DNA of 64,000 bases, from NCBI RefSeq assembly GCF_004010195.1, contig NC_057751.1:9059611-9123610 (forward strand). The letters are read 5' to 3'. Position numbers and translations under genes: made by a program. The notes beneath the pieces were generated by a model. That model saw only the letters and a list, made by a program, of their open reading frames with translations. It was not told where the DNA came from and did no database searches. Numbering within the stretch: position 1 is the first letter of the stretch; each line of letters opens with the position of its first letter. Of this stretch, positions 1 through 64,000 are shown one piece after another. Source of the stretch: Chiloscyllium plagiosum (lineage: Eukaryota).

Positions 1-470
1 AGTGGTCCCAGGAATGAAAAGCTTAACGTTTGAGCAACATTTGAGGACTCTGGGGCTATACTCGATGGAGTTTAGAAGGATGAGGGGGATCTAATTGAAA
101 CTTACAGAATACTGAACAGCATGGACAGAGTAGAAGTTGGGAAGATGTTTCCATTGATAGGAGAGACCGGGATCCAAGGGCACAGCCTTAGAGTAAAGAT
201 CTTTTCTAACAGAGATAAGGAGAAATCTCTTCAGCCAGAGTGTGGTGAATCTATGGAATTCACTGCCACAGAAGGCTGTGGAGGCCAGGTCATTGAGTAT
301 AGAGATAAGACTGAGATAGATAGATTCTTGATTGTAAAGGGGATCAAGGGTTATAGGGAGTAAGTGGGAGAATGAGGTTGAGAATCTGCTCTGTTTGAAT
401 GGTGGAGCAGACTCAATGGGCTGAACGGCTTAACTTCTACTCTTATGTCTTTTGCACTTATGTTCTTAAG
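1..470 (+). mobile_element. CR1-type LINE 3' end fragment
   Basis: Decayed ORF2 C-terminus (GDLIETYRIL, IQGHSLRV) followed by a CR1-like 3' UTR and tcttatg-type tail; similar to 47860-48290. Confidence 0.8.
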
Positions 471-954
471 ATGCAGATATCAAGTCTCCACTTCTGAAGA
501 TCATTACCTTGTGAAAAAAACTGCTTTTGTCTTAAGAGCAGACTATCTGTTTACAACTTAGTACACCAGTGATATTAAATGCAATTCAGGACTTTTAAAC
601 TTGTACTTCAGTCACCAAAATCTCCCAGTTGTACTCACTGTTGATGCATCTGTCCTTCTGACTCCCACATCATATGAAGGGTTCCTTTATTCTCTGTGAA
701 GGAACAATAGGATTTATATTTCTGTGTTCACACTTTAGAATGCAGTTAAAATCCACTTTCCCTCAAAAAGGCAAAAAATTGAAATCTTAGTGTGTGTGAT
801 ACGAAGGACAGAACTTACATCTAATATCCCATCATTCTCTGAGGACATCCCAATGTGCTTAACCATCAATAAACTAACCTTCAAAGTTCTGTTTTAAAGA
901 CAGTCACGAACTCAAACTTGCAAACAGCAAAGTCACAAAAATCTGGCTGGACTC

Positions 955-1365
955 CAATTTTCTGCTCTCCATAAACTTCAGCTTGTCCAAAACTATGGTA
1001 CCCCTGTCCAAATTGACATAAAGTCGTGTTCACCAGTTTATTCCTGTGCTCACTGGGTTTGTATTAGTTAAACAACACCTCCCATTTCAAAATTCCCAGT
1101 TCTGTTTTTAAGAGTTCATGGTTTCGCACATCTCAATCTCTGCGATATCATTTAGTCGCAAAATCCTTCAACATACCTTTGTTCTTCTAATTCCTGTTGT
1201 GCATCTCAATTTTAATTGCTTTTTTTGCCTGGTTCAGATACGGTCAGCCGAAGGGCCTTTCTCTGTGCTGTCAACCTCGATGACACCATTTAAGGTCCTG
1301 TAATGAGTTCTGGAATTACCCATCTCAACCTCTTCCCCTCTCTTTCCTTCTTCGACCAAGCCCTC
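955..1365 (+). mobile_element. Old L2-like LINE fragment
   Basis: ctccataaacttcagcttgtccaaaac (LHKLQLVQN), then a decayed stretch resembling the L2 ORF2 C-terminus. Highly diverged. Confidence 0.4.
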
Positions 1366-1374
1366 ATCTTACAT

Positions 1375-2740
1375 GTAAGTACACAAATTAGGAGCAGGAG
1401 TAAGTGATTCAGCCCTTCAATTCTTCTCCACCATTTAGCAAGATCATGGCCAATCTAATTGTAACCTGAAATTCACATTCCCGCATATCCCGATAACTTT
1501 TACCTCCTTGCCTGACAAGAATCTAACTTGGCCTTAAAAATTTTCAAGGACTCTGCATCGATCAACTTCTCAGGAAGAGAGTTCCAAAGACTCATGACCC
1601 TTTGAGAGAAAAAAATTCTCCTCATCCTGATTTCAAATAGGCAGCCCCGACTTTTAAACAGTGTCCTGAAGCTCGACATTCTCCCAAAAGAGAAGGCATC
1701 CTCTCCATATCTACCCTGTCAAACCCCTCAGGATCTTGTATGTTTCAATCAAGTTGGCACAGTGGCTCAGTAGTTAGGACCGCAGCCTCACAGAGCCAGG
1801 GACCCTGGTTTGATTCCAGCCTTGAGTGACTGTCTGTGTGGTGTTTGCATATTCTCCCCATGTCAGTGTGGGCTTCTGCTGGGTACTCCGGTATCCTCCT
1901 AGAGTCCAAAGAAGTACAGAATAGGTGGATTTGCCATGCTAAATTGTCTATAGTGTCCAGGATTGTACAGGCTAAGTGGATTAGCCAAGGGAAATGCAGA
2001 GTTACATGTGGTGGGTCTGGTGGGATGCTCTTCGGAGGTCTGTGTAGACTTGATGGCCGAATACCCAGCTTCCACACTGTAGGGATTCTACGAAATCACC
2101 TTTAACTGTTATAAACTCCAGCAGATACAAGCCTATTTATCCAACTTTTTCTTGTAGAACAACCAACCCTACATCTCCCCACACCAACCCCATCGCCTAT
2201 CCATGCAGTTGCAAGTAGATTATCTCTGAACTACCTCCAATGCATTTACTTCCATCTTCAAATAAGGTGACCAATACTGTGCAGTGTTATATTCAGAAAC
2301 AGTCTCACCAGTGCCCTGAGTAACTGAAGCATAACCTCCCAAAATTTGTATTTGAACATTATGACTATAATCATGAGCCCAAAAATACCATTCTGTTAGC
2401 TTTCCGATGGATAATATACTTTTTTATCCTTCTTGCCAAAATGGATAGTTTCATATTTCCGACATTATACTCCATTTGCCAAACATTTGCCCACTCACGT
2501 AACCCATCTATCTCTTTTTGTCGCCTCCTTCAGTCCTCTTCACAACTTAATTTCCACCTTATGTTTGTGTTGTCAGCAACTTTGGCAACCATATTTCGTC
2601 TTCCTCATTGAAGTAAATCATGAATATAAATTATAAACAGTTGAGACCCAGGAGTTATTCCTGTGACACAGGACTCTTGGATCATGCTTCCAGAAGAAGA
2701 CCCATTTATGTCTACTCTCTGCTTCCTGTTAGTCAACAAT
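1375..2740 (-). mobile_element. Decayed CR1 LINE interrupted by a SINE at 1756-2090
   Basis: Starts with the reverse-complement CR1 tail (aattaggagcaggagta..attcagccc). Reverse-strand RT-like sequence continues after the SINE. Confidence 0.65.
1756..2090 (+). mobile_element. HE1-like V-SINE
   Basis: tRNA-like head (A box tggctcagtag, B box gtttgattcc), V-domain core tgtgtgg.gtttgca.attctcccc and LINE-derived tail ending gtagggattcta; homologous to 46901-47233. Confidence 0.85.
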
Positions 2741-2749
2741 TTTCTATTC

Positions 2750-2935
2750 ATGATTTAATAGCAGAGCATTTAGAAATATATTATCAGATTGACCTAAATC
2801 ACCATGGTTTCAGAAAGGGGAAATCATTCCTGACAAATTTACTAGAAATCTTTGAGGAGGTTAAAAGTAGGATAGATAAAAGGGAAGCATGGATGTAACA
2901 TATTTGGTTTTCCCGACGGCATTTGATAAGTTAGC
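2750..2935 (+). mobile_element. CR1 RT fragment
   Basis: Translates HHGFRKGKSFLTNLLEIFEEV, the QHGFxKGKSCLTNL motif of CR1 RT. Confidence 0.75.
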
Positions 2936-5749
2936 TTGGAATCCCATCCTAAGCGGAATGCTTGGGTTGAAATCTCTAAGGAGAGCTGTGAGAAGTTTTA
3001 ACTACAGACTGAGGCTCATTTAATGTTGCATCTCCATGACATTACTTTCTCATGAGCTCAAGTCCTGGTATGGGGTCTGAACACATTATTTTCATAACTC
3101 AGGGGTAAGGAGCACTTCCAAATTGTGCAAGTTGACATTGGGATCCGTCAACCCCAAAATTAACCAGGATGTTAAGACCCAGGTTTTAAATCATGATCTG
3201 AATGTACAATTGTGAATAAGCAGTGTCACTTGACTATGAAAACCTTTCATAGAGATGTACATGTGAATAATGAAGGTGAGAACAAAGCAGGTTATAACTT
3301 TCATTTACATAGCAAAAAGGAAATGTCAACAGATTGTATCAATAATAGGTGTCATTCCCATTTGTCATGTTTCTCACTGGTCAAGCAAAGCATATCATTA
3401 TGTAGTACAATAAATATGATCAAACTGTCTTAAAAAAAGACTTGTTTGATACATGTATCTTGCATGGTTTGCCGACATTTGTTATATTCAGGGTTCACAG
3501 TATAAATGAATTAGCTCGTGAATCTTCAACACAAGGGTGTGACTTCAATCAAAATTCTTGCTAGGTATGAAGTTTGTTCAGATGACTCTGGGTTTGGTCA
3601 CTCAGTTTAAAGTCCCCCAACCTCTGATTAATTGTGTAAAGTTTCGTCTGTGAAGCTCAAACATGTGTGTTTGGATTCAGTCCCTGAAGTTCTTAAATGT
3701 ACTTTAATATGAAGTTCAATCCAAACAATTCCAACACACAGTATATTATCAAAAAACGGGCTTTACAGACAGCTTTGATTGCACTTTAGGGTTTTCAGTC
3801 AGAAAATGTATCACCATGTGATCATGTTCTGCACTCCAGAGAGGGAACTTTAAATTCCTCAGATTTCAACCAGAGCATTCCAATTAGGATGGGATTCCGA
3901 GTGGCACACAGCCTTGATGGTTTTTAGTCTTATATTATCGCATTTTCTCTCTCACTGTTCCCTTTATATTGAAAAGTGAAAAGAGCCAGGGTTCAAAATG
4001 CAGGACGCCACAAGTATTGTAAAAAGTAGAAGAGTTGAATCATGAAATAGCTTGGATATAAAATGCTTATTTCCGAGAAGGATTAGATCAAAAGAGTAAA
4101 GGAATACATTCAAGTTGACACATTGCAATATGTCTTGACTGAACACTGTGAGAATACAGGGGGGCACTGACAGCTCAATGAGATTTGGAGAAACTCAAAA
4201 GAAAATCAAGATTGAGGAAAAAGCAAGAGAGACACACACATGGACAAAGAAAAGCAATTGCAGGTGGGGGTTGACAAAAGTACTGATAATGAGTCGAGCA
4301 TCTTTTCTGTATTTTGCATAATGGCATGACAGAGTCTCTAGAAGTAATTTGTCAAATGTGGGACAGCATTCTAAAGTTGTGTTGGAAGTAGACTTAACAA
4401 ATAAAAGAGATAAGAATGTTGTTCTTTCTCGGTTTGCTGCACTACAACTGTCATACAAGTAATTAGTGGGAGGCTTTACCTGAAGGAATGTGCTCCACTT
4501 CTCTCAATAAAATTATATTGTTCTCGACAAGATAATTTCTCTCGTCCTATGAAGAACTCTCACTGGACCTTCTTTTGAGAACACTTCATTTGCAATTACA
4601 AACTCATAGAGTCTTTAAGGTATAAATCCACACCTCAAATCTCAGCCCAGGAGCTTTGGAATTATTTTCAATAATTGTGTCAGAATTTAATTTGAATATA
4701 AAATCATTGAGCTGTCAGTTGAGACATCCATACTGGGACATTAGACTATAGCAAGCTATTTGCAATCAGAAAGAGAATACAATTTAACTCTCAAAAGGCC
4801 TAAATTAATATTTCTGCATCACTGAATATTAGGAAGCAGGAAAAGAGTGACACAAAAGACCAGAAGAACATTTTTAATTAACTTGCTGATGACAACAACA
4901 GTATTTTATAAGTGAGGTATGGGTTAATCTCAGGGGGCTCCATGGATCCGAAGCCAGTGGAGATAGCAGCCTGTTCAAAATAGAAGTACGATTCAATAAA
5001 GCGAAGAAGCCGTACAATGTTTACTATAGATTAGAAAGATACCAAAACACCTTCAGGACTTTGCCAGAAGCATAGATAGTTTTTATTATAGGCTACCATC
5101 TTTAAAGTACTTTATGAAGTTTAGCACCTTCCTATCCTTTTTCCATTCAGAACTGGAAAAGCCCCATCAATGCACGAAATTCCAGTGCAACATGAGTTTG
5201 AAGGATAGCAGTTGATCACTCGATTAGATGTTTTACAGGTTTCCAAGTTCATCACTGACCTTACAAACTTGAACTACTGGATGGTTACTTTTGAAATTAT
5301 TCTGGTTTGCTCATGTATACCTCCTCCAGACCAATCTTTTGTTTCTCAACTTGATGAATATGCTTTCCTGTTGCCTTACACCATCATCCTCATTGTCGAT
5401 TTATCTCTCCTGCCTTTCAACCTATCACAGAGCTTCTCTCTTATTCTGTACCTCATGCCCCACCTCTTAAGTTGCTTAAAACGTATTAAATCTTGGTTTT
5501 CTTGACTGGTGAAAGTCATGAACCTGAAATGCTGACTTTTGCTTATCTTTTCACAAGTGCTATGTGACCTGCTAAATATTTCCAGCATTTTCTTTATCAC
5601 ACACACAGTTCAGTTTCTAATTTCACATTTCAAAACAATCAGCATGTCAGAAGGGGAAAATAAGGATTGGATTGTGAACTCAGAATTGAGGATGAACACA
5701 GGGAGAGAACAAGAGGCATTCTGAGAATACAATTTGTAAAAGAAAAAAT

Positions 5750-6000
5750 TCATGGATGTGGCCATCGCTGGCAAGGCCACAACTTTACACCCACCCCAAA
5801 TTGGTCTTGACAAGGTGTTACTATGTTGCTTTCTTTAGTACAACAGGATGGCTTGCCAGGCCATGTCAGAGAGCATCTCAGAATCATTGCACGTTGCTGT
5901 GGGTCTGGAGTCACATGTCGGCTAGACTGGGTTGGGATGGCAGAATTATTCTTTAATGCACATTTTGTTTTCCAATACCCGGTAGTTTGATGGTCGCCAC
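5750..6000 (-). repeat. Old SINE-like repeat hosting the LTR at 6001
   Basis: Similar to the repeat at 43190-43480 (gtcgctggcaaggcc, ttgctgt...., ggcag.tt.ct). Appears to resume after 6657. Confidence 0.4.
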
Positions 6001-6657
6001 TGAGATAGTTCCACAGAGATCGGTATCCCGTCACTTAGTCACCCTTTATTAAGAGGGCACAGTACTTGACACTGATCTGGCTTTCTCATATCCAACTCTC
6101 AGTGTGAACAGAACCTCTGACATTACTGTTTCTTTTTTTTTTTCTTTCCTTCCTCTCTCTGTAGGGCAGCTAGTCCAGGGATAGTCCCCTTCAAGAAGAG
6201 TCCTTGCACATACACTCACAATAGGCAAACACCCGGGTGGCCAGTGACAAACACTGCCCTTCACATCAAAGGGAAATCTCCTGTTCTTTTTTGTTTCTTT
6301 TTTTTTTTCTTTTTTCTCTTTTTTTTCCCCGCACTACCACCTCAGTGTGGTAGTGCTTATTTTATCCCCAGCACCCATGGTGTGTGTGTATACGTGTGAG
6401 ACACAGTGAAAGACACAAAGTGCACGAATCTTTATTCAAATTCCACCACCAGGAAGATAGGAAAACATCCGGGTGGCCAGTGACAAACATTGCCCTTCAC
6501 ATCAAAGGGCAGAGCTGTGTGATCAAAACAGTGAGGGGGAGACATTACTGTTTCTACCTGTCATCCAGGACTCCCTGATTGGACCAGGTTAACAGCCTGG
6601 TTCAGGGAATTCAGATTCCATGAGGTCTACCTGGCTGATGTCATAACAATCACTGCA
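6001..6657 (-). mobile_element. Isolated LTR of the same Gypsy family as 54756-58277, split by a 407-bp insertion
   Basis: Aligns to both LTRs (cggtatccc.tca...gtcaccctttatt; ctccctgattggaccag.ttaacagc; acaatcact.ca). Removing the insertion and one TSD copy leaves 235 bp, against 236 bp for the other LTRs. Confidence 0.85.
6134..6540 (-). mobile_element. Unclassified retroposon insertion with perfect 15-bp TSD
   Basis: gacattactgtttct is duplicated at 6119-6133 and 6541-6555. The T-rich left end is an A-rich tail on the minus strand, and minus-strand AATAAA lies at 6431-6436. Confidence 0.8.
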
Positions 6658-8239
6658 ATCGTTACTAATGCTCATTTAATTCCAGGTTTATTAAGTGAAC
6701 TGCACTGTAGCTCCCCAGCAGTGGCGGCATGAAAATGGTTTACTTATCATTAGTTCAGACCTCTATATGAGCACTGTTTCCTGAAACCAGAGTTATAAAT
6801 ATCACAAAAGTATGAAAGAGAAGGAAGCCAGGAGAGGATTTGTTCATCAAGGATCTGGCTCGGGTAACTTGTCTACATAAACTGGCTGAGATGGAGATCT
6901 TTTAATTACTTTTGGGAAATAAAAGTAACTCATGTTCCTGATCCAGAATGGCTTATCATTCATGTCAGCAAACCTATTGTCCCTATTTGCCAAGGAAGGG
7001 CTCACCTCTGATATATCCCCCTAAATGGTAAAAATAACTCTTGAGACATCTGGGTAGAAATTTTCCTTGCAAAATTCTGAGTCCTTCCCTATGACAAGAT
7101 ACGATAGATGAAGGAGAGGTTCCAGGTTCAAGAGACATAAATCGATGCAAAGATGTCAAAAATGAAGATGATTCTTGAAAATTACAAAACAATGCCAGTA
7201 TGTAGAACAAAATTTGTGAAGGTGTTGAACTGAAAGTTGCACAAGATGGCTGACATTCTGGGCTTCTCCAAGTTATAATTTCAATGTAAAACGAGGATCT
7301 CTGAACACATTGCAGAATCTGATCAGCTCTGTTCACGTCTGATATTTAAAACCTTAAACCTTGATCGGTTCCTGTTTTCTTGGCACAGCCCCACCCCCAC
7401 TTCCATCTGGCTTCAGTCAGTAGTGGTCCCTTGTGTCAAGCCGTTAACACAGGCCTCTGGATATCGGAAAGCATGTACATAGAAATGATGGTAAACATTC
7501 AGTGAGTGAAAGAGAGCGATAGGAAATATTAACCTGCACAAGTAAAGAGACTTGGCTGACTGCTTTTTTGGAATACATACCTCTTCACAACTACCTCAAG
7601 TTCATGGAAAATTTTAGTAATCTTTCTCGGTAGCCCTCAAAGGTCAGAAATGTCTGAGCTATGGTAGATCCTAAAAAATGGAGAAGACCAAAAAAGGGAA
7701 AATTAAAATTGTCTCTCATTCTATAGCTTTCCTGCCTTCAACTTTGTCTTGAAAAAGTACAGCTTCAATTTATATAAGCCTCCTGTGCCATCCTAGTTTC
7801 ACACACTTATGTTTTAACTCTCACACAAATCCACTACCATAAAATTAGCCCATGTTCCTGGGCAATCAGGACCGCAGGAATTTTCATCCTAACAGTTTGC
7901 AAACACATTCTTCATAACACAAAGGAACATTTATGTCATGAAAGATGAAGAGAAAAGATGAGGTAGGTTTTATGCTTTATGGAAAACAGATGTTTGCTGA
8001 TCCCAAACCTACTGGTTGGTAGGAGTCTCAGAGCATGTGCAGCAAGGAGGTTTTAAACAAGATCTAGGCCAGGCCTGCACCAATGGGACAGAGATTTTAA
8101 CAAAGAGAAAGGGTTCAAGAGAAAACACCGTAGTCGGCAGTAGTTTTTAAGAAAGAACCAATTTGTTGTATCAGCTTTCTAATGCTCCATAACTCTCAGA
8201 CTTCTGAAACCCAAACTCCAGCTTGCCATCAACATTAAT

Positions 8240-8790
8240 CAACAACTTGCATTTATATAAAGTCTTCAACATAGTGAAGCCTTTCAATGCGCTACATGGA
8301 ATGTTAGTGAGCAAAATTTGATAACAAACTACAGAAGGAATGACAAAGGCAGATAGTCAAAAGTTTAGTCAAAGAAGTATGCTTTAACTAATCTGAAAGG
8401 AGAAAAAGAAGGTAGAAAGATGAAGAGATGCAAGGAGGGTCCTCCAGAGACTAGGGCCCATATACCTGAAGGCACAGACAAGAATTGTGGAGAGATTTAA
8501 ATCAGGAATGCTCAAGAGACCAGAAGTGAAGCAGAACAGGCACTCCAAAGGTTATAGTGCTGGACGAGATTTCACAGCTGGTGAAGAGTGAGATGCTGCA
8601 GGGATCTGGAAACAAAGGATGAGCAAACAAAGATGAGAATTTTAAAACTGGGTTAATGGCTAAATGGGGTGCTGTGAGTGAGTACATCGGGGTTGTGCAG
8701 AGTAGAATATGTGGGGTCAGCAGAGTGTGCTAAAATAGTCTGGAGGTAACAAAGGTACAGTAAATGTTTCAGTTGTATATTAAGCATTGA
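8240..8790 (-). mobile_element. L2-like LINE 3' fragment
   Basis: Starts caacaacttgcatttatata, the reverse complement of an L2-type tail; a related copy starts at 51693. Confidence 0.55.
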
Positions 8791-10280
8791 GTTAAGGTTA
8801 CTTCAGGAATCAATAATAGGTAAAAACAGCAAGTATTCCCATTCCTGTAACTCTGCTATTGAGTAACATAACTAGGGGGGATGCATTTATGGCAGTTGGA
8901 TCGGAACAATATTAAACTGAAGTGGTCCCCATTACTGCCAATATTGACTGTGCAGTACCATTCAGAGAAAATAGCCAATCGGTAATTTATCAAGGATGAC
9001 CTGTTCTCCCAGAACAGTAAGCTGTTGAAAAATCAAAATCTTTTGGGGAGGATATGATAAGACATATCAGAAGTAAAAGTAAAATATGCCTCAGGCAAAA
9101 GAAACAAACTATATGTCATGCCTGCAAATAAAAGCTGCTTTTAATAAACAAATAAAGAAAGGTTGCTCTTTTAATTCCACTTCATCAAGGAACTGTCTTT
9201 CAAACTCTGACCTCTCAAAATTCAATGAACTGGAACTGAATGGCTATGGATTTTCAGACGTGTTCATCTCAAGTTTTAAAAAGTGCCAAGATTTAATAGT
9301 TCTTTTGTTCAAAATCATTCGAGAGCCATTGTCAGCCTGAGAGCAGCAACATTGTGAAGCAGTGTTCGTGCCTGTGTCTGTCTTGAGGGGGTTGTGGGAC
9401 TGCACTACAAAATGTGGTTGTCATGGTGACCAGAAAAAATGAAACCACTTTGAGTTCACCTGGGACCAACAGCCACACATCTGCTATTTTAAGAGCTGGG
9501 CTTCTGGAATCCACCTTAACCCTTTCTGGTGATACTGTTTTCCTCTTCTCTCCTGAAGATGTTGACTGTTGTTGGAAGATGGTTCTCAGGCAGTAGCCAG
9601 CAACCTTGCATTTCTGCATCGGAATGATCATTCTTCTTACACTAGCCTACCCATTAGTCAGTGATAAGGCAATCAATGAAGGTTTGAGGTTTGGATAAGG
9701 AGCTCTGACTTTCATATCCCTTCCCTCATTCAGGTCTTGGAAGACAATTGTAATGCTCATCTGTTTGTCTGCCCCCTTACTTAGGCAGCCAAAAATTAGA
9801 GACAGCAGTGAACCTGTGTCTACCTTGCTCAATTTAGTTCAATCGTACTTCTTTCACCAACAGACATAATGAGGAAATTTACATCTGCTTTCTGAAAACA
9901 TCACATGACAGATTTAGAGTTTCCATTCTGCTGTATGTTTATGTATTGTGGTCACCCCAAGGTAACTTCAGACAACCAAGAGAGTACATTATTTCTGTCA
10001 GTGGGAGGTCACACATCTCATATTATGGATGAGATGGCAGCCAATATCTCTGGGGTAGAGAAATGAGAAGAAATATCTGTAGATTCCAGATCTCAGTGTA
10101 ATGCCTCATCCAAGTCTTTGCACAGATGCAATAGATGTAATGCTGCCTCTCTTCAGCTCAGTGACTTAATTCGGCTGAACACGGTAACTATTAGCCCCAG
10201 TGCAGAAGCTAGAATTAAAAGCTTATCTAATGGTGACCATGATCCCACCTGTCAAATTTGAGGTTTCTTGTGGAACAGGA

Positions 10281-10347
10281 ATAGTGTCCCTACCTTTGGG
10301 TCAGAAGGTCTAGGTTCAAGCCTCATCTGCGACAGATTTGTAACATG
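10281..10347 (+). repeat. Short tRNA-like SINE fragment split by a CR1 insertion (resumes 11422-11447)
   Basis: tagtgtccctacct...ggttcaag.c is shared with 17248-17338 and 60174-60270. Confidence 0.6.
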
Positions 10348-11421
10348 CCAATTGGATACGTAATTGGCTGAACAGCAGAAGACAGAGAGTGTTGGCAGAA
10401 GGTTGCTTTTAGGACTGAAGACCTGTCACTAGCAACGTTCCACAGTGATCTGTTCTGGATCCTCTTTTGTTTGTCATTGATATGAATGATTAGGATCAGA
10501 ATACAGAAGGCTTGGTTAGTAAGTTTGCAGATGACACCAAAATTGGTTGCATAATAGACAGTGAAGAAGGTTTTTTAAGATTACAAAAGGATCTTGATCA
10601 AATTGGCTAAAAGACTGAAAAATGGCAGATGGAGTTCAATTTGAATAAATGCAATTTAGTGCAATAAATGCACTTCAGTACAACAAACTGGGGCAGAACT
10701 TAGATAAGTAATAGTCGAGCCTTGGTTAGTGTTGCAGAACAGAGGGACCTCGGGGTTCTAATGCATAATTCTTTGAAGTTTGCATTACATATGGACAGGA
10801 TGGTTAAAAAGGAATTTAGCACACTTGCTTTCCTGACTCAGTAGTTTGAGCATAGGAGTTGGGAAGTCATGTTCAGGTTGTACAGGACATTGGTGTGACC
10901 TCTTCTGGAATATGTGTCCAGTTCTGGTTGCCCAGATAAAGGAAGGATGGATAATTATTAAGCTAGAGAGGTTTCAGAGGTGTTTACCAGGATGTTGCCA
11001 TGTATAGATGGTTTGAGTTATAAAGAAATGCTGGATAGGCAGGGACCCATTTTTCACTGGACTGTAGGAGGTTGACAGGTATCCTTGTAGAGGTTTATAA
11101 AATCATGAGGGGTAGAGGGAGGGTTAATGGGAGGTGTCTTTCTCCTAGGCTGGGGGATTTCAAGACTAGGGGACATGTTTTTTAAGGTGAAAGGAGAAAG
11201 ATTTAAAAAAGACACGAGGGGCAAATTTTCACACAGTTCACATGGGGAATGAACATTCAGTAGAAGGGTGCAGTTTTGACATTAGATAAGTACATGAACA
11301 GGAAAGGTTTGGAGGATACTGGCCAGGACAGGCAGGTAGGACCAGTTTAGTTTGGGATTATGTTCAGCATAGACTGATTGGACCAAAGGATCCGTTTTCC
11401 ATCCTGTATGAGTCTATAACT
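10348..11421 (+). mobile_element. 5'-truncated CR1 LINE
   Basis: VSKFADDTKIG coding sequence at about 10515-10548, decayed ORF2 C-terminus and tail; flanked by acatg at 10343-10347 and 11422-11426. Confidence 0.88.
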
Positions 11422-11959
11422 ACATGTCTGAGAAGGTTGATTAAAAGTTTACATTTCTTTAATGAACAGTAGCGACCCAATGCTTGGGCTAGTTCACTAT
11501 TCAAAACTTAATCAAGCAAATGGCATTAATGCCTGTCCTTCCAGCATAGCTTTAAACATAACTCACATGCAGAAGCATTTGCAGTTACGACTGCATTATG
11601 GAATTTCGCTAAGACTGACTTTGCCCTCTATCTTTCTTTCATGATTTGATTCGGAAGCATGGAAGATAATCAGGGGCACTCTACAGTTTTCCTTGGTCGC
11701 TCTTTCACAGTAATATGACTTGTTAGATAGCTACCTAAACCTATAGTAGAGGATAAATTTATATCTTGATTCTCAAATGAAGTTCCTTCACAGAACACTA
11801 AAATTCATTCCAAATGAAATTTGGTTGAACACAAACTGTAGGAATATTACAATGAATAGATTGGGATCTTTGGCAGTTCCAGCTGTGAAAACACAGGAAG
11901 TCTTCTCTGCGAAATTGAAAAATGTTACTCTCATGTAATAATACTGCTATTCCTTAGTG

Positions 11960-12545
11960 TGCTGTTTGGAGAGTGGAAGTATCGACACTTTGCATCCAAC
12001 CTACCATGAAACTGATGTGTGCATGTTTGAGTAAGTGGTGCAGACCAAAGTTATTCCAATATGCACCCATATCATAGTTGAGTGTGCTTGCTAAGTTAGT
12101 CCATCAGAAGTCTAACTAATGTCTAAACAGTGCTGTCCCAATCCTGAAAGAGCCTGATGCAACAACGTAGAGGGGACTTATTCTGGATCAAACCTTCTGC
12201 TGGTCGTGGATTGGGAATGTTTGATTGGACAGTATATAGCAAGCTTCACTCTGTACCAAGTGTACTCCATAGTCTTTAACACAGATTGTGGAGAGTTAAC
12301 TTTACTCTGGTTCTCACCCACACTGGAACTGCACTGGGGGTATGCAATGGGATGGTATCAAGGGACCTTTGCGACATATCATACCAGTACCAGCTATGGC
12401 CTTGTATGTTGGGACAGTTCAGGAAAAGCTTTTTTAGTACCTAACCCCAGTGGTGGACCTGCCATCAGAATGTTTCATGAGAAACTGCAGGGAGGAGCTT
12501 TATTCTCTAACTCATGCTGTCCAGGTCCTTGCACTGTTTGATGTT
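11960..12545. repeat. Highly degenerate tandem repeat, unit about 60-70 bp
   Basis: Recurring gt(a)gaggg.actt(t)a.tctg.atc.aacc-like motif near 12167, 12232, 12288, 12355, 12417 and 12487. Confidence 0.5.
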
Positions 12546-14156
12546 GAATTTTAATTCCTGAAGTAGGAAATATTTCTTCCCAAGCATGAAGAACAAATGA
12601 AATAAAACTGCAGATTGTGCAGGCAGCAACCATATCAGAAAATGACTATTGAAATATCTGAAGGAATGAGAACATGAGAAAACAGAATGTTTTTCTTGTA
12701 ATATCAATTCAAAGTCATTATTTGGGGCTGACTGTTGGATATGAATCAAGAAATTCTTGGACTGATTATTGGTTAAGTGTTGCTTCATTCCGATAGGCAC
12801 TAAATTATGCTGTGCTCAAGATGATAAAATACACATGCTATAGGGATGGATTCAAACCTTTAAAGCAAGGACTGGCCTCTTTCATTTTCCATCACCATAT
12901 TGCTTGTTGGTTTGTAAGAATTCCAACTGACAATATTCTTCAGATTGTGAGTTGACAATGTTGAAGCCAAAACTGAAGCATATAGATCAGGATGGTTCAA
13001 GATTAACTGTTTGGTCTGTACTGACCTAATGGATCAATTCCATAATGCTTTTTAAAAACACATCTGTGTGTCAATATATCAATAAAACTTAAATTTTGAA
13101 ACCACATTCTTGATTTAAAGACTCTGCTATGTCAACAGCTTTATCCAGCCATTCAAGATTTCTGTGCTTCTCTAGTTTGAGCTCTTGCACTTGAATAATG
13201 TCATCATTGCTGGCAGTGCCTTAAGCTGTTTAAGTTGTCAGCTTGAGAATTCCCCTCCTGAAAGTTGCTCTCTTAAGCAACATCTTAAAACTTTCCTGAT
13301 ATGTTAAGATTTTGGTAATGGCATTAATATCACCTTTGATGGCTTGGGGCCATATTTTATTTGCGAATGTTCTTACAAAGTGCTTTGGAGGTTTTACAGT
13401 CTTATACATACAAGTTGTCACAAATATGATGATCCATGAAGTTGCAGGTCTTCACTAAAATCTTAAATGATGATCCACATTTGAACCCTACTCTCAACAG
13501 AAGCTGCATTCTACGGATACAATTACCCTGTGGCCCCAAGAGAATCTTGGAATGGCACAGCACAAAAGGAGTCCATAAAGCCCATCATGCCTGTACAAAC
13601 TCTTTAGAAGAGTTCTCCATGGGAAAAGTAGCCAGCCAGTGATGCTGACTGAGGACAGAAATTTCCCCTTAAACTTAACCTGAAGAACGAATTGATATGG
13701 GGTGTCCAAATTAAGAAAACCAAAGGATCAGTTGATGGCACAATAGAGGGAAATGAATGAGAAAAATGTCTTGGGTTAAGGTAAACCTGTTCTCCTAATA
13801 TATTGAGGTTTGTACTGCTTTGTAACAAAAGACCAGGAACATAACTACCTCAATGACTGTCTACCTCTCATTCAGCTCCACCTGATCCCTCTTTCTATTT
13901 CATCACAAGGACCTCATTTCACTTGCTTGCTTCTTTATCCGTAACTGTACATAATGTGATTTCTTTCTGCACTTCTGCCAGTCTCCTCTCTGCTTCTATT
14001 TGTTCTTTTTTTGGTCTGCTCTCATATCCTGTCTAATTCCATCCTTTGCAATGGGCTGCCAATTAAACTTGTTTTACTTCATATGAGCAGCAAGACAAGT
14101 TTTCTTGACATAATACTGACAGCAAGTGGATTTTACTACAGTATGTTGTGCTTTAG

Positions 14157-14324
<168 letters not shown>

Positions 14325-14864
14325 TAAGTGAGGCTGAAGATTCCTCTGGAAAGGGACAGCATCATGCTGGTGAGCTCCTTTACATTTCTGAACAAACTGT
14401 GGGCAATGACGCTCACCACAGATATCTTGTGGAACCCCAATAAATAATAACCTCCTTCTAAACTGAGAAGCCTGACTGCTCTTCTTGTTCCCGATCCCAA
14501 TAAAATGATACGAATTGCTACGTTTGCGACAAGTGTCCTGGCTGAGATGGGGTCACTCTGCCCAAAAGGGGGCACTGATACCAATCGGCTCCTAATGAGT
14601 GAGCTCAGTAACTCATGAAAGGAAATGTAAAATAATTAGAAATAACCAGAAATAATTTTGAATATTCACAGCTGACACTGAGAAGTTTCAGATAAAATTA
14701 CCTGTGGGGAGCAAGTGAGGTGGGATGGATCAGACGGTCCTTTTGCCTCTTGCTTCTCAGAGTCTTAGGATACATTCTGTCTCCATTGAGGATCTTAAAT
14801 AAAATTAGCTCTGAGAATCTTAATTTACTGCCTGATATAATGACCTGATCTACAGTTCATAGCT

Positions 14865-15140
14865 AGAAACATAGAAAACAGTAGCAACAATAGGCCATTC
14901 AGCCCTTCAAACCTGCTTCTCCATTCAATATGATCATGCCTCATCCTGTTATTCAGTCCCCTGTTCCTGCTTTCTCCCCATACCCTTTGATCCCTTTCAC
15001 CCTCAGAACTATATGTAACTCTTTGTTGCAAACAGTCAATGTTTTGGCGTCAACTACTTCCCTTGGCAGAGAATTCCACAGGCTCACCACTCCTAAATGG
15101 CCTACTCCATATCATTAGAATGTGATCCCTGGATCTGATT
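14865..15140 (-). mobile_element. CR1 3' tail fragment
   Basis: tagaaacatagaaaa...aggccattcagccc...gaattccacaggctcaccac; homologous to 50060-50390. Confidence 0.75.
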
Positions 15141-15313
15141 TCAAAACTAACTCATAATATTGAATCTCACCCACAGAGGTCAGAGGAGAAATTGTTATTT
15201 TGGTCCAGTGCGAATGTTTTAATGATGTGGGGGTGCCAGTGTAGGACAGGATTGGACAAAGTTAAAGATCACACAACACCAGGTTATAGTCCAACAGGTT
15301 TATTTGGAAGTAC

Positions 15314-15342
15314 TAGCTTTCGGAGTGCTGCTCCTTCATCAG
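15314..15342 (-). ncRNA. Minimal hammerhead-ribozyme-like motif, inverted copy
   Basis: Exact reverse complement of 15444-15472; only 2 bp of stem I. Confidence 0.65.
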
Positions 15343-15443
15343 GTCGCTGTGGAGCAGAATCATAAGATACAGAATTTATAACAAACGATCACAGTGATCT
15401 TTTGCTATAAATTCTGTGTTTTATGATCCTGCTCCACAGCGTC

Positions 15444-15472
15444 CTGATGAAGGAGCAGCACTCCGAAAGCTA
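15444..15472 (+). ncRNA. Minimal hammerhead-ribozyme-like motif (PLE type)
   Basis: CTGATGA-A-GGAG-cagca-CTCC-GAAA-GC-TA: intact core boxes, 4-bp stem II and palindromic AGCT in place of stem III. Stem I is poorly paired, so activity is unproven. Confidence 0.65.
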
Positions 15473-15769
15473 GTACATCCAAATAAACCTGTTTGACTAT
15501 AACCTGATGTTGTGTGAATGTTTTAATGACATTGATAGAGATGCACTGCTGGAATATTGTAATTGGAGCTTTTTTGTTGTATCTCACCATGTTGCAACTG
15601 ACCCTGAAGTATTTGATGGGGCAAAGTAAAAGGAGCTTGACTGCATCTAACACTAAATGCTCGATGCGAAGGCAGAAGGAGCCTAACTCTTCACTTAAAC
15701 CATGCTGTCACTTAGTTGGGAGTATAGGATGGAACAGCCTGGAGCAAACTTTACTGTGCATGCTAACAG

Positions 15770-16720
15770 GAAGCAAGTGGGAGGGTTGGTAAGTGCAAGT
15801 GTTGTGTCAAAGGGATCGGTGCTGGGTCCACAACTATTTATACTGTCAATCAATCATTTGGATGACAGGGCTGAAGATATGATAGCTAAATATTCTGATG
15901 AAACCAAGGTGCTTGGAAAGTAAATTGTCAGGATGAGGTAGAGAATTTGCAAAGGGGAATACATAAGCTAAAAAATGGCAAGTAAGGGAGAATGTGGGAG
16001 AAGGTGAACTTGTTCACTTTAACAGGACGAATAGAAGAGCAATAGTTTATTCAAATTGAATGAGATTTCAGAATTCAGTGGTACAGAGGCAGTGCGCATG
16101 AATCAAAAAACATGTTAGCAGGCAGAAACAGCAAGTGATTAGAATGTTTTGCTGCATCTGTCTGGGACTTTGCTGAGATCTTATCTAAAGTACTGTCTGC
16201 AGTTCATTTCTTCTTGTTTGAAGGAAAGGTAAAAGTGTATTCAAAGCAGTTCACCTGACTCACTCCTGGGATGAGGGGCTTATGTGCTCAGGAAAATTTC
16301 AACAGGTTGGGCCTCGACTATTGCATTTTAGAAGAAAGAAAAGTGATATTATGAAAACATAGAACATCATGAGCAGATTTGATATTATGGATATTGGGAA
16401 GATACTTAATCTTGCAGAGGAGTGTCATGTCCTCAGGGACACAGTTGAAAAATATGAGGCCTTGGTTTTTAGGAGTAGCACAGGCTTTTTTGCCTCCTTT
16501 ACAAGGCTATTAATATTTGGAATTCTCTTTCCCAGACAGCTCTGGAGGACGAATTTTATCAAGGTAGCATTCAATAGATTTTTGATGGACATGGGAATAA
16601 TGGGATGAGAGGCACTCAGGAAAGCAAAGTTGAGACCACAATTAGATCAGACATGATCTTATTAAATGGTGGACCAGACTCAAAGGGCCAAATGGTCTAT
16701 TACTGCTGCTAAGTGCTCTG
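15770..16720 (+). mobile_element. Old CR1 LINE
   Basis: [30 protein letters not shown] motif, followed by decayed 3' sequence and tail. Confidence 0.75.
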
Positions 16721-17247
16721 TTCCTAACGATTTGTATTCACCAGAATACAAAATATTGATTGGCATTGCATTGGGGGTTCAACTTTGCATTTAAACCTTG
16801 TTTTCAGATGACTGAGAATATTTGACAGGACAACGTGGTGAGATTTGTACTTTTTTAGATGAATTTTATTGAGGAATACAAAATCATGATGTTCAAAGCT
16901 TGATACAGAAAGCACTTTATTCCAGTATTAATATTCCTCATCTTAAGGATCATAAATTTAAAAAGGGACTCAATAATACAATAAGGCAAGCATGGCAATA
17001 TCAAATGGACTGGAAAATATCTCATCATTGTGGTAAAAGATGATTGCTGAAGGGGTTAATTATGGATGTGGTACTGACTTTCCCATTTGACTGATGTGAT
17101 TCAATCTGTGGGTGCAGACAAGGAGTTTTACTCAAGGTTTTGAAGGGAGCAGATGAAGCTGCACCAGCTCCTCAATGACCTCATAATTATGCCTGACCAA
17201 ATGTCGCTAATCTTCTTACTATCAGGTAATCAAACCTTTTGGGTCTT

Positions 17248-17338
17248 GTAACAATGTCCGTTTCTCTGGGCCAGAAAGTCCAGGTTCAGTCCCACATAAG
17301 GTGTGTCATAATATGTCTGAACAGATTGATTAAAAATA
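17248..17338 (+). repeat. Short SINE-like repeat
   Basis: Homologous to 60174-60270 and 10281-10347 (ggttca..., gtgtgtca, tctgaacaga...gatta.aaaat). Confidence 0.55.
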
Positions 17339-18802
17339 ATTGCAATAAATCTTACTGTCTAAGAAGGCTTCCTTTTCAGTAGATATTCCACAGTGGTGCA
17401 TCCACGGCCATTAACCACTAGATAGGTTCAAGATAGAGGAGGATTGGTGGTGCCCATACCCAGTATTACGTATTGGTAGAGGTGGCAAACACCAAAATGG
17501 ACCAAGAATGGTCATTGAAGAAAATATCACAATTACCAACTGGAGGTAAACAGTCAACACAGATGCCAAAACCATCACAACGTTTGCTTTTAATCAAAAT
17601 TTTCTTGTTTCGGCAGAGACATTTTTAACAGATTAGAACACAAGCACAAAATATAGATCATGGGAAAAAAAATATCAAATCCCAATCCTGACTGCATTTC
17701 CAAGATACAAGAGGTTTTTGTAGCTGGAAGGATTTATGCCCAGTGTTTTGGGGATTTGCATGGGACTATAAGCAACCCCCTGGATCTGAGTGCAGCGGAT
17801 CTCAGTTTTGAAAGTCAAGCATTGCAGAAGAAAAAGGAACAGGAAATGGAGGGAGGTGTTAGAGGAAGCTGTCAGGAGATGAGTGATAGATACCAGATGG
17901 CTCGGGTCAGTTTCATTGACCCAGGAAACTGACAAGAGGGAGGAGTGCTGGCACTGGCCAAAGTGCTCAACCCTCCCTGCTGCAATCACAACACATTACT
18001 GAAACCTCGTTTAAATGATTAAGTAGACTGATTCACTCATTTCACAGATTATGTTACATCTCAAACATGGATCTTCCACAGATGCCTTTAGTTTGCCAGA
18101 TGAAAGAAATTAATTTGTTAAACCCTCCCCTTTGCTCCTGAAGGATGGGATGCATTTTTTGTAAAAATGGGCTGTCCTCTTGTAGTCTCATCCAACTGGC
18201 TATTCCTCATGTGTTAACCTTAATTTAGAATGTCAAGAACATTTCAGATCAGCTTGTAATTGTTCTCACCCTTATTTGCCAATCACAATCAAGATCAGAA
18301 TGATAGCTGGTTCTCATTTCTTTTTCTGATGGTTCTAAGGCTAATTACAGTAGTAGGAGAAGCTGTTTTGAGCTGCAGAATGGATAGGGGTTTGAGAACA
18401 TTGTTTTAAGGAGATTGGTGAAAGTTTCAGAAACAGCATGACAAAAGATTTATTTCATACATTACAATAAGTGGCCAGAACCCCAAAATACTGCAGGTGT
18501 TTTGAGCCCTCAAATCTGGAGACATAAGTTCAGTGGTTTGCTGGCAAAACATCTTTGTGAGACTGATGGATTGTCACACCTAAAGGTATCGAGGAAACCT
18601 CAGGCAGAAAGACAGCAAATTGAGATAATAAGTGGGCTGACTGTCCAAAGCTTGCTTCTGATCTGAGAACAATCACTCACAGACATTTACGTGGTTTTCC
18701 TTCCAGGAATGTTAAAAAAGGAGTTAGAAAATTGCTTTAACACAAGTGTCTGTGTGCGCTTTCATTCAACTTCTGTGTACGAGAGTGAGTCTAATTTGAA
18801 TC

Positions 18803-19276
18803 AGAATCCCTACTGTGTGGAAACAGGCCCTTTGGCCCAACAATTCCACACCGATCCTCCGAAGAGTAACCCACTCAGACCTATTCCCCTACCCTATTAC
18901 TCTACATTTATCCCTGACTAATGCACCTAACCTACACAGCCCTGACCACTATGGGCAATTTAGATTGGATTCTCTACAGTATGGAAACAGACCATTTGGC
19001 CCAACAAGTCCACACCAACCCTCAGAAGAGTAACCCACCCAGATCCATTTCCCTCTGACTAAGGCTCCTAACACTATGAGCAATTTAGCATGGTCAATTC
19101 ACCTTACATGCATACCTTTGGACTATGGGAGGAAACCAGAGCACCTGGAGGAAACCCACGCAGATCTGGGGAGCATGTGCAAACTCCACACAGACAGTCA
19201 CCCAAAGCTGGAATCGAACCTGCGTCTCTGGCGCTGTGAAGCAGCAGTGTTAACCACTGAGCCACTGTGCTGCCCC
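18803..19276 (-). mobile_element. HE1-like V-SINE with two tandem 3' tails
   Basis: Head and V-domain at 19089-19276; two different tail variants at 18803-18963 and 18964-19088. Confidence 0.85.
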
Positions 19277-21141
19277 AACTTGAGTTATTTGCTGCAACTT
19301 GCATGCTCAATTTTGTAAATATACCAAATTATTATGAGAATTTAAAGTCTCCTATTTCTGAGAAAATACAAGTCCAGTAACCTCAATACTTTCTCAGGAA
19401 TTAGATTTCACATATACTTGGTGTGGAAGTGATGGTTTCAGAACAGCCATTTTGGGATAGAAAGAAAAATAATGTCTCATTCCAAGTCCTGCAAACCAGT
19501 TTAAAAAAAGGAGTCAGGATAAATGAACTTCAATTAGCACTCAAAACCAAGAATCCTGAAAATCATGTTTTCAACTGTACACATCAATGCAACCAGTGCA
19601 ACAAAATAACAGTAAACTTACTCCTTCGGTGATTTGAAAAAAAGCCCAGCGAAATTGGCTCCTTTTTGAAGCAAAGTTAATTTGATCTGGGAAAAAGGTA
19701 TTCTCAAGGGAAGGGATCCTTTATAAATTAACCTCTTGTAACCAAGAGAGGGTGGGTGAATAAAGAAATACAATCCATTCATTACTTTTCATCTGGAAAC
19801 TGAACAGTGTGGGGTATTCTGTCTGAACCTGTAACATGTTGGGAAGGGTCATCCAGGGTCTGGTTGAACACATGGCAAATTCCTGGGATCTGGAACGGAT
19901 AGACCAAAAAGTTGGTGGAAGTAGCGTCAACTGTAATTTTCAAAGTACTTTGGAATTTGGGTGACGGTAAGAAAATTGCAGGAAAATGGGGAAAGAGAGG
20001 CAGGGTCAAAAATCATTGGATTGTTTAATTAAAGATTCATCACAAGAATGATGGGCTGACTGGCATTTTGATCTGGATCACTATATGATTACTGCTTCCC
20101 TGCTTGAGAGCTTCTAACTCAGCATAGCCTCATGATTGATTCTGGATTGATAGATTGCTACAAACTAGTTTTATCGACATGACCGGAGCATTTTAGACTG
20201 ACTCATCCCATTTTGAAGTTTATTATTTATTCCTGTCGATCATCTCACAATGTGACAGATACCACTCTGTTGACAAAGAAAGCAGGCAGGTATGTGATCT
20301 GTCACAAAGCATTGCTACTGCAGATTTGGCGAGTAAGACTGGTGCAAGGGTGTCACTCACCCTGCCCCACATGCCACCCGAGCACTTACCCAATATCAGA
20401 AAGTCATAACTCAGAAAAAACTCAAGTGCTTTTTCAAAAATAAGTGAATTAATCAACTGTGTGTAGTCCTGACAGAGATCACACATTGAAAAAATAGCTC
20501 TTATGACTCCACTCCTGATTACCACCCGATCAATGACACATCATTTGTCAATCATTCAAGCATTTTTTTCCATTTCATTGCATGAATCTTAATTCTGAAA
20601 TTGGTTTGCAGTCTGTCTTCTCACATTTTGTAGTGAATTTCTAGACATTTTTTCACCTCAAATTCATTTTCCCTCATGCACTTAATATTGTAAAATCATA
20701 AATGAGTTTTTTGTATACAATTCTAGTACATATTAGATATGAGATATCAGATTGCAGTTTTCAGTTCCAGTGATTGATGATAGGAACATTTGTGTCATGC
20801 ACCAAAATCTACGCGCTCTGGAACCATTCTTGCCAGAGCTCATGATTCATTGACATATTCAATGCAAGTTCTCAGATAGCTGAGATCTCACACAGGAGGG
20901 GTACCTGGATTGTTGCCATTCCTCTAACAATGTAAAGGGCTGCAGCAGTCATTTGAAATCATGCATTCTTTAAGCAGTGAAAAATTTATATTCATATTTT
21001 TTTCACGAAATACTAAATACAGTTAAAAATCTAATATATCAAACACTCCCAGGACAGGGACAGCACACTGAGCTCTCTCAGTGATATTGCAGTCATATAT
21101 TTGAAGGACAGGCATAATCTGAGCAGAAATGCAGTGTTAAA

Positions 21142-22715
21142 CTCAGTCATAAAGATGTACAGCATGGAAACGGACACTTTGGTCCAACTTGTTCATGCCG
21201 ACCAGATATCCCAACCCAATCTAGTCCCACCTGCCAGCACCCGGCCCATATTCCTCCAAACCCTTCCTATTCATATACCCATCTAAATGCCTTTTAAATG
21301 TTGCAATTGTTCTAGCCTCCACCACTTCCTCTGGCAGCTTATTCCACATCTCTGCATGAAAACGTTGCCCCTTAGGTCTCTTTTATATCTTTCCCCTCTC
21401 ACCCTAAACCTATGCCCTCTAGTTCTGGACTCCCTCACCACAGAGAAAAGACCTTGTCTATTTACCCTATTCATGCCCCTCATGATTTTGTAAACCTTTA
21501 TAAGGTCACCCCCCAGCCTCCAATGCTCCAGAGAAAATAGCCCTAACCTATTCAACCTCTCCCTATAGCTCCACTCCTCCAACCCTGGCAACATCCTTGT
21601 AAATCTTTTCTGAACCCTTTCAAGTTTCATAACATCCTTCCGATAGGAAGGAGACCAGAATTGCACCCAATATTCCAACAGTGGCCTAACCAATGTCCTG
21701 TGCAGCCGCAACATGACCTCCCAACTCCTATACTCAATACACTGACCAATAAAAGAAAGCATACCAAACACCTTCTTCACTACCCTATCTACCTGCGACT
21801 CAACTTTCAAGGAGCTATGAACCTGCACCACAAGGTCTCTTTGTTCAGCAACACTTCCTAGGATCTTACCATTAAGTGTATAAGTCCTGCTCAGATTTGC
21901 TTTCCCAAAATGCAGCACCTCGTATTTATCTAAATTAAACCTCATCTGCCACTTCTCAGCCCATTGGCCCATCTGATCAAGATCCAATTGTAATCCAAGG
22001 TAACCCTCTTCGCTGTCCACTACACCTCCAATTTTGGTGTCATCTGCAAACTTACTAACCATACCTCTTATGCTCACATCCAAATCATTTATATAAATGA
22101 CGAAAAGTAGTGGACCCAACACCGATCCTTGTGGCACTCCACTGGTCACAGGCCTCCAGTCTGAAAAACAACCCTCCACTACTGCCCTATTGACTTCTAC
22201 CTTTGAGCCAGTTCTGTATCTAAATGGCTAGTTCTCCCTGTATTCCGTGAGATCTAACCTTGCTAACCAGTCTCCCATGGGGAACCTTCTCGAATGCCTT
22301 ACTGAAGTCCATATAGATCACGTCTACTGCTCTGCCCTCATCAATCCTCTTTGTTACTTCTTCAAAAAACTCAATCAAGTTTGTGAGACATGATTTCACT
22401 CACACAAAGCCATGCTGACTATTCCTAATCAGTCCTTGCCTTTCCAAATACATGTACATCCTGTCCCTCAGGATTCCCTCCAAACACTTGCCCACCACCA
22501 ATGTCAGGCTCACCAGTCTATAGTTCCCTGGCTTGCCCTTACCACCTTTCTTAAAAAGCAGCACCACGTTAGCCAACCTCCTGTCTTCCGGCACCTCACC
22601 AGATTTATCCACCTCTATGCGTTTCAAGACATCCAGCACTTCCTCCTTTTTTCAAGATGTCACCATCTATTTCCCTAAATTCTATATCTTCCACGTCCTT
22701 TTCCACAGTAAACAC
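21142..22715 (-). mobile_element. CR1/HER1-type LINE, relatively young, 5'-truncated with internal deletions
   Basis: ORF 21283-22179 (298 aa) has [22 protein letters not shown] and SKFADDTKIG; the upstream fragment has PGNYRLVSLT..QHGFV. Confidence 0.93.
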
Positions 22716-22749
22716 CAATCGAAACTGACTTCATCACCCCCCGCCAAAC

Positions 22750-22777
<28 letters not shown>
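22750..22777. repeat. (CA)14 microsatellite
   Basis: Perfect dinucleotide run read directly. Confidence 0.97.
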
Positions 22778-22779
<2 letters not shown>

Positions 22780-22780
<1 letters not shown>

Positions 22781-23625
22781 ACTTCAGACTACAATAGGAT
22801 GTTGATCAGATGGGCAAATGGGCCAAGGAGTGGCAGATGTACTTTAATTTAGATAAACGCGAGGTGCTGCATTTTGGTACGGCAAATCAGGGCAGTACTT
22901 ATACACTTAATGGTAAGGTTTGCTGAAGAAAGAGATCTTGGGGTGCAGGTTCATAGTTCCTTGGAAGTGGAGTCACAAGTGAACAGGATAGTGAAGCAGA
23001 CGTTGATACACTTGCCTTTGTCGGTCAGTGCTTTGAATGAAGGAGTTGGTCGGTCATGTTGCAGCTGTACACATTGGTTAGGCCACTTTTGGAATACTGC
23101 ATTCAATTCTGGTCTCCCTGGCATGGGAAAGATGTTGTGAAACTTGAAAGGGTTCAGATAAGATTTACAAGGCTGTTGCCAGGGTTGGAGGGCTTGAGCT
23201 ATATGGAGAGGCTGAATAGTTGGGGCTATTCTCCCTGGAGTGTCGCAGGCTGAGGTCTGACCTCATAGAGGCTTTTAAATTATGAGGGGCATGGATAGGG
23301 TGAATAGCCAAGTTTACACCAGGGTGGGGGAGTCTAAAACTAGAGGTTTAAGGTGAGAGGGAAAGGATATAAAAGGGACCCAAGGGGCAACTTTTTCACA
23401 CAGAGGGTGGTGCATGTATGGAAAGAGCTGCCAGAGGAGGTGGAGGTGGCTGGTACAATTACAACATTCAAAAGGCATCTGGATGGCTACATAAATAGGA
23501 AAAGTTCACAGGGGTTTGGGCCAAATGCTGGCAAATGGGACTGTATTACTTCAGGATATCTGGTCAGCATGGATGAGTTGGACTGAAGGGTCTGTTTCCA
23601 TGCTGTACATCTCCTTTACTTGATT
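22780..23625 (+). mobile_element. CR1 3' portion
   Basis: LYTLVRPLLEYCIQFWSP..KLERVQ, RGNFFTQRVVHVW and a CR1 tail. Confidence 0.9.
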
Positions 23626-24749
23626 ACTGATACATCCAGCCAAGTACTTTATTGATACAGATTCTGTTTCAGGGAGGGGTCAAATGGTTTATTTCATTCT
23701 ACCCAATCATTTTCATCAGAAATATTCCCTTTCTCCCTCCATCCTGTCTTACTTATTTGCATCTCATATAATTTCTCTTATTGATATTAACTCCAATAAC
23801 ATTTAACACAAAATAGGCACAGTCTCTTGTTCATAAGGGAAGGTCAATGTATAGGTTAGACTTAATTATTTTATATAGGAGTGGTGAATGTATGAAACTG
23901 ACTTCAAGGAGACAAACTTAACATATTGGCAGATTCAACAGGGGAGTGGATAAAAAGTTAGTGAAGAAACCAATTGAATTTTGTGGAGTTTTCGAGTGAT
24001 GCATGACATCTTTTGGACTGGAATTAGTCTGATGGACTTTTACAACAGTCTGATTTTGTTCAGTGCATTGTTTTACTTTCTCATTCCAGCTCCACTCTCT
24101 TACCTATCTCCTGTTCTTCATCATCAACTAATATCTAAGACAAGGGACCTTTCTCTTTCAGGATAGGCATTTAAAATATTGCAAAGCTTTGGCAGCTGTA
24201 ATTGAATCCACAATTTACAAACAGTGTCAGGCCTGCATATTATGTCCCAGAAAGATGTAGCCTTTCCCTTTGACTGTAAAAGGTTTCAACCCAATGACTA
24301 ACGAGTTTAACTTTTATTTAACATTGTTAACATTGTATGAACCATTTGTGTATCTTAACACGTTCCAGAATAATACTAATTTCTAACATTTTCATAACCT
24401 GTGTTCACAACAAGCTGTTCAATCAGGGGTGAATTCCAGAAAGTTTATAATTGCAACCACTTTTTCAAGTATTTTCAGATGCCCGCACAGGAAATGAGAA
24501 AATCTGCAAATACACTGTCCTGTACATCTTCCAGAAATATTTTAAAAAACTTCAAATTCTTTAAAACTTAAGGGACTGTTCTGGAGAAAAATGGGCGAAG
24601 CACTTGCACAAAGCAAGAGTCATAAATAGCAGCAAAATGAAAAAGGAGCTCATTCTGTTTTTGGTTTAGTTAAGGGAAGGATCCTAACTTGGAATACAAA
24701 CAGAAAGTGCAGAAAAATGCTCAGCAAGTTTGGCAACATCCGTGGAGAA

Positions 24750-25324
24750 GTCGAAAAGTGTGGTGCTGGAAAAGCACAGCTTGTCAGGCAGCATCTGAGG
24801 AGCAGGAGAGTTGATATTTTGAGTATAAGCTCTTCATCAGGAATGAGGGAGGTGCCCAAGGGGGTTGAGAGATAAATGGGAGGGGGTGGGACTGAGGGGA
24901 AGGTAGTTGGAAATGTGGTAGGTAGATGAAGGTGGGGGGTGATGATGATAGGTCAGAGAGAAGGGTGGAGCGGAAAAGGTGGGAAGGGAAATGGACAGGT
25001 TGGACAGTTCGAGAGGACAGTGCTGAGTTAGAGGGTTGGATCTGGGATAAGGTGGGGGCAGGGAAATGATGAACCTGGAGAAATCAACATTGATCCTGTG
25101 TGATTGGAGGATCCCAAGGCAGAAGATGAGGCATTCTTCCTCCAGACATTGGATGGGTAGAGTTTGGCGGTGGAGAAGGCCAAGGCCTTTCATGTCCTTG
25201 GTAGAGTGGGAGGGGGAGTTGAAGTGTTTGGCCGCAGGGCAGTGGGGTTGTTTGGTGAGTGTGTCCCAGAGATGTTCCCTGAAATGTCCCGTAAGTTGGT
25301 GTCCTGTCTCCTCAATGCAGAGGA
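24750..25324 (-). mobile_element. Penelope-like element 3' fragment with GIY-YIG endonuclease C-terminus and terminal repeat
   Basis: Minus strand reads ETGHQLTGHFREHL..AKHFNSPSHSTKDMKGLGLLH..LEEECLIFCLGILQSHRINVDF. A pyrimidine-rich UTR and a decayed hammerhead-like motif (CTGATGAAGAG...CTC) follow near 24812-24840. Confidence 0.8.
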
Positions 25325-25572
25325 GAATAGGAAGGATGCTGGCAGGTGGGAATAGATTGGGTTGGGTTATCTGGTCGGCATGGATGAGTTAGACTGAAGT
25401 GTCTGTTTACATGCTGTACATCTCTATGACTCTATGACTCTCGCATGAGAGGATGCAGAAAAGATTTGCAAAGATGCTGCTGGGACTGGAGGGGTTGAGC
25501 TATCAGGAAAGACTAGATCAACTTGGGCTTTCTTCCCTGGAGTGTCAGAAGTTGAGGGGTGACATTGTAGAG
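25325..25572 (+). repeat. Inverted duplicate of 25960-26199
   Basis: Near-identical reverse complement that spans the junction of two separate CR1 copies. Confidence 0.9.
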
Positions 25573-25619
25573 CAACGGACACAGTAGATGATGTTTCAAA
25601 TCTAATTTGATTCTTCTCA

Positions 25620-26088
25620 TTGAGTCAAAGAGTCATTCACTACAGAAAGAGACTCTTTGGTCCAACTCATCCGCACCGACCACACATCCCAATGTGACCT
25701 CGTCCCATTTGCCAGCATTTGGCCCATACCCTTCCTACTTATATACCCATACAGATGCCTTTTAAATGTGGTAAATGTATCTGTCTCTTGGCAGCTCACT
25801 CCAGACATGCACTACCCTCCGCATGAATAAGTTACCCCTCAAGTCCTTTTTAAATCTTTTCCTTCTCAGCTTAAACCTGTGCCTTTCGGTTTTGTCTCCC
25901 CACACCAGAAAAAGACATTGGCTATTCAAATTATCCACACCCCTCATGATTTTATAAACCTCTACAATGTCACCCCTCAACTTCTGACACTCCAGGGAAG
26001 AAAGCCCTAGCTGATCTAGTCTTTCCTGATAGCTCAACCCCTCCAGTCCCAGCAGCATCTTTGCAAATCTTTTCTGCATCCTCTCATG
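25620..26088 (-). mobile_element. 5'-truncated CR1
   Basis: MQKRFAKMLLGLEGLSYQERL..LRGDIVEVYKIM and a tail at about 25620-25720. Confidence 0.88.
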
Positions 26089-26089
26089 T

Positions 26090-27668
26090 TAGAGTCATAG
26101 AGATATACAGCATGTAAACAGACACTTCAGTCTAACTCATCCATGCCGACCAGACATCTCAACCCAATCTAGTCCCACCTGCCAGCATCCTTCCTATTCA
26201 TATACCCATCCAGATGCCTTTTAAATGGTGCAATTGTTCGAGCCTTCACCACTTCCTCTGACAGCTCATTGCATACATGTACCACCCTCTGCATGAAAAT
26301 GTTGCCCCTTAAGTCTCTTTTATATCTTTCCCCTCTCACCCTAAACCTATGTCCTCTAGTTCTGGACTCCCCCACTCCAGGGAAGAGATTTTTTTCTATT
26401 TATCCAAGCCCATGCCCCTTATAATTTTATAAACCTCTATGAGGTCACCCCTCAACCTTCGACGCTTCAGGGAAAACAGCCCCAGCCTATTTAACCTCTC
26501 CCTGTGGCTCAAATCCTCCACCCTGGAAACATCCTTGTAAATCTTTTCTGAACCCTTTCAAGTTTCAGAACATTCTTCCGAAAGGAAGGAGACCAGAATT
26601 TTAACAACATCCTTCCTATAGAAGGGCAACCTGGAATTTAAGCAGTTTTCCAAAAGCGGCCTCACCAATGTCCTGTACAGCTGTTACAAGACATCCCAAC
26701 TCCTCTAGTCAACATTACGATGAATGAAGGCAAGTGGGTCAAACACATTCTTCACTACCCTATCTACCTGTAACTCCACTAACAAGGAATTATACACCTG
26801 CACCCCTAGGTCTCTGTTCAGCAAAATACTCCATTTACTGCATAAGTCCTGCCCTGGTTTGCCTTACCAAAATGCAACAGCACACACCTAAATTAATCTC
26901 TATCTGCCACTCCTCAGCCAATTGGTAAAGATCTCATTGTACTCTGAGATAATCTTCTTCATTGTCCACTGCACTCCCTATTTTGTTATCATCTGCAAAC
27001 TTACTAACCATACCTCCTACATTCACATCCAAATCATTGATATAAATGACAAAAAGAAGTTGACCCAGCATCGATCCTTGTGGCACTCCACTGGTCACAG
27101 GACTCCAGTCTGAAAAACATCCCTTCACTGCCGCCTTCTTTCTCCGAGCTTCAAGGCAATTTTCTATCCAATTGGCTAGCTCCCCTGGATCCCATGTGAT
27201 CTAACTTTACTAAACAGCCTACTAAGCAGTATCTTTTTGAACACTTCACTGAAGTCCGAACAGACAATGTCCACCACTCTGCCTTCATCAATCTTCTTTG
27301 TCACCTCTTCAAAAAAACTCAATCAAGTTAGTGAAACAGAATTTCACACACAACACCATGCTAACCCTAAATTGCCTTTCCAAATGCATGTAAATCCTGT
27401 CCCTTGGAAACCATTCCAACAACTTACCCACCACTGAACATAAGCCTGACCAGTCTATAGTTTCCTGGCTTTTCCTTACAGTCCACATTAAGGAAGACCG
27501 CAAGTCTTCCAGTACCACATCCATGGCAATTGATGACACACATATCTCACCAAGAGTCCCAGAAATCTCTTCCCTAGCTTCCCATAAAGTTCTGGGAAAC
27601 ACCTGATCAGGTCCCAGGGATTTATCTATCTTTATATGTTTTAAGACCTCCGGTACCTCCCATTTCTG
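26090..27668 (-). mobile_element. CR1 LINE(s), decayed, probably two joined copies
   Basis: Tail at 26090, SGVPQGSMLGQLLF..SKFADDNKIG and DKSLGPDQVFPR motifs. The segment near 26545-26640 appears twice. Confidence 0.85.
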
Positions 27669-27671
27669 TAA

Positions 27672-30600
27672 TACAACATAGAACACTACAGCACAGTAAG
27701 GGCACTTCAATCCATGATGTTGTGCCAACCTTTTATCTGACTCAAAGATCAAACTAACCTACATACCCCTAATTTTACTATCATCCATGTGCCTATCCAA
27801 AAGTCACTTAATTATCCCTAACGTATCTGACTCTCCTGCCACTGCTGGCAGTGCACTCCATGCACCCATCACTTTCTGTGTAAAGAACCTACCTTTGACA
27901 TTTCCTCTAAACCTTCTTCCAATCACTTTAAAATTATGCCTCCTTGTGATAACCATTTCTGCCCTGGGAAAAAGTCTCTGACTATTCACTCCTTCCGTGC
28001 CTCTCAACATCTTATACATCTCTATCAAGTCACCTCTTAACCTTCTTTGCTCCAATGAGAAAAGCCTTCGCTCGTTCAACCTTTCCTCACAAGACATGCC
28101 CTCCGGTCCAGGCAGCATCTTGGTAAATCTCCTCTGCACCCTCTCTAGAGCTTCCACATCCTTCATATAATGAGGCGACCAGAACTGAACGCAATATTCC
28201 AAGTGTGGTCTAACAAGGGCTCTATAGACTGCAGCAAAACCTTGGGGCTCTTAAACTCAATCCCCCAGCTAATGAAAGCCAACACACATATGCCTTTTTA
28301 GCAATCCTATCAACTTTGAGGGATCTATGGACACAGACCCCAAGATCCCTCTGTTCCTCCACACTGCCAAGAATCCTGCCTTTAACCCTGTAGTCTGCAT
28401 TCAAATTTTACTTTTCAAAATGAATCATTTCACACGTTTCAGGTTGAACTCCATCTGCTCCTTATCAGCTCAGTTCTGTATCCTGTTAATATCCTCTTGC
28501 AACCTACAACAACCCTCCACTCCATCAAACTTCGTGTCATCAGCAAACTTACTAATCCACCCTTCCACTTCCTCATCCAAGTCATTTACAAAAATCACAA
28601 ACAGCAGAGGTCCCAGAACAGATCCCTGCAGAAGATTACTGGTCACCGAGCTCCAGGCTGAATACTTTCCCTATACTACCACCCTCTGTCTTCTGTGGTC
28701 CAGCCAATTCTGTATCAGACAGCCAAATTTCCTTTTTTCACATGCCTCCTTACTTTATGAACGAGCCTACCATGGGGAACCTTATCAAATGCCTTGCCAA
28801 AATCCATGTCCACTACACCTACTGCTCTACTTTCATCAATGTGTTTTATCACATCTTCAAAGATTTCAATAAGGCTTGTGAGGCATGACCTACCCCTCAC
28901 AAAGCCATGTTGACTATCTCTAATCAAACTAAGGTTTTCCAAGTAATCATAAATCTTGTCTCTCAGAATCCTCTCCATCATTTGCCCACCACAGACATAA
29001 GACCGACTGGTCTGTAATATCCAGAATTATCCCTATTCCCTTTCTTGAACAAGGGAATAACATTTGCCACCCTCCAATCATCTGGTACTACTACAGTGAG
29101 GACACAAAGATCATCGCCAAAGGCATAGCAATCTCTTCCCTCGCTTCCTATAGAAACCTAGGTTATATCCCGTCTGGTCCAGGGGACTAATTTATCCTTA
29201 TGTTTTTCAAAGTTTTCGGCACATCCTCCTTCTTAACATCAACCTGTTCGAGCATATCAGCCTGTTTCACGCTGTCCTCACAAATGTCAAAGTTCCTCTC
29301 AACAGTGAATACTGAAGCAAAGTATTCATTAAGGACCTCCCCTACCCCCTCCAACTCCAGCCACAAGTTCCCTCCACTATCTCTGAAAGCCCAACCCTCA
29401 CTCTGGCTATCCTTTTGTTCCTCACCGAAGTATAGAATACCTTAGAACTTTCCTTTATCCTTCCTGCTAAAACTTTTCAATGCCCAATTCGAGCTCTCCT
29501 CAGTCCATTCTTCAATTCCTTCCTGGCTACCTTGTAACCCTCTAGAGCCCTATCTGATCCTTGTCTCCTCATTCTTAAGTAAGCTTCCTTCTTCCTCTTG
29601 ACTAGATGTTCCACATCCCTTGTCATCCAAGGTTCCTTCACTCTACCATCCTTTCCTTGCCGCAGTGGGACAAACCTATCCAGCATAATCAGCAAATGCT
29701 CCCTCAACAATCTCCACATTTCTGTCATGCATTTCCCTGGGAATATCTGTTGTTAATTTATGCTCCACAGTTCCTGCCTAATAGCATTGTAATTCCCACT
29801 CCCCCAGTTAAATAATTTTCCTACCTCTCTCCATGAGTATAGTAAAGGTCAGGGAGTTGTGATCACTATCACCGAAATGCTCTCCCATCGAGAGGTCTAA
29901 CACCTGTCTTGGTTCGTTGCCAAGCACCAAAATCAAAATGGCCTCCCCCAGAGTCAGTCTATCAACACATTGAGTCAGGAACCCTTCCTGGACACACCTG
30001 ACAAAACTGCTTCATCCAAACTGTTTGAACTAAGGAGGTTCCAATCAATATTAGGGAAATTAAAGTCACCCACGGTAGCAACCCTGTTTCTTCTGCACCT
30101 TGCCAAAATCTGCCTCCCAATTTGCTCCTCTGTATCTCTAATGCTACTGGGGGGTCCATAGAAAACCCCCAATAAAGTGACTGCTCCTTTCCTGTTTCTG
30201 ACTTCCAACATACTAACTCAGTCGACAAACCCTCCTCGCCGACCTTCCTTTCTGTAGCGATGGTGCAATCCCTGATTAACAATGCCACTCCCCCACCTCT
30301 TTTACCGCCATCCCTATTCCTTTTGAAACATCTAAACCCCAGTATATCTAACAACTATTCTTGCTCCTGTGATGTTCAAGTCTCCATAATGGCCAAAACA
30401 TCATAATTCCAAGTACTGATCCATTCCCTTATCCCTGATGTTTCTTGCTTAAAATGAACACACTTCAACGCATCACACTGACTGCACTGCGGCCCTATCA
30501 AGTGCCTATCCCTTGTCACAGATTCTCTGCATGCCATATCTGTCTGTTCACTTGCTACTCCATCCTCAGATCCATAGCTCTCATTCCCATCCCCTGCCAA

Positions 30601-31030
30601 ACTCTTTAAACCTTCCTGGGGAGCTCCAGCAAACTTCCCGCCCAGGATATTGGTGCCCCTCCAGTTTGGGTGCAACCTGTCATTCTTGTACAGGTCCCAT
30701 CTTCCACAGAAGTTATCCCAATGATCCACTATCTGAATCTCTCCCTCCGACACCAGCCCTGCAGCCGCGTGTTCATCTGCAATCGCTCTCTATTCCTAGC
30801 CTTACTAGCCTGTGGCACTGGTAGCAATCCTGAGATTACGACTCTGTTTGTCCAGCCTTTCAGCTTCCAATCTAACTCCCTATATTCTCTTTTCAGGTCC
30901 TCATCCCTTTACTTTGCTATGTCATTGGTACTGATGTATACCACACCTTCTGGCTGTTTTCCCTCCCCCTTACGAATCCTGCAGATTCGATCTGAGGCAT
31001 CCCTGACCCTGGCACCCAGGAGCAAAATAC
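27672..31030 (-). mobile_element. Long decayed CR1 with RT, AP endonuclease and ORF1 SGNH-esterase remnants
   Basis: RT: QHGFVRGRSCLTSL. APE: GGGVALLI and VGDFNFPNIDW. ORF1: GARVRD..VVYISTND and WDLYKNDRLHPNWRG. Confidence 0.9.
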
Positions 31031-31044
31031 CTTCCAGGAGTCCT

Positions 31045-32245
31045 GTTTGCAAGATATTGCTATTTGTTTTCAAGACGTCACTATCTATTTCCCCAAGTTC
31101 TCTCGCTTCCACTTCCTTCTCTAAAGTAAATACTCACGCAAAACACTTGTTTAGTATCTCATCCATCTCCAGTGGTTCCACACACAGACAGACACATTGA
31201 TCTTTAAGAGGCCCTCAATGTACTTATATTATTTTCCTTAAGTCTATTTGCCAAAGCTATCTCATGTCCCCTTTTTGCTTTCCTGATTTCCCTTTTGGAT
31301 AAGGTAAATAAACAAGGTATTTTCCCTGGGTTGGGGGAGTCCAGAACTAGAGGGTGAGAGGGGAAAGATTTAGAAGGGACCTAAGGGACAACATTTTCAT
31401 GCAGAGGGTGTTGCGTGTGTGGGATGAGCTGCCAGAGGAAGTGGTGGAGGCTGGTACAATTACAACATTTAAAAGGCATCTGGATGGGTTTATGGGTAGG
31501 AAGGGTTTAGAGGGACATGAGCCAATTGCTGGCAAATGGGACTAGAAAAGGTTAGGATATCTGGTTGGTGTGGACAAGTTGGAACGAAGTGTCTGTTTCT
31601 GTGCTGTACATCTCTATGACTCTCAGTATACTCCGACTGCTCTTATACTTTTCTCAGGATTCACTCCATCCCACCTGTCATAAATGCCTCCTTCTTATTC
31701 TAGTATCTAGTAATCCAGCATCCTCTACACCTACCAGCCTTTCCCTTCGCACTAACAGGAATATACTGTCTCCGAACTCATGTTAACTCATTCCTAAAGG
31801 CTTCCCAATTCACAACCATCCCTTTACCTGCGAATAGCCTCCCCCAATCAACTTTTGAAAGTCCCTGACTCATACCATCAATATTGGCGTTACTCCAGTT
31901 TAGAACTTGAACTTTTGGATCAGTTCTATCATTTTCCCAATCTATTTTAAAATGAATAGAATTAAGATCACTTGTCCCAAAGTACTCCCCCACTGATAGC
32001 TCGGTCACTTGACCTGCCCTATTTCCCAACAGGTCAAGAATTGCTCTTCCTCTAGTAGATACATCCAGATACTGAATAAGAACATTTTCTTGTACACACT
32101 TAAGAAATTCCTCTCTAGCCAAGCCCTTAACACTACAACAGTCCCAGTCTGTGTATGGAAAGTTAAAATCCCCTACCATTACAACCCTGTTTTTCTTACA
32201 GATATCTGAGATCACCTGACAGATTTGTTTCTCACTTTGTTTTTC
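31045..32245 (-). mobile_element. CR1 AP-endonuclease region fragment interrupted by a + strand CR1 tail
   Basis: VVMVGDFNFPYTDW..RGRAILDLL..GTSDLNSI in ORF 31778-32254. Confidence 0.8.
31297..31624 (+). mobile_element. Nested CR1 3' end
   Basis: RDNIFMQRVLRVWDELPEEVV and tail tctctatgactct. Confidence 0.85.
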
Positions 32246-32843
32246 TCTGTCCACAGATGCTGCTAGACCTGCTGAGTTTCTCCAGCGTTTTTTGTTTTTA
32301 TTTCGGTTGGTGGGGATCTGAAATACTTTGCTTCTTTATTGACCAGATCACAAAACGTTTTCTTTTTTTAGAAGAGCATCAGGAGATTTTCAACATTCAT
32401 CTTAGGCTCCTAATTAGGCTTTAATTTAAAGTCTTATAAGATCTCTGATAATATGATACTCCCTTGATACTTCACAATGATGTGAGCTTCTATTATGACA
32501 CGTCTTTAACAAACCAACTACATTTTCAGAAGTGAACAAAGGCAACCCAATTTGGCTGAAGCTCTTAAATCTACTTCTCTTCAAAAATATATTAACATCC
32601 TAGTCGACCAACTTGTAGTAACTTCAATGACCTCCCCGAGTGGTAAATCTAAATTAAAAACTGATTTTTTCATTTCTTTTGTACAAGCGAAGATGAAAAA
32701 CATTAAAACTCAGACTTAGAGTTGCCCTAACTAGAATTACCTCATTCATTCCTGATTATAGATGATACTCTGTACCTTTCTGGTGTGAGTGGCTTCTTGG
32801 TCATTTGATAGACAAAAGTATGTATGGAGATCATCAATTATGA

Positions 32844-33077
<234 letters not shown>

Positions 33078-36000
33078 TGAGCCCTGTCCCACTTGTTCTG
33101 TGACTCTTGCCCTCAATTTATAGACAACCTGACCTTCGGAAATATGAACTAGATTCAATGCTGTTCCTTTTTCATTTATTGCTGTGCACAAGAAAAAGGC
33201 AAAGGGCGAATTATTCAACTTACACATGACAGTTCCTTATTCAAACAGAACTATTCAATGTTCAATTTGTTTTCTTTCTCCTCTGATTGTCAAGTGTCCA
33301 ATTTCTATTTTAGCAAGTGGCTTCACCATCAGAATTTCACTGAGCAAAAAGTCAGGTGCACAGACATGTGCATTGTGTCCATGCTGTAATCGCGTTGCTG
33401 TGACATTGATTGGGATAATGGCTTTCACAGTCAAACAGTAAGTTGACACACACGTAAACTTCAATTCGATTTGTACTTTTACAAAGAAATTCGAAGGAAA
33501 TCCCAATGCCCATAAACAGAGAACTGCAAGATAGTTTTGGAAGCAGAGCTTTAGTCAACTGATGTCAGGTACAAATAAATGTAAACTGATTCATCAATTT
33601 GTTCAGAATTTACAGAACAGATTGTAGTGAACAGTGATTTACAGATTGACAGAGCAATGATTGTCTGGAAATTGTTTGAAATGATAAAACTGAGGTTCTT
33701 AAGATGTTTTAGAAAAAAAGAGTAGGTTTAAGTTAGATACCTTGCTAAAAGCTGTATACTTCAAGAACAGAATGATATTGCATTTTGGTGGCACTTAACA
33801 TCAGCACTTCAGACAATTAGTTAAACACAGAAATCAGTTCAAGCTCAGTCAGGTCCAACAAGTGGCAATGAGGTCATGCGTTTTTGTGGTGAAGAGTGAA
33901 ATATGCAAGTTAGCCAAGTTTCAGAAAACAGGTCTTTTTCGTCCACCTGAACAGGGTGACGAAGTCTTTCTTTCGCCTAACATCCTTAACAACACATCAG
34001 TCGCTGAGTAGTGACAATTGTTACCACTTAGGAAAAGTAATTCCTTCTGGTCTTACTTCAATTTCTAATTTCACGAATACTTCATGTTAGTTATGTGCAA
34101 CTGGATGGGACAGTACGTTGAAACATTGGGCAAAAAGATTTAAATTTTGGTCAAGACTGATGACATTATGCAAAAGTATTAAAGGCCTCATTGATATAAT
34201 ATTGTCCTTGCCTAATTTTAAAAGTTGGCAAGTTTTTAAAGTGATTAACAAAGCCTTTATAGAGGGCAGATGTCCATGATCTGAAAATTTGGCATCAAAA
34301 GCAGTGATACTCAGTCAGAGAGACCACAAGGGAGTATTGGTATGGAAATATCTCAGTGAAACATTAAAGATGTGCTGATCTCAGGTTGGTCTCTGAGCGC
34401 ATTGTCAGGGTACAGGTGGTTGTTTCCGCTCAAGTGGGAGAGCTCAACTTAAACAATGGAAAAATAACCACACCTAGCACAAACATCCTTTATCCAAAGA
34501 AGAAATAATTTTCCTCTTATCGTAAAGAAAACCTGAAATATATCATAAACACATTTGTTTGTAATCCAGAATTGAGGTCAATATTCAAATCTTTTTTCTA
34601 AAAGATGTATAATCACGCACAAGCAAATGATCTCACCTGTAGAAGGATGCATGCAAGATTTAGTTAAATCAGGATTAACATGATTGGGTGCTGCAGGGCC
34701 ATAGTGATTCACCTCTGCTACCCAGACGACTGGAGTAAACAGCAGTCTGATGGCAGGAAGAAACCTGTGAAATTAATTCAAAACAGTTTCATCCCAACTC
34801 TCAAAGGTATGGTCATCAGGTGAATATGAACTGCAGTTCATTGGAAACCATGGCAATTTCCAGCCAGGTAGAAAATGGACAAGGATCTCATAAATGAAAC
34901 AGAGAGACTTTTTCCGAGATTGAAATTGAGCACTGTCGGGTGGCCATAAAGATTTTACTCTGTGCTTAATTAACTTAAGAGTATGCTTAATTGGATGCGT
35001 CAAATAGAAGTGAACCTTTCCTCGTATTAACATCACCCACTTTGATCACAACATATTTGAAGAAAAGGAAAATAGAGCTAAAAATAAGAAGGTTGAGCAG
35101 AGTGGTCTTGAAGAACATAATAGATTGTATTCTCGTTTGGCATTCGTGGCAAACAATCTGCACAAATTGTTCAAGTACATGAAATGTATCCCTCCAAATG
35201 GTGACTGAAGCAGGAAAAGCTCCCAAATACATCAGCTTTTGTCTTCCAAGCTTCAAAATATCCTCCCAACAGAGAATAGGAATTGTTGTTTACGTTCTTT
35301 TTTTTAATAGAGTCTTCTGCAATTTGTAATGTTTGAATGAACAATCAAATTATAGATACACATGGAAAACACTGCATTCAGAATTAATGCAAGCGTGAAC
35401 TGCTAATGAGCTGTGCTTAGGTTTGACGTATTACGCAAACATTAGTGATGTCTCTAAAGGTTCTAGCTCCCAAACGTCCTGCCACATCATGGAAATTTTA
35501 GTGATGCCTCGAGAGAGAGAGTCCAGTTCACTAAAGGTTCTGCAGTGATATGTTAACTTTAACAATGTTTTTAAGGTTTCGAAAATTTCCAAAGAATTAC
35601 AATACTCTGGAATCAGAAAGTCTCTCAATTGTTCAAATGCTCAGAAATTTGACTGTACTCTGGAAATCTCAAAAACACTTGTACAGAGTAGTTGAAAATG
35701 TTCATTGTCCAAATGTAAGTTGTGCAAGGCAATATTCATGTGCTGCAATGGGTTAAATTGTTAAAACACCAATGCTGTACTGCAAAATATGATTAAATCA
35801 GCAAAGAATTTGCATGCTGTTAATTTCCTGTCAGTGACCATGGTGTTGTGAACAAAATTGGGGGAATTACAGCATGCAAACATTCCATTTTTTTCTTCCT
35901 TGACTGATTGAAAGTGATTGACTTGCTGCTAAGCCACAGCTTGAATATTTGGCATATTGCCAGAACCCTTCATGCTCTCCTCTGACCCTGTCAGCACTAA

Positions 36001-38044
36001 GCCAGAGGTGATGTATTGAGCTTGGATGTGGCCTTGAAACCATATAGCTTCTGACAGGGTGAGAAATTGTGAAGTTGAAGACAGAATGTGATCCTCCCCT
36101 ACATGATATGCTCAACTCCAAATGGAAATGTGCATCCAGATTTCCTTGTGATACTATATTAAGTAGGTACAGCTGAACTTCAGGAAATGCTTGTCTGGCT
36201 ATGGCTGTGGTGGTGACTGAACTATTTTAACAGGATGTGAGTGAGAAGTGCGTAAAGAAGCATACCTACCTCTTCTGAAATACATGCTCATTAATCTACG
36301 GACCATATGAGCATATTTATCTCTTAACATTCATAATATAATGGCTGATAGACACGATTACCTCTTTAATCACCCTCAAAGCTGGCATTTGAGTAGCTTC
36401 ATATTATATTAATGCAAGGAGTTGGCAAATATGCCTCCCCTTTCGATGACTTTTTGCTTTAAAGTTCCATGTCCATTTTGTATCCTCTCTCCTCATTCAA
36501 AGTGGCTTTCTCTGTTTAACAGCCATTTATTTTCTGGCTGGGTCTTGAGTTATTGCACCTCTCCTATCTCATATAAGTCATGCCATCACATCATCAGCAA
36601 GGCTTCCTGACTGTGCTGCTCAAGTTGGTGCCATTATTTCTGTGCTCTGCAGTCACAGATCATTTTTGAGAACAGTCCTCTGCTCAGGTCCTGAAGTAAA
36701 TTTTGTTTCTCATCTTTGCTGTTCTTTTGTTTTTTTAAAATTCTCTGTTGTTTGTATCCAGGCTCAATTTAAAAAAAAAATCTCTGGAGTATTTCAGCTG
36801 TACTGGTACAAAAGTTGAGGAACTTGCACTGTACCTGTACTAGACTGTAAATTTTTTGAAAGACTTCTCTGCAAACTAGAAACCTGCTTTCTATACTGAT
36901 ACTTTCCTTGTTTTGATTTGCAAATGGTTTCAGCTGGGAATGCCATGCTACAGATGTATGGCACAGCATTTCAAGCTTCATGTTGACTGTTTTGCAAAAA
37001 TTGTCCTCAGCAAATGAACTATGGCTTCAACACTAATTGCTGTTACAATGATGTTTCACTTCAAGTCATTTCACTTCAAGTGTTTTACAGGACCCCAATC
37101 TAACTTGAGTGAGGACACGCTGCAAGTCTTTTCCATGTTCATTTTATGATCTGTTAGCAGAACTCAGATAGGGCCAGAGCTTGGCTGCCAAAGTTGTTTT
37201 CGCTGGCCAAAGTGAGTGATGAGAAAAGAAAATGACTGATGTTCGGAGAGTAGGCATGAGGAGTGTCGAGCCCTTGCATCTCAGCATGGAATTAAAATTG
37301 TTTCAAACACATTTAACAATTTCACAAAAAAATGCCTAGTTTTTCCCATAGTTTTCATGACAGTGCTGCAGAGAAACAAGTGGAAAAATCATATTCACGG
37401 ATGATGCACTTTGGGATCAAACAACCTTGCTCCCAGTCAATGTCAGATACAAACACATAAAATTATCACTTGGAATTTGAAATATTAGTGAATTGAACCA
37501 AACCCAACAATAGAGTGGGACACACAAATCCTGAACTTCCATTATGCAAGGGAATAGAAAGTCTGCCTGTCTTGAAATCTTTTACACAACATTTCAAGTT
37601 CACAAACTTCAAAGTCAGCTCACAAGATGAGTCAAAGTGAACAGGCAGAGTTCACTGAAAGCTTACAGGAAGCTACTTTGAGGCAGCATGAGTCTGTAAA
37701 ATCATGGTAAGATGATAATTTTCAACAAGCTTTTCGCACAGCAAATCCACAGCAAGATTATGCATGACCACACAGAACTGTGAAAAAAAAAGTTAACTTA
37801 AACTGTGTTTTGAATGAATTGCTGTCATCATGCTGTGTAGGCCAAAATAATAGGATACCCTGAAAGAACTTGAGAAACTTTCACCACTCCAGCTTAATCA
37901 AAAACAATCAAAGTCTTAATACTGTCGTGCAAATTTTGCAGTATTAGGACCCAGAAGGTTTACTCAAATTCCGAGCTTAATTGGAGGCAAAGTCAAGTTT
38001 TTAAGGAGTTGCTCAGGTTGTTGTGGTGACTGGAAGAGCATCCA

Positions 38045-38187
38045 GATTGTTGAAAAACATGGAAAGTGGAGCAGGAATCGACCATTTGTCCCTTTGAGCC
38101 TGCTCCTCCATTCAATATGATCATAACTGATCATCCAACTTAGTTCCCATTTCCGCACCCCCCCCATGTCTTTTGATTGCTTGAGCT
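38045..38187 (-). mobile_element. CR1 3' tail fragment
   Basis: ggagcaggaatcgaccatt...gagcctgctcctccattcaatatgatcat, as at 14865 and 50060. Confidence 0.65.
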
Positions 38188-38724
38188 CCAAGCAATAGGA
38201 TCATTGACCTATGCTGAATATACTGATTCCAGTTGGGCTACAACTTACCTCAAGACTCCCTGGCTTGGATGTGAAATAGATCAGGCAATATACAATCCTC
38301 AGCAATGTCCAATTTTACCTTTGTCAAAGATGCATTAGATTGATCACAGCTACAATGCTAACTGCTTTGCAATGCTGATTCTTCAACCAGAAAGTGCATT
38401 TACAAAGTTTTTGCCTTTCTACTGCAGCATGGATATGTATCCCAGTCCATTATAGATTTGCCAACAGCTTCATTTCACAAACCTTTACACAGTGTTCAGA
38501 AGCAGGCCACTTGATGCAGCCAGTCTGTGGTGACAATGGTCCTCTGAATCCTCCTCCCATCATTACCCATTTAACTCAGCTTAACTATCTCCTTGCTTTT
38601 TTTCTCATATGCTTCCTTAGATTCACCCAAAGTTCATCTCCACTACTTCTTCACTTAAGATTGTGGTTGCCCTCCTGAAAATCACAACAGTAAATAAAAC
38701 ATTGGAACTGACATTTAAACTGTA

Positions 38725-38953
38725 AGCAAAACAGAAGTTGCTGGAAAAGCTCATCAGGTCTGGCAGCATCTATTAAGAGAAATCAAAGTTAACGTTTCGG
38801 GTCTGGTGACCTTTCCTGAGAAGTTCTGAGGGTGACCAGATCTGAAACATTAACTTTGATTTCTCTTCACGGACACTGACAGACCTGCTGAGCTTTTCCA
38901 GGAACTTCTGTCTTTGTTTCTGATTTACAGCATCCACAGTTCTTTTGGTTTTT
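38725..38953. mobile_element. Fold-back Penelope-like terminal-repeat insertion (second family)
   Basis: Inverted arms at about 38731-38811 and 38830-38911, an unpaired right extension, and TSD atttaaactgta/atttaaactata (38713-38724 and 38954-38965). Confidence 0.8.
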
Positions 38954-39119
38954 ATTTAAACTATAGTTCGATACTGTAGGACTTCATTTTTCAGAATAAA
39001 ATTCAATCAGCATGCACTGTAAGGTAAACTTTTTACAGTACTAAAAATCAAATTTGGTAGATGAAATACTTCTAAATAAAATAAATTTTAAAATGTGAAA
39101 GAAAACTAAACTTTGCAAC

Positions 39120-39332
39120 CAATTGGGAATGTAATGGTTTTGTAACAATGTCACTGGACTATTAATCCACAACTAATATTCTGGGGATATGGTGTCAGAT
39201 CCCAAAAAAGCAGATGGTGAACACTGAATTCAATAAAAGTCTGGAATAAAAACTTAGCCAAATGGCAACCATATAACCGTTGCTGTTTGTTGTAAAAAAC
39301 CATTTGCTTCATTAACATCCTTTAAAGACAGA
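39120..39332 (+). repeat. Old tRNA-derived SINE fragment
   Basis: aatgtcactggactattaatcc, a decayed B box (gtcagatccc) and gaattcaataaaa.tctgga. Confidence 0.45.
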
Positions 39333-39335
39333 AAT

Positions 39336-42300
39336 AAAACATAGAACACAGAAAATTACAGCACAGTACAGGCCCTTTAGCTTTTGATGTTGCGCCAAAC
39401 TGTGAAACCATCTAACCTCCACTATTCTGAGAGGGGAAAGATATAAAAGAGACCCAAGGGGCAGCTTTTTCACGCGAAGGGTGGTACGTGTATGGAACGA
39501 GCTGCCAGAGGAAGTGATGGAAGCTGGTACAATTGCAACATTTAAAAGGCATTTGGATGGGTATATGAATAGGAAGGGTTTGGAGTGATATGGGCCAGGT
39601 GCTGGCAGGTGGGACTAGATTGGGTTGGGATATCTGATCGGCATGGACAAGTTAGACCGAAGGGTCTGTTTCTGTGCTATACATCTCTATGACTCTATTC
39701 CATTTTTGTCCATATGTCTATCCAATGACCATTTAAAAGCCCTTAAAGTTGGTGAATCTACTACTGTAGCAGGCAGTGCATTCCATGCCCCTACTATCTG
39801 AGTAAAGAAACTACCTCTGACACTGTCCTTTATCTATTACCCCTCAATTTAAAGCTATGTTCCCTCATGCTAGCCATTACCATCTGAGGGAAAAGGGTCT
39901 CACTGTCCACCCTATCTAACCCTCTGATTATCTTACATGACTCAATTAAGTCACCTCTCAACATTCTTCTCTCTAACGAAACCAGCCTCAAATCCCTCAG
40001 CCTTTCCTTGTAAGACCTTCCTTCCATACCAGGCAACATCCTGGTAAATCTCATCTAAACCCTTTCTAAAGCTTCCACGTCCTTCCTATAATGCAGTGAC
40101 CAGAACTGTACGCAATACTCCAAGTGAGGCCGCAACAGAGTTTTGTACAGCTGCAGCATGATCTCATGGTTCCAAAACTTAATCCCTCTACCAATAAAAA
40201 CTAACACACTGTATATCTTCTTAACAACCTGATCAACCTGGGTGGCAACTTTCAGGGATCTATGGACATGGACACCGAGATTTTCCTGCTCATCTATACT
40301 ACCAAAGATCTTACCATTGGCCCAATACTCTGCATTCCTGTGACTTCTTCCAAAGTGAATCACCTCACACTTTTCTGCATTAAACTCCATTTGCCACCTC
40401 TCAGCCCAGCTCTGCAGCTTATCTATGTCCCTCTGTAACCTACGACATCCTTCGGCAATATCCACAACTCTATCGACCTTAGTGTCATCTGCAAATTTAC
40501 TAACCCATCCTTCTACTCCCTCATCCAGGTCATTTATGAAAATGATAAACAGCAGTGGACCCAAAACCGATCCTTGCGTTACACCACTAGCAACTGTACT
40601 CTAGGATGAACATTTCCCATCAACCATCACCCTCTGTCTTCTTTCAGCTCGGCAATTTTTTATCTAAACCGCGAAACCCCTCAATCCCATGCTTGCGTAT
40701 TTTGTGCAATAGCCAACCATGGGGAACTTTATCAAACATCTTACTGAAATCCATATACACCACATCAACTGCTTTACCCTCATCCACCAGTTTGCCCACC
40801 TCCTCAAAGAACACAATGAGGTTTGTGAGGCACAACCTACCCTTCACAAAACCATGTTGACCATCCCTAATAAACTTATTCTATCTCTTATAACCTTTTC
40901 CAACACTTTACCAACAACCGAAGTAAGGCTCACTGGTTTATAATTACCAGGGTTGTCTCTACTCCCCTTCTTGAACAAGGGAACAACATTTGCTATCCCC
41001 CAGTCTTTTGGCACTATTCCTGGAGACAATGACGACTTAAAGATCAAAGCCAAAGGCTCTGCAATCTCCTCCCTGGCTTCCCAGAGAATCCTAGGATAAA
41101 TCCCATCCAGCCCAGGGGATTTATCTGTTTGTAAATTTTCCAGAATTGCTAACACCTCCTTGTGGTGGACATCAATCTCATCTAGTTTAGTGGCCTGTAT
41201 CTCAGTATTCTCCTCAACAACACTGTCTTTTTCCTGTGTGAATACTGATGAAAAATATTTATTTAGTGCTTCCCCATCTCCTCTGACTCCACACACAACT
41301 TCCCACTGCTGTACTTGACTGGCCCTAATATTACTCTCGTCATTCTTTTATTCCTGATATATCCATAAAAATCCTTAGGGTTTTCCTTGATCCTATTCAC
41401 CAATGACTTCTCATTTTCCCTCATGGCTCTTCTTAGCTCTCTCTTAGGTCTTTCCTGGCTAACATGTAACTCTCAAGTGCCCTAACTGAGCTTTCACATC
41501 TCATTCTAACATAAACCTTCTTTTTCCTTTTGACAAGAGATTCAGTTTCCTTCGTAAACATGGCTCCCGTGCTCGACAATTCCTCCCTAACTGACAGGAA
41601 CATACTTATCAAGGACCTGCAGCAGCTGTTCCTTGAATAAGCTCCACAATTCAGTTGTGCTCAGCCCCTGCAGTTTCCGACCCTATCCTATGCATCCTAA
41701 ATCTTGCCTAATTGCATCGTAATTGCCTTTCCCCCAGCTATAACTCTTGCCCTGAGATATATACCTATCCCTTACCATCACTAAAGTAAACATAACTGAA
41801 TTGTGATCGCTATCACTGAAGTGCTCACCTACATCCAAATCTAACACATGGCCGTGTTCATTACCCAGTACCAAATTTAATGTGGCCTCTATCCTTGTTG
41901 GCCTGTCTATATACTGTGTCAAGAAACCCTCCTGCATACATTGGACAAAAACTGACCCATCTAAAATACTTGAACTATCGTGGCCCCCTTAACAACTACC
42001 CTGTCACTCTTGCTCCTATTGAGAATCATCTTTGCTGTCTTTTCCTGTGTATCTCTGGAATTATTTGGAGGCCTATACACTCCCAACAGGGTGACCTCTC
42101 CTTTCCTGTTTCTAACCTCAACCCATACTACCTCAGTCAACGAGTCCTCAAACATCCTTTCTGCAACCGTAATACTGTCCTTTACGAACAAAGCCACATC
42201 ACTCCCTCTTTTACCAAGTTCTCTGTTCTCAATGAAACATTTAAGTCATGGAACATGCAACAATCATTCCTGACCCTGCTCTACCCATGTCTCCAAAATG

Positions 42301-42348
42301 GCCATAACATCGAAATCCCAGGTACCAACCCATGTTGCAAGTTCTCCC
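39336..42348 (-). mobile_element. Long decayed CR1 (APE and RT)
   Basis: GPLLFIIFINDLD..SKFADDTK, DKSPGLDGIYPR..PGNYKPVSLTS and APE remnants (PTR..LNLVL..SDHNSV). Confidence 0.93.
39428..39694 (+). mobile_element. Young CR1 3' end nested in the older CR1
   Basis: Opposite orientation to its host; ctattc duplicated at 39422-39427 and 39695-39700. Confidence 0.85.
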
Positions 42349-42629
42349 ATCCCAACTTAGTCTAACCTCCTTATGACTTTAGAACCACAGCAATGTGGTC
42401 AACTTTAAACAATTAGGGAAACAGATGTTGGTCCATCCAGTGACGCCCACATCCCCTCACCAAAGAGAAAATTATGTCCTTCTCACCAACCACTCACTGA
42501 CTTTCAAGCTGCAGCCTCTTTCTAATTCTTCAACTCTGATTTGTGATCTCTTCATCACTTCCCAACCTTCCAGTCGCAGTGTCCAACCCAAGCCCAACAG
42601 ATCCAGTTCAGTTCTAAGCCAGAGCTATG

Positions 42630-42792
42630 ATGTCACAGATAAAAGGTAGGGAGGAGGGACTTGCCTTTTATCTTAGCCTGCTGGATACACTTTCCTCATT
42701 CCTGAAGAAGGGCTCATGCCCAAAACGTCAATTCTCCTGCTCCTTGGATGCTGCCTGACCTGCTGCGCCTTTCCAGCAACACATTTTCAGAA
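42630..42792 (+). mobile_element. Penelope-like terminal repeat with decayed hammerhead-like motif
   Basis: CTGAAGA-A-GGGC-tcat-GCCC-AAAA-CGTC at 42702-42729 (GAAA changed to AAAA). The downstream sequence matches the 44218-44298 arm. Confidence 0.75.
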
Positions 42793-43189
42793 CTTTAAAC
42801 AAGAACATCTTGCATATACTTATTAAAGTGTGCTGCTCCCCTAGTTGATGCTCACTCAAATGTCTGAAGATAACACCATTGCATCTGCTGAGAATTAGAA
42901 AAGACTGATGGGTGAAAAGAGTTTCCTTATAAAGGGTCTAATATTCACTGTATGAACATAAGGTTCTGTTTTCAGCTTTCCTCTTGATACTTCAAGCTTC
43001 ATTCCCAGTGTTACTTAATTGATAACTTCAACATGAGTATCAGAAAAGCTTGAAGGATTACATATCAGAGTTAACCAGTAACACATTTAGGATTTCAAAA
43101 ACAAAGTTAGTATATTGTACTTCTTGAAGTCTTGGTTTGTGATTCACAGAGAAAAAGAGGTAAGGAATGAGAGAGAAAGTTAGAGTTTA

Positions 43190-43480
43190 TGAATATGGGC
43201 ATCGATAGCAAGAACAGCACCTAATGTCATTCCTAATTTTCTTTAATAAGATATTGCTAAGCCCATTTCATGGCTTGCAGTTTCACAGATTGCTGTACTT
43301 AAGAGCCAACCATATTGTTTATGGTACTATCGCAGTGATAAATAGGTAAACCGGTGAGGCCAGCAGGTTTCCTTCCCCGTAGGACATTGTGAAACCAATT
43401 GGGTTCTTCCAAAAATCCCAAATAGAAGGAAAATACTGTGGATACTGGTGATCTGAAATAAAAATAAGAAGCGTGATCTA
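43190..43480 (-). repeat. Old SINE-like repeat next to a CR1 insertion
   Basis: gcaggtttccttccc..aggacattgtgaaaccaattgggtt; similar to 5750-6000. Confidence 0.4.
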
Positions 43481-43484
43481 TTGA

Positions 43485-44855
43485 CTTCAATAAAGCATTT
43501 GATGAGGTGCCGCATGGTAGACTGGTTAGCAAGGTTTGATCACATGGAATACAGGGAGAACTAGCCATTGGGATACAGAACTGGCTTGAAGGTCAAAGAC
43601 AGAGTGTGGTGGTGAAGGGTTGCTTTTCAGACTGGAGGTCTGTGACCAGTGGTGTGCCACAAGGATCAGTGCTGGGTCCACAGCTATTTGTAATTTATAT
43701 AAATGATTAAGATGTGTAAGTTTGCAGCTGACACCAAAATTGGAAGTTTAGTAAACAGCAAAATAGATTACCTCAGTGTACAATGGGCCAATGAGTCAAA
43801 AAGTGGCAGATAGGGTTGAATTCAGATAAATGTGAAGTGCTGCATTTTGGAAAGGCAAATCAGGTCAGGACTCATGGAATTAATGGTAAGGTCCTGGAGA
43901 GTATTGCTGAACCAAGAGACCTTGGAGTGCAGGTTCATAGTTCCATGCAAGCGGGGGCCAAGATCAACAGGATAGCAAAGAACGTATTTGGTATATTTGC
44001 CTTTATCAGTCAGTGTATTGCGTACAAGAGCTGGGAGGTCATGTTGCGGCTGTACAGGATATTGGTTTGGCCACTTTTTGAAAACTGAGTGCAATTCTCG
44101 CCTCCCTGCTAGAGGAAGGATGTTGTAAGCTGGAAATGTGTTGCTGGAAAAGCGCAGCAGGTCAGGCAGCATCCAGGGAACAGGAGAATCGACGTTTCGG
44201 GCATAAGCCCTTCTTCTGGCTTATGCCCGAAACGTCGATTCTCCTGTTCCCTGGATGCTGCCTGACCTGTTGCGCTTTTCCAGCAACACATTTCCAGCTC
44301 TGATCTCCAGCATCTGCAGACCTCACTTTCTCCCCGAAGGATGTTGTAAAACTTGAAAAGGTTCAGATAAGATTTACAAGGTTGTTGCCAGGGTTGGAGG
44401 GTTTGTGCAATATGCAGAGGCTGAATAGGCTGGGACCTTTCTTCCCCAGAGTGTCAGAGGCTGAGGGGTGACCTTACAGAGGTTTATAAAATCATGAGGG
44501 GCATGGATAGGATGAATAGTCAAGGTCTTCCCGTATGGTAGGGGAGTGCAAAACTAGAGGACAAAGGTTTAAGGTGAGACAGGAAAGATTTAAAAGGGGC
44601 CCAAGGGGCAGCTGTTTCACACAGTGTGTGGTACGTGTATGGAATGAGCTGCCAGAGGAAGTGGTGAAGGCTGGGACAATTACAACAGTTAAAAGGCATC
44701 TGGATAGGTATATGAATGGGAAGGGTTTAGTGCGATGTAGGCCAAATGTGGGCAAATGGGACTGGATTAATTTAGGATTTCTGGTTGGCATGGACAAGTT
44801 GGACCAAAGGGTCTATTTCCATGCTGAACAGCTCTGTAATTCTATGACTCCAAAT
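43485..44855 (+). mobile_element. 5'-truncated CR1 containing a fold-back insertion
   Basis: [11 protein letters not shown] coding sequence at about 43648-43680, KCEVLHFG, RGSCFTQCVVRVWNELP and tail ctatgactc. Confidence 0.9.
44129..44335. mobile_element. Young fold-back Penelope-like insertion (third family)
   Basis: 81-bp inverted arms 44129-44209 and 44218-44298 with one mismatch, an 8-nt loop, a 37-bp tail, and perfect TSD gaaggatgttgtaa (44115-44128 and 44336-44349). Confidence 0.9.
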
Positions 44856-46601
44856 GCATAGAAGAAGAATCATATTGAGTTTGCAATGTTAACTCTGTTT
44901 TTCTCTTCAAAGATCCTGCTAGACCTACCGAATTTCTTCTGCATTTTCTGTTTTCATTCCTCACAAAAATCTGGTAATTTTAGAGGAAAGATGACAGACT
45001 CTTACTTATTATTCCAGATTTATCTAATCAACTGAATTCAATATGCAAGCTGCTGGGGTGATATGTGAATTTGTATCTTTGCACTAAAATTTGTATTTTA
45101 TTGGTAGACAATCAATATGGGAAATGTGATGGGTGTAGCTGGTCACCTATCAGTATTTCAAATGGACTGTCAGCATTCAAAATGCTAACCTATTAATTTG
45201 AAGAGAATTTGTAGCTCAGTTAAACAAGAGAGCAATTGGGGGAATGGCAAGGTCACTGGACAAGTAATCTTGAGGGCCATGAAAATGCCTGCTCATATTA
45301 ATTCAGATTGGAAATGGGAAATTGAAAACCCTTCTCAGTCATGGTGCCATGAAATTATCAATGATTATCGGAAAAACCAACCTGGTTTATTCATGTCCAA
45401 TATAGAAGGAAATCTGCTCATCCTGGTTTACCTACATATGCTTCCGGCAAACTAGTTCAAAAAGTATACAAATTAGGAGCAGAAGTTGGCTATTCAGCCC
45501 TTCTAGCACGCACTCCAATCAATAAGATCATGATTGATCTGTTTGTGTTTCAATTTCCATATTCTCAACTAACCCAACACCCCGCTGCATAAAATAATCT
45601 ATTGACCTTGAAAAATATTCAATTCGCCGACTGTGGGCCCCTTGATCACCCAGGAGGAATACAAGAAAGTAAATTAGGTGGGGAGGTCACACGAAGGTAA
45701 CAGGCTCCACCCTGAATTTCTTGCAATGTCTAGAGAAACAATCTAACAAGGTGTTTGAGGGATCTGCAATGTTTCCCTCCAGATTTTATTTCCTTTCACT
45801 GTGTCCTGGTAATGCTTAAATTCCTGAAGTGTCAGGAATTAAAATTTTCTGGAGAAAATCAATCTCATGCCTCTAGCACTTGCATTTCTCATCGATTAAC
45901 CACCATTCCTGAAAACTGAGCATTGCCTACTTTCACTCTTTCCCATTGCAATTAAAAAAGGAATGCTTAATATCCCATGTCACATTAGACTGTCAATCTA
46001 ACTGTTGGAAAATAGGCAGATATTCAGTCTTCCTTGAACAAAAACTTTTATGCACATTAGTCCTTGCTTCTCTTTCTGATTGCTGTGCTTTATATGACAT
46101 TAGAAAACTAACCAGTGAAGATAATTAATCTGAGAGAAATGTTTGAAAATGTACAAATTATCAAGTTGGATCCCCGCTATCCTGCTCTCCAGTGCAGCCT
46201 GGTGACCACAGGCATGACTGCATACAAGTATCCATTAACAATTCTTAAAGCAGTTTTCAAACATCAATAATATTGCTACTGATTCTGGATGCCCTTCTAG
46301 ATAGCAAACCACAAGTCTTCTCACAACAGGAATCAAATGTCAAACAGAAAGGGTACATAAGGATAGTCTTGTGCTTGAGTACATGCAGAATATACCCTGT
46401 TCCCCAACACACTGGTTGTTGTGTCACGTTCAGACTTTGCCTTGCATTTCAAGGAAAGAATTGCACACTAAGTCATGGTTTTACCAGTGTTAATGTAGGG
46501 CCGGCTTGAAGAATAGGGGATCGGACAACCTGCTTAGATCTTCTAAGGAACCAGAGAAAAGGTAGGGGAACAGTGAAATGCAAGATTAAAGATTAAATTA
46601 A

Positions 46602-46799
<198 letters not shown>

Positions 46800-46900
46800 T
46801 GATCGAATTTGATAAAGTTCATTAATATAGGAAGTTTGGATTAAAAGGTGATGAATGAATTTGAGAATTCCTCAAGTATTTTTTGAATGGCTGACAATTA

Positions 46901-47235
46901 GGCGGCATGGTGGCTCAGTGGTTAGCATGCTGCCTCACAGCACCAGGACATGAGTTCGATTCCAGCCTCGGGTGACTGTCTGTGTGGAGTTTGCACATTC
47001 TCCCCATGTCTGCATGGGTTTCCTCTGGGTGCTCTGGTTTCATCCCACATTCCAAAGATGTGCAGGTTAGGTGAATTGTCTGTGCTAAATTGCCCATAGT
47101 ATTCACGGATGTATAGGTTAGGGGCATGAGGCAGGGGTAAATGTAGGGGAAGGGTCTAGGTGGGATACTCTTCGGAGGATCAGTGTGGATTTGTTGGGCC
47201 CGAGGGCCTGTTTCCACACAGTAGGGATTCTAATT
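46901..47235 (+). mobile_element. HE1-like V-SINE, full length
   Basis: A box tggctcagtgg, B box gttcgattcc, V-domain and tail gtagggattcta. Confidence 0.88.
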
Positions 47236-47377
47236 CTGTTCTGAATCCCATTATCTGTACTCATGATATCATTAGGACTTTCAAAGTCTGTTCAGCAATA
47301 ACCAGGCTTCCTGATGTTTCCATTAATAAGACGACTGATTGTTGTGGAACTGGGTCATTAAGATCAAGAGAATCTCA

Positions 47378-48290
47378 GGCTCTGGATGATGGAACTGAGG
47401 GCATTATTGCTAAGTTTGCAAATGACCAAAAGACAGATGGAGGGACAGTTAATGTTGAGGATGCAGGAAAGCTGTAAAGGGACTAAGATGGGCTAGAAGA
47501 GTAGCAAAGAAGCAGCAAATGGAATACAATGTGGGAAAGTGTGAGATTATGCAGTTTGGTGGGAGGAATAGAGACATATACTATTTCCTCAATGTGGAAA
47601 GGCTTTGGAAATCTGAAGTTACAAGGGACTTGTTTGAGGATTCTTTGAAAGTTAATATGCAGGTTCAGATGAAAGTTAGAAAGGCAAATGCAATGTGCGC
47701 ATTCATTTTGAGATGGCCAGAATACAAGAGCAGAGATGTACTGTTGAGGCTCGATCAGGCTCTACTCAGACTGCATTTGGAAAAGTGTGAGCAATTCTGT
47801 GCCTCATATCTGAGGAAGGATGTGCTGGCATTGGTGGAAGTCCAGAACAGGTTTATAAGAATGATCCCTGGGATGAAGGGCTTGTCATTATGAGGACAGG
47901 TTCAGGACTCTGGGTCAGTACAGGAGAGAGTTTAGAGGGAATGGTCTGATTGAAACTTACAGAACATTGAGAGTTCTGGATATAGTTAATGTGGTGAAGG
48001 TATTTTCATTAGTAAGAGAGACTACAATCCAACGGCACTGCCTCAGAGAACTACGATGAGGAGGAATTTCTTTAGCCAGAGGGTGGTTAATCTGTGGAAG
48101 TCATTGCCATAGAGGGTTGTAGAGCCCAAGTCATTTAAGGTGTTTTAGACAAGGAGAGATAGATTCTTGATAGCAAAGGGGGTGAAGGTAGAAGAATGGG
48201 GTTGAGAAACATATCAGCTATGACTGAATGGTGGAGCTGACCCAGTAGGTCAAATGGCTTAACTCTTCTACAACTTATGGTCTTATGGCT
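47378..48290 (+). mobile_element. Decayed CR1 3' portion
   Basis: IIAKFANDQK, MEYNVGKCEIMQFG and RFIRMIPGMKGLS, then a tail. Confidence 0.85.
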
Positions 48291-48734
48291 CACTCTAGTT
48301 AAATGATCAGTTCGCTAAATTCAGTAAGATCAATGTAAAGGAAGTTACAATTGGTTGCAGTAGATTACGGAGCTGAAATGAAAGCAGTTCATTCGCATTC
48401 CCACATCTGATTGATAGTTACTGACCCCTGCCAGAAACTGGATATGTGAAAATCATAGAAAAATAAGATGAACCCAAGTGGAATTATCTCACTCCCCAGA
48501 TTCACATAGGAAAGATATCACATTGAGTAAGGTACATGAGGTCTGCCAAATGCTGTGGAACTATACCCCAGTAAATTAGGGAAGGAGGGGAAATTACTCT
48601 GATAAACAAGCGAAATAATTTTAATTCTGCTGTGGAAGTAGAAATGTAGAATCAGCAGTGTCTAGCTTGGCACTCAAAAGTAGGTCCAAATTGAAGAGTT
48701 TGAATGGCTATGACGATGTATGGCACGCCAATAA

Positions 48735-49130
<396 letters not shown>

Positions 49131-50057
49131 TAAGTTGGCAATCTGAATCAAGGGAAATTGAAAAATGCCACACTACTGTAATCAGGGATTAATTTATTGA
49201 GGTTAGCTCTTGTATAATGATTAGAGATTGGGAATATATTGTTCTGCTGAAAATATATTACACTTGATTAAGGAGGATTTGGTGTCAATAATAAGAATTT
49301 CTAATGCTGCAACATTTACTTGAAATGCAGAAGTGCTTCCATCATCATTGTTCGCAGCAATGAATAGCTATTGTAAACTTTTGGAAAGAGAAAAATGGAA
49401 AACAACATCAAGAAAATCTAAAAGAACATTGGCATTAGAATTATAGTTGATTAATGTCAAAGTGCATGGAACTACAGTACAGAATGTAAGGGGAGCAATA
49501 ACCATTCCATTTGTTTTCCAACTCACTTGGTGTGCTTTAATATTAACTTGCTGTCATTCATCTCTGAGGATATTCAGATCCCTTATATCACGGCATTTTC
49601 TTAACTCTCTCCATTTTAAAAATGTCACTTTTCTATTATTCCTGTCAAAGTCAACAATTTCACAAATTCCTGCTTACATTCCACCTGCCAAACCTTTAGC
49701 ACTGAACTGACATATTTATCTATCTTAAAATACTCCTTGGGCTTTCTTGAAACAAAGGGAAGTGCTCCTTCTTTGGAGGTGGTTGGGTTGTTTCATATGA
49801 TTATGTTCTATCAGGCTTATTGCATATGCAGGCGCAAGTTGAATGTCAAATCTTTTGGGTAGGAGATTCTGAAGCCTCTAGTGACCTCTCAGGTTCAAAC
49901 ACTGAGGTACCATATTTAAAATGCACCCAGACAGCACTTTACTTTCTGCAAGCAATCCCAGGTCCTCCACTGATTGCCCCACCCATCCCTGTAGATGTCT
50001 GACAACAGAAAGGAAGTGGCTCAATGTTTCAGCAACATCACCCTCAACATATATAAT

Positions 50058-50390
50058 GTGTAGAAACATAGAAAGTAGGAGCAGGAGGAGGTCTTTCAAT
50101 ACCTCGAGCCTGCTCCGCCATTAACTATAATCATGGCAGATCATCAAACTTAATACCCTAATCCCATCCTCCTCCTCATGATTCCTTTAGCCAAAGAGCT
50201 ACATATACTTCCTTCTTGAAAGCACATAATGTTTTGGCCTCAACTACTTTAATGGGAGTGAATTCCACAGGCTCACCAATCTGTGGGTGAAGAAATTTCT
50301 CCTCATCTCAGTCCTTATCCTTTTACTATGATCCCTGATTCTGGACTCTCCCAGTATTAAAAACATCCTTCCTGAATCTAACTTATCAAG
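50058..50390 (-). mobile_element. CR1 3' tail fragment
   Basis: tagaaacatagaaagtaggagcaggag...gaattccacaggctcacca. Confidence 0.75.
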
Positions 50391-51692
50391 TCATGAGGGC
50401 TACTGTTGGATGGTGGTGCCTGCCCAACATAAAGCTCCTGATTCCTTCAAGGGAGCAAGCATTGAAGGTGAATGGCAACCAATGGGACTGCACCTGTGCT
50501 GAAGAGGAGATTGGATATGTACATCTATTAAAAAAGAAGCCCTCCATTCTGCTACGAAGTCTTACCAACATCTCGGGTAAGGGTGGTTTGTAACACTAAC
50601 ATAACGTTGTTTTTTGATACAGCTACTGGATCGCCTCATAAATCAACAGAAAAAAGGAAAGAGGTTCATGCCTCAGACATATCTTTTGCAGGACTTTGAG
50701 GAGGAAGTACTGGCATACTCAAAAGATGCACTGCAAAGGCATTGCTTCCCACCCTCCAGGACAGTGATATTCACTATCTCGGGTTGGCTTGGAATCACAT
50801 TCTGATGAGCACGGCACTGATATGGTCCCACAGCTACGACAGAAAGTTTCAGAGTTCTCTGACACTCTGAAGACTGCTGCAGAACAGGCCCCTACTGAGT
50901 TCATTGCAGATGATGAGCATCTGGACTTGGCCATTTATGAGCTGATGGAGATGCATGGATAAACAGGAGAACATTTGGCAGTGGTGCCAGAGATCTTGCA
51001 TACTCTTGATTGAAAGGCCAAGGAGTCTGTCCAAGTAAAATCTGATGTTGTACCAATCTAAATTTCAAACAATCTTTATTCTGTCAGCAAATTTAGCACT
51101 TATACATTTAGCCCCTTTACCCAAGAGTCATTGACACAGATTCTTTTGTTCCAGATATCCAGCATCCACAGTATTTTGCTTTTAGTGATTAAAAAGCAGG
51201 TTTTGTATCGCAATGAATTATTTAATCATGTGTTCAGCTGTCAAGTGCTCTAAACTCATCTTGTTTTTACAGTGAATTAATCCAGAGCATTATTTACAAT
51301 TACTACACAACTGAATATGCAGGTAACTGCACGAGAGGTTTGGAAAAATATCCAACAAGTTAGCTACACACTTCCTGCAAGACAGGGGTCGATTAGTCCT
51401 AACTGTTAAAAAATAGAATGGAATAGCATTAAGTACCACTCTTGGAAAGCCAGCTCATAAGAATTGTTCACATCCTCTGGGAGCCATGCATAATCTTAGC
51501 TATGTTGAACCATTTGCTTTTGAACAGAGCTGGAAATGGATCCACATGTGTGAGGTCTGAATGGATATGCTTCTTACTAAAATCGGATCAAGGTTATTAG
51601 ATATGAGGCTCCAAGTTGTGGCTCTATTGCTCTGGTTCTTTTCTGCTCTGAATTTGGTTTACTATTCTTCTGGCTGTGTATTTAAGATAATA

Positions 51693-52210
51693 GCAACAAC
51701 TTGTACTTACATAGCACTTTTAAAATAGCAAATCATCCCAAGAAGCTTCACAGGAGTGTATCACACAGATTTTTGTGCCAAATCATGTGAAAGAGATATT
51801 AGAATTGATGATGATAAGCCGCTTAAATGTTTTCTTAATACAGGAGAAAATTATGAAGAAAATTCCAGTCAGCTGAAGGCAATACTGTTCATGTTTGAAT
51901 GATGAAAACTGGAGATTCAAAAAGGACTGCAGGAGTTGAGAGGGTCTGAGGGATTGCAGAGATGGTGAGAGGGAAGGCATTAAGTTCGTGGAGGAATTCT
52001 AAAATACAGTCATTGCTGCATATAATCTTCTGGAGATCAGCCAGCCGTAGTGGTAATGGTTGGACAGGATGTTCTGCAATTTGGAGACAAGCAGCAGAAT
52101 TTTGGACGAACTCAAATTTACTGAAAGTGCAAGGTGGGCAATTAGTAACAAAACATTGGAATTGTCTAATCTAGATCCTAAGTCCAATCTGTTCTGTCCC
52201 AGAGTGCTTT
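51693..52210 (-). mobile_element. L2-like LINE 3' fragment
   Basis: caacaacttgtacttacatagcac...catcccaagaagcttcacagg; related to 8240-8790. Confidence 0.5.
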
Positions 52211-52939
52211 CAAAAAAATTACCAACAAATGGTAAATTAAGAGTGCACAAAGAGAGACAAAAATGACTGATACAAACACAGAACATGAACTATAGCTGAA
52301 ACAAATACAGTAGTAAGAGAGCAAATTGAGATGCAGGAAAAAATGTAAAGATCTAATTGTAAAGCATAAAACTCAAAGTAACAATGGAAGAGAAACAGGC
52401 AAAGGAGTTTAATCTTACACACACAGTGAGAGATGGGAAGTAAGAGGAATGATGCACAGCAATGGAAACAATCACTGTGGGAACAAGTCCAACTCTCAGG
52501 ATAATGCTACGGCTTTCTCAGGCTCAATCGTGTATGGATTAGTTGACTTTCTACCCACTGAAATTTGCATTATTAAAGTCCTAAAGCAAACGTTAACACT
52601 CCCTATGGAGGATTAAGTGATGCTAAGTATAGTATTGACTATATTCAATGAGCTGCTCTCAGTCCAATTCCCCAATGTACACATCAGCTTGTCAAATATT
52701 TAACTTCATGCCATCCTGTAGTTATTAAATAAAATGTAATATAAATCTGACAAGAAATTCAGATACACTTCCCATTTAATTTGATGAGGGGATGCCACAG
52801 TGCAAAATGCAGAACCCATTGATTTTAACAGATTAACCTTCAGTATGCCATTGGAGTTTACCATTCCAAATGCACATATCTTCTGTGGCATTTCCTGACT
52901 TGTTTATAAGTTGGTATGCACCCTTTCTGCAGTTTTTGT

Positions 52940-53575
52940 GGGTAGGTGTCCAAGCTTGGAATTTGGTTTGTAGACGTTTCGTCCCTTTTCTCGGTGACAT
53001 CCACAGTGCTGCAGAGATTCCTGTGAAGCGCTGCAAGACTGTATTGGTTTAAATTTATTTTGTTTCGTTTCCACTGCTTCCAGTTGCCAGTTCTGGTTGT
53101 TCATTTTCATGGATGGTGTTTCGGGTCTAGGTCAATTTGTTTATTGATGGAGTCTGTGGATGAGTACCATGATTCCAGAAATTCTCTGGCTGTCCTCTGT
53201 TTGGCTTGTCCTATTATGCCCTATCAAATTTGTGGTCCTTGTCAATTGTGTCTACAGGTACTAGGGACAGCTGGTCATGGTGTTTAGTGGCTAGTTGATT
53301 TCATGAATGCAGATCGCTAGTTGTCTGCCTGTTTGTCCTGTATAGTGTTTCGTGCAGCCTTGCATTCAATGTTGTACACCATGTTTGTCTTGCACATGAG
53401 TTTTTTGTTCTGGTGAGTTGTCTGAGCTTGGCTGTTGGTTTATGGGCTGACATAAATCCGAGTGGTTGGAGGAGTTTGGCTGTCAGTTCTGAGACGTATT
53501 TATATAAGGTACAGCAGTTAGTGTGTTGGGTCGTGGCATCCCCTTGCCATGTCGTTTGTCTGTCAGGCATCCGCA
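52940..53575 (-). mobile_element. Penelope-like element 3' fragment (GIY-YIG N-terminus), separate family
   Basis: Minus strand, across frameshifts: LPYINTSQN/ELTAKLLQPLG..AHKPT..MVYNIECK..KHYTGQTGRQLAICIHE. Terminal hammerhead-like motif CTGTGGA-TGTC...GAC-GAAA-CGTC at 52973-53006. Confidence 0.78.
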
Positions 53576-55654
53576 GACGAAGGGGCGGGGAAATCCGTTC
53601 TTGGCAAAGACCTGTGCAAAAGCTGTGCAGTGAACACTCAAGGATTTCCACACTTCAGCCAGTCACCATAGATCATGAGTATTCTATCAGCAGTTGTGAG
53701 ATGTCACCTCAGCAAAAATGTCACGACACAGCAACAAATCTGAAGATTGAGCACAAAAGGCTTGAAAGACATTTCTTTTATAAGTTTAGTGTTTTAGAAA
53801 CTCTGAGGATTTAGCATTAAATAGCACGTCAATATTATAATCAGAGTGAAGGTTGAGATTGAATTGAGAGCAAAGAATATAGTGTCAGGTCAAGTTCTCA
53901 TAAACAGACTTGGGAATCGTGGAAAATTACAAACCTAACTTCATTCATATATAATTGTCATTTATCGAATATCTCAGAATACCTTAAACAGAGAGAAAAG
54001 CAGACAATTTCTTTTCTGTGACGTTTTAGTATAAAACAAAATGATACAAACAGACTTATACTGGAATATTTGAAGGCAGGTCAAAATAAAAAAGTAACTT
54101 GAGAAAAGTAATCCACAAGATAGTACAGTGACAGAGTGATCGATTAACCTCATGGTGAAAAGCAGTCACAGAACAATAGAAAAATAGATTCAAAGTCTGG
54201 AGGTGGACAGTGGCATGCATGGCTGGATAATTTCACTCAGATTAGATGAAGTGAAGCACTGGAGAGTACAGTGAGGGCTCATTGCATCTCAAATTCCTTC
54301 GGTTCCTCCCTGTTAAACATTTGCAGATCAGATACAACATTCTTATAGAGTACCCATTCTCCACTTTGCTTTCAGATGTTCTGACATTTGTTCCAGTACA
54401 TCTTTGCTGCAATGTAAGACTTTCTATGACTGATCATCTGGCTGAATTGATGTCCTACATGATTACGTTTTCCAATTTACCAACTTATACTGCTGACTTG
54501 CAATATTATATACAGGTCCAAGTTCATTGAAAGTGAAACTGATTTCCTGCCAGGACCTTAGATCCAACTGAAGACAAGATTATCATTTTCTCAGAGCTGA
54601 ATGTTAAACCTGGGTTCCATTGAGGAAATGGTAGTATCCTGCTAGGTCTTTCACTTTCTGTCAGAGAAATACTAATTCCATTAATATCATCGATCTTTGC
54701 AAGTTTGAAGTACAGTACATCTGTAACTATCTCTCAAAAGAATGACAGGAGCTGTTGAAATAACTCCACAGGGGCCGGTATCCCGTCATCAAGTCACCCT
54801 TTATTTACACTTGGAGAGTCCTTGATGCTGATCCAGCTTCCCTCGAGCCAGCTCCTCAAGTGAATGGAACCTCTGAAACTCCTGTTTATATGTGTCAGCC
54901 AGGGCTCCTGGATTGGACCAGATTAACAGCCCCAGTCAGGGAACTGAGATTCTATTAGGTGCACCTGGCTTACCTCTTTACAATCACTACATCCTCCCCA
55001 TCTGATTCTGAAGACAGAGGCTAGTTCCTTTTTTTTCGTAGCTCCTTCTAGGGCGTTTTAGCACTGGGTCAGAATCCCCTAACTCTGCCTTGAGACAGAT
55101 GGCATGTGATGCATAGTAGCTCACCTCTTGTGCCTGTAGTGTTTCAAAAGAAATTCATTTTCCTCTTCAGGCACGACATCCACCATGTCCATCTCAGATT
55201 CCAAGATATCTTCAACACTTGATAGAGAACACCTGGGTTCTAGAACAGTAGGAAAGGCATTCGAGGACCCAGGCACGTTTTGCTCTTGCACCATTTCCGG
55301 GTTTGCAGCTTTCATATGGTCCATGCTGCACCACCCGAACTTTATATGTCACTGGACTAGACCTCGTGTTGACCATGCCTCTTACCCACACAATGCCATT
55401 CCTATTGTTCCTACACCAAATGTCGCCCCCTGAAGTAAACGAATTCTTTCGCTTAGTGGAGACTTGTGTGCGGCACTGCTATCCCTGATGCCATTTCACC
55501 GGCTCCCAGATCCAGGAAGACCAGATTTAACCTGGTGCAGAGTCTTCTCCCGTTAACAACTCTGCTGGAACTATGCCTGTAGTTACATGAGGGGTGGTCT
55601 GATAATCGAATAGGAATCGGGACATTTTGGTATAGCTGTAGGATGTTTCTTTAA

Positions 55655-56025
55655 GGAGGAGAAAGTGAGGACTGCAGATGCTAGAGATCAGAATCAAAAC
55701 GTGTGGTGCTGGAAAAGCACAGCCAGTCAGGCAGCATCCAAGGAGCAGGAGAGTCGACATTCCAAGCATAAGCTCTTCATCAGGAATGTTTGGGAGTGGG
55801 GGGGTGGAAAGAGGGCTTAGAGATAAATGGGAGGGGGTGGGGCTGGGGAGAAGGCAGCTGGGAATGTGATAGGTAGATGAAGGTGGGGGGTGATAGTGAT
55901 AGGTTGGAGTAGAGGGTGGAGCAGATAGGTGGGAAGGAAGACGGACAGGGAGGACAGTTCATTAGGGTGGTGCGAGTTGGAGGGTTGGATTTGGGATAAG
56001 GTGGGGGGAAGGGAGATCATGAACT
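55655..56025 (-). mobile_element. Penelope-like 3' end nested in the Gypsy integrase
   Basis: Homologous to 24750-25075; tttaa duplicated at 55650-55654 and 56026-56030; decayed hammerhead-like motif near 55756-55783. Confidence 0.82.
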
Positions 56026-56556
56026 TTTAAACCTGCTTTCACAGTTTGGACTGATCTTTCCAGACCATTGGATGATGAATGATATGGAGCTGTCCTGAAA
56101 TAATAAATACCATTCAACTTTCAGAAATACTCCAATCCCCTACTGGCAAACAATGGCTCTTTATCTGTTACCAATGCTTCCAAGTGTCTGTGTATTGCAA
56201 AAGATGTGCACTGTTTTTCTAATGGTGTTCCCCTGCTTGATGAATAAACTCTTTGAACGTCTAGACACTTTGAGTGGGCATCCACAATGACCAAGAACAT
56301 TGAGCCCAGAAGAGGACTTGCAGAGTCGACATGGAACAGAGTCCAGGGTTTATCTAGCCATTTCCATAAATGTGGAGGAGCAGCTGGTGGTAATTTTTGT
56401 CCTTCTTGGCACTCTGGGCACTGCCCCATCAACACAGCTATGTCTGCATCCCATCCTGGCCACCAGACATAACCTATTGCTAAAATCTTCATTTTAGAAA
56501 CCCCTGGTGGAGATCAGCCAGTACGTGGTGACAACCTTTGCTCGGGACAGTCAGTC

Positions 56557-56737
56557 TTGGTCCCCATAATAATACACCGTCCTCTCCTGTGATTTGGTTT
56601 CTCTGTGTCCAAAAAGGTTTCAATTCTGGTTGCAACGGTCCTTTGGTTCCCATAATAATACACTGTCCTCTCCTGTGATTTGGTTACTCTGTGTCCAAAA
56701 TGTTTTCAATTCTGGGTGCGACGGTCCTTTGGTTCCC
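56557..56737. repeat. Tandem duplication of about 86 bp inside the Gypsy pol remnant
   Basis: ttggt.cccataataatacac.gtcctctcctgtgatttggtt.ctctgtgtccaaaa occurs twice in tandem. Confidence 0.85.
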
Positions 56738-58575
56738 TCCAGCACTACTCACTGTTTCAGTTTTGCCAGGACTGGATCTTTCTGCGTCCAACATCTGATA
56801 ATGTCAGCTCTGACTGGAAGTGTGTCCAGAAAATTTAAAACCATTGCAGATTCTTCCAGTGGTGGCAAGACTGGTGGTTTATTTGCCAGTGGGAGCCAGA
56901 TCAATGTACCTGGATTTGCTACTTGGCCTCCTGGATAGTGTTCCATCTTGTAATTATACACACCCTTAGTATTAGAGCCCATGGGCTGAATTCAGCCTGA
57001 AGCTACGGGGAGCACTGCATTGTTCTCTTTGTGTAGACCTAGTATGGGCTTGTAGTCTTTTATTATCAGCCTACTGATTTCTGCCTCAACTTTTGCCCAT
57101 GTGGAAAATTGCACTGGGCGGGCCTTGCAGGATTGTGGAATTTTTTCTGATCAACATGCAAGCTGGCTTTGCCTCCTTTGACAGTCCCAAAACATTCCCG
57201 AAAAACTTGGACTTCAGTCAGGCAGCCATTTGCTAATCGAAAAATGATGAGCCAATCTAGGTGAATCTTTCTCAATCAATTTTGCCCTATCAGGCTTGGG
57301 CCCAGATTTTTACGATCATCAGTGGTAAATGAACCAGCTGCTTCTCAGAGAAGACCGGAAACAAAGGTGGACCTTTAATCTGTGAAGGTTCCTCAGTATA
57401 GGTTCTCAGTCTAACTGAGACCTTGCGCAGACTTAAGGTTAGGAATCCAGATTGAAATTTGTTAAAGACTGGTTTTGCGATCACTGAAATGGCTGCACTG
57501 GTATTGATCTCCATTAGGACTGGGTGACCATTTGACCAGATGGTTATTTTAATTGGTTCTGATTTGGATGTTGCTAAGCAATTTCACTGTTCCAAACCAG
57601 ATGTAGATGGACATTCCAGGGTGTACAGGTCTATGAGTTTTCTTACTTGGTTTAGGTCCAGTGGGACTCTTTTGCTGCTTCAAGTCCACACACCAGCAGT
57701 AACTCCAATGGCTTGCCAGCCTGGCTTCTGAAGAAAATTTTCACCATTTGGTTAAGTCTTAACTTTGTTTTGGGATTTTGCTGTGGCTTGACTTAGAGTT
57801 CCTCTTTTCAGGATATGTCCTGAGTGAGGCTGTGTAATTGCCTTTATTCAAGTGGTGTTCCCCAAGCTCAGTTGGACTGGAGAAGGTGTCCGCTTCCATC
57901 GGAATACCCTGTAACTCATGTGCTCCACTTGCTGCATTTTCCAATGATGAAGCCACTAATACTGCCTGTTTGAAGTCCAGTTGGACTTCAGCTAGTACAT
58001 GCTTTTGTGTGGTTACATCATAACCTCACTCTTGTCGCCACTGAAATAACTCCATAGAGACCGGTATCCCATCACCATGTCACCCTTTATTTACATGTGG
58101 AGAGTCCTTGACACTGATCCAGCTCCCTCAGAGACAGCTCTCAGAATAAGGAGAACCTCTGAAAGCCCTGTTATTATTTGTCAGCCAGGGCTCCCTGATT
58201 AGACCAGATTAACCGCCTCAATCAGGGAACTCAGATTCTGTGAGACCCATCTGGGTGACCTCGTGACAATGACTACAGTAGTCACACAAGAGCCATTGAG
58301 GAACTGAATGGAGTGTTGTCAAGGATATAGAATACAGTCTGAAATAACTTGTTACCTGTCTTACTGCTGTTAGTTTCCCAATAGTGTCAGTGTAGTTCTA
58401 TTGGAAGTAGTGTAATATCTAAATCATGAAGTTATGTGTTCAAGCTCTGCTCTGGGTCTTGAACAACTCATCCATACTAGTGCTCCAGTGCAGCAATAGT
58501 TTATCAAAAAACTGTGAAACTGAGGTGCTTTCCAGTAGTTCAGTTGAATCCCATGATGCTGTTGGGAGAACATAT

Positions 58576-59229
58576 CGTTATGGACCAGGCCAGACCTCCT
58601 CAAAATATTTCAAGAAAGTAGCCCAGACCCTAACTTTGCTCGTTGTTTTAAGCCGGTGTAACATGGATATTCCAGGAGGGATGCAGTTGGTCAAACCACA
58701 TAGTTTTAAACAAAACAGAATTGATTGACAAGATTACTGACTGAAATACAAACAAAAGAGACCAGTATACTGAATAACTTAATTGGTCCGAAAACCCAAT
58801 TAGGATGGGTTTTAATTGATGATCCCAACTCAATGATGCTGTTCCAAATACTTGCAACAATCTCCACAAACACCCCTTGGCACAAAAGATAAAATCAAAC
58901 CCAGGGTCTTACAGGAGTGAAGCCAGGGAGAGAAGAGGATCAGCCTGGACCTGCTTCTTTGGGTCCAGCAGCTTTTTCAACTCTACTGTGCTGAAACCAA
59001 ACTAAACCAGAGAAAAGCTGAGCTGGGAGAACTGGCCATGCCCCTTTCACTGTACAAGAATTGTTTTTTCAACTTAAAAGCCTTTTATCTGAGGCAGTAT
59101 CTGTTTGGTATAATCAAATTAACCCTAAAACCCTTCAACTTAGACTTTTCAGAGGCTGTGTCTTTTACGATCTCTCTGAAAAAAAACCTCAGGAAAACAT
59201 AATGTTGTTAAAACAGCAGCATCGTCACA
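58576..59229. mobile_element. Possible solo LTR of a second family
   Basis: Ends in gtcaca. The proposed start cgttat (TG mutated) and the flanks atat/atac are both imperfect. Confidence 0.35.
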
Positions 59230-59369
59230 ATACGTCTTCATATGCTAGCTCACATTTCATTATCAACCAACACAACCAAAGATCAATTAATTGGTTATTC
59301 ATTGCAAAGATGTTCGTGGAAGTTTGCATTGTATAAAAGTACTAAGGGCTAACCATAATGAACCAATTA

Positions 59370-59790
59370 AAGTATTTCACGTACTCACTACTGGATCCTG
59401 GTCTGACAATGCCTCGATTTTATATTTCTCATCCTTGTTTTCATATTTCACAAAACCTTGTCCTTCCCTGGCTCTGTCATTGTTGCAGCCCCAGAGTGCT
59501 CTGACATCTTTGCCTTCAATCAACCTGGCCTCCCCAATTTTAAACATTTCACTGGCTCACATGCCTTCAGCTTCCAAGGTTTTCTGCTCTAGAATTCCTT
59601 CCCGAAACCATCAAACCTCTCTGTCTCTCTTTCTTTCCTTCAGGTGCTATTTTCTCAAAACATTGATCAAAATATTGGTCATCTGTCTGCATATCATATG
59701 TGACTCGCCAATGAATCTAGCTTGTTAATAATCCGATGAAGTGCTTCAGAATGTTTTACTAGTTTATCAATGCAAGTTCCCAGATGTAAA
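59370..59790 (+). mobile_element. Old L2-like 3' fragment
   Basis: Ends tgaagtgcttcagaatgttttactag.ttatcaatgcaagtt, resembling the L2-type tail seen reversed at 8240 and 51693. Confidence 0.4.
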
Positions 59791-60173
59791 GTCTTTTGGA
59801 ACCACCATGAGAAGAATAATGAAATGCTGAATAAATCCAAGTCACTTACTCTAAAATTTCTGCAAGGTAACATTGAGCACTTTGCCAAGACTCTCTTAAC
59901 AGCAAAGTAGTGGAAATCTGATCATCAGATTTCAAGGGCAAGCAAATACCTGCATCAAGAACTGATAAAACAAAATTGAGAGCAAATTTTGAATTATATA
60001 ATTTTAAACTGCCCTGGGTTTCAGTAGACTTTCCTGGCCTTAATGATGGCATAATAATCCTAAATTGAGATCAATAAAAGTACTTGAACACGAATGTAGA
60101 ACCCTCTCGACAGTACCTTTTGTAAACAGTCACCAACCACATAAATATTGTGCAGAAGATCTTGAGATTTATT

Positions 60174-60270
60174 GGTAGTGTCCCTACCTCTGAGGGAGGG
60201 AACCTGGGTTCAAACGTTATCTGCTCCAGAGGTGTGTCAGAACAATTCTGAACAGATAGATTAGAAAATA
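60174..60270 (+). repeat. Short SINE-like repeat
   Basis: Third copy of the 10281/17248 repeat, with B-box-like ggttcaaac. Confidence 0.55.
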
Positions 60271-63074
60271 TCTAAAAATATTAAATAATTCCCATGTCTG
60301 TCAGTCACATTTTGGAGCTATGCTTTCTCAAGAGTGGATTTCCCAGCAATGCTTTCAGTTCTTTACAAAAAAGAAAATCACAAAAAAATCAAACAGATTG
60401 CTGTTAATATCTACACAGCAATGAAAAATTTTAAAATGCCCGATTTTCAAAATTTAACCCATCCAAAAACCAGCAGTCAGCAATCTCCTTCAAACACAAA
60501 GAGCAGGTCAAATACAGAGAGCATTCCAAAGTCTTTAGGAAATCTTTTCAGCTACCATCTTGCATTCTCTATCAAGCCAAGCTCTGCAATTAAGTTTTTC
60601 TCCATCATTAATATTAAAAAGTTAGGAAAAGATTAGCCAGCTTACTATGCCTTTTCTGCATGAAAGATGCATAAAACCTTTTCCATATTTTCATGTGCCT
60701 GCCCAAGAAGCCAAGGATTTCAGTTCCTATTTTTCACAGAAATAACATTGTGGCCTCTCAGTCAGCTCTGCTGTTCAGCAAGATTGCAGCCAAACTTAAT
60801 TTTCTCACCTGATCCCAAGATCTCCTCATTCTCTTTGTGTTGAAAAGATTTAGCATTACTATGTTGGAATGGAGGACATGATTTGAGTTCCTGTTCCCTG
60901 ATCATAAACGTGTTGGATAGTTGACATGTTCAGATGTCAGGTAAGGGCAAGGATCAGGGCACTGATGTCCTGAGCAGATGCATAAGTTTACTGACATTCT
61001 CGAGATCACTCACAGTCACTTGTGTGTAAGGAACTGAACGACTGCCAGCAAAAAGGCCAGAAAACAAAGGAGAAATATGGCAGGAATAAGTAAGAAAGCA
61101 TAAAAGCTGTTTTGAGTACACTGAGAACTAAACGCTTCAGCTCACAGAATCAATCTATCCTTTTAGGTTGCTAAGAAACCATTTCTTCATGTTTTCTTTT
61201 TGGGGGCTGTCAGAGGAAGAGAATGCCAAGAAATAGGTCTCAAAGTCTCCACAAGCTCTGTCTAGTGTACACCCTCAGTCTCACAATGGGTTAAATGCAG
61301 TTACCCATTCCAGCTCTGTAATTTCCCACTGGAGTGTAGCTGCAATTGCATTGCTGAGCTCCATCTGTGAGCTGTATGTTGTGGAGGCAGTAATTTATTA
61401 GGACAATGGACCTGAGGAGCAGAACGGCACTAAACCATCCCAAACCCCCCCTCCCCTCACCTCCAGCACCACATGCTTGTGCTCTGGGGAGCCTTTTATC
61501 ACCACAAGCTCTCCGGCTAGTATCCCAAACAGGATGATGAACATTCTCTGATGATGTAATTGCCACTGGCATTTCCTCCCACTGGTGAATTATTAAATTA
61601 CTTGCAAGAATATATTTCTCAGGAACATTAAAATCACCACCTAGAGAATTGTTGGAAATTGTTAGCATGCTCTTAATGAATAGAACCTTCCCTTACTTGG
61701 TTTTTCTGTCATCATCTTCCTGAAGTTGGTGCAACTATTTTGTAATGTACAAAATCCTTCAGTGTTTCAATATCTACAGGAATTCTCAGCTTCTACAGAA
61801 AACTTGGTGTGACAAAAGGGAGAAAGTTCAGTGAGTGGTCTTCATATTGCTGATATGTCAAAAGGCTGGAATCACTTGAAAACAGGAACAGTCCTGAGGG
61901 CTGGGCTGATCCCAACATTCAGGGCACGAATCTCTCAGAGTTCAAGATATGGGTCTATGCTGATTGAGCTAATCTCATCCAGTTTAGTACAGGACGATGA
62001 TACTGGGCTGGAACGAGGAAACTGTCTTCTTCCTATTCAGTGACTTCCTCTGAAAGATAAGAGTATTTAGTTGTCAGTGATCAGGACTGGACTTATTAAT
62101 ATTGCCTGTGATGATGCACATATGATGAAAGATGTGTTGGAAAACTGTCAGAATTTGTTTAACTGTTCCGTCACAAGAGTCAGTGCCTTGAGGCTAAGAG
62201 AGAGAATTGGAAGTAGAAAAGCAGACAGCAACTTGGACTTAGAAAGTATCTGTCACATAGAATACAATATATTCTACACTGAAGCCAATGGATTTAGTGA
62301 TCAGAAAGCATGGAAAAATGGCAAAGTCTTGAGATTTAAAGAAGGAGAGCAACATAGGTCATTGCCACAAATAATGAACGAGCATCTTCTACAGCATCTT
62401 CCACATCACCAGGATATCTTAAAGAACCCCATAGCTTAGTGTTACCAGTATTTCTATTGCAACAGTCAATTTGCACACGGCAAGAATTCACAAACAGTAA
62501 TGAGGTAAGTGACAGAGAATCTGTTTTTAGTGTTATTTAAGAAATACACGTGAAATTTCAACAAATAACTCTACCACAGGAACGGTGGGGTGAACGGCCT
62601 CATTGCTGTATTATTCTATGCTGTGCTATAATATTAGTAGATCTCTCTTTTACTCCACTTAAACAGTGTCATGGGATCTTTTGTGTTTCTGTAATAAGAT
62701 AAGCAGAGCAGCAGGATGTTGTTTTATTTGCAAGATGGCATTTGTTCAGCAATGACTGAAGGTCACCCTAGAAAGATTGCTTTTGTCAGCCCAGCAGAAG
62801 GCCATGACTTCTGACTAAGAGGCAAGAGCCATGCAATTACATCACACCGTCAAATCGATTCTGACAGAATTGAGGGTAGTAACTGATTCTGTCATTAAGA
62901 ATTTGTGACCTTTTAAAATTGTGTAGAAACATACGCCAAACTGTTTCATAACTGCTAAGGTTACATGGGACAATTGGGCATTTAAATCATCTGAGTATCA
63001 GCTCATCAAGCTGTGTATGTTATGAACTGACCAGTAAATTCAGAGTATTCCTAAGGCACTGAGAAGAGAGTCAT

Positions 63075-64000
63075 GTCTTGAAAATAGTCCACATTACAGA
63101 AGAGAAGGTGCTGGAGGTCTTAAAATGCATAAAGGTAGATAAATCCTCATGACCAGTACATTGTGGAAGTTGGGAAAGAAACTTTGGGGGCATGAGCAGA
63201 GATATTTGTATTGTCTACAGCCACTGGTTAGGTGCCGGAAGACTGGAGGGTATGTGCCATTGTTGTGCCATTATTTTAAAAAGGCCACAAGAAAAAGCCA
63301 AGGGACTGCAGACTGATGAGCCTGATGTCAGTGGTGGCTATGTTTTTAAAGGAAATTCTGAGAGATAGGATCTACAAAATTTGGAAAGGGAAGGACTTAC
63401 TAGGGATAGTCAGCATGCCTTTGTGCAGAGAAAATCATGTCTCACAAACTTGATTGAGTTTTTCGCAGACGTGACCAAGAAGACAGATGAAGGCAGAGCA
63501 GTAGACGTTGTCTACATGGACTTTTGGCAAGACTTACAACCAAAGTTCCACATGGGAGACTGCTGAGTAAGGTTAGATCACATGAAATTCAGGGAGAGCT
63601 AGACAAAAGGATTACAAAACTGGCTTGAAGGTAGGAGACAGGGGGTGGTAGTAGAGGGCTGTTGTTCAGGCTGGAGGCCTGTGACCAGTGGTGTGCTGCA
63701 AGGATCGATGCTGGGTCCACTGATGTTTATCACTTATATAAGTTATTTGAATGAAAATATGGGAGGCATGATTCATAAATTTGTGGATGACACCAAACTT
63801 GGTGGTAAGTGGACAGTGAAGAAGATTATCCAGGATCTTGATTGATTGGGCTAGTGGGCCGAGGAATGGGAGACAGGGTTTAATTTAAATAAATACGAGG
63901 TGTTGCATTTTGGTCAGACAAACCAAGGCAGGACTTACAGTGAATGGAAGGACCCTGGGGAGTGTTGTCAAACAGAGATACCCTAGGAGTGCAGGCACAT
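63075..64000 (+). mobile_element. CR1 RT fragment running off the window end
   Basis: SQHAFVQRKSCLTNLIEFF..VDVVYMDF and SGVLQGSMLGPLMF..KFVDDTKLG. Confidence 0.9.

Follow-up and report, generated by a model that had tools for sequence, protein, structure and literature searches.

The window analysed here, a stretch of 64,000 nucleotides (64 kb) of Chiloscyllium plagiosum contig NC_057751.1, carries four exons of an EBF/COE gene on its plus strand; Pfam matches to COE1_DBD or TIG bear out three of these, and one lies below the cut-off. The initial annotation had placed the feature under study in an ebf2 intron, of which the gene family and the strand are borne out by Pfam and the exons. The name is our assumption: two exons differ from both the solved EBF1 and the solved EBF3 chains, and we take the gene to be probably ebf2 by exclusion and from its residues rather than from a database match. 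The element starts 935 nt into an intron of 18.6 kb that is rich in LINE and Penelope-like element (PLE) remnants (Table 1). Many LINE-like RT remnants with 65–85% mutual match were seen at 21145–31623, 39428–44845 and 63224–63995, presumably of CR1 type judging from their motifs, and a frame at 56121–56513 (minus strand) resembles by eye a decayed integrase region of an LTR retrotransposon. A bacterial promoter scan gave no hits and is not relevant to an animal. Of the 24 public runs listed, 8 contain at least half of the words of 14100–16100, and no RNA run is listed as containing them. A literature search for a hammerhead ribozyme in an EBF2 intron returned nothing.

Table 1: Features of the insertion and its host intron, followed by the three short-spacer palindromes with their duplications and tails (window positions).
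Feature	Position	Strand	Duplication	Tail
Host intron of EBF/COE gene (probably ebf2), between exons 14195–14276 and 32892–33009	14277–32891	+		
Target-site duplication, left copy, exact	15212–15225	+	14 bp	
One-sided putative PLE tail of left copy	15226–15268	-		43 nt
Left arm, putative 5'-truncated PLE end module (pseudo-LTR), antisense to host gene	15269–15392	-		
Minimal type-I hammerhead core of left arm, stem I of 2 contiguous pairs	15314–15342	-		
Head-to-head junction centre GATCAC-A-GTGATC, 50–51 nt upstream of each core	15393	.		
Right arm, putative second end-module copy without tail, sense to host gene	15394–15517	+		
Minimal type-I hammerhead core of right arm, stem I of 1 pair	15444–15472	+		
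AATAAA hexamer downstream of right core	15482–15487	+		
Target-site duplication, right copy, first 2 nt common to right arm	15516–15529	+		
Palindrome of the element	15269–15517		14 bp	43 nt
Second palindrome	44128–44299		14 bp	36 nt
Third palindrome	38724–38919		9 bp	about 34 nt

The two arms of 124 bp are inverted around one base, as first described, and 115 of the 124 positions pair across this 1-nt spacer. Five of the nine mismatches are transitions and the inter-arm distance is 0.076, which amounts to a divergence of about 3.8% in each arm on the assumption that both were identical at the outset. That the arms differ from each other argues against an artefact of fold-back reads. Folded as RNA, the region 15212–15529 reaches −205.9 kcal/mol (z = −25.7), and not one of 100 shuffles folded as well. 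The perfect 14-bp target-site duplication proposed earlier is also present, with exact copies of the 14-mer GAATGTTTTAATGA at both flanks. Among 20000 random flank pairs drawn from the window, 4 had a common word of 14 nt, and such draws could include real insertions. The match between the flanks extends to 17 of 18 positions, and the true length of the duplication is 12–18 bp depending on microhomology. The description as a palindromic insertion holds for the inverted arms and fails for the insert as a whole, since the 43 nt that separate the left duplication from the left arm have no mirror partner and a tail, for which the initial annotation gave no explanation, is present on the left only.

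Both arms show the layout CTGATGA-A-GGAG/CTCC-GAA-AGCT-A, starting at 15444 on the plus strand and at 15342 on the minus strand, and both agree with a core of CUGANGA and GAAA with a UH cleavage site. In the right core CUGAUGA (15444–15450) is followed by an extra base before stem II (A15451), a stem II of 4 bp (15452–15455 with 15461–15464) that includes the G10.1–C11.1 pair (G15452–C15464), GAA, the AGCU tetramer at 15468–15471 and A15472 as H17, with a C–A mismatch at the fifth pair of stem II. The palindromic tetramer AGCT replaces stem III in both arms, as in the minimal, dimer-type hammerhead suggested at the outset, and by this layout cleavage would follow 15472, the position that had been given. 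Under a strict descriptor these are the sole cores of the 64-kb window, and 150 simulated sequences of the same length gave none, confirming one core per strand; the two matches are one event and not independent. The Rfam hammerhead models, which the initial annotation had named as a check, gave no match up to E = 10, with none among the 11 and the 3 matches listed, perhaps because the cores are minimal and without stem III. Matches to miRNA precursors in Rfam were all below the gathering scores, reflect the long hairpin and were rejected.

The weakening of stem I noticed earlier is real, with one pair in the plus arm and two in the minus arm as against five in the related sequence L002 described below, and both values are below the published size, which the accessible text of Cervera and De la Pena 2014 (PMC4209133) gives as about 3–6 bp, and 2 bp in D. 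virilis. From the sequence, the short stem I may be read as decay of this copy. None of the nine arm mismatches falls inside the core, which makes up 29 of the 124 positions, a bias that is not significant (P = 0.083), and the covariation of the stems, calculated from only three distinct rows, was reached by 326 of 500 shuffles. Across the families of the window the sequence of stem II varies and its pairing is retained. An ATG inside the right core runs into a stop after 7 codons, likewise in L002, which also has an AATAAA at a similar place.

A search with the core pattern gave no matches in viral and genome contigs and two in metagenome contigs, named L001 and L002, which share 674 of 677 nt; a 21-base arm pattern matched nothing in viral, genome or metagenome contigs. 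The core of L002 is identical to that of the element in 26 of 29 bases. Its stem I comprises 5 bp, and the fold is that of a minimal type-I hammerhead, with a z of only −1.17. Outside the core, the L002 module still aligns with the element at a score that 3 of 2000 shuffles reached. For the stretch of 50 nt upstream of the core alone there is no match, its score being reached by 1001 of 2000 shuffles, and the tails show a weak likeness (45 of 2000 shuffles). At a distance of 753 nt, the L002 core follows a frame that carries a CX2-5CxxC linker together with a GIY-YIG-type motif and itself matches nothing in Pfam, and L001 contains an RT fragment matching RVT_1 (E 1.5e-5, below the curated cut-off). 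In the protein P0007, RVT_1 occurs together with an endonuclease of 49% identity, and both P0006 and P0007 carry the CX2-5CxxC linker before the endonuclease. RT and GIY-YIG reading frames were thus seen in a related family (L001, L002, P0006 and P0007), a relative from another organism, while the exact family of the element yielded no ORF, and by way of the related ORFs the module of the element appears to belong to a PLE, as the initial annotation had proposed from the cores. The clade is probably Neptune, as the linker before the endonuclease in the relative is the Neptune-type arrangement in the accessible part of PMC8557442. A literature search for Neptune Penelope elements in elasmobranchs found nothing. 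L001 breaks off exactly where the tail of L002 starts, and in the alignment the tail-less arm of the element ends there too; an optional tail that makes the assembly fork would produce such a stop. Positions 1–1050 of L001 contain a head-to-head PLE junction, in which a minus-strand RT region joins a plus-strand repeat at about 365–375, with a short word around TGGCCAAGTG common to the two.

A self-BLAST of the window showed that all three of its short-spacer palindromes consist of an inverted pair, a one-sided tail and a duplication. The element has no detectable likeness to the two other families concerned (0 of 6 pairwise tests beat shuffles), and it is absent from the 18 matches listed for a profile of the other PLE end modules of the window. 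The stub at 44115–44349 is younger and belongs to a second family, with arms identical in 80 of 81 positions, a tail on the right and a 10-nt asymmetric centre inside a hammerhead box, whereas that at 38713–38962 is older and belongs to a third hammerhead family, with arm identity of about 80% and its extension on the right. More copies of the second family are located at 24746–25388 (minus), 55655–56024 (minus) and 42690–42790 (plus), the first of which contains a decayed GIY-YIG frame with 70% identity over 70 residues to XP_072428538.1 of Chiloscyllium punctatum, a protein in which RT and GIY-YIG motifs occur. An Atlas search with the 24.8–25.4 kb frame returned nothing. Weak matches to the PLE end-module profile at 5501–5588 (plus, E 0.0036) and 32250–32286 (plus, E 9e-7) are perhaps further decayed stubs.

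Repair of DNA hairpins can leave a symmetric centre of 1 nt. The centre of the element would therefore fit a solo end module that acquired its mirror arm later by fold-back repair at the DNA level, an origin we regard as extremely improbable: both arms lie within the duplication, the arm that lacks a tail ends at the boundary of the tail, as does L001, and the same pattern is found in two other families of the window.

Protein searches with the spurious antisense frame of the element gave one match from four candidates and then four matches, of which P0003 and P0005 were discarded as repeat-rich chance matches. P0001 is an independent copy matching 31 of 40 codons of the spurious frame across tail and arm; read from its translation, it ends at the ribozyme and no mirror half was seen. 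P0004 contains the antisense frame of the family followed by the sense frame from the ribozyme, with a score of 44 that none of 2973 random stretches of the window reached, and seems to be a palindrome with a different centre. This record (WP_221627807.1) is a 61-residue 'hypothetical protein' from a 297-base contig labelled Proteus mirabilis, and probably represents the translation of an animal repeat that contaminated the Proteus mirabilis assembly.

These copies bear on the idea of a separate non-autonomous palindrome, similar to a MITE or a retrozyme, of which PLE proteins would copy the whole 290-nt unit. Both arms share the C–A mismatch in stem II where L002 has C–G, pointing to one parent, and non-autonomous PLE derivatives are described in the available text of a recent preprint (bioRxiv 10.64898/2026.07.22.740005). 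However, only one copy of the family was detected in the 64-kb window, P0004 appears to have another centre and P0001 shows no mirror half, both judged by translation and not by DNA, and the retrozymes of that text are tandem direct repeats and not inverted pairs. We therefore consider a discrete element improbable, and the 'small non-coding derivative' of the initial annotation is not upheld as a distinct element: its layout is the published default and recurs in two other families of the window, and another copy of its own family appears, from translation, with a different centre.

The masking of the ribozyme by its own antisense arm, also suggested earlier, agrees with the folding predictions, in which the right core pairs with the mirror arm with a probability of 0.9996. 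At each of four transcript lengths, stem II is predicted to form in context with a probability below 1e-16, compared to 0.61 for the right arm alone, and the mirror duplex is predicted at −57 kcal/mol, against which stem II reaches −4.6 and the dimer helix of AGCU −2.5. Of the two cores, the right one alone is sense in the host pre-mRNA; at 42702, the other core examined on the sense strand, the motif is damaged and its tetramer ACGU cannot pair with AGCU. With one stem-I pair, no dimer partner and predicted full pairing to the mirror arm, the right core is most likely inert in the host pre-mRNA, and by symmetry an antisense transcript would be masked likewise. Minimal cores require a dimer and even so cleave weakly, according to the accessible parts of PMC4209133 and PMC6765202. 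Against the predicted inertness one may hold that a PLE protein can assist cleavage, as for the protein-assisted PAc ribozyme in the portion of PMC11167929 available to us.

An exapted regulatory element, whose hairpin or ribozyme affects the ebf2 pre-mRNA by editing, splicing, early polyadenylation or cleavage, would be in a suitable place on the transcribed strand 935 nt from the donor site, and it could draw on a very stable 124-bp hairpin, two retained cores and the AATAAA at 15482. We nevertheless judge such a role highly improbable, as the conservation of the core between the arms is not significant, stem I has 1 pair versus 2–6 in the published examples (accessible text of PMC4209133), the sense core at 42702 offers no tetramer able to pair, and two similar hairpins are located in another intron of the host gene. 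None of the findings suggests a function in ebf2. A ribozyme that did cut the ebf2 pre-mRNA would make the locus one of the rare instances in which a developmental regulator is a target of a retroelement ribozyme, but the evidence speaks for the opposite.

Taking together the inverted pair, the one-sided tail, the duplication, the hammerhead cores and the related family with its RT and GIY-YIG frames, the locus is very probably a single old PLE insertion, likely of the Neptune clade, that was 5'-truncated, joined head to head and reduced to the end module. In analogy to published PLE work, a PLE protein would have nicked both strands of an AT-rich site about 12–18 bp apart. Reverse transcription would have started from two nearby points, one yielding the tail and the other none, with one nick priming the tailed copy and the other end being fixed at the tail-less start. 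Synthesis would have stopped about 50 nt past the ribozyme core, the halves could have been joined at GATCAC-A-GTGATC either through one cDNA folding back on itself or through two cDNAs annealing, and the copy would since have decayed. In the pre-mRNA the antisense arm would be made first and would zip up the core, which could then neither fold nor dimerise nor cut.

A variant of this single insertion is twin priming, in which each nicked strand primes at one of the start sites bounding the tail and the products are joined by microhomology. It would explain the inversion, the one-sided tail and the palindromic junction together; we hold it as a tentative and rather doubtful detail, and the three palindromes of the window as well as the junction of L001 fit twin priming and cDNA fold-back equally. 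If twin priming were true, the ribozyme strand would always be transcribed after its own complement in either direction, and such insertions would silence themselves and be better tolerated in introns than single sense-strand copies. As a single locus the insertion is of little weight, being one among many decayed PLE ends. As a class, the short recent-looking palindromes of shark-like genomes are a large natural sample for the formation of inverted PLE ends, and they could decide between fold-back and twin priming, a question that is not settled in the accessible text of the cited PLE papers.

Among known systems the cores are closest to the minimal hammerheads (min-HHR) of Cervera and De la Pena 2014 (PMC4209133), whose available text describes opposed pairs on opposite strands 100–700 bp apart. 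The core boxes, the extra base, the G10.1–C11.1 pair, the palindromic tetramer and the opposed pairs are all shared, and the PLE copies are mostly truncated there too; in contrast, stem I of our element is decayed to 1–2 pairs and its stem II has 4 bp. No shark entry occurs in the available text or in supplement file 2 of that study, and file 1 may list further species. The insertion unit of PLE is described in the accessible parts of Craig 2021 (PMC8557442) as an inverted 5'-truncated copy with a 30–40-bp tail at one end, and the palindromes at the inverted junction were read as self-priming in those of Arkhipova 2013 (PMC3846280). The element shares with this unit the head-to-head copies, the junction palindrome, the tail at one end and the duplication of variable length, and differs in that both of its copies are only about 125–170 nt long without an ORF and the tail has 43 nt.

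A further parallel is PAc from Anolis, a Poseidon element whose protein, in the available text of Frangieh 2024 (PMC11167929), nicks and extends both target strands and starts reverse transcription at two sites bounding the tail; the two starts, the nicking of both strands and the AT-rich target are the points of likeness. Unlike our element, whose ATG in the core is followed by a stop after 7 codons, PAc is of the Poseidon clade with an ORF starting in the ribozyme, and the relative of the element has the Neptune-type CX2-5CxxC linker. The non-LTR retrozymes (bioRxiv 10.64898/2026.07.22.740005, accessible portion) are likewise non-coding, carry type-I hammerheads and are related to PLE, but they form dimerisable tandem direct repeats, whereas the two halves of the element are inverted and each strand has one core. 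The arrangement found here is already published, as the accessible parts of Cervera 2014, Arkhipova 2013 and Craig 2021 show, and the element is an ordinary decayed PLE stub.
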